Assembly: GCA_047967505.1 (NCBI GenBank)
Contig: CM106538.1
Reading direction: 5' to 3' (one strand)
Source of the DNA: Dipteris shenzhenensis
Lineage: Eukaryota
DNA length: 64,000 nucleotides
Under the pieces are notes generated by a model. The model made no database searches. It saw nothing but the letters and a program-made list of their open reading frames with translations, and was not told the DNA's origin. Positions 1 through 64,000 of the stretch are shown piece after piece (positions within the stretch are counted from its first letter, which is position 1; each line of letters starts with the position of its first letter). The position numbers and the translations under genes were made by a program.

Positions 1-264
1 GATAATTTCGTTTAAAAAATCATTTCAATGCATGCATGCAAGAAATGCAAGATAATTTCGTAAAAATTTTGAAAAACTCCCCCCCCCTCCCCCCCTTTAA
101 GTGGAGGACCAAGGAAACCTAGTACCAGGTTGTGGTCCCAACTAGCCCCCCCATCCTATTCAGGATGCAAGACCAAGAACCACTTCCTTGACCAGGCTCC
201 TTGGCCAAGAGATGGAGAGAGGAGGATTTTTACCTCTCCTCGGTGCACTGTTAGTGGACAATCA

Positions 265-545
265 CACCGGCGGTTAGCATATATCTTCGGGTGCGATAGT
301 ACTACCGCCGGTAGTTGAAATATAACTGTCGGTAGAAGTTCTACCACCGACAGTAAAAGTATGGATACCGCCGGTTGTACTAGTGCTACCATCAATTATA
401 CTTCAACTACCGGCGGTAATAAAAGTACCGCCAATATGGCCACAATTACCACTAGTAATAATGTGTCATTTTACTGGCGGTATTATTACCACTACCGCTG
501 GTAGCTAGATACCACTGGTAGTATTACTGTTACCACCGATATGTA
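265..545. repeat. Array of short ACTACCG/CGGTAGT-type motifs in both orientations (possible DNA-transposon subterminal repeats)
   Basis: ACTACCGCCGGTAGT at 301, TACCGCCGGT at ~367, ACTACCGGCGGTAAT at ~406, ACTGGCGGTA at ~473, ACTACCGCTGGTAG at ~491. Confidence 0.55.
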
Positions 546-2284
546 TCTGGTTTTCAGGTCAAGGCCACCTAATAGCGCAAAGCCGTGATTGGAAATCGTG
601 AATGCATGAAATACGTCATTACGACATGTAATCACAAGAAAATTCACGTGATTACGTGAATATGAAATCCTTGGAATAGATGAAAGGCTAAGGAAAGGTA
701 AAGACAAATAACATGTGAGAAAATAGATTCTTAAAAGATGCCCTTGGGTTCCAACTAGCATAAGAGACCAATGAACAATTCTCGAAGCTTCAAGAGGGGA
801 AGCCTAAGGCTACCAAGATCGCTTGGTAGTAGGTGACTAGAAATTGTGACTCCCATGTCTTAGAGAAAACATGGATTGAGCTATGAAAGTGGGTACATGC
901 CTTTTGAGCCACATAAAGTAGCTAAGGTGTCCTTATTAGAATAGTTGTAGGACAATTGCCGATGGTATGTCCAAATGCAAAGTCACAGGTTTCATTAATG
1001 AAGTATGTGGATGGCAAAAGGTAACTCCCTCATGAAGTTTTTACTTCTGGGACAAGGTTAAGGAGGATCTATTGGCCATGACCAATGATGCCTAGCAAAA
1101 TGCCCAGCAAAGAGGTGGCTTGCCCTTTTACACCATAAAAGATGTTTCTAAAACAAAAAAAAGACTTTGCTTGGAGATTGGACCCTCCTTGGTACCACAT
1201 AATTGCAAAGGTTGTGGCATTGAGAGTTGAATTCAATCTTCCAAACTTGTTTAAGGGGTAGCATCATGGATTTATGTACAAAAGGAACTTTTTTGGTGTA
1301 CTTATACCAAAATCTAGATGTTGAGTGAAGGCAGTTTACGATAGGGACTAATGGAAGTTCATATGGCATGTCTTGTGTAGAATGGGGCTTGGACAACACT
1401 TAAAAATGTGGTGAGCAGTGTTTTTTGCTTGTCACAAAATATGGGAAATGATCTGCCATGTAGGGGAGACCAATGTAAATGTGTAGATGCATATGCTAGC
1501 ATTTTACACAAGCATGCAAGATTTGAAAAGTTTCATACGTACTAATTGGGTACTTACTAATTGGGTGAACAATTTCCCAATGCTTCCTCTCCTTTAGAAA
1601 GGAAAGGACAGAAGGCATTCCCCCATGATGCACGATGCCTTAGGTTGCAAATATGGAAAGATATAGGTTTTTACTCATCACTTTTGAAATTATTCAAGTT
1701 GGAGCTTTGTAGTATTGTTTTTGTATTTCATCGAAAGAGTCCATATTGATGCAATGGATTGTAGTTCATCAACACATCTCTTGAAACTTTCAGGTCACCC
1801 TACTCAACATAAACACCACATCTTGACATTACAAATAAGAGGGTGCATATATAGACATTATTATGTTGCAGTGTATGTAATCAACATCTTCAATAACTTA
1901 GACTCTCAAAGTAGCAGATAAATACTTGACAACATTAATGTTATTCTATGGGCTTCAATACCCTCTGCAATTTAGAATCTTTCATTTCATAAGTACTACA
2001 TTAGAAGGACAGAATCCATTCTTTATAAATTTATGTATACAAACAAGCAAGGGGTGTTCTTGAGGGAACCCTTTCACTAATACCCAGATTTTTGGCCCGC
2101 CCTAGGGGGAAGGCTATAGTAAAGGACTCCCCCTCTCAAGAAAGGAAAATTCCACGCTTTTGAAATTAGGGAATTGCTTTTTGATTATTGGTTGTTTGTA
2201 TGACTCGTTTGGATTAATCCTCACCACTAGAGTCGAAGAATTTGGCAAAAATCGAAATACAATTGAAAGTGGGCAATTAACTAC

Positions 2285-4018
2285 TCACTCAAGAGGCTTC
2301 ATCACAATTAGGGAATGGTTCTTGATATGGAGGCTGAATTGCCCGCCCTTCTCCGCAACATCCACTTTGTCTTGTCCAGGAGGTGGCAACAGCTCGAATG
2401 TCTGCACCATCCTGCCCAGCACGAGAGAGAGAATTGGCATGGCCAGAATTATGCCTGGGCAGCTCCTCCTCCCCACTCCAAAAGGCACAAACCTGAAATC
2501 GTTGCCATTAGCCTCAATATTCTTCTCCTCCTCCAAAAACCTCTCTGGCCTGAACACTTCCGGATCCTTCCACAGCTTGGGGTTGTTAGCAAGCCACCAG
2601 GCATTCACCAAAATCTTGCTCTCTGCAGGAATATCATACCCAGCAAGCTTAGCCTGGTTAAGGTTCATGTGAGGCACCAGCAAAGGAATGGCCATGTGGT
2701 ATCGCATTGTCTCCTTGACAACAGCCTGTAAATAAGGCAGCTTGGTGGTCTCTGGTTCTGTCACTAGCACTCCACGACCAAGGACTGTATCAAGCTCGTA
2801 CCTCAGTTTCCGTTGTACATCAGGATTGTTGACTAGCTCGGCGATACCCCACTCGATGGACCATAGCGTGGTCTCGATGGCTGTGGCACCAAAAAACACA
2901 GGTTCAGCAAATGTTCGATCCAGAAGGAATCACTCTTCAGACAGAAATGAGTTGTCTTAGAGGGAAGCAAGTACCAGCAACGTTGATGTTTTCGATGATG
3001 TATAGGACGTTATCTTCGTTGATCTCTCCTTTTGCCTCTGCTTCCAGGATGTGGTCGATAGCGCACTTTTCTTCGTTACTCTTCGTCCTCTTGTTGCTGA
3101 GAAGCTTTCTGTGACGGACGCAAATCAGGTTAGACCAAAATCAGGTTAGCTCCTGGGACAGACGATAGCTTCTTTAATATTGAGAAGCGGTGCAAGTATG
3201 CAGTCAAACACGAGAGATTCTCACTTGTGCTCGTCTAGGAAAGCGTCCTTGAAGACTTGCAATCGTTTATCCTTGACTTCTTGACAACGCTTAAGGTAAT
3301 TCTTCAGCAACGGCCTGAGAACGGGGATAAAATCACCATAATTATACTCGAAACTTTGTGCCAAACGACTACGCTCGTTGTTGAGAGCCCTGAGCTTGAG
3401 GAAAAGAGGGTCGTCCACGCTCTCGAATCTCCTGTCAAAGAGCATCCGGTACATGTTGTTGTACATGAGCAATTGCAGCCTGTGCCGAAGGACGATTCCA
3501 GTGGAAGCCGAGTCCTTGTGGACTTTCACATCCTCGATGACTTTGTCGATCTCTGCTTCCCAGCCCCCTCTGTATTGTTGCACCACCTTGTTGGTGAAGA
3601 AGGGGACGGTCATGATTCTCCTCATGCGCCTCCAGTGATCACCATAAACGGTGAAGACCATGTCTTGGCCCTTGCCGGTGAAGATATCAAAGACGACATT
3701 CCGGGTGCGAGATCCGAACTCGACGCCCTGGGTGTGGAGGACCTCCTTGGCGAGCTCAGGAGAGGAGACAACGACGAGGTTGCGCTGGCCCATGCGGAGG
3801 AGGAAGAGGTCGCCATATTTCTGGCCGAGCTCAGCGAGGTTGCGGTGGTTGAGGTCGTCGCCGACCTGGAGCCAATTGCCAAAGATGGGGAGGGAGAGGG
3901 GGCCGGGGGGAAGCTTGAGCTTGCGGGAAGAGAGCTTGAAGGCGAGAAGGGTGAGGGCGAGGATGGCGAGGAGGGAAAGGAGGGTAGATTCGAGGGAGAG
4001 GGGGGGTAGGAAATCCAT
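2285..4018 (-). CDS. C4H: Cinnamate 4-hydroxylase (cytochrome P450 CYP73A), 3 exons: 4018-3225, 3108-2975, 2880-2285; 507 aa
   Basis: Exon 1 has an N-terminal membrane anchor, then LPPGP and [15 protein letters not shown]...[27 protein letters not shown]. Exon 2 (134 bp, read by hand) gives [44 protein letters not shown]. Exon 3 has AIETT (I-helix), ETMR, PERF and the heme motif [15 protein letters not shown] introns at 3224-3109 and 2974-2881 join the exons in frame (1524 nt including stop). Confidence 0.97.
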
Positions 4019-4123
4019 GGAGAGGGCAGCAGAGATGGTGTGTATCAATCAAAGGTGCTTGATGGTACTAGAGAAGGAGATGGTAGTAGAAATGTGCTTG
4101 AAGTGTGGAAGATAAGCGTGCGT

Positions 4124-4136
4124 CTATTTATATATA
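4124..4136 (-). promoter_or_regulatory. Putative TATA box of C4H
   Basis: Minus strand reads TATATATAAATAG, about 110 bp upstream of the ATG at 4018. Confidence 0.6.
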
Positions 4137-5042
4137 GAATTCTCGAATTTATTATTAGAGACGTTGACTGGTCTTTCGCCTCCTCTCGTACAGGGCTTTT
4201 GACTTATTCAAGGGATTGGACTCGGTCAACCTTCTCGCTTAGAATGCAGTGTGCGCCTCCTTTTACAAGCTATGTGCTATTCCTGCAGGCTGCCAATCTT
4301 AATTCAGTCTTAATTAATTAATCACTCTCATACTCCTCACTTAATTAACCTAACCATTTCACCCTCCTCCCTCTTGGCTCCTGCCTCCATTGCGGCTCTC
4401 TGTCATATCCACTCCCTCCCATCAGAGACCCCTTCCCTCATAGCTCTCGCTCTCTCAGCCACTCCCTCCCTCATAGCTATCCCTCTCCCCTCAACACCTA
4501 CACTCCTTATAGCTCTAACTCTCTCCCCTCTCCTGCATATACCCGTTGGGGGTGGGTGGCTACAAACTTCTCGAATCACTGGGGCCCATCAAAGCTTCCC
4601 AATGGAATAATCGACGCGCGACATTGCTAAGCCTACATTAATCGAAACATTGCCTCACAACTTACCTTAATCAGACATCGGCGCCCCCCCTTGCAAAAAC
4701 AAATGAATTAATATAACACAAATTGAAACTGGAGGGCCCTATTGACCTTGTGCTAGTTGAGCGCTTCATGCCCATGGTTTTTAGTTAGTGGTTTTACAAA
4801 GCTCACTAGGTCATGGTTTTGAGAGCGAGGTCACATTGCAAATGACAAACATGATGATATTTAACATTTAATTTCCCATATAAAGCCTTTTCCCACCCTG
4901 TCATAAGGGCTTTATCATTAGTTCTCATGTATATTATAAAATTACTCATTTTTTCCCTAATCTATCTTAGCTTGCAGATAATCCAGTATGTCTCGTAAAA
5001 ACATTACAGCTAATTTCATATTTTAAAACCATCAATATATGA

Positions 5043-7495
5043 TGGAATCACCCATAATACTAACCATCTAGCCTAGCAAAACACAAGTCTAACATCCCAA
5101 ACTACACCACGCAAAGCATCAACTAGAATCCATGCCACGTCTGATGTGATCTTACATGACTATAGCTTAAAATAATATCCATGCCATGACTATAGCTTAA
5201 AATAATATCCTTAGCAAGTGATTAAGAAATATAATGTAGCATCCCTCTTGCTTGGATTGCAAACTGACCTGAGTTGTGTATTTGACTTAATGAGTCAATG
5301 AGTAGGCATGTGAAGAATCTCTTAGATATTCATCAAGTATCATCGTCAGATGGTCAAACAATATCTTTTAGAGATCTTAACCTTTTATTAATCAAGACAT
5401 AATGAACAAGAGATTATTATTGATCTCATCCAGTACAACTAAAATCTATTATTTGACGTTGATTCATGGTAACTTGATGTTAATTTGGTACAGGTTTTGA
5501 TTATTGTATTTGCCAAATTCCTCAACATTTACACCGTCTAGTATGAGTATGGCATTGACAAATAATAACAAATACAATACTTGATTCTTTAAGTCTTTTT
5601 CTTATATTGTGAGTAGTAATAATCGACAAATACTAATCGATTGCCAACTAAAAATATGCATATACATCATTGCCTAACACATTCCAAAGTTTGTGATCAT
5701 TAACTTAATTCTTTGGTAGCTGATAAGGATCCAATATGTATATTCTTCAACTGCTGTAAGAATATACATATCTTGTTGTTTACATAGTCAATGAGAAGTG
5801 AGCGTAGATCACTGATAAGGATCATTACAAAGAAAAATCTTCTCCATGGAAGGCCAAGCTTCATCAATGTATTGGATGGTAGAATGAATGAGTCCATTTG
5901 TTTGAATAGTATTCACATGTGCTTGCAAAATTTCATCTCTTATGTACTCTAAATGTATTGTTGTCTGAGAACATGTTGCATAATTGCCATCACTTCAGCT
6001 GAATACACTTGTTGTGGCTTGTCCTATATGCTATTCAATAAATCCGATTCTCAGGTGCTCAATCACCCATCCCCCTCGATCATATGGCCCATCTTACTGA
6101 TCCAATGGGCATGTCCTATTGAGCTAGTTATGCTTTGGTGGTTAGGTTCCTCTAATCTGTGTATTCTTTACAACTACAAATGCCAAAATGTATTTGAAGA
6201 GGTTTAGTGTACAGGGATCATCCCCCTACTATCTGAGTACCTACAGCTTGCAACCTAGCTTCTATCTACCATTATGCAAAAGTTTAGTGCCTTTCATTGC
6301 TGCCAAATTTAATTGGCAATGAAGCTAAGAAATACCCTTTGACAATCTAAGTGCAACCTCATCATCCAATGTGCATGCTGCTATAATATGGATAATTAAT
6401 AAGAAAAGACACGGTGCATACGATAGTCCCTACAAGATCTAAACTAGAGTTAGTAAACCTTGATGATGCGGTTTGCTAAAGGCATGTTGTAGGAGAAAAG
6501 ATATACAAAAGGAGGCAGACGATTTGTGAGCTGAGCTATTAGTAGAGGTAGTTCACAAGTTTGCACATGGGAAGAGAGTAAAATAGAGGCTCTTTTGGAA
6601 GAAGCCTTTGTTGCATGGATTAATTGGGAGGCCCCTTTTGTTTGCTGGGACTCCTTTAGCTTTGCACCTTTTTCAAGGATCTTCATGAATCTTGGGCCAA
6701 ATCCTTGGTCAATCTCTTGTAGATCACCTTTCCTCAAGTAGCATACCAAATCTTTGGTACCAATGTTTTGAAAACAGAAAAGATCGACCATGCCACAAAT
6801 TCATGAATTAAGAAGATCATAGAAACCATATACAAAAGAGTCAAAGGAAAACTAGGAAAGGGAGAACAAGAGAGATAAAGAGCCTTAGCAAGGGGTCCAA
6901 TCCACCCTTCCTTTAGATGGCAGCCCTTGCTTCCCATCTAAAGTATTTATAATTGTATATTCCAAAAACATAGCGAGCCAATAATGTTACATAAAAAAGC
7001 ACCCTTGCCCACAATTAAAGGGATTGCTCAACAAATCTTCAAGGCTTAATACGTCCTCATCAAAATTAATAAAATAAAATAGTCCATGGCTTTGATCATA
7101 CATTATTTTACAATATTGGCCCATGGACTTCAATGCTTTGATAAACCCCTATCGGCTTCACCATATCCATTCCTTGTTACACATCTCATCATTTATACTC
7201 TACACATATTACATCCAATTGCAATACCACCACTGACATTATCAAACTTAGTATTAACATGAACTCACCCACAATACTAATCATCTAGCCTGGTAAAACA
7301 TAGGAATCACCCATAACACTAGCCGCATAGCTTGGCAAAACATGGATCTAGCTAGGCATCCTTAACAAAACCACACAAAAGCATCCACTAGAGCCCGTGC
7401 CATGTTTAGTGCAATCATATGGAATATTTTTCCATAGTCAACATGACTATAAATAATAATAATATCCTTAGGACATGATGTAAGAAATATAATTT
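5043..7495 (+). repeat. Diverged dispersed direct repeat (~190 bp; copies at ~5043-5235 and ~7303-7495)
   Basis: Both copies share GGAATCACCCATAA...GCAAAACA...AAAGCATC.ACTAGA...CATGACTATA...AATAATATCCTTAG...AAGAAATATAAT. Confidence 0.6.
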
Positions 7496-8144
7496 CTATA
7501 ACATCCAAGCTAAATAAGCAAGACACTAGATCAAACCTAAAAATCTTCAATGAAAAAGAATTTAACAACCTATCATACCAACCCAAGTATCTCTATGACC
7601 CAACGGGACCATTACAAAAAAATTAGCCTAAAAAAGGGGCCCTTTGGAGAATTACTAAAATATTTGAGGCTTGGATAAGGGAATATGGTATCCATGAAGG
7701 AGATTATGCCATGTGGACTTCTCTATAACAGAGGCTCCGCAAATCTAGGGGAAATTTCAGTTTTTTTTCAAAATACCCCAAAAAACATCATTGGTGCTTC
7801 ACAATGCAAAATTATCTTTAACAGGCCTCCTTGTTTTCCTCCCATGGAAAACTATCCCCTAGCTAGAACTTTGCTCACGTTTTCCATTTTGTTCAACCAT
7901 TTGGCCCAAACTTTGACTTCCTAACTAACTCTTTCACTATCATTTCAAACATTCATTCTCGCCACTTTCTAGTAGCTGGTTTCAAAATTTCTTCATTCCA
8001 CTCTTGATTAGTCATTCTCTCTCCTCTTTGCTCACGTTTTTGTTCCACATTCGAAAATCTCTTAGAGAAATTTCTGCCAAAGCTATGTTCATCACTCTTC
8101 TCTTCCATTCATTCTCTACTTATTTCACTTTCCCTTAGAAACCA

Positions 8145-8347
8145 AAGTTGCGACCTAAATCTGCTTGGAAGGAGTGAGAAAAATGGGTGTTCTCTCATTT
8201 TCAGTTCTTTCCCTACCTTTTTGGAGTATAGAGAGTCAACTCCAGAAGTTGCGACCTGAATCTGCTTGGAAGGAGTGAGAAAAATAGGTGTTCTATCATT
8301 TTTCAGCTCTTTCTCTACCTTTTTAGAGTATAGAGAGTCAACTCCAA
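8145..8347 (+). repeat. Tandem duplication, ~101 bp x2
   Basis: AAGTTGCGACCT.AATCTGCTTGGAAGGAGTGAGAAAAAT...GAGTATAGAGAGTCAACTCCA occurs twice back to back. Confidence 0.9.
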
Positions 8348-8533
8348 AAGAAGGAACACATCCTTTCCAAGTAATGAAGTGATTTCACCTTGAATGTTTT
8401 GTCTATATTAAGTAGATTCATTTTTGTATCACACTTTGTTTATATGTTTGTTACAAAAGGTGGGGAAGAGGGAGGGATTGAGGTAGATGATATTTAAAAC
8501 TACAAGACTATTTTTGACATTCTTTTCTACATT

Positions 8534-8537
<4 letters not shown>

Positions 8538-8600
<63 letters not shown>

Positions 8601-8711
8601 TTTGAACTACTATGTTTTTCTCTGTTTGAGGGGATGAGTGAGGGAGAGAGACAAAAAATAGTCGTTTGTTTCTTCATTAGTATAGGAGGGATAGATAGAG
8701 GAAGGGGGGGG

Positions 8712-8757
<46 letters not shown>

Positions 8758-9105
8758 ATTTTGAACTGCTATGTTCTCTTCCGTTTGAGGGGATGATTGA
8801 GGGAGAGAGACAGATTCTATTTCAAATTGCTAAGTTTTAGAAGTATTTGAGAAAGAAGGAAGAAAAAGATATCCTAATCAAAGAGTTTTGGGAGAAAGAG
8901 AGAGAGTGATATGATCTTGATAATGTTTTCTTTGTTTGTGGAGAAATAGAGCAAGAAGAGAGCATATCTTAAGCTAAGTATTTAAAAATAATTTCTTGTT
9001 TGTTTGTGTGAGGCGTACCTTGAAAGAGAAAGTGTGTGTGAGAGAGAAGTATTCTATGTTTTTTGAAATAATTTTTTGTTTTTTTGTGTGAGAGGTTTAG
9101 AAAAA

Positions 9106-9150
<45 letters not shown>
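8538..9150 (+). repeat. Three (GA)n microsatellites (~8538-8596, ~8718-8752, ~9109-9150)
   Basis: Directly visible GA runs. Confidence 0.95.
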
Positions 9151-9153
<3 letters not shown>

Positions 9154-10500
9154 GCAGAGAAAGAGAAAGAGAGGGATAGAGAAAGAGAGAAGAGAAGACA
9201 TAAATTTTGAGGGTTTATGGATGTAGAAAGAGGTAGAAAGAGCTAATTTTAGTCATACGGTACAGGGGTAAAAACTATGGAAGTAGAAAATGATAGATAT
9301 CGAAGTAGTTTATAGTCTATTGTATTGAAGAATGTTAAGGATAAGCATGGGGAATGGATTCCTCAGCTCTACATGAAATATTCTTGGATGACAATGCAAC
9401 CCACTAATCATGGGTACTACAAAGTGGGTCGAAAGGATGCAATGGATATCTCCAAACATTGGAAGGGAAGGATCTTAGATTTTGAAATTTCTCACAGTAG
9501 TAACACAGTGACATGTATATATTCAACATGTCTTTACCCATGCAAACATATATGTGCATCCAAATGCAGGACTTCCATATCATAGGCCCAATTGTAAGTT
9601 GATCAAAGTGTACGAGTACTTCATTTGCATTTTAGAGTATTTGCGTTTATTTGGAGACTTTGAAACAACTTTCATATGCCTTGTATTTGTTTTATAGATT
9701 TATATCCATCTACTTACAAGAGTGGGAGCCTGCAACATGCATAATTGGGGTGTTGCATGTCCTCCATGTTGAGATCAGGAGTGTTTAGTATGAAGGCCAC
9801 ACACCATCAGAATTAAAAAAGGATGAGATCTTCTTCTATGACTCAATGGTCATTGTGCTAGATGAAGAAGGGCAATATGGTAGATTAGAATTTCTTCCCT
9901 TGCCTTCTTTTGATAGTCCATAATAAATGCTTCGAAGCATGGAGATAAGTGAATCATATATAAATAGAATGTTTAATGATGTGAGAAATGCTATGAAGCC
10001 AACGACTGGTGAGGGTGAGGAATACCTTACCCTATTGGAAGTGATGGAAGAAATTTGTCTTCGAGATGATGAGGTGCTATGTCAGCTCTTGAATGGCACC
10101 TTTGATGATGTCATTGACTTTGATGCTCCAGTCAATCCAGCAATTGATGAGATTGCACGCTTTGATGACTCGAGCCTCACCAATTTGGAGGCAATCCAAC
10201 AAACACAAAAGGCAATCGAGGATGCCACACTAGAATACAACATGTCCGATGAGGAGAACTCATGAATTTGCAAAGGGAATTGTCTAGGGAGAGAGATGAA
10301 GAAACTGGCACCTCAAGCCAGCATGAAGTTCAAGACCAACCACAAAAGGGAGTCCAGTTGGACACTATAGCTAACACAGTCCACGATGAGGCAGAAAAGG
10401 TATGTAGCTTTGCCAGCTTCATCGTGTGATTCAATATCATCAGTATAATTCTAGGTTCCATTTTAGCAACAAAAATCCATGCTTTGTCTTCAACTGGTAA

Positions 10501-10802
10501 GGAATAAAAAATAGGGTTTAGGGTTTAGCGTTCAAACCTCAACCAATTTTTTTTATTTTAAACCCAAGCTATCTTGTATGCCTAGGCAGGTGTATGGATT
10601 TTTAGCCCAAAATATGCCCTGGAAGCATGATATCCGACATCGTGCGACCAGGGTTTCAAAACAGGGCCCTGGTTGCACAACGTCGGATTTCATGCTTCCA
10701 CGGCATATATTGGGCTGAAAATTCATACACATGCAAGATAGCCTAGGTTTAAAAGGGAAAAAATTGGTTGGGGTTTGTACCCTAAATTGTACTTTTGATT
10801 CC
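10501..10802. repeat. Long imperfect inverted repeat (hairpin 1)
   Basis: Arm CAACCAATTTTTT...GCTATCTTGTATG...GTGTATGGATTTTTAGCCCAA...GGAAGCATGA.ATCCGACATCGTGCGACCAGGG pairs with CCCTGGTTGCACAACGTCGGATTTCATGCTTCC...TTGGGCTGAAAATTCATACAC...GCAAGATAGC...AAAAAATTGGTTG. Confidence 0.9.
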
Positions 10803-10982
10803 TACACTTGAAATTGAATAAATTTGACTCTCCACTCCCATAACCCCCTCCCACTTGCCCCTGACACTCCATTTGTGGAAAAAATTAGGGCTATGGTTTC
10901 CTCACATAGGGAAAAAAACGCGATTATTGGTTTTATTCAGCCCATAGGGGATACAATTAGGTTTAGGGTTTTCTCACAAAGG

Positions 10983-11223
10983 AAAATTTATCTATTAAAA
11001 CAATCATTTTTGGGAGGCCATTGAGACAAAAGTTACCATCTGCATGATTTTGATGCAAAAAAACCCTTGCAAACCCTAAATTCGACATTAGAGCCCACTA
11101 TAGGCCCTGGTCGCACGATGTCAGATTAGGGTTTACAAGGAGTTTTTTTGCATAAAAATCATGCACATGGTAACTTATGTCTCAATGGCCTCCCAGAAAT
11201 GATTGTTTTAATAGATTATTTTT
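10983..11223. repeat. Long imperfect inverted repeat (hairpin 2)
   Basis: ATCTATTAAAACAATCATTT.TGGGAGGCCATTGAGACA.AAGTTACCAT.TGCATGATTTT...AAACCCTAA pairs with TTAGGGTTT...AAAATCATGCACATGGTAACTTATGTCTCAATGGCCTCCCAGAAATGATTGTTTTAATAGAT. Confidence 0.92.
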
Positions 11224-12121
11224 CCTCTGTACACCTAATTCTTATTAATCCTTGAAAAATGATGTTTTCTTAATTTATATAATCGTGAATTATGGTTTAG
11301 GTTTTGATGTGATATGTTAGTTGCAAGATAGCTTATGGGTTGATGAATATGATGGACACAAGGGTGGAACCAGAGGGTCTTCTGGTGGGGGGATGGCTTT
11401 GATTAGCCATTACATGAATAGAGTGGCTCAACATTCTTTGGTCTTCCATCAACAATTATCACCAGATGGAAAGCTGAATATAATGAAGTTCAAGGTCCTT
11501 AGTCGGATGGTGAACATGAGGGCCATCCGTCCTACTATGGATCATATTGTTTTTGTTAGGCATAGTGTAGCTTTATTTTTGTTCTCAGACACATGATCCA
11601 ATCCTCTCCATAGCATCATAGGTATTGCAGGGCTAGTTGGTGTTACGGATCCCTAGGCTATAGAGAATGATATTGTGCAACCCTCTCTTCTGCAGCAAGC
11701 AAAAATGGGATCTAAACCAAGCAAGAAGAAGCATAGGCTAGAGTTACTTGTGCCTTAAAGTGGATGCTCTTTGTAATACCACTCTATGTCAATAAAGAAT
11801 ACAATTTTCATATTATTTTATTATTTGTTATTACGGAACATTGTTTCCTTTTGCATGTTAAGTAAAATTGAGTATTATTTCCTTTTGCACGTTCCATTGA
11901 GATTTGATGTTTATTATTTCATTTTGCATGTAAGCAAATTGAGACTGCATGTAAGTAAATTGTGGATTGCAAATACAATGAAAATAAATTTGAGATTGCA
12001 CATACAAAGACAAAGCAAAAAAAGACACTTTATTATAAAGAAAAGAGGTTGATACAAGACTGGTGCCCACACACACAGTACATGAACTCTAACTATCGCC
12101 CAAGGCATATATACAAAATCC

Positions 12122-12900
12122 CTAAGTGCCCTTGGGCTTCCTAAGATGGACAATAAACTGCGTATCTTTCATAGTTACATTGACCCTTTTCCTATGGATT
12201 GCGGCTAGCTAGGTGTCATCCATGAGGTCTACTAGGTAGGCCTCAGTTGCATGCTGCAAGGCAAGTAAGGCATCTCTGGAAATACACCATGGACGCTTAT
12301 AATACCGGCAGATGGGGCTATTGTTGAGGTCCTACATGACCTCGTGTACCACCCTTGCAAAGCTTGCCATCGGGATGAGCAGATCGATAGATTTTTGAAA
12401 CTTTCTGATTTCCCAAAGTGCCATGGTCCCTAGCTTGAACATGTATCTCCTCACACTAGAGGAGGGCCTCTTTGCCCTTGACATGGAGGGCCTCTTCCTG
12501 CTCTTTGCCCTAGACTTGGAGGTGGGTTTCCTCTCCCTTGTGGGTGTGGACATTGATTCTCTACTCTTGACTCAATCCTCTACTCTTTCCTTCGCTATTG
12601 CTCTTCCTCGTACTCCTCCTCTGTGCTCTCTGAGTCATCGGCCTCTACATCATGATCCTCCTGTGCCTTCCTCTGTCCCTTTGTCTTCAGGCCTACCCCT
12701 TGTTCCCTCTCTTGCCTCCGAAAAGGCAGTTTCTCCCTTTGACAGGGATCATCGAGGGAGAGGAGGGGGGGATTTCACTCTCCCCTTCAACGGTGATCAT
12801 TAGGGGGAGAGGAGGGGGGGATATCACTCTCTATCTCTGAGTCTAGAGGTGGGAGTTGTTGTGCCAATCTCCTTGGTGCCTTGATCTTGGGCTTGGCCAT
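12122..12900 (-). pseudogene. Divergent histone H3 variant (CENH3-like features), apparently intronless, decayed
   Basis: The frame from 12553 reads ...RRYMFKLGTMALWEIRKFQKSIDLLIPMASFARVVHEVM*DLNNSPICRYYKRPWCISRDALLALQHATEAYLVDLMDDT*LAAIHRKRVNVTMKDTQFIVHLRKPKGT* (stop at 12122-12124). This is a complete H3 histone fold with two internal TAGs (12332, 12209). An upstream ATG at 12900 gives the H3-like start MAKPKIKAPRR, joined to the fold through frameshifts. Confidence 0.85.
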
Positions 12901-13020
12901 GGAGGATGGAGACAGTGTGCGAGAGAAAGGGTGAGGGTGCGAGAGAAAGGGTGGAAATGTCAAGGGCAAGTGGGTAGATGGTGTGGGAGTGGAGAGCTCT
13001 TCAAACAATGAAATGAAAAT

Positions 13021-13056
13021 GAGGGCCCATTCTTTTATATAGGGCCCAAAACCCTA
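13021..13056 (-). promoter_or_regulatory. Putative promoter of the H3-like gene: telo-box, site II motifs and TATA
   Basis: Minus strand reads TAGGGTTT-TGGGCC-CTATATAAAAG-AA-TGGGCC, 120-155 bp upstream of the ATG at 12900. Confidence 0.55.
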
Positions 13057-13374
13057 CTTTTTAAAAATACGTGTTTGAATAAAAACTCAAAATTTTAAAA
13101 TTGGTGCAACCTTGAGCTAAGTACTTATAATTAACATCCAATAACTCAAAAATTCTCATTTGAACTACAATTCATGGCCATTATACGTTGGCTATACTAC
13201 AAATCACATAACTAAAATTACAAAGAAATTTTGAAACTTATGCATGGGCATCCACATTGGAAGAGTCTACACCATCATTTTCATCTGTCTCCACCAATAT
13301 ATCCCTAGCCTATGATGGGTTGCACACCACCTTGCATGATTCTGTCTTGCATTTGATGAGTTGTATATTCTTCT

Positions 13375-15380
13375 TCAACGTCTCGCGTTAACATCTTGCA
13401 CTACATGGGACACTAAGGACTCTTTGAATGCTACTATTGTAGTTGCTCTTATTTTGATACGCATGTACCACCATTGAACCAATTGAACCATTGGGCTTAA
13501 CTTAGCTCTACCAACCCCGTGTTGGGTCGCGTTGTTATATGCACAATGTGCTTTCCAATGTGATCTTTCCATGCGGACCACAATGTGATGCTTCCATAAT
13601 TCCATGCCACGTATGGTGCATGAGCATATAAAATGTGCTGCCAAATAGAAAAACAAATTAGTAATTATAGGACCATTCAATATGCACATCTTAATGTCCA
13701 AGTTAGAGATTACCATGTACTGTGTGAAATGATTATTTCCCCAAGCAATCTCCATATTCTGGCTAAAGTCATTCACAGCATTAATGAAACACTGTGCATC
13801 ATCATCTTCAAATCTTTTATTTTGTAGTAAAGGTACCAAGCTATCAAGAGCTAACTGGACTCGAGCCTTTTCCAATCTTTTTTGCTCCTTCCCCCCTCAT
13901 TCATAACAGGCATTGTGTAACTTTCTCCATACATCAAACTCATTAGCACGTTCGAGCTTGTCATTCTTCTTCTTTGCAGAAAGGAATTTTAAAGCCTTGA
14001 CACCACCAAAATCTTGGCTTACAAGGAACAATGCCTGTTTTTCCATATCTTTTCTCATCTTTTGTAATCTTTACTTGCCCAAAGTGTAAGTCCCATATCT
14101 GAAAGAACCTTTTCAATTCTTGCAATCATCCTCTCACTCTCTTGTTGGGGCTTCAAGTTATATGCATCAATGATGTACAGATGCACCAACTTTTCAATTA
14201 TTCTCAAAATAGCATGAAGTGCATAAAGGTGTACTCTCTCAAGAGGAATTTTAAGAATTGGGCTCCATGATGGATCTTTCCCTTGGAACATTCATATCCG
14301 GTGCCTTAGTTTTGATCTATCTCTGTAAGTTCAAAGGCCCATTGCTTTTGATTCTTTTTACCACCCTTTGCAGGTACTCTTGTTTGCATGCAGAGTGGAC
14401 AAGAATGGATTGTATTTTCTCCATGTGCCACATGAAACATACATTTAATAATCTTGAGGTCAGCAGAGCTAGATGCCATTCTACACGGTAGGATCCACAG
14501 CCCTCAACTTCAAGCAGCTCACCATTGTTATGACCTTTGATCACACTTGGGATATCGATTTGATCAAAAAACCACTTCAAAATTGAATGTGACTCATTTG
14601 GCACCTACAAAAAAAACTCACAAGTTATTTCAAAATATTCTAATTCTTTTTACATTACTGCATTAATGTTCAAATTTTCATCATACCTCAAAGGAAGCCA
14701 CCATCAAATCTCCTGTTTTGATTACATACTGAATTGTCTTGCATCATCAAGCTCAACTTCAAGGTCCAATATTCTATTCATCATTGTCAAACTAACTCTT
14801 TCTAATTGTTTACCTTTGACCACCTCACTTTCATCAAGCTTTAGTACAATCTTCAGAGTACCATTGCATTCCTCCATAGCATATCATAAAACTTCACCAT
14901 GGCTTGCAAAACTCTTCGAACATCCATCATAAAGTTGTTGTTGACTGTCAATTCCAATTCTTTAGACTCTCTAGCCTTTGTTTTCAAAGTTAGTGTACTA
15001 CATACATGCTGGTGCTCACCGACTAAATCAAGTATGCCAAAATTAAGTACATGCCTGGCTTTATCAACATTAGCCGATTTAGGAATTGGGGCTTTAACAT
15101 TTGCTCCCACAGAAAGACATGTTGTTTTTAAGCTCTTAAATATGAGATGATATGCCCTTGTATTTATCCCTGCAATATCACAAAATCCATGTGTACTAGT
15201 TGCATTGAAATGCTCCAAAACTTTGCTCATTGACTCAGATGTTATCTCCGATTTTAGACTTTTTAATTTTGGATGTTGTGTAATAGTCTCCAACATTGTT
15301 TTTTTTAACACTTCACCGATAGCACCAAGGTGTTCATCATGGATAGACATGAGTTTTGAAACACTCCTACAAGCTCTCAC
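13375..15380 (-). pseudogene. RAG1/Transib-like DDE transposase, decayed, with at least 2 introns (14686-14605, 13713-13638); may extend 5' toward ~16250
   Basis: Motifs read by hand across frameshifts, in order: LKIVLKLDES (D at 14833-35); FE|VPNESHSIL; HLxADLKIIKCMFHVAHGENTIHSCPLC (D at 14459-61, CxxC at ~14390-14401); LHAILRIIEKLVH (~14211); GGVKALKFL; FTQYM|HILYAHAPYVAWNYGSITLWS..MERSH. Both GT-AG introns restore the frame. Confidence 0.75.
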
Positions 15381-16256
15381 TCGATGCTTCTAGTGACCAC
15401 TTTTCTTGGATATTTCATCCATTGGATGCAATTTCGTCTTACATAGTCTTGGACCCATTGGAGTATCCTTCATGAATGATAATAATTTTTCCAACTTTTT
15501 AATCTCATCCTTTAGAGCTGTGTTTTGCATCTATAAGTGAATTGCATTTATAGTGCTCTCTCCCAATTGAGCATCTAAGGTTTGAACCTTTACCTATAAT
15601 TCCTGATTTTTCTTCTCTATGCCATCATATGTAGACATTTGAACACTTGCAGCTTGCATAGATGTAACAAATGTTGATTCCAAGTCTCCAACATTACAAT
15701 CCTTTTGTCTCTTTCATTAAGCAAAGATTCATATTAGGGATGTGAAGGCTACTTGCTCCATGAGCAATCAACCTTTGACAATATCCTCACAAACCATTCT
15801 CACCCTAACATAGAAACTTTATTAAGCTAGTCAATCCATGGAATTGAGGAGTCTGACAAGTTTGTGGATCTACTAGATATATTTTCCCTTCTAACCACAA
15901 ATCCATATGTGTTTTTCCTTGATTTCAAAGAGCTACTAAATCATTTTCACTTGCTAAGGAGAATTCATTCCTCTTTAAAAATGGTGCATTCTGAGCATCA
16001 ATTTGAAAATTGATATCTACCTTTTTTTATTCTGAGAGCTTGCATGATTTCATACACTTTCCACCTAATATAATATAACATTGACATCAACAAAAAATAT
16101 ACAAACATGACATATTTCAAAAAAGTATCAAACCAAGCAAAAATGAAAACCCCAATTGCATGCAAAATCTAGCGATTGAAATCTACAAATTCAAAAAAAA
16201 ATTTACTTATCATCAAACATTGCTAAACTATATGAATGAACATTACCTCACAGGGA

Positions 16257-17064
16257 CCTTGAAGGAAAAATGTGATCAAACTTGTCTTCCTCACCGGTCC
16301 CTCTTATAATCAAGGATATTGAAGTTGATGGAATTTTCTCCAAAACTAATTATATGCTTTCAAACAACTCCAAATCTATTTCAAACCATCTTCTATTAAA
16401 AAACTCAATAGTAAGAGTGTTTCTTTTAAAACAAACAAATCTTTCTTCCTCTTCAAATCATGTATTAAAAGAAAACAACACAATTACCAAAACAAACTAT
16501 AAATTAACTGCTTCTTCAAGGTTACATCATAAAATCTTGTTATTTTCATTGTCTTGCATTGTTCTAAAGGTTTTGTCACCTAAATCTCCATGCAAGTTAC
16601 TTTGATAGACCCTGATTTGAGTTAAAAACCAAAAACATTCTAAAACTACAAGAATGAAAGTACCTGATTCTTGGAGCAAGGTCCTTTGAAAGAAAAATGT
16701 GATCAAACTTGCCCCTTCCAATGGTCCCTCTTGTGTTCAAGGAATGCTCAAGTTGATGGTTCTTGCTTCAAAACAAATTATATGCTCCCACACATCTCGA
16801 AATCTATTTCAAGCAATATTTTGTAGAAAAATATTGATATTAAGAGTGCAAAAGACTCAATTTTCTTACAAAACGAACAAATCTTTCAATTTTCTCAAAC
16901 CATGTAATAAAAGAAAACTACACAACTATACAAAATGAACTATGAACTAACTGTTTCTTCAAAGTTACATCATTAACAAACAAATCTTGTCATAATCGTT
17001 GAGTTGCATTGTTCTGAAGATTATCTCACTTGAACCTCCATACAAGCTGTCTCAATAGACCTCA
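16257..17064. repeat. Diverged tandem duplication, ~430 bp unit x2
   Basis: TTGAA.GAAAAATGTGATCAAACTTG...GGTCCCTCTT...AAGTTGATGG...AATTATATGCT...AATCTATTTCAA...TAAAAGAAAAC...TTCTTCAA.GTTACATCAT...TGCATTGTTCT...ATAGACC begins at ~16260 and again at ~16687. Confidence 0.8.
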
Positions 17065-19998
17065 TGTTAGATATCAATGCTCCACTCTCGTGTAACTATG
17101 AGGGAACTAGCTAACTCTACTTATAAGCCCCCCATATAAGGAGAAGGCATTTGAGTAGCTCGGTTATTCGGTAGGTCTTGGTTTGGACACTAGATGGGGG
17201 CCATGTGTGGCCTGATGGCTGGACGAAGTTGGCACATTGCCAACTAGACTACATGCAAGTGCAGGAGAAGGCATCCCATGACTAACCGCATTGAGGTAAG
17301 ACGGAGCTTTTCCCGAGGCAGCCCACTCTTGCGTTACGGGGCTCGTTTGGAGTCCCAGATGATCTCGAATGGCTCTATTTTGTGCACCGATTCTATCGTG
17401 TGTTCAGTGGCCTATTTCGAGACCGACCCCCAGTCGACCAGACGGAGGTGGAGAGTTCACATCAAGTGAATTCAAAAGTTACTACAAAAGTCATGGGATC
17501 AAGAGGCAGAAACCCCCACCACATACATCACAGCAAAATGTAGTAGTAGAGCACAAGATGTGCGTCATCTGCGAAATGGGCAGGAGTATGATGAAAGGGA
17601 AAGATTCGCTAAAGACTTTTTGGGCTGAAGCATGTAACATGGCAGTTTACATTCTGAATCGTAGCTACATGACGGCTGTGAACGGGATGACTCCACTGTA
17701 GGCCTTTTCTAGTAAGAAACCTTCAACTGCACATTTCAGAGTTTTTGGATGTGACTGTTTTGTGCATGTCCCTAATGCTAATAGAACCAAATGGGAACCG
17801 AAGAGACGGAAATGTATTTTCTTGGGCTACAGTGAAGAGGCGAAGGGTTATCGTCTCTATAATCCTGTTACGAAGAAGGTAATAGTAAGTCGTGATGTGG
17901 TCTTCTCAGAACAGTCGCATCAAATGGGGGAAGATGCTTCCTTCCCAGACAACCAGGACCATGTTGGATAAGTATCAGCTCACGGCAAAAGGATTCACAC
18001 AGGTACATGGTTTTGATTATCAGGATACTTTTGCTCCCACAACTCGACTAACCACAATTCGCAGTCTTTTGGCTTTAGCTACCCAGGGAAGTTGGCCCGT
18101 GTTTCAGATGGATGTAAAATCCGCCTTTCTGAATGGAGATCTCGAGGAGGAGGTATACGTGGAACAACCTCCAAGTTTTGTGATCCCCGATTCAGAAGGT
18201 AAAGTCTATAAACTGAAGAAGGCACTTTACGGGCTGAAACAGGCCCCACCAGTGTGGTACCAGGGGATTGATGCCTATCTTCTACAAAACGGGTTCAGGA
18301 GGAGCCCATCTGATGCAAATTTGTATATCCTCAGAGAAGGAGGCAGATGTATGATCATGGTCCTTTATGTGGATGACCTTGTCATAACAGGGAATAATGA
18401 AGAGAAGATCTCACAGACAAAGCATTTGCTAGGAAGAGAGTTTGAAATGATAGACCTTGGACTAATGCATTTCTATTTGGGGATTGAAGTTTGGCAAGAG
18501 CCAAAATAGATCATCTCATAGCTGAAGTATGCTGGAGAGATACTGAAGGCATTTGGCATGGCTGAGTGCAAGACAATCGGCACCCCCATGGAGGTTGACG
18601 TGAAGCTCTCAAATGAGGATTCATCACCACTAGTGGACCAAGCGAAGTACAGAAGGCTTGTGGGCAGTTTGATTTACTTGTGCAACACGCGGTCGGACAT
18701 CAGCTTTGCAATTGGTGTACTAAGTAGGTTTTCCAATAAGCCCCGGGAGAACCATTGGAGGGCAGGGATGCCGGTGCTAAAATACATCAAAGGCACACCT
18801 ATACCAAGGGCAACACCTATACCAAGGGCAACATCTTGACCGGATTCTATGACTCGGATTGAGCAGGAGACGTGGACAGCAGGAGATCAGTGACAGGTTA
18901 CTGTTTCTCACTTGCGTATGGAGCTGTGTCATGGGTCAGCAAGAAGCAACCCACACTTGCTCTCTCTTCTACCGAGGCTAAGTACAAATCAGCATGTTTT
19001 GCTTCTTGTGAGGCAGTGTGGTTGAGGAGGATTTTGGGGGACATGGGTGCAGTGCAGAACAAGCCTATGCAATTATCATGTGACAATCGGAGTTGCATGG
19101 CGATTGCAAAGAACCCTATGTTCCACACTCGCACAAAACACATTGAGATTCAATATCACTTTGTACGCGAGCTCATCATGGATGGAGAGGTCAACTTGGT
19201 GTATTGTCTAACTGTAGAGAATGCTGCGAACATCTTCATGAAGGCTCTTGGAGGAGACTTGCTAGAGAGGTATCTTCATAGACTTGGCATTGGCCCGAAA
19301 AAGTAAGTTCACTTGCAGGTGGACATTGAGGGGGGGTGTTAGATATCAATGCTCCACTCTCATGTAACTATGCGGGAACCAGCTAACTCTACTTGTAAGC
19401 CCCCCATATGAGGAGAAGGCATTTGAGTAGCTCGGTTATCCGGTAGGTCTTGGTTTGGACACCAGATGGGGGCCATGTGTGGCCTGATGGATGGATAGAG
19501 TTGGTACACTGCCAACTAGGCTACATGCAAGTGCGGAAAAGCATCCCATGACTGACCACACTGAGGGTAGATGGAGCCTTGAGGTAGCCCACTCTTAGGT
19601 TGTGGGGCCCATTTGGAGCCCCGGATGATCCCAGATGGTTGTGGGCTGGTGGCCTATTTCGGGACCGACCCCCAGTCGGCCGTTTTGGGTGGACTGGGTC
19701 AGTCACCCAATTGAGTCTAACTGACTACGAGTGGTGGCTATATAAGAGCAAGCCCGTGAAGCCCATCATCATCACTAGTTATAGCAACCCTGATTCCTTA
19801 GCATCCAGCCTCCGTCCTCTACTGGTTCTAGCATGCCATCGAAGCTTCTCTCACAGGAGCGCGCAGCTGGGAGGCACGACGCCATCTATTGTATTAGTTT
19901 TACAGTAAATAAATTTCTGATTCTCCATACTATTTGCTTTTCTCTCTTGCATACGATATCCTATTATCTATTGAGCACAAACATATTATTTTCTTACA
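17065..19998 (+). mobile_element. Ty1/Copia LTR retrotransposon (family A), internally deleted
   Basis: TG...CA ends, 5-bp TSD CCTCA (17060-64 and 19999-20003), 3' LTR 19337-19998 after the PPT GAGGGGGG. The 5' LTR is truncated at ~17440 and fused to integrase (GGEFTS). RT motifs QMDVKSAFLNG and LYVDDL, RNase H motif [13 protein letters not shown]. Gag and protease are missing. Confidence 0.93.
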
Positions 19999-21257
19999 CC
20001 TCAAACCTTCACAAATGGTTCGAAATCATAAACCCTTAGAGATTGTAATAGGGAAAGAGACTAGTATTGAGAGATGGGCAAAAGAAAGATTGATTTTCAT
20101 GCATCAGCAACTGTAATGCCTGAAAGTCAATCTTCTTTGATCCTTTCTCAAATAATATCGTCCAATAGCTTCTTCTAAGCTCCAAACACCCTGCATCATT
20201 CATGGTTCTCTCAAAACATTGATTGCCTTGTCTTCTTAAATGAAATGATTTTAGATCGTGGGATAATCTCATATGAGAGAGGAAGTAGCAAGATTTGAAG
20301 TAGAAGCACCCAAAATAGAGAAAGAAGAAGGTAGGCTGAATCTCATTCACAAATCTTGAAAGTTTTGAAAGAATGAGAGTGAAATGGGATGGAAATGCAC
20401 GTAGAGAAGAGAAGTGACAAGATTTTGGTGTGAGAGTCCATTCCATGAGAGGGAGAGTAGAGAAAGAAGCTTCCCACTTCAAAGCAAGCAAGAAATTTGA
20501 AAAGAGGGTTAGAGCAAAGAAAAATTCAAAATGATGCTCAAAAATGAGAGGGAAGGAAGAGGAATGAGAGAGAATGAAAGGAGTGTGGTAGTTGGATGGG
20601 AGGATTTGGTTTCAGGTCAAATGGTACAAGTTTGGTTGAGAAATTGGTTTCTCAGTTTTGTTACAGTTAAGGGAGAGTTGAGGCAGCAAGTGGGTGCTCC
20701 ACATCATTGTTTGGGCCATCGAATAAAAGAAATAGAGAAGTCAAGCCACTTTCAATATTCTATTGCCCTCCACTAGCTAATATCTATTAGGTTTTATTCA
20801 CCTTATTCTTCCATTTGACCAGCTCAAGGGCTCCTTTTTTAGTCCAATTTTTTTGTAATGCCAACCCCATTACCCTTACATCTACACAAGAACCATTTAT
20901 TAAGTTCAACTGACAGTGGCCCCCACTCTAACATTGTAGGGAGCCACTTGCACAATAGAGCCATTCATCTCACCTATAGATCAGGGACACAGTAGAGACA
21001 TCAATCAAGGATACCAAGGCCCCCCACCTTTTGGCACCCAAAATGCTTCTTCATATTGATGGACTCCCAAAACTCACATGTACTTGCGTTCAATCTTAGT
21101 TTTCCTATAGCATTCCAATATTTGCACTAGCTTATTCTCTAAGATGAAAGAAAATACCCAACCCAGCAACATAGCAAGTGTTTGAAGAGGAAGGAACTGA
21201 CAATTATCAATGTATACAAGTGCTTGAGTCATCATCAAGATGATATCATTGTGGTGG

Positions 21258-21480
21258 GTAGAATTTTGTGTGCCAAAAACTTTGGTGTTTGATGGGAATA
21301 ACTTCCACATCTAGAATCTCTTTGTGGGAAGGAAGTTAAATGCACATGTTGATAGAAAAGTAGAATTTTGTGTGCCAAAAAATTTGGTGTTTGATGGGAA
21401 TAAATTCTACATCTAGAAATGCCCCATAAAAAATCTCCTTGTGGGAAGGAAGTTAAATGCACATGTTGATAGAAAAGTGC
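21258..21480 (+). repeat. Tandem duplication, ~102 bp x2
   Basis: GTAGAATTTTGTGTGCCAAAAA.TTTGGTGTTTGATGGGAATAA...TTGTGGGAAGGAAGTTAAATGCACATGTTGATAGAAAAGT occurs twice. Confidence 0.85.
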
Positions 21481-23029
21481 AAATCTCTAGCATAAAGTGC
21501 CACCAAGCATAGAGGTATGCCTATGATGAGAGGAATACCAAAGAAATGGACATTTTTAAGACATGTGTAAAGAGCATGGCATTTGGACAAATGATGGACT
21601 TGATAGAATCATATGAGTTGTGGACTTTGTTGACGTCCATTTGTGAGGGAAAAACATTGGTGACACATCTTAATCTGAAGACATAGTTGTCAACTCCCCA
21701 AAAGAGAGATGGATCATCTAGAAAGGCTAAATATCATTTAGAGCTTCAAGTATTGAAGGCCATCAATAGAAAGCCATGTGGAATTGAATGAATATAGTTT
21801 TCCCGATAATGAAGTTTCTCCATTTTCACTCTTTCTTATTCTTTAGAAATTGATGTTGGAATCTTTGATCATTCAATCTGACAATGCAATAGGAATCTTT
21901 ATAACACCAGATACAACGTGCCTAAAGTCGATTCTCTCATGAAGGTCTAAAACACTTGGTTGTAGAACATAGATAGACCACAAAGTTTAGAGAAGGGAGT
22001 CATGGTCCCATTCCTCCATTCATTGTAATTTGATAGAGAATCTGCTTAAAATTTGATCAATGTGATTGTGTGTGTGAGAAAAATATGATTATAATTTTTT
22101 GCTTTTCTCCACAAACAGACATAGGTAAGCCAATACCACTTTATTTTCATTCTCTCTAACTGTATTTCTAGTTACATATGTAGAGCAAGTGGCAAAGGCC
22201 TTGAATGCTTTGACAAAAGTTCATTCATTACTATTAGTGTTAGGTTGGGATCATTTCTCATTTTTCAAAATTGTCACAAATACCTTTGCTATTAAGGTTG
22301 CATCATACACCATGGCAACCTACCATATGGTAATGTATGAAATTATCCCCTTTTAACTCTAGTGGAAGACATTGAAAATGTGAGAGATAAGTATTCTTTT
22401 GGTAAATATGATCAATAATAATTGTCATATACCTATCATCATGCTCATAGCTTTTCTTCCTATGATTTTCCATCTTTTGTCTTTTTGTTTCTTGTATTTC
22501 TCAATGTGTTTGTAGAACTTTGATTGCCATATCTACAAATTGCATCAAAGAAAGTGTATAAGCATCTTCCATGAAGGTAAATTGGTAGTTCATAAATTAC
22601 CTTCTATTAAACACACTTACCATTCTCTTTGCCTTCAAACTTGCCATCACGACTTCAAATCTACACAAGCCACACGTGCACCAATTTTTCGCTAAAACAC
22701 TCAGATTCCCCAGGTTGCACTATGGATGAACCTGATGACATCCATTGCAGTATGGCAAGATTGCATTGATGCATAAATTTCCTCTTATTGAGGAATGATC
22801 TGCTGATCTGAGGTGGTGGTGATAATTGGATCCAAGTATGATGCAATGCAGCATGACTAAGATGATGTTGGAATGTCCTACAAACTGATCTGTTGATCTG
22901 AACTACTTGTGGAAACCATGTCCAAAGATGTGATGTGCTTTTTTCTGGGGAGGTAACTCCAAAATTTCTAAGGTATGGTGGTCTCATTAATGTGCATTTT
23001 TTGTGGGGAGGTAACTCCAAAATTTCTAA

Positions 23030-23400
23030 GGTATTGGTGGTCTTATTGCACTAAGCCTAAGAAAGAAGGAGGTTTAGGGGTCACTAAAATTGCTATTGCA
23101 TCTACAAAACTATTTGCAACTTGGTTTATCAAAGCTATTTTAAATCCAAAGTGTGATTGGGCTCAATTTTAGATGAGAAACATGAAGCAGCTCTGAAAAA
23201 TTAGAGCCCCCAAGTGGGTTGCCTCAAGTTAGGAGTAGTAGTTGCCAATCTAGCTTCACAAGCCATAAGTGGCAATCTATCTTACATGCTAGTATCCACA
23301 CAAGGAGTTCTAGCCTAGGAGCCTGCAACACTAGTACTTCCGTCACCGTGTATGCTTATAGACTTACTCCACTTATACCTTGGCTTTCCCAAATTAATCT
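23030..23400 (+). mobile_element. L1-type LINE ORF2 fragment
   Basis: WSYCTKPKKEGGLGV...KLFATWFIK...W matches the post-RT W..C.PK.EGGLG motif of plant L1 ORF2. Confidence 0.6.
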
Positions 23401-23409
23401 TCTTCGTAT

Positions 23410-23683
23410 TTTCCAGAAGCTTGCATCTTCTTTGTCAAGGTGCGAGCTACTGCAATAGCTCTTGGGGCCGTACAATGTTGAATGCTCTTTCTTAAGTCAC
23501 CAAGCAAGTGGCCCCTTATGTGAGGTGCTCCCCCAAATTTTTGTATTCCACAATACTTGCATTTCCACTCAACATAGTCATGAATATTAATAACAAAGTC
23601 CCACTTTGGACCATGTGACTTACGCTTTTCCCCCTGTGCATGTGGAACAACTCTTTGAGAAGATTGTGACACCCGCATAAATC
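23410..23683 (-). pseudogene. BED zinc-finger fragment of a hAT-like transposase (3' piece of a sequence split by Copia insertions)
   Basis: GPKWDFV...WKCKYCGIQKFGGAPHIRGHLLG...IQHC fits the BED pattern W...CxxC...GG..R...HL...C. Upstream pieces lie at 29262-29538 and from 34587. Confidence 0.7.
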
Positions 23684-26600
23684 TGTGAAGATTGTGGGAG
23701 AGAGGGAAGGAGTCTCACTTGCGGCTTTCTCACATGCACAATGGGGGAATACACACAAAGGTGGAGGCTGAAAACAGTTTTCCTCTTCTTAGATGTGAAA
23801 GCCAAAAGAACTCAAGTACAAAGAAATAGAAGAACCCTATATGTGGGTCTCAAAACCAAACTCAACTAACTAAGGTGGCATACTAACTGAGCCACGAACT
23901 AGTGTAGATAAGGATAGCTGTCATCCAGCTATTATTCGTGGGCAGTGTACCAACCGCATCTCCAGCTAACAAGTCGGTGACATAAGTACACAACGGTCAC
24001 CCTGGCATATCTCGAGTGGAGCTCGATATCTCAACACTCCCCCTCGAGCTCAATCCCAAATCCTGCACACCAAACAAGTCTCTGAACTTGCGCAGCTTCT
24101 CTGCGCCCACTGCTTTTGTGAATATGTCAGCTACCTGATCCTCTGTGCTGACATAAACTAGATCAATAAGACCTAGTAAAACCTTCTCCCGCACATAGTG
24201 ATAATGCACCTCAATGTGCTTTGTTCTAGCATGAAAGACTGGGTTCTTTGCCAAATGTATACTACTCATGTTGTCACAATAAATGACAACCGGCCCATCT
24301 GTAGACTGATGCATATCATAGAGTAGCTTATGCAACCAAGCTACCTCACACGCAGCCATTGCTGCACCCCTGTACTCAGCCTCTGTGCTCGACAAGGCAA
24401 CTGTAGGCTGTTTCTTGCTGCTCCAAGTGACTGCAGCACTCCCAAAAGAGAACACATATCCATTGGTAGATCGTCTATCTGAAATGCTACCAGCCCAATC
24501 AGCATCAGTGTATCCATGCAACTGTATCTGAACCCCAGCCTCATAAAATAGTCCATACTGCAATGTGGACTTCACATACCTGAGTATGCGTCTAGTCGCA
24601 TCCAAATGCGGTTTCCTTGGAGCTTGCATAAACTGACTTACCAACCCAATAGCATAGCTCAAATCTGGCCTGGTAATAGTCATGTAAATCAAACTTCCTA
24701 CTATGCGTCTGTACATAGTAGGGTCTTCCAGAAGCTCACCTGCATCTGTGCTCAGCTTCACATTCTGCTGCAAAGGAACTGAAATAGGCTTACAGCCTAT
24801 CATCCCATATTTGGATAGCATGTCCAATCCATACTGCCTCTGCAAGAGCTGTATCCCACTTGGTGATCTAATCACCTCAATGCCCAAGAAATAACGCAGC
24901 TCTCCCAAATCCTTCATCTCAAACTTCTGCCTCAATAGCATTTTCACATGAAGGATATCTTCATCACTATCACCTGTGATGATCAAATCATCAACATAAT
25001 GACCAGCAGCATAATCCCTTTCTCTGTTTTTCTCACAGAGTGAGAAATCTGCCTTGGAAATCTGAAAGCCAATAGTGACAAGATACTGTCCTATCTTGTC
25101 AGACCATGCTCTAGGTGCTTGCTTCAAGCCATACAAGGCTTTCTTCAACTTGCAAACAAACTCAGGATGAGTAGCATGAACATAACCTGCTGGCTGCTCC
25201 ATAAAGACCTCTTCTTGCAAATCACCATGCAAGAAGGCATTCTTTACATCCATCTGATGTAAAGACCATCCCTTTGATGCAGCCATAGCAATGGCTGCTC
25301 TTACGGTTTCCATCCTTGCAACCGGGCTGAAAGTTTCTTCATAATCAATGCCATATGTCTGTGCATACCCCTTGACAATAATCTTGCCTTGTATCTATTC
25401 ACAGAACCATCTGCATTGTGCTTGATCTTATAAACCCACTTACAGCCAATTGCATTCTTGCCTTTAGACAAAGGCACCAATTCCCATGTAGCATTAGCAT
25501 CCAAGGCATCCATTTCTTCATCCATGGCTTTCTCCCATTTTTCATTTCCCATGGCTTGCTCAAAAGAAGTGGGTTCTGGTTCCTGTATCACTTTGACCAT
25601 ATAGGCATAGTGAATGGCTGTAAATCCATCATATTTCAGCCTATCTACAGGATACCTAACCCTGGTAGACCTGCGCAAAATAGGCTCACTTCCAAGTTCT
25701 CTCAAAACATCCCTGGTCTTCCTTACTCCAGGTGTAACAACAGAAGGAATACCCAACTCATCATCAATGCTCTGTTCTGAGCCACTGGATTCACCATCCA
25801 CACAAGAGTGACGTGCATTCACATCATACATGGGCTGATCTACCTTCTCTTTCCCTTTTCGTGATACCTGTGTACCACTCTCTGCATTGCTTTGAGGGGA
25901 TTCTCCTGATCTCAATCTGCCTGTCCATGGCGAAGTATGTGAACCACTGGTAGAGGACACTCCAGGTCCACTGATATTTTGTGATTGCTGCTGTGCATTC
26001 TGTGCAGCATTACCATTTTGTGCATCTACATCAATCATCACATTTACTGGTTTATACCAGCTGCTCATCTCATCAAAAACAACATCTCTGCTCACTGTGA
26101 ACTTACGTGTAGAAGGGTTATAGCATCTATACCCTTTCTGCTGCAGAGAATAACCAATAAAGACGCACTTCTCAGCTTTTGGATCCAACTTGGACCTCAA
26201 CTCATCTGGCACATGGACATAGGCAATGCAACCAAAAATCTTCAAATGAGAAATATCTGGTTTCCTACCAGTATACATCTCCTCTGGCGTCATGCCATGT
26301 ATTGCTGCAGTGGGAATCCTGTTCATTATATAGACTGCTGTAGCAACTGCTTCAGCCCAATAATAATCTGGTAGATCTTTTTCATTTAGCATAGCCCGAG
26401 ATACCTCTCCAATATGCCTGTTTTTTCTTTCTGCAATTCCATTTTGCTGTGGGGTATGACTGCATGAATATTGCTGCTTTATACCATGCTCCTGCAAGAA
26501 CCTTGCAAACTCATTTGAGAGGTACTCTCCCCCTCCATCTGACCTTAGGCATTTTATTTGTAGGCCTGTTTCTTTTCAACCATAGCTTTGAAAGCTATGA

Positions 26601-29256
26601 AGTGCCCAAACACTTCACTTTTCTTTTTCATAAAATACACCCATAATTTTCTGCTGAAGTCATCAATAAATGTGACAAAATAGTGACAGCCTCCAATAGA
26701 TGCAGCTTTTGTAGTCCACACATCAGAGTGGATTAATTCCAATGGCTTTTTACTCTCTTGAACATGCCTAGGAAAAGGTTTCCTTGCCTGTTTCCCAAAT
26801 TGACAGGCTTCACAAATCTTGTGCATTTCTGCAACCTTGAATTTTTGCAATCCTGCAACAATATTTTGGGCTTGCATTGATTTAAGTCGTTGTATATTAA
26901 CATGACCAATGCGTTTGTGCCAGATATCAATATCTGCAACTACATCGGTCCCATGTGCAAACATTGCTGCACTCAATTCAGGCATGTTTGCATCCAACGT
27001 AAACATCCTGCCCTTCTACTTTCCTTTTGCTATCAAGCGACCATTATTTTTCATATCCTCAACAAAGCATCCATGAGGATTAAATCTGACCTGCAAGCCC
27101 TGCTCAACCATGTGACCAACAGAAACCAGGTTCTTGGTGATGTTCGGGACATGAAATATATCATCAGACAAGTATTTCTTTTTCCCATCCTGCATAGACA
27201 AAGGAATTTTGCCAATCTGCACAATAGGATGTGCAGTATCATCACCAGTCTCCACAAATCCTGGCTTTTCCATTTTCCTTGCATCTTGCATCCATTCTGC
27301 ATGACTTGTCATGTGGTTTGACGCACCTGAGTCAACATACCACACATCATTTTGTTCTTCTGCACTTGTCACAGAATTGGTCATATGCTGCACCATAAAT
27401 AGATGCTCATTTCTGTCATCACCCTGCCTGCTAGAAGATGCATAATTGCCTTGCTGCAATTTTCCATTCATAATGTCATTCTGTTTTTTGTAGTAGTCCT
27501 TAGCCATATGACCCATTTTGCCACAATAGTAGCATTCAACATTGCTGTTTGCATTTTGGCTTCTCTGCCATCCACCACGACCTCTTTGGCTCCCCCTGCC
27601 TCTAGAGTTACCACGTCCTCCTGCATAGGACTGGTTTTCTTGCATTTGCTGCATATTCTGATTTCTACCACGGCCTGCAGATCGGCCTCCTCTACCTCTG
27701 CCTCTACCTCTGCCAGCATTTGAGTAGAGGATAGTTTCTTTTGAAGTTCCTGCTGAAGAAGATGCACCACCATTTCTCTGCTCTTCAGAAATTAGAAGAG
27801 CAATCAGCTCCTTAAATAAGGAAAATTTTCACGGACGGCAATGGATGTCCGGAACTGTGCATAATCCTTTCCTAGACCATTCAAGGTCACGGAAACCAAA
27901 TCATCATCATCCACTGGCGACCCAATGGAAGCAAGTGCATCTGCAATTTTCTTCACTTTCATGTGGTAGTCATTTATGCTCAAATTTTCTCTCTGCACAT
28001 TGTGCAACTCCTGTTTGAGTTGCATTTTCTTGGCTTGCGTATTTGTGCTGTACATTTTTGCCAAAGTATCCCATGCCTCCTTTGGCATATTTGCATCCTG
28101 AATATGCACAATCATGGAGTCCGAAATGCTGATAGACAGCCAGTACATAACTTTCCTGGCTCTCTCATGCCATCCTTTGAATGCCTGCATTTCCTGTTGA
28201 CTGGGAACATTAGGAAGAACAGGTTCTTCTTCATTTCCTGTAATGAAATCCCAATAGCCTTTTCCCATCAAAAAATTCGTCATTCTAAACTTCCATGCCT
28301 GGAAGTTGTTCTTGTTAAGCTTTTCAGTGACAGTCTGTGAAAGAGAATCAGACGCCATTACAAAACTCTGCAAAATATTCTGTCACTGCAAAAAAACATA
28401 GCTTTTGCCTCACACGGGCAGATCTGCAAAACTGACAAAAGTGGTATTTCACCACACAGTCACTTCCTAGTGACGATTTTGCATCAACAGGCAACAGGCA
28501 TGAATCTGCAACTCCCAATATCTCTACACACAGGCATACGATGCAATTTCTGCGGCACGTTTCCACCGACTAGCCGTGCAGTGGTCGCACAGCAAAAAAT
28601 AGGGCCTTTTTCTGAGTGCCTGCGAAGAACTTCCGCCTTCAAAACGGGCCTCGAAACGGCCTCAAAGCGGAAAAATAAAGTCACTGACGGCTTCGCCCTC
28701 TCCCGCAGCATATACTGCGCTCTCGCCACACCGCGAAGGGCGTCTCAATCTGAAACAGTGCACTCCTGCACTTCTGGCTGTGCTACCTGCAGAGATTTGC
28801 TCCCAAACTCGAAATAGGAAAGCAACACTGGTCCTCTTACCAGGACACCACGAACTTGGCTTGCTTTCTTGAACTCCTTACCACGAACAAGGCTCTGATA
28901 CCATGTGAAGATTGTGGGAGAGAGGGAAGGAGTCTCACTTGCGGCTTTCTCACATGCACAATGGGGGAATACACACAAAGGTGGAGGCTGAAAACAGTTT
29001 TCCTCTTCTTAGTTGTGAAAGCCAAAAGAACTCAAGTACAAAGAAATAGAAGAACCCTATATGTGGGTCTCAAAACCAAACTCAACTAACTAAGGTGGCA
29101 TACTAACTGAGCCACGAACTAGTGTAGATAAGGATAGCTATCATCCAGCTATTATTCGTGGGCGGTGTACCAACCACATCTCCAGCTAACAAGTCGGTGA
29201 CATAAGTACACAACGGTCACCCTGGCATATCTCGAGTGGAGCTCGATATCTCAACA
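23684..29256 (-). mobile_element. Full-length Ty1/Copia LTR retrotransposon (family B), relatively young
   Basis: 353-bp LTRs at 28904-29256 (5') and 23684-24036 (3'), differing at 4 positions that I could see. TSD AAATC, PBS TGGTATCAGAGCC (28891-28903, tRNA-iMet type), PPT next to 24037. Confidence 0.97.
23997..28373 (-). pseudogene. Copia gag-pol polyprotein broken by frameshifts and stops
   Basis: Gag (28373-27804), zinc knuckle CYYCGKMGH, protease WYVDSGASNHM, GAG-pre-integrase and integrase (WHKRIGH...CEAC...FIDDFSR...PQQNGIAERKNR), RT (QMDVKNAFLHG, YVDDL), RNase H (DADWAG...KHIEVHYH). Confidence 0.95.
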
Positions 29257-29538
29257 AAATCGTCTCCCCGTATCTTGGTTAAAAACCTCACAGGGTGGAT
29301 CAAGCATTGGGGTAGTGCCCATTTCGGCAATGAGATCCTCTTCTGCAACTCCTTCTTCAACCCCGGGAACATTTTCAGGCATATCAATACTGGCATGGGC
29401 ATGACTCGATGCATCCACAGTTTGCCTAGTCACAACTCATCTTGAAGATTGTGAATGAGCATTTCTAATTTCATGCATTTTTGATTGTGCATTCGTAGTT
29501 GCAACACGTGCCCTATTTTTGCTCGTCATTGCCATCTC

Positions 29539-32500
29539 TATACGAAAATAATACAATGTCTGTGCTCAACAGATTACATGATCTCCTACACAAGAGAGAA
29601 AACAAGATAGTATGGAGAATCAAAAATTTGATTATTGTAGAACTAATATGATAGATGGCGTTGCCTCCCAGCCGTGCGCTCCTGTGAAAGAAGCTTCGAT
29701 GGCATGCTGGAAACAGTAGAAGATGGAGACTGAATGCTAAGGAATCAAGGTTGCTATAGCCAGTGATGAAATGGGCTTCACGGGCTTGCTCTTATATAGC
29801 CACCAGTCGTAGTCGGTTAGGCTCAATTGGGTGACCGACCTAGTCCGCCCAATATGGTCGACTGGGGGTCCATCCCAAAATAGGCCACCGACCATATGAT
29901 AGAACGGATGCGCAAAACAGAGCAATTAGCCTAGGTCTCTGTTTCGCCCACAACCATCCGAGATCATCTGAGGCTCCAAACGGGCCCCGCAACCCAAGAG
30001 TGGGTTGCCCTAGGAAATGCTCTGTCTACCCTCAGCGTGGTCAGTCAAGGGATGCCTTCCCACACTTGCATGTAGCCTAGTTGGCAGTGTGCCAACTCTA
30101 TCTGAAGCCATCCAGCCATCAAGCTACACATGGCCCCCATCTGGTGTCCAAACCATGACACAACTCCAGATCTAAGTGAGAAACAGTACCCTGTCACTGA
30201 TCTCCTACTGTCCACGTCTCCTGCCCAATCCAATCCGAGTCAAAGAATCCGGTCACGATGTTGCCTTTGGTATAGGTGATGCCATAATCAAGTGTGCCTT
30301 TGATGTATTTCAACACCCGCATCCCTGCCCTCCAATGGTTCTCCCGGGGCTTATTGGAAAACCTGCTAAGTACACCAGTCGCAAAGCTGATGTCCGATCG
30401 TATGTTGCACAAGTAGATCAAGGTGCCCACAAGCTTCTGTACTTCACTTTGTCCACCAGTGGTGATGAATCCTCATTTGAGAGCTTCGCATGAACCTCCA
30501 TAGGGGTATCAATTGTCTTGCACTCAGCCATGCCAAATGCCTTCAGTATCTCTCCAGTATACTTCAGTTGTGAAATGAAGATCTGTTTCAGCTCCTGCCA
30601 AACTTCAATCCCCAAACAAAAATGCATCACTCCGAGGTCTATCATTTCAAACTCTCTTCCTAGCAAATGCTTTGTCTGCGAGATCTTCTCTTCATGGTTC
30701 CCTGTTATGACAAGGTCGTCCACATAAAGGACCATGATCATACACTTGCCTCCTTCTCTGAAGATATACAAATTTGCGTCAGATGGGCTCCTCCTGAACC
30801 CGTTTTGCAGAAAGTAGGCATCAATTCACTGGTACCATGCTCGTGGGGCATGTTTCAGCCCATAAAGTGCCTTCTTCAGTTTGTAAACTTTACCTTCTGA
30901 ATCGGGGATCTCAAAACCTAGTGGTTGTTCCACGTATACCTCCTCCTTGAGATCTCCATTCAGAAAGGTGGATTTCACATCCATCTGAAACAAAGGCCAA
31001 CTTCCCTGCACAGCTAAAGCCAAAACACTGCAAATTGTGCTTAGTCGAGTTGTGGGAGCAAAAGTATCTTGATAATCAAAACCATGTATTTGTGCAAATC
31101 CTTTTGCCATGAGCCGAGCCTTGTACTTATCCAATGTGCCATCGGACTTGTACTTGATCTTGTACACCCACTTGGTTCCGATTACCTTGCATTTTGGTGG
31201 CCGATCCACAAGGTCTCAAGTGTTGTTCTTCATTATAAAGCCATACTCTGACTGCATAGCCTCCATCCACCTATCGTCACCCTGTGCCTCTTCAAGACAC
31301 TTGGGTTCATCAGCACGGATCACTTTTGTCATCAAAGCATAGTTGACCAAGTGTTCCTGTGCCCTTCTTTGCTCCTCTAATCTCTTCGACCGACAGTGTT
31401 CGGATGGTTCCTCCTCAATGGCTGGAGGTTCTCTGCCGTCCAAAAGTTGCTTTACCCACTTCAGGAATGGCCGTTGCCGTTGTGGTTCTGCAAGCTCTTC
31501 TTCATTTTCTTTGTCTTGAATCCTCCCAAGCACCGTTGGGGGAGTTTGGTATGCTATTGGTGGCGGTACTGGATGGATATCCTAGTCCTGGTTGTCTGGG
31601 AAGGAAGCGTCCTCCTCCAATTGATGCATCTATTCTAAGAAGAAAACATCATGACTTACAATTAATTTCTTGGTAATAGGGTTATAGAGACGGTGACCCT
31701 TTGCCTCTTCACTATAGCCCAAGAAATTACGCTTCCGGCACTTCGGTTCCCATTTCGTCCTGGTAGCATCAGGGACATGCACAAAACAGTGACATCCAAA
31801 AACTCTGAAATGTGCAGCTGAATGTTTCTTACCAGAGAAAGCTTGTAGTGGAGTCATCCCATTCACAGCCTTCATGTAGCTACAATTGAGGATGTAAAGT
31901 GCAGTGTTACATGCTTCAGCCCAGAAAGTCTTTGGCAAATCTTTTCCTTTCATCATACTCCGGCCCATTTTGCAGATGACGTGCATCTTGCGTTCTGCTA
32001 CTCCATTTTGCTATGATGTATGTGGCGGGGGTTTCTGCCTCTTGATTCCATGACTTTTATAGTAACTTTTGAATTCACTCAATGTGAACTCTCCACCTCT
32101 GTCCGATCTCAGCTTCTTCACCTTCCTCCTTGATTCTTTCTCGACCATTACATGCCATTCCTTGAGCCTACTGAAAGCCTCATCTTTCGTCTTCAGGAAG
32201 TATATCCATATCCTTCTACTGTAGTCATTGAGATCAGCGTCATGAAGTAGAAGGAACCACCCAAAGCTTCCATCTCCATCTTTCCGCAGAGGTCCGTGTG
32301 TACGAGCTCTAGAGGAGCCTTTGCTTTGTTAGCCTCTTTAGGAAAGGGCTGCCAATGTTGCTTGCCCATCATGTAAGCTTGACATACATCAGGCAAATCT
32401 AAAATTTCTGGTAGGTCTCCAATCATTCCACTTTTATGCATCTCCTTCAAAGAACTAAGGTTTAGATGACCAAACCTCTCATGCCACAGCTTAGTGTTCT

Positions 32501-34581
32501 TCACATCCACTTGAGCACTGAAAGCTGAGAGTTCGTAAATGTTGTTGCACTATGTACCTTTACCAATGACCTTTCCTTGAAGATCCAGGATCTGTGCACC
32601 ATTCTTATCGAATTGAACTTTGAGGTCTCGATCTGTGATCGTAGAAATGGACAACAAGTTCCTCTTGATATCTGGCATATAAAGAACATTGGACAACTGT
32701 TTTACAACACTCCATTTGACTTGAGAGCAATCGCACCTTTTCCTTTTGCTAGACATTTCACATCATTGCCGACTGCTACCATGATGTCATTCCCTACCGG
32801 CTGTAGAGAGGTATACCAATCCTTCTGACTCATCATGTGGCATGATGGACCACTGTCAATGATCCAAGGTTCATCCACAGGTACATGAGCTGCCTCCATA
32901 CAAATCTCCTCGATTGCGACGAAGAGCTCTATTGGTACTATCTGCGAGCTGTTGCTGGACTCTTTCTTCACTCCGTTCTTCTCATCTGCAATCTTCTTGT
33001 GGCACTCATTCTGCTTGTGCCCTGCCTTGTTGCAATAGAAGCACTTGATCTTCTTCTTTCTCTTTTAATCATTAGAAGAAGATGGGTTAGCAGAGTCCTT
33101 ACCCTTACCTTTCTTTGATCCAGTCCAAAAAGCCGAATCTTCTCCAGTCCTCATCTTTTGACGCATCTCTTCCTCCAGAACCATCACGTTGAAATCCTCA
33201 AAGTTGAGGGGCGGATTTCTATTCTGTGTATTTAGCGCCATAACAAGACCGTTGTACTTTGGTGGGAGAATCCGTATGCACCTTCATGCTAGATTCTTGC
33301 TGGTGATGGTGATGCCAATTGCAATCATCTGATCGTGCAGATTCTTCACCCTGGTGATGAACTTCTCTACTACTTCAGACTCAGACAATTTTTCGTTTGC
33401 AAGTTGAGTCGCAAGATTCTGAATCCGGGTCTGATTCGTGGTCTCATACTAATTTTTCAAGACCGTCCATGCCTCCTCCGTTGTGGTGACATGTTGAATT
33501 AACGCCATGATGGAATCACTGACACTGCAGACAATAGAACACAACGCATCTGCATTTCTTCTTGTCCATGTGAGAATCTCATCCGCAGTTGGTACTATCC
33601 GTTGTCCTGCATTGGCTGGATCGGGTCTTGGAACCAGTCTCACGTCCACCCCAGTAACAGTGTCCCAAAGCTCATATGCGCTTAGGATGGTCTTCATCTT
33701 GAACTTGCAGAGAGGATAATTAGAGCCGTCCAACTTTTCACTTTCACCGAATGGTGGGTTTCGCAGTCTTGCAGGTTGGGCGATCTCTCACAATTTGCTC
33801 GCAAACAGAAACACACTACCAAATCTTCTTGCTAGAGTCTAGGCTCTGATACCATGTAAGAAAATAATACAACGTCTGTGCTCAACAGATAATAGGATCT
33901 CGTATGCAAGAGAGAAAACAAGATAGTATGGAGAAGAAAAAATTTGATTATTATAGAACTAATACAATAGATGGCACTACATCCCAACCGTGCACTCTGT
34001 GAAAGAAGCTTCGATGGCGTGCTGGAAACAGTAGAAGACAAAGGATGAATGTTAAGGAATCAAAGTTGTTGTAGCCAGTGATGAAATGGGCTTCACGGGC
34101 TTGCTCTTATATAGCCACCAGTCGTAGTCGGTTAGGCTCAATTGGGTGACCGACCCAGTCTGCCCAAAACGATCGACTAGGGGTCAGCAAAATAGGCCAC
34201 CGACCATACGATAGAACCGGTGTGCAAAACAGAGCAATGGACCTATGGTAGCCGTTCGGCCCATAGCCATCTGGGATCATCTAAGGCTCCAAACGAGCCC
34301 CGCAACCCGAGAGTGGGCTACTCGAGAAATGCTCTGTCTACCCTCAGTGCGGTCAGTCAAGTGATGCCTTCCCACACTTGCATGTAGCCTAGTTGGCGGT
34401 GTGCCAACTCTATCTGAAGTTGTCCAGCCATCAAGCCACACATGGCCCCCATTTGGTGTCCAAACCAGGACCTACCGGATAACCGAGCTACTCAAATGCC
34501 TTCTTCTCATATGGGGGGCTTACAAGTAGAGTTAGCTGGTTCCCGTGTAGTTACATGAGAGTGGAGCATTGATATATAACA
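29539..34581 (-). mobile_element. Ty1/Copia LTR retrotransposon (family A), decayed
   Basis: TSD ATCTC (29534-38 and 34582-86), 5' LTR 33855-34581, PBS TGGTATCAGAGCC at 33842-33854, and gag-PR-IN-RT fragments. The 3' LTR (29539 to ~30155) has lost its start together with the end of RNase H. Confidence 0.93.
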
Positions 34582-35020
34582 ATCTCATCTTCCCCTTCTG
34601 TCCATACTTAAGGCCCTTAGCTTAAGAGTCAAGACTGCTCATTAACAATCGCATTCATTGGCACTCATGATCATGGTCCGCAAGTTCCCCAAAATGCAAG
34701 GAGTTGGAGTATAGACCACCCTCAAGAACACACAACAAACACTCGCATCCAATATCCCTCGTGTTCGTGGTCTATAATTTCTCTAAGATGCAAGGAATCA
34801 GAGGGGTAAACCACACCCAGAGGTATAATGAATGCTGGCTCATGCTAACCCACTTAGCCTTACAACCATTTAGATTCAAATTGTGGTTCACTTTCTTTCC
34901 CAACTTATCAGGATATGAACCACAAACGGATCGGATGGCAAGCCTCTATCACCATTTCCATTAATATATAGCCTCGAGGTGCATAGGAAATTGGGAATCT
35001 GCATCCCATAGCACCGTCAG

Positions 35021-35133
35021 TACCTAAGACACTACCAGCGGCAAAATTAATATTCCCAGTGGTAATATTGATTATCTCGATGGTGTAAATACCATCGGGA
35101 ATATTAATTCTACTGCCGGTAGTGTCTTGGGTA
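35021..35133. repeat. Short hairpin built from ACTACC/CCGGTAGT-type motifs
   Basis: TACCTAAGACACTACCAGCGGCAAAATTAATATTCCC pairs with GGGAATATTAATTCTACTGCCGGTAGTGTCTTGGGTA. Confidence 0.8.
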
Positions 35134-35657
35134 TCGGTGGTACATGTATCCAGTTACCGGTGATTTTTTTCGATAACCTACCTGATCACATTGTTTTCAT
35201 GCAACTTGGAAGAGTAATTAACGAACGTTAATAACCCATTAACACAAATGTAAAAATGTGATCATAATCCTTGATCTATTCTAAAGGCCTTCAATCTCAA
35301 CAAATTGTTCCATACATTTAGCTTAACTAAGGAGAAAGATAATTGAACAAGTATTTATTTTTCAATTGGGATATTCCATTGATTTGTTAAATGTAAAGGT
35401 GAGAGTGGCCAATTAAGCTTCAAATTTTCATGCAAAGGAGGGACTTGAACTCAAGACATCCATTAGCCACTCATGATATCTTACCAAGAGACTACATGAA
35501 AATGTTGTGAAAGAACCAAGTGTGAAATACCCTCATAAGTAAGAGGGGAGGGACCCAGAGACCTCCTCGTTTATGGCTCTCCTTATTACCCCTCCCCTTG
35601 TCTTTCCATTCCTCCACTCCTCCCTTTTTCAATAACTAATACATTTGTGAATATTTT

Positions 35658-38600
35658 TGTAAGAAAATAATACGTCTGTGCTCAACAGATAACAAGATCT
35701 CATATGCAAGAGAGAAAACAAGATAGTATGGAGAATCAAAAATTTGATTACTATAAAACTCATACAATAGATGGCGCTGCCTCCCAACCGTGCACTCTTG
35801 TGAAAGAAGCTTCGATGGCATGCTAGAAAACAGTAGAAGACGGAGGCTGGATGCTAAGGAATCAGGGTTGCTGTAGCCAATGATAAAATGGGCTTCACGG
35901 GCTTGCTCTTATATAGCCACCAGTCATAGTCGGTTAGGCTCAATTGGGTGGTCGACCCAATCCGCCCAAAACGGTCGACTGGGGGTCGGTCCTGAAATAG
36001 TCCACCGACCATACGATAGAACCGGTGCGCAAAACAGAGCAACTAACCTACGGTTGCCATTGGGCCCACAGCCATCCGAGATCATCTGAGGCTCCAAACG
36101 GACCCCGCAACCCGAGAGTGGGCTGCCCCGGGAAATGCTCCATCTACCCTCAATGTGGTCAGTCAAGGGATGCCTTTCTACACTTGCATGTAGCCTAGTT
36201 GGCGGTGTGCCAACTCTATCTGAAGCCGTCCAGCCACCATCAGGCCACACATGGCCCCCATCTGGTGTCCAACAAACCAGGACCTACCGGATAACCGAGC
36301 TACTCAAATGCCTTCTCCTCATATGGGGGGCTTACAAGTAGAGTTAGCTGGTTCTTGCGTAGTTACATGAGAGTGAAGCATTGATATCTAACACCCCCCC
36401 TCAATGTCCACTCGCAAGTGAACTTACTTTTTCGATCCAATGCCAAGTCGATGAAGATGCCTCTCCAGCAAGTCTCTTCCAAGAGCCTTCATGAAGATGT
36501 CCGCAGCATTCTCTATAGTTGGACAGTACACCAAGTCGACCTCTCTATCCATGATGAGCTTGCGTACAAAGTGATATTGAATCTCAATGTGTTTTGTGCG
36601 AGCATGGAACACCGGGTTCTTTGCAATCGCCATGCAACTCTGATTGTCACATGATAATTGTGTAGGATTCTTTTGCACTACACCCATGTCCCCCAAAATC
36701 CTCCTCAACCACACTGCCTCACAAGAAGCAAAGCATGTAGATATGTACTCAGCCTCGGTAGAAGAAAGAGCAACTGTGGGTTACTTCTTACTGACCCATG
36801 ACACAACTCCAGATCCAAGTGAGAAATAGTACCCTGTCATTGATCTCCTGCTGTCCACGTCTCCTACCCAATCCGAGTCATAGAATCCGGTCAAGATGTT
36901 GCCCTTGGTATAGGTGATGCCATAATCAAGTGTGCCTTTGATGTATTTCAACACCTACATCCCTGCCCTCCAATGGTTCTCATGGGGCTTATTGGAAAAC
37001 CTGCTTAGTACACCAATCACAAAACTGATGTCTGGCCGTTTGTTGCACAGGTAAATCAAGCTACCCACAAGCCTCCTATACTTCGCTTTGTCCACCAGTG
37101 GTGATGAATCCTCATTTCAGAGCGTCGCGTCAACCTCCATAGGGATACCAACTGTCTTGCACTCAGCCATGCCAAATGCCTTCAGTATCTCTCCAGCATA
37201 CTTTAGTTGTGAAATGAAGATCTGTTTCAGCTCCTGCCAAACTTCAATCCCTAAACAAAAATGCATCAGTCCGAGGTCTATCATTTCAAACTCTCTTCCT
37301 AGCAAATGCTTCGTTTGCGAGATCTTCTCTTCATGGTTCCCTGTTATGACAAGGTCATCCACATAAAGGACCACGATCATACACCTGCCTCCTTCTCTGA
37401 AGATATACAAATTTGCATTAGATGGGCTCCTCCTGAACCCGTTTTGCAGAAAGTAGGCATCAATTCGCTGGTACCATGCTCGTGGGGCCTGTTTCAACCT
37501 GTAAAGTGCCTTCTTCAGTTTGCAAACTTTACCTTCTGAACCGAGGATCTCAAAACCTAGTGGTTGTTCCACGTATACCTCCTCCTTGAGATCTCCATTC
37601 AGAAAGGTGGATTTCACATCCATCTGAAACACTGGCCAACTTCCCTGGGCAGCTAAAGCCAAAACACTGCAAATTGTAGGTAGTCGAGCTATGGGAGCAA
37701 AAGTATCTTGATAATCAAAACCATGTACCTGTGCAACTCCTTTTGCCACGAGCCAAGCCTTGTACTTATCCAACGTGCCGTCGGACTTGTACTTGGTCTT
37801 GTACACCCACTTGGTTCCGATTACCTTGCATTTTGGTGGTCGATCCACAAGGTCCCAAGTGTTGTTCTCATTATGGAGCCATATTCCGACTGCATAGCCT
37901 CCATCCACCTATCATCGCCCTATGCCTCTTCAAGACACTTGGGTTCATAAGCACGGATCACTTGTGTCATCAAAGCATAGTTGACCAAGTGTTCCTACGC
38001 CCTTCTTTGCTTCTCTAATCTCTTGGACCGATGGTGGTTCCTCCTCAATGGTTGGAGGTTCTCTGCCATCCAAAAGCTACTTTATCCACTTTGGGAATGG
38101 TCGTTGCTATTGTGGTTCTGTAGGCTCTTCTTCATCTTCTTTGTCTTGAGTCCTCCCAAGCACCATTGGGGGAGTTTGGTCTACTGTTGGTGGCGGTACT
38201 AGATGGATATCCTGGTCCTGGTTGTCTGGGAAGAAAGATCCTCCTCCAATTGATGCGGCTGTTCTGAGAAGACCACATCGCAACTTACAATTACCTTCTT
38301 GGTAATAGGTTTATAGAGATGGTAACCCTTTGCCTCTTCATTGTAGCCCAAGAAAATACACTTTCGACTCTTCGGTTCCCATTTGGTCCTGGTAGCATCA
38401 GGGAAATGCACAAAACAGTCACATCCAAAAACTCTAAAATGTGCAGCTGAAGGTTTCTTACCAGAAAAGGCTTGCAATGGAGTCATCCCATTCACAACCT
38501 TCGTGTAGCTACGATTGAGGATGTAAACCTTAGTGTTACATGCTTCAGCCCAGAAAGTCTTTGGAAAATCTTTCCCTTTCATCATACTCCGGCCCATTTC

Positions 38601-41600
38601 ACAGATGACGTGCATCTTGCGTTTTGCTACTCCATTTTGCTGTGATGTATGTGGTGGGGGTTTCTGCCTCTTGATCCCGTGACTTTTGCAATAACTTTCG
38701 AATTCAGTCGATGTGAACTCTCCACCTCTATTTGATCTCAGCTTCTTCACCTTTCTCGCCAATTCTTTCTCGACCATTACATGCCATTCCTTGAACATAC
38801 TGAAAGCCTCGTCTTTCGTCTTCAGGAAGTATATCCATATCCTTCTATTGTAGTCATCGATCAGAATCATGAAGTAGAAGGAACCACCCAAAGCTTCCAT
38901 CTCCATATTTTCGCAGAGGTCCATGTGAATGAGCTCTAGAGGAGCCTTTGCCCTGCTGGCCTCTTTAGGAAAGGGTTGCTGATGCTGCTTGCCCGTCATG
39001 CAAGCTTCATATACATCGGGCAGATCTAAAATTTCTGGTAGGTCTACAATCATTCCACTTTTATGCATGTCCTTCAAAGAACTAAGGTTTAGATGACCAA
39101 ACTTCTCATGCCATAGCTTGGTGTTCTTCACATCTGCTCGAGCACTGAAAACTGAGAGTTTGTAAATTTTGTTGCACCGTGTACCTTTACCAATGACCTT
39201 CCCTTGAAGATTAAGGATCTGTGCACCATTCTTATCGAATTAAAAACTTTGAGGTCCCGATCCATGATCGCAGAAATGGACAACAAGTTCCTTTTGATAT
39301 CTGGCACATAAAGAACATCGGACAACAGTTTTACAACTCCATTGACTTGAGAGCAATCATACCTTTTCCTTTTGTTGGACATTTTGCATCATTGTCGACT
39401 GCTACCATGATGTCATTTCCTACTGGCTATAGAGAGGTATACCAATCCTTCCAACTGGTCATGTGGCGCGATGCACCACTCTCAATGATCCAAGGTTCAT
39501 CTGCAGGTACATGAACTGCCTCCCTGCAAATCTCCTCAATTGCTACAAATAGCTCTATTGGTACTGCTTGCGCATTGTTGCTGGACTCTTTCTTGTCTCC
39601 ATTCTTCTCATCTGCAATCTTCTTTTGGCACTCATTCTGCTTTTGCCCTACCTTGTTGCAATAAAAGCACTTGATCTTCTTCTTTCTCTTTTTATCATAA
39701 GAAGAAGATGGGCTACCAGAGTCCTTACCCTTACCTTTCTTTGATCTGGTCCAGAAAGCCGAATCTTCTCTAGTCCTCATCTTTTGACACATCTCCTCCT
39801 CTAGAAGCATCGTGCTGAAATCCTCAAAGTTGAGGGGCGGATTTCTATTCTGCATATTCAGCGCCGTAACAAGACCGTCATACTGTGGTGGGAGAATCCG
39901 TATGCACCTTCGTGCTAGATTCTCGCTGGTGATGGTGATGCTAATCGCAGTCATCTGATCGCATAGATTCTTCACCCTGGTGATGAACTTCTCTGCCACT
40001 TCAGACTCGAACAATTTTTCATTCGCGAGTTGAGTCTCCAGATTGTGAATCTGCATCTGATTTGTGGTCTCGTACTGATTTTTCAAGACCGTCCATGCCT
40101 CCTCCGCTATGGTGACATGTTGAATTAATTCCATGACGGAATCACTAACACTACAGACAATAAAACACAGTGCATCTGTTTTTCTTCTTGTTCACGCAGT
40201 TGGTACTATCTATTGTCCTACATTGGTTGGATTCGGTCTCGGAACCAGCCTCACGTCCACCCCAGTAGCAGTGTCCCAAATCTCATATGCGCTTAGGATG
40301 GTGTTTATCTGCAGTTGGTACTATCTCATCTGCAGTTGGTACTATCTATTGTCCTACATTGGTTGGATTCGGTCTCGGAACCAGCCTCACGTCCACCCCA
40401 GTAGCAGTGTCCCAAAGCTCATATGCGCTTAGGATGGTGTTCATCTTGAATTTCCAGAGAGGATAGTTAGAGCCGTCCAACTTTCCACTTTCGTCGAACG
40501 GTGGGATTCATAGTCTTGTGGGATGGGCCATCTCTCACAATCTGCTCACAAACAGAAACACACTACCAAATCTTCTTGCTAGAGTCCAGGCTCTGATACC
40601 AGGTAAGAAAATAATACAATGTCTATGCTCAACAGATAACAGGATCTCGTATGCAAGAGAGAAAACAAGATAGTATGGAGAATCAAAAATTTAATTACTG
40701 TAGAGCTGATACAATAGATGGCGCTGCCTCCCAACCGTGCGCTCCTATGAAAGAAGCTTTGATGGCATGCCAGAAATAGTAGAAGATGGAGGCTGGATGC
40801 TAAGGAATCAAGGTTGCTGTAGCCAGTGATAAAATGGGCTTCACGGGTTTGCTCTTATATAACCACCAGTCGTAGTTAGTTAGGCTCAAGTGGGTGGCCC
40901 ACCCAGTCTTCCCAAAACGGTCAACTGGGGGTCGGTCCCAAAATAGGCCACCAACCATACGATAAAATCGGTGCGCAAAACAGAGCAACTAACTTACGGT
41001 CTCCATTCGGCCCACAGCCATCCGAGATCATCCAAGCTCGAAACGGGCCCCACAACTAGAGAGTGGGCTACCCCGGGAAATGCTCCATCCACCCTCAGTG
41101 CGGTCAATCAAGGGATGCATTCCCACACTTGCATGTAGCCTAGTTGGTGGTGTGCCAACTCTATCTGAAGCCGTGCAGCCATCAGGCCACACATGGCACC
41201 CATCTGGTGTCAAACTAGGACCTACCAGATAACCGAGCTACTCAAATGCCTTCTCCTCATATGGGGGCCTTACAAGTAGAGTTAGCTGGTTCCTGTGTAG
41301 TTACACGAGAGTGGAGACTTGATATCTAACACCCCCCCTCAATGTCCACCCGCAAGTGAACTTACTTTTTCGGTCCAATGCCAAGTCGATGAAGATGCCT
41401 CTCTAGCAAGTCTCTTCCAAGAGCCTTCTTGGAAGATGTCCGCAGCATTCTCTGTAGTCAGACAATACACCAAGTCGACCTCTCCATCCATGACAAGCTC
41501 GCGTATAAAGTGATATTGAATCTCAATATGTTTTGTGCAAGCGTGGAACACCGGGTTCTTTGCAATCGCCATGCAACTCTGATTGTCACATGATAACTGT

Positions 41601-44600
41601 GTAGGCTTGTTTTCCACTGCACCCATGTCCCCCAAAATCCTCCTCAACCACACTGTCTCACAAGAAGCAAAGCATGTAGATTTGTACTCGACCTCGGTAG
41701 AAGAAAGAGCAACTGTGGGTTGCTTCTTGCTGACCCATGAAACAACTCCAGATCCAAGTGAGAGACAGTACCCTGTCATTGATCTCCTGCTGTCCACGTG
41801 TCCTGCCCAATCCGAGTCACAGAATCCTATCAAGATGTTGCCCTTGGTATAGGTGATGCCATAATCAAGTGTGCCTTTGATGTATTTCAGCACCCGCATC
41901 CCTGCCCTCCAATGGTTCTCTCGGGGCTTATTGGAAAACTTGCTTAGGACACCAGTCCCAAAACTGATGTCCGGCCGTGTGTTTCACAAGTAAATCAAGC
42001 TGCCCACAAGCCTTTTGTACTTCGCTTCATCCATATGGGTACCAACTATCTTGCACTCAGCCATGCCAAATGCCTTCAGTATCTCTCTAGCATACTTCAG
42101 CTATGAAATGAAGATCTGTTTCGGCGCCTGCCAAACTTCAATCCCCAAAAAAAAATGCATTAGTCCGAGGTCTGTCATTTCAAACTCTCTTCCTAGCAAA
42201 TGCTTCGTCTGTGAGATCTTCTCTTCATGGTTCCCTGCTATGACAAGGTCGTCCACATAAAGGACCACGATCATACACCTACCTCCTTCTCTATAGATAT
42301 GCAAATTTGCATTAGATGGGCTCCTCTTGAACCCGTTTTGTAGAAAGTAGGCATCAATTTGCTGGTACCACACTCGTGGGGCTTGTTTCAGCCCATAAAG
42401 TGCCTTCTTCAGTTTGCATACTTTACCTTTTGAACCGGGGATCTCAAAACGTGGTGGTTGTTCCACGTATACCTCCTCCTTGAGATCTCCATTCAAAAAG
42501 GCAGATTTCACATCCATCTGAAACACAGGCCAACTTCCTTGGGCAGCTAAATCCAAAACATTGCAAATTGTGGTTAGTTAAGCTGTGGGAGCAAAAGTAT
42601 CTTGATAATCAAAACCACATACCTGTACAACTCCTTTTGCCATGAGCCGAGCCTTGTACTTATCCAACGTGCCATCGGACTTGTACTTGGCCTTGTACAC
42701 CCACTTGCTTCTGATTACCTTGCATTTTGGTGGTCGATCCACAAGGTCCCAAGTGTTGTTCTTCATTATGGAGCCATATTCTGATTGCATAGCCTCCATC
42801 CACCTATCATCACCCTGTGTCTCTTCAAAACACTTGGGTTCATCAGCACGGATCACTTTTGTCATCAAAGCATAGTTGAACAAGTGTTCCTGTGCCCTTC
42901 TTTGCTCCTCTAATCTCTTGTACCGGCGGTGTTCGGATGGTTCCTCCTCAATGGCTGGAGGTCCTCTGCCATCTAAAAGCTGCTTTACCCACTTTGGGAA
43001 TGGCCGTTGCCATTGTGGTTCTTTAGGCTCTTCTTCATCTTCTTTGTCTTGAATCCTCCCAAGCACCGTTGGAGGAGTGCGGTCTGCTATTTGTGGTGGT
43101 ACGGGATGGATATCCTAGTCTTGGTTGTCTGGGAAGGAAGCGTCCTCCTCCAATTGAGGCGACTATTCTGAGAAGACCACATCGCGACTTACAATTATCT
43201 TCTTGGTAACAGGGTTATAGAGATGGTAACCCTTCGCCTCTTCACTATAGCCCAAGGAAATACACTTCCAGCTCTTTGGTTCCCATTTGGTCTTGGTAGC
43301 ATCAGGGACATGCACAAAACAGTCACATCCAAAAACTCTGAAATGTGCAGCTCAAGGTTTCTTACCTGAAAAGGCGTGTAGTGGAGTCATCCTATTCACA
43401 GCCTTCCTGTAGCTACGATTGAGAAGGTAAACTGTAGTGTTACATGCTTCAGCCTAGAAAGTCTTTGGCAAATCTTTCCCTTTCATCATACTCCGGCCCA
43501 TTTTGTAGATGACGTGCATCTTGCATTCTGCTACTCCATTTTGCTGTGATGTATGTGGCGGGGGTTTCTACCTCTTGATTCCGTGACTTTTACAGTAACT
43601 TTCGAATTCAGTCGATGTGAACTCTCCACCTCTGTCTGATCTCAGCTTCTTCACCTTCCTCCATGATTCTTTCTCGACCATTACATGCCATTCCTTGAAT
43701 CAAGTGAAAGCCTCGTCTTTCGTCTTCAGGAAGTATATCCATATCCTTCTAATGTAGTCATCGATCAGCGTCATGAAGTAGAAGGAACCACCCAAATCTT
43801 CCATCTCCATCTTTCCACAAAGGTCTGTGTGAACGAGCTCTAGAGGACCCTTTGCCCTGCTGGTCTCTTTAGGAAAGGGCTGCCGATGCTGCTTGCCCAT
43901 CATGCAAGCTTCACATACATCGGGTAGATCTGAAATTTCTGGTAGGTCTGCAATCATTCCACTTTTATGCATCTCCTTCAAAGAACTAAGGTTTAGATGA
44001 TCAACCTCTCATGCCACAGCTTAGTGTTCTTCACATTCGCTCAAGCACTGAAAGCTGAGAGTTCGTAAATGTTGTTGCACAGTGTTCCTTTACCAACGAC
44101 CTTTCCTTGAAGATCCAGGATCTGTGCACCATTGTTATCGAATTGAACTTTGAGGTCCTGATCCGTGATTGTAGAAACAAACAACAAGTTCCTCTTGATA
44201 TCTGGGACATAAAGAACATCGGACAACTGTTTTACAAATCCATCTGACTTGAGAGCAATCGTACCTTTTGCTTTTGCTGGACATTTTGCATCATTCATGA
44301 CTGCTACCAAGATATCATACTATCTGTTGTCCTGCACTGGCTAGATCCGGTCTTAGAACCAGCCTCAAGTCCACCCTAGTAGCAGTGTCCCAAAGCTCAT
44401 ATGCGCTTAGGATGGTCTTCGTCTTGAACTTCCAGAGAGGATAGTTAGAGCCGTCCAACTTTCCACTTTCGCCAAACGGTGGGATTCGCAGTCTTGTGGG
44501 CTGGGCCATCTCTCTTAATCTACTCACAAATAGAAACACACTACCAAATCTTGTTGCTAGAGTCCAAGCTCTGATACCATGTAAGAAAATAATACGTCTA

Positions 44601-45306
44601 TGCTCAACAGATAACAGGATTTCGTACGCAAGAGAGAAAACAAGATAGTATAGAGAATAAAAAATTTGATTACTGTAGAACTGATACAAGAGATGGCGCT
44701 GCCTCCCAACCATGCACTCGTGTGAAAGAAGCTTCGATGGCATGCCGGAGACAGTAGAAGACGGAGGCTAGATGCTAGGGAATCAGGGTTGTTGTAGCTA
44801 GTGATGAAATGGGCTTCACGGGCTTGCTATTATATAGCCACCACTCGTAGTCGGTTAGGCTCAATTGGATGGCCGACCCAGTCTGCCAAAAATGGTTGAC
44901 TAGGGGTCAGTCCCAAAATAGGCCACCGACCATACGATAGAACCGGTGTGCAAAACAGAGCAACTAACCTATGGTTACCGTTCGGCCCAGAGCCATCCGG
45001 GATCATCTGAGGCTCCAAATGGGCCCCAAAACCCGAGAGTGGTTACCCCGAGAAATGCTCCATCTACCCTCAGTGCGGTCAGTCAAGGGATGCCTTCCCA
45101 CACTTGCATGTAGCCTAGTTGGCGGTGTGCCAACTCTATCTGAAGCCGTCCAGCCATCAGGCCACACATGGCCCCCATCTGGTGTCAAACCAAGACTTAC
45201 TGGATAACTGAGGTAGTCAAATGCCTTCTCCTCATATGGGGGGCTTACAAGTAGAGTTAGCTAGTTCCCGCATAGTTACACGATAGTGGAGCATTGATAT
45301 TTGACA
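35658..45306 (-). mobile_element. Tandem Ty1/Copia (family A): LTR-internal-LTR-internal-LTR
   Basis: LTRs at 44580-45306, 40602-41331 and 35658-36393. A PBS follows the first two LTRs (44567-79, 40589-601) and a PPT precedes the last two (41332, 36394). There are two gag-pol relics. Outer flanks are ATTTT and ATTTC (near-TSD). Confidence 0.92.
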
Positions 45307-45354
45307 ATTTCAATGTGTATACCATTATATAAACTTCATTTGACATATGTTGGC

Positions 45355-45515
45355 TATCATACATTATGTATCTATCTTTTATCCTCTGCCTCCAACCCAT
45401 ACAACATCCACCCCATACATTATGTACCTATCTTTTACCCTGACACCCATACATTATGTGCTACCTATATTTTACTCCTCCACCTCCACCCCATACATTA
45501 TGTACCTATGTTTTA
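45355..45515 (+). repeat. Degenerate minisatellite with CATACATTATGT(A)CCTAT core
   Basis: The core occurs at ~45358, 45413, 45448 and 45492. Confidence 0.75.
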
Positions 45516-46479
45516 CTACTTCTATATACTCTAGTTCACATTTACCTCCATAACCTCTGTCACAATTCACCATCTTTGTTTCTAGCTACATCTCTATCTT
45601 CATCTTGGCCTTGACATTCACCTCAATGCTGTTCCTTCCTTTAGGGGCCCATCCCCTCCATGTTGCTTCCTGTTTCCTTGATTTGAGCTTCTTGATTGCA
45701 AGCTCGACCCTTCTTGGTCCTTTTTTGAAGGGGGCTAGTTCCTCCCTTCAGGCTCCTTTTCCTCATAGTTAGGCTCGAGCTTGGCCTTCTTCAATTTGAG
45801 CTCCTTGTCTTTTGCATTTTTGCCCAAATAGAAAATTGAGTTGGAGCATCTACTTTCTCATCATAGATAGCTATAGTAGGTAGGCACATTTGATCTATCC
45901 ATGACTTGGGCAATGGCAAATGACATTCTCTACATAGCAAACTTGCATGCATAAACACCCCAAAGAAAAGAATGTGCACAGGGTGGTAGCACACAGGCCA
46001 TTGGATCATGCAGTCATCTATGATGGGGATATGGCAGACCATGCATTTTGGACCCTACTACATAGTAGGATAGGCATCTGATTTAACTATTGCAGCTGTC
46101 AATACCACAATTTTACTCTATACATGATGAAGTTGCTTCTTGATTCCTTCTCCCTCATTCTAAGGTTGTGGATGTTCTCCTTCATCTCCTCCACTCTTTG
46201 CTCACTCTGTGCAACAGCTTCATCTGAATTCCTCAGTATCTATAGAAGCTACTTAAATTGCTAAAAAACATCAACATGGGTCGTTTCCAAGACTTCCACT
46301 CTTGACTCTAGCTTGGAACTCTCTCATGAGATGACAAACTTCTTTTCAAAGCTATCAAAAGCCATGGCAAGCTCGTGCACAACCCTATCGTAATCTTGTT
46401 GCAAGGTCTTGTAGCTTATTCTTTGAACTTCCAAAAATGTTTTGAAAAGACAACCCCCACCATGGCTGCTACAACAAGT

Positions 46480-46860
46480 TCCTTAGCTGCTGGACTTATG
46501 GGTCCAATAAAATCGATGCCCCATTTCTCAAAGGGCTGATCGGTTAAGATTTCGATTAAGGGCATCACATCCACTTTATGTGGTATTTGCACACGCTAGT
46601 AGGGGTCACACTACTTGATGAATTTGCCTGTCTCCAAAGAGAGTCGGCCACCAAAGGCCAACTTGGAGCACCTTACATGCTGTAATATCAGTGGCAAAAT
46701 GCCCTCTTGCAATTCTAGAGGGGGCTTCCTCAAGCACCTCTATGTATTCGTGCTTGCACACATATCTTTGCATGATGCCATTCTTGCCCACACGATATAG
46801 TTGGCCTGCAACAATTAGCTGATATGGTGTTGCGTCCTTAATGAGTTTCGCTTCATGATT
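46480..46860 (-). mobile_element. Ty3/Gypsy integrase fragment
   Basis: GQLYRVGKNGIMQRYV...GHFATDITACKVLQVGLWWPTLF followed by QPFEKWGIDFIGPI (zinc-binding region into the rve start). Confidence 0.75.
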
Positions 46861-47789
46861 TACTTTTAACACACTATTCAAAATTTTTGGACTTGTGTAA
46901 AGTCCAATTTGAGAAATGGACTAAAAAATAGTCCAAAAATTTTGAATATACTAGTAATGTTGTTTTTTGAACTAGATTTGCCAACTCAAAACAAAAGATT
47001 TAATGATTAAGTACTAAGATTATCAATGCATAACCAAATCTCTTACAAAGGTGGTCTACATAAACATCTTCATAACTTCACAAAAATCTCTTACAAAGTG
47101 GTCTACATAAACATCTTCATAACTTCTTGTGAATTGAGCTACTATCACCTAAGAACATCAATAGATGACCAATTCTCTTAGAAAGGTGGTGTAAATAAAC
47201 ACCTTTATGTATAAGTGGTGTGTACACACCTTTATGACCATTTCTTTTAGAAAGGTGGTGTACATAAAGCCCTTAGAAAGGTAGTGTAGATAAAACCTTT
47301 TATGTGTAAGTAGTGTACATATACACCACACTTGGTATTAAAAAACACCCTTAAGTATAAAATGGCCCTCATAAACAATCTTTATACACAATAATGAGAG
47401 CAAAGAAATAAAAAAAGTAGTAAACTTTTTATTAGATATTCGCTTTACATAGAAGTTCAAAACTTGTGATTACAAAGCCGTTAGCCATCATGTTACTCAG
47501 TACCAATGTCCTCAATGCCAGGCCCTTGACTACCAGGGTCCTAACTAATAGGCTGCTCTAAGACTGGAGTCTCAGTAGCAAGGTCCTCAATAAAGGTCTC
47601 CTACAAAAGAGGTCCCACTACAGAGGTACCTATGGATGGTGTAGAGACCAACATGTAAGCTCTCAATGGAATGAAGCTCCCACCCTTTGAGGTTCAATGT
47701 TCAAGCTCACTATTGTGTTCATGTGATTGATCTCCATTGCATCCATGCTCTCTTACACTATCGTGTTTTAGCATGCCCTTACCCTTGCA

Positions 47790-48090
47790 CTCCCTAACCT
47801 TGTACTCCCTCCTCCTCTCCCTCCTCCTCCATCTCCTCCTCCCTCCTCCTTCCTCCTCCTCCCTCTTCCTCCACCCTCTTCCTCCTCCCTCCTCCTCCCT
47901 CTTCCTCCACCCTCCTCCTACCTCCTCGCTCCTCACTCTTCCTCCACCCTCCTCCTCCACCCTCCTCCTTCTCCCTCCTCCTTCTCCCCCTCCTCCTCCT
48001 CCTCCCTCCTCCTCCCTTCTCCTCTTCCCTCCTCTCTCCTCCTCCACCCTCCTCCCTCTTCATCCTCCTTCCTTGTCCCTCCTCCTCAAC
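47790..48090 (+). repeat. Polypyrimidine (CCT/CCTC)-rich low-complexity tract
   Basis: About 300 bp of almost pure C/T on the plus strand. Confidence 0.95.
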
Positions 48091-49845
48091 CATTACCCCC
48101 CAAATCCATGGAGACTAGCTCTCCACTCCTCAACCTTGGACTCCTCCTAAACCCTGAAACCCCCTCTGAACCTTTGAACTCCGAAACCCCCTCTGAACCT
48201 TTGAACTCCCATGGAGGAGAGAGCCTCCATCAATCATTTTGATCAAGCCCTCTTTCTCACCCACGTATGCATGAGATCTGCTTTCCATGCTTTAGCCTAC
48301 ACCTCTCACCAAAATACAACCCAAGGACCTATGCTACAATGAGCAACGACACTCCTGTAGGTGACCAACACCCTCGGAACTTGAACTTGGGAGAAAGAGT
48401 GACACCAGCTAGACTTTGGGACACTTTATTGTGGAAGAGAAGAAATTCCTTGTATGCTTCACGACAAACACTACTGCACTTGAATCTACACACGGACAAA
48501 TCTCTGAGAGTTTTAAACACACCCAACCACTCCTTCTTGGACAGATCAATCTCTTTTAAGGTTTTTGGATCCATTCCCATCAAACTAAGTCGGTATTCAA
48601 CATGAAAAGCCTCCTTCGTAAGGCATAGCCTCCTTTGCTTTGGATACTCCAGTTTGGGAGATTTCCATTGACCTGAACACATAATAAAGGATGTGGAGAC
48701 AAGACATAGAGGAAAAACAAACTCATAGGTACAGAAAAAAGATGAACCAACAACAGTAGAAGAGGCTTGCATGTCGATTCTCCTCCTCTTTGGAGGGGTT
48801 TTGTCTTCTTCTTCTTATTATCTCCTATGCCTCCTTCCTCTTTTGTTTGGCAGTCTTCTTCGAAGCTGGAGCTAGAGGTGGCTCTGGATTCTCTTGCAAG
48901 AGAATCTTTCTCTTTTTTGTTGGCAGTCTTCTTCAGAGCTGGAGCTAGAGCTGGTGGCTATGGAGGTGGCTCTAGCTTCTCTCAAACCTATTTTCTCTTG
49001 CACTTCCTTTTCTCCCTGAAGTTGTGGATCCCATTCTCGCCACTCCTTCCCTTCCCAGCCATGATGATTAGGTTGTGCAAGCACATCGCCCATTACAAAA
49101 TTTGCACTTTTTGAGCTACTCACTAAGGCTCCCAATTGTCATTCAACTTCACTTGGATTCAGTTGAGAGCAAGGCCATGCCTTGTTATGATTATTCATAT
49201 AAACATTATTTTATAAAATAAAAATATCAAATGAATATGAATCATTCTCAAATGTGTATGCTTTCAACTCATGCTATCTTGTCATGCTAAAAAGCACAAA
49301 AAGCATAGCGGGTTAACATGCTTCCACCCAGACACTATTCCTCTATAGATCAACACAACTGGAATGGTGGCTGAATATGAATATTGGTCCTCCATAATCA
49401 CCTTGAACTTCACACAAAATGGTTACACGCAATCATGCATTTGCCCCTAGTTATAAAAGCAGATAATTGCAAATGACTGACCATTGTTATGCATGGTCAT
49501 TATTATTAACTAGCATATGTCAGTGGTAACGAGATTTTTTCCACATTTTCATCACATGTGACTTTAGAAAATGAAAAGAAACACTCAAACAAGTCTCAAT
49601 TAAAAATTGCTTGGATTGCATTTTCCTTTGATGGAATCAAAGGCGAACGTGCAACATAAGCGATTAGCTATTGTGGCTAGGTTAGGGGTTTCTTTTCATA
49701 TGCTAGGATTGGGAATTTAGACCACGAGGACTAGTAATATTGTGCACATATCTATTTCAACATATCACACGGAATGTATTAGAGTAGGTTACATAGATAC
49801 CCAACTAGAACCAGCACGATGGTTGTTATCACAACCATCAGGATA

Positions 49846-49892
49846 CTCTCTCTCTCTCTCTCTCTATGTGTGTGTGTGTGCACGCACGCGTG

Positions 49893-49942
<50 letters not shown>
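49846..49942 (+). repeat. Compound microsatellite (CT)n(GT)n
   Basis: Directly visible. Confidence 0.95.
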
Positions 49943-49945
<3 letters not shown>

Positions 49946-51606
49946 TTCTCCCCCAAATTTCACAATATGCAAATGAAAACTAACAAGCATAATGATTTGC
50001 AAGGAAAAATGATAGTAGTAGAGAGATCATTCACAGTATGAAAACTGACCTCTGCATTGCATCAAGAATGTATATGATGTGCTCCTCTTACTTCTTTCAT
50101 CCCCTCGAGAGTCTGCAAAAATCATTTTTGTTTGGAGAAACTCTAGTATTATTGTGCCTAGATAATGTCACTATATTGATGACTTTCTCACTTAGGATGT
50201 CTCTCCTTTTCTTGTGTTGAGTTGATGCCCTCAACTTCTCACATCGAGATGCATCGCCTCCACTTGATGGCCAATCGATGGAATCATGTTGGTCCTTTTA
50301 AGGGACCACATCTTTAAAGCTATGCAGCCATGCCATTTTGTGTTTGTTTAAGAGGAAAGAATATAGCTAATGTCACCCGCTTTGTAGCTAGCTAGTTTAA
50401 GCTACACGCCTCTTTCAAATTGCCAAGCCATCTCTCAAGTTAGAGAGTATCTTCGATGTGCAACTCCTAAGAGTGGGCTCTCAACGAATCCTCAGGCATA
50501 GGGCAAAGTTTTTGAGGACATGATCTTGGTAGTTCCTCAAATGACTTGATATCGTTGCCTCAAATGCTCCCACCAATTTTGAGACCACGGCTCATGTTCT
50601 TCCATATGATGGCACTACTCGAATGCGCCCACCAATTTTGAGACCACAACTCATGTTCGTCCTAGTGATGGAACTAGTTGAATGGGTGCATCTTCTGCCT
50701 TCAAGGCTATCTACTCAGGGAGGAGGCATTTTTCCTTGCATTTTCTCTCTCTCCACATTCTTTGCAAATGTGTCTTCCATTGTTGTTTGGATATTGTATC
50801 ATCGGTGTCCATGGCCTTCAACCTCCTCCTTCTTCCTTAACCTAGTATATCAACTTTCCTATCTCACAGCCTCTATCTAGTTCTCTTGCAACCCATGATG
50901 GTTCCTTACTTTAAATAAAGAAAGTGAACAAAGAAACAAGAAACCACTTATTTTGGACGAGCTATATTGTGAAAAGAAACCTCAAAGAAACAAGAACTCA
51001 CCTGAATCTTTGTGATAAGAGTCAAAACTTGTGCACATTTTAAGAGAGCCTAATGTGCACGAAGAGCCATGGTACAAATGCCCCTAAGGATCATGGATGG
51101 GAAGAAGCCAATACAAATAAATTGAGAAAAACAATTTTAAAAAAGAAGTGGAAAGGGACAGGTCACAGCAGATGCCAAACAAATCAGATTATTAGATGAG
51201 GACAACAGAGAATGTTCTACATAGATCACAGTGTACAGGCCTAGGGACTAACTCCCTTTAGTAATAATACCTATGAAACTTTTGAGTAAGATGAATTTAA
51301 CAATATCCCATGAGTAAAAAGTTGTCAGATTAGCATGATTGTGTTCTAAACTAAAAGAGCTTCAAATCTGCCTTTAATATTGAAATTTCAAATTGGGTAA
51401 AAAATGAAAAAGGTATATGATTTTGAAAGGACTTGGGTTTTTATAATTTAGTGTATTGTTTTTTTAAAAAACACCCATCTAAAAGAACCCCCCCCTTGGG
51501 TCTCACATATTTTGAAAAAAATGTACAAATCTTAAAATCTTTCATATTTTTTGAAGTATAAACTTTATGCTTTGTGGTAGGGAGGACTAGAGGTTTGTCA
51601 TATTTT

Positions 51607-54258
51607 TGTTGGGATATCTCAAGGTGTATGCCCCAGGCACACCTTGGTTTCTATGTGTGTGTGCTAGAGGCACAGATAGGTGCCCATAAGCACAGTTAGG
51701 TGGGATAGAAGCCACATAGGATGATTGAGAGAATCTAGGAGTAGATTGAGGAGATGATTGTGGAGCTCTAAAGTCATCAGTGATGTCAGTGATCATGTAA
51801 GAGGTGCCTACTTAAGGACCTCATCTTTCTTCATTCCACAAGCAAGATTTCTGAGTTTGTGTTCACTCTGTGCTTTCTTTTCAATTTACCAACATGGTAT
51901 TAGAGCCCTTTGATCCCCCTTGAGCCCATTTCTGCCACATCATCATCTTCTTCTTCTTCCTCATCTTCACCATTTCTCCTCTTTCTTCCCAAATCTTGCT
52001 AAAGCTGTTCTCCCTCAGTTCTCCATTTTTCTCCAAGCCCTTCTTGCTAAAGATACCTCTCAAAGGGGCAAACCTTTGGCTACAAGGAATTGAAGCATCT
52101 TCATCTCTGTTGGTCGCCATTTCATGCAGATCGTCGAATCTCTGTTCTACGTTTTCTCTGTGCCTGCTCCTTCTTTCTCTAATTCCTTTCAAGGGAAGCT
52201 TCTCCATACATTGGGCTATCTTGTGCTGAAATCTAAGTAGCAATGGCTACATATTCAAGGAGAAGACAGAGAAAAACCAGTCAATTTTGAAGAAGCAAGC
52301 TATGGCGACCTGGCATGGATTTGTGCCTCTCCTCCTCAGTGGATTCTCTCTGGTATATGAGCTTTCTTTTGCCTCAAAAAGCCTCTTTTTCTTTGCTTTG
52401 GAGAGTGAGATACAAGCCCTCCAAGTTCAGGCCTCTGTTTTTGATAGTTTTGACAAGGTTGTGAAAGTGATACTACATTAGATGCTACTTTAGCATTTCT
52501 GAGGTTTTGAAGTTTTGAAAAGCATTAGTACAACTGTGGCTACAATTTCTTTTAAGTTGCTATACTTGGATTTGATTGGAAAGCTTTCATTTAGCCACCT
52601 CTGTGAAGCATGTAAGTGAAAGCATAATTGATTTGTAGTATGAAATTTGGTCACAAGTCTTTGCATTAAATGCTTATACTTTGAAGCTTTTCAGTTATTT
52701 TTCTAGCCTTGTAAGCAAGAAGACACTTCCCAATACCTGGTTTAGACCCTCTCATGGCTACCATATTGAATATAGATAAGTTCAATGGTAAGGGCTTCCA
52801 CACATGACAGATGAAGGTGAAATTTGCATTAATGAGGGAAAACCTCTAGGGACTTGTCAAACCGACTTCAACTTCTTCTTCAACAGCCTCCAATGCTGGA
52901 GAATCCTCAGCTCCGACACACCCAGCAAGAGATCCTACTAGAGAGGAGAAAGCATATGGCATCATTGCTCTTGCTTTAGGAGATGATTATATTCATCACA
53001 TCTCTGACTTAGAGTCTCCTTCAGAAGCTTGGCAGAAGCTTGACATTATTTTTGGTGCTAGCTCTCACATCTCAAAATTATCACTTAAAATTTCTTTCTT
53101 TGAATTGAAGATGGTTAGTGGCACTCCTTTGGCTGCCCATGTCAATTACATGTGGAGTCTTATGACTCAACTTGCTTCTATCAACTCTCCTATCACTATG
53201 GATGATGCAATGGCAGTGTTGCTCAAGAGTATGCCTGAAGACTATGATCACATTGTTACCACTTTGAAAAATCTCCCTAATCCTAATCTTGAAGGTCTTA
53301 TCTCTGCTCTCCAAGAAGAAGAAAGGCACATGGAGCTCCGGAATGGCAATGACACAACCTATGCCATCAAAATCCAGAAGGGCAAGTTTTCACCTTGCAA
53401 TCATTGTGGGAAGACTAATCATCTCTCAAAGGACTGCTTCAAAATCAATCCTTGCAAACACTGTGGCAAAAACAATCATCATGAAAGGTTCTATAGAGCC
53501 AAAAAGGAAGCAACTTCAAAGACAGAAAATGCCAATCTACTTTCAGTTGATGATCCTCCACAAGATGAGGCATCCTTTGAAGATTATGCTTTTTGAATCA
53601 TCTCCATGTATGCTCCAGATCTCTCTTTTGTTGAGTCAAGGTACTCAGCCTGGATAGTCCTCCAAAATGAATGAAATAAACTATTGTGTTTTGTGTTTTT
53701 TGTAAACACCTCTGGTCACCATATGATGTAGGCCATGTGTATGTGTTTTACTCCATGGTACCTCTTGCAAACATTGTGTGCATGTACATGCAGGGAGATA
53801 ACCATTGGAAGATCTTTTGTATCCCTTTTGTTTACCTTACACCCATGGGAACCCTTGCTAGCTTGAGATCCTAGCCATTGATAGATCCATGACCACCATG
53901 AGATGGCATGTGACACCTTGTGCTAGATGTATCCTTGACATAGCCTCAGTAATTCCCTTAAGGGGGGGTTTGTTGGAATATCTCAAGGTGTATGCCCCAG
54001 GCACACCTTGGTTTCTATGTGTGTGTGCTAGAGGCACACTTAGGTGCCCATAAGCACAGTTAGGTGGGATAGAAGCCACATAGGATGATTAAAAGAATCT
54101 AGGAGCAGATTGAGGAGATGATTGTGGAGCTCTGAAGTCATCAGTGATGTCAGTGATCATGTAAGAGGTGCCTACTTAAGGACCTCATCTTTCTTCATTC
54201 CACAAGCAAGATTTCTGAGTTTGTGTTCACTCTGTGCTTTCTTTTCAATTTACCAACA
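51607..54258 (+). mobile_element. Non-autonomous gag-only LTR retrotransposon (TR-GAG-like)
   Basis: 288-bp LTRs at 51607-51894 and 53971-54258 (about 7 differences), TSD ATTTT, PBS TGGTATTAGAGCC at 51895, PPT AAGGGGGGG before 53971. Only gag lies inside. Confidence 0.93.
52754..53596 (+). pseudogene. Copia-type Gag with two zinc knuckles, internal stops
   Basis: MATILNIDKFNGKGFHT*QMKVKFALMRENL*GLV... is in frame with ORF 53105-53596 (LLKSMPEDYDHIVTTL; CNHCGKTNHLSKDC; CKHCGKNNHHERFY). Confidence 0.85.
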
Positions 54259-56072
54259 ATTTTTCCCTTGCATATTTAAACTTTTGTTGGGAGTCCTTGC
54301 ATATTATACATGAGCCTTGTCCCCTCATACCCAGGATTTTGCATGAGGCCCTAGTAACATAATGCATATTCGTTCGGTGCCCCAAGTGTAAAGGTGACAA
54401 GCCAAGACACGGTTGTGCATTGTGTACTTTATTTAGGATTTACCAGCACAAGAGAAGTGAATTTATTGAGAAATTTGAATATAAAAGTGGGAGATGTCAA
54501 ATTTTTGGGAAAAATTAACGGCTGTGTCTTTCCACCTCCAATTGTACACATCAGCAACTTGTGCCCCTAAATGAGTGCAAAGAGGTCCAAATAGTTGAAA
54601 AAGAAAAAAGAAAAATGACTCGCTAGTAGGTTTGATGCTATCGATTAAGAACCACCTTTGACATGCTTATGGGCTTCATTGCAAGGTAGTGACTCAAAAA
54701 GGAACCAACACAAAATGATAAATTGTATGAATTGAGTTTTTCCAAATGCACTCATTTGTGAGCGAATTAATCTACAAATTTCAAAGTTTTAAGATCACCG
54801 TGTAGTAGCTCTGTAAGTGTGGAGTGCATTTTCTCAAAAGGTTTTCCTTTCCAATCAAATTAAGAAAATTTATTGAGCTTTCCCTCAAATGTTGCACACA
54901 AATACATCATAGTATTAGACACACCCCTTAGACCAAAGAAAAGGTTATCAATTTCTTTCCTCCTTTAGTTTCAAATAAACAATTTCTTCCATATATGTGT
55001 AGAACAACTATTTGATGTCTATAATTTTTTTTCGATATTCTATACAGTCTAAGATGCATGATTCATGGGCATTATAGCATTTGTACTAGCTTAATGATCT
55101 CATTTAAATGCATAATTGTGCAATTTTTAATCTTACATTCACGTTCCAAATGTGTAGATTAGTTTAGACACCAAGTTTGTCAAATTCCATTGAAATATTC
55201 ATAAGTTACAAATCGAGCACGTTATCCATATGCAATATATTCCCTCAACTTCAAAAAGAGGCTACACCCAATCATGCATTGGCCCAGGTGTGCCACAACT
55301 AGATGTGCAGTTCATCATATCAATGTGGAGTTGTAAGGGGAAAAAGTCATGCCCCAACTAGAGGATTATTTAGATGAAGCAGGTCCTAATCTTGGAAACA
55401 CATCTAGCTAGTTTGGCAAGGCTACAAATGTTGCATCTAAGGGTGTGGAGGGTCCCTAGAAGGAGCCTAATGATTGGGGCTAGGAGATACTTCATAATAA
55501 GGATAGATTTGTTCTTGGTATGGGAGAAGGTACACTACAAGGTGAGACCTAGGTGGTTGAATTGTGCAAAAATGGAGTGCAGGATGCAAAGCCTAGGTCG
55601 GGTGTGGGAGGTATTATGGAGCCCAAGGATGCTACAATTAAAGCAAATATTCTGAACCCCACCCGAAATTCTTGATGAAGTCAAGGATAAAGACCTACCA
55701 GAAGCATACCATAAAAAGAGAGCCTTCAAGAAGAAACTATAAAAGGAGTTCAAACAAATTTTCAAGGATCCTAGTGCCTTGAGAATGGTTTCCAAGCTTG
55801 CCATGCATGCATCTTGCAGCCTTAGCAATGGGAAAGAGAACTAGCTTAATTTATTTTCAAGGAGCAAAAAATTGTATTTGTGAATTGCCTATGTAGACAT
55901 AAAGCTGGTATTGTTGTGTTGGTAAATTGACCCATTACTACAACGAGATTTTAGGGACCAAATGCACATGTTTAGGTAGTGGAGATATGCAATTCTAGCT
56001 TAATCTTCAATATAATTTCCTTGTCCATCCCTAATGGGGCCAACAAGTGAGCAGGTTATTTTAAAGGAAGCA

Positions 56073-56190
56073 ATGAGGGGGGACAACAGTTTATTAGGTA
56101 GGGATTGGAACATGATAGAGAAGGTCATATACAAGAGGGGGGACAACTGTTTATTAGGCAAGGATTGGAACATGATAGAGAAGGTCATAA
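56073..56190 (+). repeat. ~60-bp tandem duplication within a probable LINE endonuclease relic
   Basis: GAGGGGGGACAAC.GTTTATTAGG.A.GGATTGGAACATGATAGAGAAGGTCATA occurs twice. It translates to LLGRDWNMIE, resembling the GDxN motif of the LINE endonuclease. Confidence 0.6.
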
Positions 56191-59100
56191 ACAAGTTCCA
56201 TGATAAATAGGGATGTCTATGCTTTGAAATTAGAGGACTATGAGGATCTAATCTAGTCCTTAAAATTACTTTACTATGCAGAGTTGGATCCTAAGGGGTT
56301 TCCCTTGAAATAATAAGAGGAAAGACTAGGAGTTAGATGTGGATGATATTGAACGTTCTATGCATCAGGTGTGGAATCTCGAGGGATTCACCTCCAAAAC
56401 ATTTAGTGTACCATGTGCATTCAAATTTAGAAAAAAAGCCATTACCTCATAAGTAAAGAGGGGTGGTTTTATTGGGGAGAACATTTGAGTTGAGGGCTAA
56501 AATACCCCTTGAACGCACGTGATACCTAGGATTTCTTAGTAGTGCACCCCTGAATGGTGGACGGGAGAACCTATGGAGGGAAAATACTTATATGCATCAG
56601 GTTTTCTTGATCACTTACCCTTGAAATGGTGGTTCTCTCTCTCTCTCGGTGCAAAGAGGTACGTCTTATGACATCCCTTTTTAAGTTTCATAAGAAGGAC
56701 TTTCTTGACATGGAGATCAATGCTTTCATTTTGAGGCACCTTCTTGATCACGTACCCATTAAATGGTGGCTCACTCTCCTAGTGCAAAGATAGAGTCTTA
56801 TAATATCCCTTTTAAGTTTCATAAGAGGCCTTTCTTAACATGGATACCGATGCTATCATTAGATAGATACTTGGTCGGCCAGTTAAGGAGTCCTATCTTA
56901 GGTGGGATTTGGCTATCAAGAAAGTAGTTAACTATGCAGTGAAATAGGGTAGTGGTTAAAGAATGACTAAAAGAGTAAATGTGGGGAAGATGGAGGAGAC
57001 TCGATCTATACTTTATATGGAATTAAAAGTTGGCCTTGAGGACCCTTTTTTCAGGACTTTGATTATTGAGTTGGAGGATACTTTGAGACTTTGGGAAAAT
57101 AAGAAGGTGGAGGGAGCTAAACTGAAGAGTAATTATCTATGGTTTTCCTAAAGGGTTTTCCCCTCTCATATCCTTTTTCAAGTTGTCAAGTGCGAGCATG
57201 TCAAGAGTTGGTGAATCAACATTGTGGGGGAACAAACGGTATGGCTATTGAAGTTTGGGAAGGAAGTGCTTACCAAAAATGTTTGATTGTCATCATGCTC
57301 CCCCTACGTAGAGATTACTAAATGGTTTATTACTAGAGATATTCAAACTAATACGATAGACCATTTTCTTTCTTCCCTTTGAAGATTATGGGGATTGACC
57401 TAGTTTCTAGGCTGGTCTCGCTTGGAATGTAGCGGTTCTCAATTGTTGTGGAAGGGAAGAAAGGCTTAAGGGGTGATTACATCCTGAAGGAGAAAGAGCT
57501 ATCTGAGCTAGAGACTCCAAAGGTTTCACATCCTACAGTAGTAGCAAGTTGGCGTTACATGAGGGCATGCGGGCTTCTTCTAGTCTAGGGTATTAGGAAT
57601 AAGTTGCCGTCTTTGACAAGGTTGTGTGTGATTTGGGTAGTGGGAGCCTTGTAATGGCCTTGATGGATTTGACTCTAGCAATGTAGAGTAGAGATTCACA
57701 TTATAGTCAAATCCTCAAATAGATCAGGTCTTACCTTTAATTTTGCTTGTCATCTTACTACATAGCAGCATAGGCCACAACTAGTGTGCCCTACTATTCT
57801 AATTGGCCATTTTTGTATTTTTGGACTTTTTTCTTCAGATGTGATTGCTTTGCTAGTAAACTTATCTTTGTTTGGGGGGGGAAAAGGCTAAGTTTTGACT
57901 TCATAGCTATAGAGAATTGGAGATATGAATTGAAAGGTATGTAGAAGCTAACTTCTTTACTTTCATATTTAAGTACACCTTTTTTAATGAATTATGGACT
58001 TTTTCTCATCACTTTAAAGTAGAGAAGGTTGACATGAAATGCGACTTTTAGCAAATGGAGTGCTTAGGGAAAAGTTTGAATAGGATAATGAAGAGATTTC
58101 ACAAGTCAATTAGGGAGCATTCAAAGTGTTCATCTTTAGGTCAAATGGTTTAAGGTAGTATGTAGAGTAGGCTATAGCAATTTTTTTGCAATACACTCCA
58201 AGTTCTAGGTTGATCTGATAGATACATTCATGCTACTTATGCATTGTATATAGCTAACATGTTATCTTTGCTTTTGGTTTACAAATACATGTTAATCACT
58301 CTTTTTGATGTCAGAACTAAGAACTATTTAGATATACTTGATATGATGCTTTCCAAAACAATGGGATGACTAATGGTGGTACGACGTGGTCCAAATTGCA
58401 CCTTGAGAGAACATACATTTAAGGACACTTAAGTTCAGGACAACATGCCAAATGTGACAATAGCCGATTTCCAATACCCAACTCTAGTTATCCCAAGAGA
58501 AAATGAAGAGGAAAGCTTTTCCTTAGATAACTTCTTTACTGGTGTTGTGGGGAACCTAGCATTGACTTTGGTGCTACACAAGATTTGGCTCAGAAGAGGA
58601 TGGCGAATGACAAAGTTGAGCCTTAGTCCTCAAATGGTCCAATAGAAGAATGAATCCATTCCCCCTTCATTATATACACAAGAATCATTATATTCATAGA
58701 AAGAACGACTCCCATTTTTACGTATAAAATTATTCGATTGATGCTATAGAATTCTTTTTTCCCCTCCACTCAAGCATACACATACACATAGGTAGGCATC
58801 TATGAGGGGTGCAACCACCCATGGCCTATGCTGACAGGCAGTAGGGATCTTCTCGAGGGAATCAAATGTCGACAGCCAGCACAAGTGGGAAAACACCCAA
58901 AATGCTTTAGCTCATTGTCCTAAAATGTGCAGTGCATTTAGTTGTAACGTGACGACCCTCCAGTCCATGTAGACATGCCACGTGACAGTTTGGGGTGGCC
59001 ATGTGGCGACCATGTGTAATCCACCGTGGTGACGCTCTCCCATTCTTGGTCCCAACTAACTAACTTGACTATTGTAATCTGAAGGATTAATAGACGATGG

Positions 59101-59517
59101 GCTGGAGGACTTTAGCACTGCGTTCTGGGCCATCTCTCTTTCTTGGTCTCTTCTTGAATCTATCTTGTGTCCTGCGTAGTCATTCGTATACATACAATCC
59201 TTCTATGTTGCACCAATGCATAGACAATCATCCTAGAAACGTGGAGGGTTTTGGGGAATCTATGAACATGATGGTAATTTCTAGGTGAAAAAAGTGGTTT
59301 GTTGGGGTGAAGGCCTATGACTGAGTGACGTTGGGCCTGTTCCCACACACAGGAAATGTGAGCATCCCATTGCAAGGTGTGCAAATTGACGAGCTCACAC
59401 ATGGGACGTTAAGTCTAGGTTCGAGTGGTAGACTAATGGCTGTTTGAATCCACAAGGACATTGGTGGATTCATTTGGGTAGTTAGGTGTGACTGCAATCG
59501 TGGAAACAAAAATGCTT

Positions 59518-60441
59518 GGATCCCTTTGGCCTCCTAGGTGCCACCTCTCTTGAAGGGAGAGCCTCGGCCTTGGGGAACTCATCTAGCCAATTCCCTCTCT
59601 CCCATCCTGCGATGCCTTGCCTAGAGCTGCAGTGGTCTGCACTGCTCCTCCCCCTGCCTCTTCGCTCCTCCTCCCTGATCTTGCAACACCCGAATTTTCT
59701 AGGCGTGGAAATTGAGTATGGGGTGATGGAAAATCTCCCACCTGGGAAAATGGCACTTTTTCCCTACATGGAAATAGGCTGTGAGATGTGCTAGGTGCTG
59801 CTGGGATCCCTTTGGCCTCCTAGCTGCCACCTCTTGAAGGGACAACCTCGGCCTTGGGGAACTCATCTAGCCAATTCCCTCTCTCCCATCCTGCGATGGC
59901 TTGCCTAGAGCTGCAGTGGTCTGCACTGCTCCTCCCCCTGCCTCTTCGCTCCTCCTCCCTGATCTTGCAACACCCGAATTTTCTGGGCGTGGAAACTAAG
60001 TATGGGGTGGTAATTGGGAAACCCCACAGCCACCGGTGTCTGATGGAAAATCTCCCACCTGGGAAAATGGCACTTTTTCCCTGCATGGAAATAGGTTGTG
60101 AGATGTGCTAGGTGCTGCTGGGATCCCTTTGGCCTCCTAGCTGCCACCTCTTGAAGGGACAACCTCGGCCTTGGGGAACTCATCTAGCCAATTCCCTCTC
60201 TCCCATCCTGCGATGGCTTGCCTAGAGCTGCAGTGGTCTGCACTGCTCCTCCCCCTGCCTCTTCGCTCCTCCTCCCTGATCTTGCAACACCCGAATTTTC
60301 TGGGCGTGGAAACTAAGTATGGGGTGGTAATTGGGAAATCCCACAGCCACCGATGTCTGATGGAAAATCTCCCACCTGGGAAAATGGCACTTTTTCCCTG
60401 CATGGAAATAGGCTGTGAGATGTGCTAGGTGCTGCTGGGAT
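59518..60441 (+). repeat. Tandem repeat, 317-bp unit x3 (first unit 286 bp)
   Basis: Units start with GGATCCCTTTGGCCTCCTAG at 59518, 59804 and 60121. Units 2 and 3 are nearly identical, and unit 1 has an internal deletion. Confidence 0.97.
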
Positions 60442-61917
60442 GAGGGGCGGGGAGGTTGATGATGAAATCTGAGAGCTAAGCACTTGAATTGTGAAGTTTG
60501 TGTTTGATTAAGCCCTACCGCATGAGGTGCTGCAACCGACGACAACTCAAGTGGTAGGGCATTTGCGGAAGTGAGGAGAGGCCGTGGTTTGAAACTTGAC
60601 AAGGTTCTGGTAATTAGCACCTCAAAGTTAATTAGCAGCTAAGCACTTAAAGTATAAAACAAGGGGCACACAGGTGCCTAGAGCACTGCCCCCAAGTGGC
60701 TGAGTTTCAAAGGGCCTCTAGAATAGAAGCTTTGTACTAGCTAGAGCTCTGGGAGTGCTAACAAACTCATCTTCGATTTAACCATCTAATTAGCACTCCA
60801 AAGTTAAATTAGTAGCTAATCACTTCAAGCTTCAAACAAACTCATCTTCTCAAGTCTTCCCTCTTCAACCATCGTCTGAATTCCCTCTTGGATCATCTTC
60901 TCAATTCTGGATCAAGCGTCTCTCAATCGCTGCTCTTTCCCCACCATCTCTCGAAATTGCAGACGCACACAAGGACACCAGCGGTAAGTGTAGCTTCAGT
61001 GCTCCATTGGAGTCCACTTACAGAGTTGGTTGCTCTTTAATCTATGAGGTACCTCATCCTGAACGACATTTCTGGCGCTGCGCAATTGGTAGAATTAAGG
61101 GACATGGACAATGAAAGATTGACGCAGGCGGAATCAGAAGCCCCTGGATCATCAGAAACTGAACCAGCACAGAGAGTGGCGCTAAGTCCTAAAATTATAA
61201 AGGCCGCTCTAGTTTTGCAAACGCAATCCGATCGATTAATTGCGTTGCCTTCACAGACACAAGTGAATCCGAACGCCATTGCTGCGCATTTTTGCAGGAC
61301 CTGTGCATCAGCTCGATCATGGAAAAGAGACGGAAACGGAAAGCAGGCTGGAGCAGGGTAGCGGCGGTAAGTGCTGCATTGACGCTCTTGCGTTTGGTTG
61401 CTATTGTTCCTGAGATTCGAACGTTCCTTCCAATAGGACGATCGCCCGACATTTTCACAAAATTGATAAACGTGCCGGTCCAATACACGAGAGACCGTGG
61501 CGGGAAAGGCGCTCAAAAAGGAGACAAGGCAGCTCCAAAAGCGGAAAAGAGAAAGAGCAAGATACAAAGGGGAGACGAGCGGAGGTTAGTTCTGATCATT
61601 AAATGAAGTGTACCTCTGACTAGCGATGAATTAGCAATCTCTGATATGAAATGGCTTCTAACGTTTCGATGAGACATTCGAATCAGCTCTTATTGAGCGC
61701 AATCGCAGGATTATTGGATGAGGCTCCGAAAGTGCTCCGTATGGCTACGCAATTGGCACGACACGCAGTCGGAATGCACACTAGAATCAGATCAGTACAG
61801 GGGGGAAGGAACGTCCAGGACAGTACAAGGGACGCGGTATGTCCTAATTGAAAGGCTACGCAAACGATTCTGGCAATCGATAATGCATTCGTTCCTGATG
61901 AATTGACTTGAATAATT

Positions 61918-62739
61918 GTGAGATGTAGGGATCGCGAGAAACTCCAAAACGAGCGTGGATGTTGGCCAAATCAGCGAAGTTCCGGAGCGCGTAATAAGGC
62001 AAAAGATACGGCGACAGAAGCGGAGCGTCCCAAACCCAAGATAACCAAAAGTAGGGCTCCAAGAAAGCAAAGCTCGAAGATTACCACACAGGTCGAAGCT
62101 CAATCGGAACGCCTCAACCTTGTACAGCCTGCAGCTATGGCGGATTTTCCCAGGCCTCATCCTCGGCGGTCGATCACAGATCAGAGACGCAATCGTAGAG
62201 CCGTTCAACGGGAGGAGCAGCCTGAGTTTACTCGTCAGCGAATCAAGCTCAAGACCAAGATGGCCTCGGTTCTGGCAAGCCAATTCGTTTACACTCCCAA
62301 CACGAGATATGCTGTCGATATGTTTCAATACATGCATGTCACGGGGCTCAGATCCTTTGCCATAGCGATGGGATTGGAGCAACATACTGCCGAATCGGAC
62401 GCAAATGCTGATGTTGTTCGGCTGCGGAACGCTGTAGTCCGGGGTTTGATAGAGAGGAATCAGATGTTGGATGCTCGGCGCGACGCAGGGGCAATCAACT
62501 CGCCAGGCAATCACGGCATAATTGCATCCAAGATTGCAGGCGTCTTTCGACAGGCCTTGGAGACATTTAACCCTGGAGTAGGTGAAAATTTAGACAGGTT
62601 TCCATTTGATGCAGACTTTGTCGTGGACTTCCTCAAAGCGCAGGGGCTGGACAGCGATGCGATGATAGTTGTGGTGGAATTCATCTTGGGGGAGGTTGAC
62701 GGACTGTTTCAGGTAGCTAACATGAATTGCGCATGTTGA
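61918..62739 (+). CDS. Hypothetical ORF (273 aa; possible start at MASVLASQ, ~62260) in a CpG-rich segment
   Basis: Longest uninterrupted non-TE, non-C4H ORF in the window. Basic N-terminal half and globular-looking C-terminal half, with no recognised domain. Confidence 0.3.
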   Translation: MRCRDREKLQNERGCWPNQRSSGARNKAKDTATEAERPKPKITKSRAPRKQSSKITTQVEAQSERLNLVQPAAMADFPRPHPRRSITDQRRNRRAVQREEQPEFTRQRIKLKTKMASVLASQFVYTPNTRYAVDMFQYMHVTGLRSFAIAMGLEQHTAESDANADVVRLRNAVVRGLIERNQMLDARRDAGAINSPGNHGIIASKIAGVFRQALETFNPGVGENLDRFPFDADFVVDFLKAQGLDSDAMIVVVEFILGEVDGLFQVANMNCAC

Positions 62740-64000
62740 GAAGACGATCCATTACGTGCTGCAATAGCTGACGATCCGTTTGTAAGCTCCGAATAATTTG
62801 AGTATCCCTTGCGAACGATGATCCGTTTGCAAGCTCTGTTTTGCGCTTATTAAGGATGATCACTTTATTGAGGCTCGTTCGATTCGATTGTTTTACACAA
62901 TTGTTTGATTGCCTTCCAGATTCGACAAGGAACTTGAGGTTGATTACAGCTACACCATTTTGCCGTGGCGATGGGGACGAAGGGCTTTTTGCTTTTACAC
63001 ATTTGTTTGAACCAAGTTTCCGAGTGTTGCGTCAAGACGCCATAGATTATCTGTATCCCACAGTTCGTAGCGTATGTCTGGCTTCAACCAGGATGTAGAA
63101 AGGGCTTCGTCGTCTCAGCCAGTCCAGGTGTGTGATGAATCTTTGAACATTGCGACGAAGTAGAAAGCGCTTCGTCGCCTCAGTCTGTCCAGCTTCGAAC
63201 ATTGCGACGATGATCTTTTCACTATAACGATGATCTTTTCGCTTATATATTGAAGTCTCCGAATTCGTCTCTGTCATCTGCTTTTTCTGAGACCTCATTC
63301 CTTCATTCAGAGCGTCCTCATTCGTTCACCACTTACACCGGCGAAGAGCTTCATCCGGGAAACTGTTTCTGATCATTAATGCCTTGCTTGCTTGACTCTC
63401 TGAGATTTTTGGAGTTCTGTTTTGCACCAATGCAGTGGTCAAAAGTTGCTCATTCATCTGTTCTGCTTGGCCTGATCATTAATGCTTTGCTTGATTCAAA
63501 CTCTGAGATTTTTGGAGTTCTGTTTTGCACAAATGCGGTGGTCCAAATGAGATCGACGACAGGGTCTCCCTAGTAGTCGCTGATGTTGCTCGGATCCTTT
63601 CTCTGCCTCATGCAGATTTGCTGTGGGCAGAGCATCCTCATTTCTTCGTATAGTTTGTTTAAAAATCTGGTTCTATTTTGCGTGGGCTGATCAACGGTCG
63701 GCTATTAATCCTAAGTTGGTCTTCTCAAGAACTGCTTATGATGCCTGCATTATTTCTGAAGTATTCATAGTTGCAGATGTCTAATCAGTTAAAACGTTTA
63801 ATTTGAGGTGCAGGTTAGTCGTGTCTCTGAATCTATAGCTCAACAACATGCTCCTGATAACATACAGTTATCTTTGTTACATGGTTAGCAGTCTTTCATT
63901 GCAGTAAAAAGTAAGATTAGTGGCAAAACGACGTATTTCATAGCATTCACTGAAAGCAAATTAGCTTCTCCATACTTCAAAACTGGGAAGTATTTATGAA

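Follow-up and report, generated by a model that had tools for sequence, protein, structure and literature searches.

A probable pseudogene of a divergent, intronless CenH3-like histone H3 variant in transposon-rich DNA of Dipteris shenzhenensis

Analysing a stretch of 64,000 nucleotides of Dipteris shenzhenensis DNA (the window), we found on its minus strand an H3-like gene copy whose H3-type histone fold (12571-12122) is genuine and far above chance, and which, judging by its reading frame, appears to make no full-length histone now. We consider this copy, with a probability of about 0.7, to be the fairly young pseudogene of a very divergent, lineage-specific, intronless CenH3-like H3 variant.

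The H3-type fold and a proximal basic tail together occupy 12122-12571 of the minus strand (150 codons including three TAGs; TAG read as X in the translation, here called P0001). An earlier interpretation of this DNA made from its letters (the sequence-only reading) had claimed that a complete H3 fold is recoverable by reading through two TAG codons, and independent searches agreed with it. P0001 matched the Pfam family Histone (PF00125) with an E value of 1.5e-23 and 83.8 bits (cut-off 26.4), residues 13-144 covering positions 6-122 of the 122 in the profile. A search of the PDB with P0001 returned 176 distinct sequences at E <= 0.001, the best at 3e-19, and all 60 of the matches listed were histone H3 chains. 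The AlphaFold model, built from a 42-sequence alignment, had a mean pLDDT of 82.5 with values above 90 in the fold, and showed helices at residues 49-60, 68-78, 86-91, 99-119, 123-126 and 134-144, including a long alpha2 and a short additional helix within loop 1. Foldseek with this model gave at least 500 matches, 383 of them at E <= 0.001; the top ones were all nucleosomal H3, the target-normalised TM scores against nucleosomal H3 being 0.60-0.78. P0001 thus contains alphaN, alpha1, loop 1, alpha2 and alpha3, which are contiguous and free of introns across the fold. Together, the agreement of Pfam, PDB, AlphaFold and Foldseek indicates that the H3 fold is real.

The coding sequence of P0001 is not uninterrupted. 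A first in-frame TAG (12332-12334, minus strand) stands opposite Q76 of H3 (the q of 'eiaqdf') and a second one (12209-12211, minus strand) opposite N108 (the n of 'edtnl'), while the terminal TAG (12122-12124, minus strand) is at the usual end of the H3 fold. The first TAG is a single C>T step away from CAG, so that both the alignment and the codon agree with the proposal that it lies at Q76 and arose by decay of CAG to TAG; at the position of the second, P0145 and P0276, two of the more similar relatives, carry Gln. Both TAGs are substitutions and fall inside the fold whichever gene model applies. TAG is a stop in this genome, given that the gene for trans-cinnamate 4-monooxygenase (C4H; CYP73A) in the same window aligns without any stop over residues 25-502 of a 505-aa relative. 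Likewise, the assembly is not generally error-prone, since the reading frames of C4H and of Copia are clean. The C4H gene (minus strand, 2294-3937; exons 3937-3224, 3110-2976 and 2884-2294) is intact and its product is 71-82% identical to seed-plant and fern C4H; the H3-like gene is found ~8 kb from it, in TE-rich plant nuclear DNA.

The class CenH3 is defined by function, according to a passage of PMC3380720. The CenH3 diagnostics of Malik and Henikoff (2003), as relayed in a passage of Drinnenberg et al. (2014; PMC4359364), are a longer loop 1 and the lack of Gln, Phe and Thr at three positions, the diagnostic Thr being printed there as '118' and corresponding to T107 in the numbering of the sequence-only reading. 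Scored against these diagnostics, P0001 has the longer loop 1 and lacks the Gln and the Phe, and it keeps the Thr. The extended loop 1 (12281-12325, minus strand) has 15 residues versus 6 in H3. Counted from the end of alpha1 to the start of alpha2, the stretch has 19 residues in P0001 and a mode of 10 among the H3-family sequences (40 of 155), in agreement with the claim that loop 1 is about nine residues longer than in H3; a stretch of at least 19 residues was found in 13 of the 155, P0001 counted among the 13. In the alignments, Ala takes the place of Q68 (opposite the q of 'pfqrlv' in the PDB alignments), and the place of F84 is taken by Ile in the MAFFT numbering or by Trp if shifted by two, i.e. 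by Phe in neither, so that the loss of Q68 and the replacement of F84 noted before are both seen. Pro was confirmed opposite H3 R63, as the reading of LLIPxASF for LLIRKLPF had it, and Thr opposite the t of 'edtnl' indicates that T107 is indeed retained. The Thr of 'krvt' is replaced by Asn in P0001, in a column that is 99% Thr among 154 relatives. The proximal tail, from MSTPTRERK... to ...SSSVRRYMF, is of basic character and rich in Ser; the normal K9 and K27 contexts are missing from it, as had been stated, and so are the canonical contexts of K4 and K36.

A HMMER search of 1.84 billion representative proteins gave 7635 hits at E <= 0.001; the seven hits below 1e-30 were proteins with multiple H3 copies. 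Fold domains were extracted from 157 sequences, and the 155 obtained are the basis for the identities, the tree and the column counts given here. The top identity to P0001 among these domains was 52%, found for P0240, a 'histone H3-like protein' of Carex littledalei (over 84 aligned residues), and for P0181, an unnamed Logan protein (over 97 aligned residues), and canonical H3 was 47-50% identical. P0240 carries Pro at R63 and no Q68, which are CenH3-like traits, and Pro at the R63 position is also found in the CenH3-like hits P0181 and P0145. The Logan cluster of P0145 and P0276, both unnamed, has the wording of alpha1 and of alpha2-alpha3 in common with P0001 and a loop 1 that is longer still, at an identity of just ~47-50%. 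A word-index protein search with the fold gave 4 hits among 26 candidates, the best at 49% identity, and none of the 134 pattern matches in JGI metagenome contigs was confirmed. In a FastTree phylogeny (155 sequences, 102 columns), in which P0240 was the named plant CENH3-type reference, P0001 had a branch of 0.81 and was sister to P0197 with a support of 0.24, its neighbours being unnamed metagenome or transcriptome proteins. The placement of P0001 in the tree is therefore unsupported, and because of this its putative membership of the CenH3 class is one by traits and not by phylogeny. An exact-sequence look-up of 30 of the nearest proteins named 13, which belong to insects, mites, a fish, a fungus, a green alga, Brassica, Vicia and Carex; since these organisms are scattered, the names carry no lineage signal.

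We then compared the residues of P0001 with the columns that hardly vary in the family. Of the 27 columns with a conservation of 90% or more in the 154 relatives, P0001 agrees with 23; in the other four it has C instead of R, N instead of T, F instead of L and H instead of R. A second count, in which the query was part of the consensus, gave 1 violation in 24 columns for P0001; this is the median, 81 of the 155 sequences being equal or worse. The retention of 23 of the 27 columns argues that the sequence moved ~50% away from H3 while it was constrained and that the disabling changes are comparatively young; this was probably a very divergent but working H3 variant whose loss is fairly recent. 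Conservation of the fold equal to that of living members would fit as well a gene that is alive elsewhere or in other individuals. Looking at columns with a consensus of at least 60%, we counted 31 departures of P0001, of which 9 lie a single C>T or G>A change and 3 a single T>C or A>G change from the consensus, 9 are a possible transversion and 12 need at least two changes (the categories overlap). The observed/expected ratio of CpG was 0.26 at the H3-like gene (13 CpG in 779 nt), 0.23-0.25 in its flanks and 0.23 in Copia; it was 0.79 and 0.39 in the two longest C4H exon ORFs and 0.40 in the whole window. The C>T excess (9 vs 3) and the CpG counts, both of which are small samples, would fit decay by deamination in a copy that was silenced and methylated.

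Beyond the proximal tail, the sequence-only reading had described a composite tail running from MAKPKIKAPRR onward. A three-frame view of this distal 'tail' (12572-12900, minus strand) showed no continuous frame. The ATG at 12898-12900 opens MAKPKIKAPRR..., a lookalike of H3-family N-termini (the matches start with MARTK, MPRVK or MGRIK), and its frame meets a TGA after 37 codons; getting from this ATG to the fold takes three or more frame changes within 329 nt, across TGA and TAG stops. The two ESxIPPSSP units are encoded by a tandem duplication of 49 + 48 nt that can be read from the sequence (12831-12783 and 12782-12735, minus strand) and whose copies differ at ~8 of 48 positions (counted by eye). 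An extra base in the first copy puts the second one into another frame, and downstream of the repeat all routes to the frame of the fold need more frame changes and cross stops. The duplicated ESxIPPSSP of the proposed tail is thus real, but the tail is not one frame. The distal tail DNA is purine-rich and yields acidic or basic tail-like peptides in all three frames; given that such DNA looks tail-like in every frame, its acidic and K/R/S stretches are weak evidence of a tail. Three indels fall in the 329-nt tail versus none in the 450-nt fold, a difference that is not significant (p ~0.08 by our own arithmetic); uneven indels could mean that part of the 'tail' was perhaps never coding, or that it is an intron.

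Upstream of the ATG at 12900, at a distance of 125-155 nt, there is a promoter-like cluster (13024-13056, minus strand) composed of TATATAAAA (13041-13033, minus strand), AAACCCTA (13049-13056, plus strand) and two copies of TGGGCC (13048-13043 and 13029-13024, minus strand), which we take to be a TATA box, a telo-box and site II, respectively. TATA box, site II and telo-box are elements of plant promoters of proliferation-linked genes. The telomere-repeat-like AAACCCTA has six matches in the window (2.24 expected; none of 100 shuffles reached 6), and all of them fall within 10512-13056 (2.5 kb). Five of the six lie within or next to a pair of related MITE-like hairpin elements of ~260 nt (10524-10786 and 10976-11230), which have a 22-nt core in common. 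On the 3' side, an AATAAA (12029-12034, minus strand) is positioned 87 nt past the stop codon, and the sequence read after it holds no poly(A) tract.

These signals bear on the origin of the pseudogene. Retrocopies should lack an upstream promoter of their own, and the TATA-type promoter-like cluster together with the missing poly(A) tract argues against a classical processed pseudogene, as does the lack of a flanking direct repeat. The intronless fold, in turn, argues against simple segmental copying of a plant CENH3, which typically has multiple introns. Within the pseudogene reading, we hold it possible, if rather doubtful, that the copy is a processed retrocopy of a multi-intron CENH3 of the host. 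Such an origin would suit the intronless fold, the CenH3-type traits and the fact that the protein of highest identity is P0240, a CenH3-like plant protein, and CENH3 pseudogenes are known in cowpea, as reported in a passage of PMC7738545. However, the identity of 47-52% to all relatives combined with the invariant columns kept indicates divergence under constraint and not decay of a recent copy.

It is unlikely that the gene is a live one that we misread, be it through assembly or consensus errors, a private null allele, or a true model that is shorter or spliced. The fold is as conserved as in living relatives, the structural model is confident across it, and promoter-like and poly(A) signals exist. 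The frame breaks of the tail adjoin homopolymer runs (C7 and C5), an alternative in-frame ATG (12551-12553) would give an H3-sized product of 143 codons, and a GT at 12827 joined to the AG at 12572-12571 restores the frame behind a candidate exon 1, MAKPK...SEIE. However, the TAGs are not homopolymer errors and stay in the fold under all models, and the nearby C4H and Copia ORFs are clean. Typical plant introns are not G+C-rich with a purine-rich acceptor; the 256-nt candidate intron is G+C-rich (53% G+C in the tail region) and has a purine-rich acceptor, and GT/AG pairs are in frame by chance in one third of cases. The claim that the gene is intronless holds for the fold, which is contiguous; for the distal tail a spliced exon-1 model is conceivable.

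The sequence-only reading had taken the gene for a TE-borne H3 variant or histone mimic. Carriage of the H3-like gene by a TE is not supported by our data, and we regard it as quite unlikely that it is a captured H3, the cargo of a DNA transposon ending at a 39-nt inverted pair or of a larger element, that was spread or kept as a mimic. BLASTN of 10500-13300 against the window returned the query itself, the two hairpin elements and this inverted pair (E 2.9e-4), whose left arm (10828-10866) and right arm (12958-12996), 82% identical, bracket the H3-like gene, the right arm lying in the 5' leader between the promoter-like cluster and the ATG. Given that the pair is unique in the window (only 2 matches) and unmatched in 100 shuffles, none of which reached 2, it represents real similarity. 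The CpG depletion is TE-like too, and the two MITE-like elements and a chain of ORFs adjoin the gene. However, the 39-nt pair has no target-site duplication of 2-9 bp (flanks ...aaatttga and ctcttcaa...) and no extension, its outer 100 nt being matched by 19% and its inner 100 nt by 63% of 500 shuffles, and the promoter-like cluster is outside it. TBLASTN of the fold found one copy in the 64-kb window, two other hits having E values of 7.6 and 9.9, and no long direct repeats flanking the gene were found. Pfam searches recognised no transposase, whether in the six-frame translation of 13000-17499 or, at E values up to 10, in six ORFs nearby. A second inverted pair that is unique (7610-7644 and 20826-20860; 35 nt, 91%, 13.2 kb apart) encloses the H3-like region, which would speak for carriage, but it shows no homology past its arms. 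A literature search found, in the portions of text available, no transposon-borne H3 in plants. The gene is broken by its two TAGs and by three or more frame breaks in the tail; therefore there is no working mimic here. What the window shows fits a single-copy pseudogene with no link to the terminal inverted repeats, the case that the sequence-only reading had itself named as contrary to its proposal.

The surroundings of the gene were surveyed in the same window. The ORF chain directly upstream of the H3-like gene (15389-13375, minus strand) has ORFs of 178, 95, 78, 57 and 173 codons separated by frame breaks; it had no match in Pfam, in the PDB (one ORF searched) or in the ESM Atlas, and its candidate identities are a gene in decay and a TE protein of unknown type. 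The top ESM Atlas scores for two neighbouring ORFs (0.78; COMM and YbeY clusters) were under the lead threshold and were treated as noise. At 17065-19681, a Copia RT fragment (17889-18509, plus strand) is placed between direct repeats of 93% identity (17065-17262 and 19337-19534). A Copia pol region with zinc knuckle, beta-barrel, integrase and RT spans 23997-28382 on the minus strand, its ORFs of 465 and 424 codons being open. The repeats of 29545-45194 are a tandem or nested array, in which an ORF-bearing unit of ~4-6.6 kb occurs in 3-5 direct copies of 75-95% identity with start spacings of 4312-6751 nt. Shorter repeats are a 317-bp tandem repeat (59724-60441; 2.3 copies, 98% matches), a 136-bp repeat (40196-40446; 1.8 copies) and a CT-rich microsatellite block (47805-48087). 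An Rfam search of the whole 64-kb window gave no match.

Two further possibilities involve mobile or foreign DNA. The copy might belong to a mobile family of intronless CenH3-like genes, borne by a transposon or a virus, and have been killed only recently. The members of such a family would have their own promoter, the vehicle would end at the 39-nt pair, and intact, expressed copies elsewhere in the genome of this plant would put modification-poor H3 on the chromatin of the element; this we deem improbable. That it is the histone remnant of an integrated large DNA virus with its own H3 is hardly credible, for although the neighbouring ORFs fit no known family, none of 12 pattern matches in IMG/VR viral contigs was confirmed, hallmark genes of viruses were not recognised, the promoter has motifs of plant type and the gene is flanked by ordinary TEs of plants.

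Returning to the pseudogene of a CenH3-like variant, the ancestral gene would have had a fold without introns and a start that was probably the MAKPK ATG (12900) behind the TATA-type promoter. Its product would have carried a long tail containing the repeat, and would presumably have paired with H4 via an H3 fold that was ordinary except for its longer loop 1. The copy may then have been silenced and have decayed, in the course of which two sense codons of the fold would have become TAG and the slippage-prone tail would have gained a 1-nt indel in the tandem repeat and more frame breaks; the ancestral function, the order of these events and a decay driven by methylation are what we infer from the present state of the copy.

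Taken at face value, the locus is just another histone pseudogene among plant TEs and changes nothing; its value, a modest one, is that of a pointer. The fold is ~50% diverged from every H3 or CenH3 matched in the library of 1.84 billion proteins and has kept its invariant residues. This divergence with invariants kept suggests that an unusual CenH3-like H3 variant, intronless and very long in loop 1, exists in the host lineage or did so until recently. Any paralogues still intact could act as a second centromeric histone, as an H3 restricted to the germline or, least likely of all, as a histone borne by a TE.

Compared with known systems, P0001 resembles the CenH3 class in its long loop 1, in the lack of Gln at Q68 and of Phe at F84, in its non-canonical tail and in the change of R63 to Pro, and it differs from that class in that it keeps T107, is broken, has an intronless fold and has no supported grouping with named CenH3. 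The locus also recalls gene capture by Pack-MULE and Pack-CACTA elements, since a host-type gene lies between short inverted repeats in TE-rich DNA. Unlike such captures, the locus lacks long TIRs and a target-site duplication, the window contains no second copy, and what is present is a whole gene with promoter-like sequence and not a piece of one. The text of a review of gene capture by plant DNA transposons (PMC13317346) makes no use of the word 'histone'. Lilium offers gH3, gcH3 and leH3 of male germ cells, highly divergent, lineage-restricted H3 paralogues that trees cannot cleanly part from cenH3s and some of which are probably non-functional, according to a passage of Talbert et al. (2012; PMC3380720). 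P0001 is likened to them, by published description and not by sequence, as a divergent plant H3 that is poorly separable from cenH3. Likewise non-functional plant copies of CENH3 type are CENH3.3-pseudo and CENH3.4-pseudo of cowpea, which, in the part of Ishii et al. (2020; PMC7738545) that describes them, are partial duplicates that keep exons 2-4 and 5-7 of the parental gene and adjoin it or are near it. Unlike these cowpea pseudogenes, the H3-like copy described here is full-length, intronless in the fold and very divergent.
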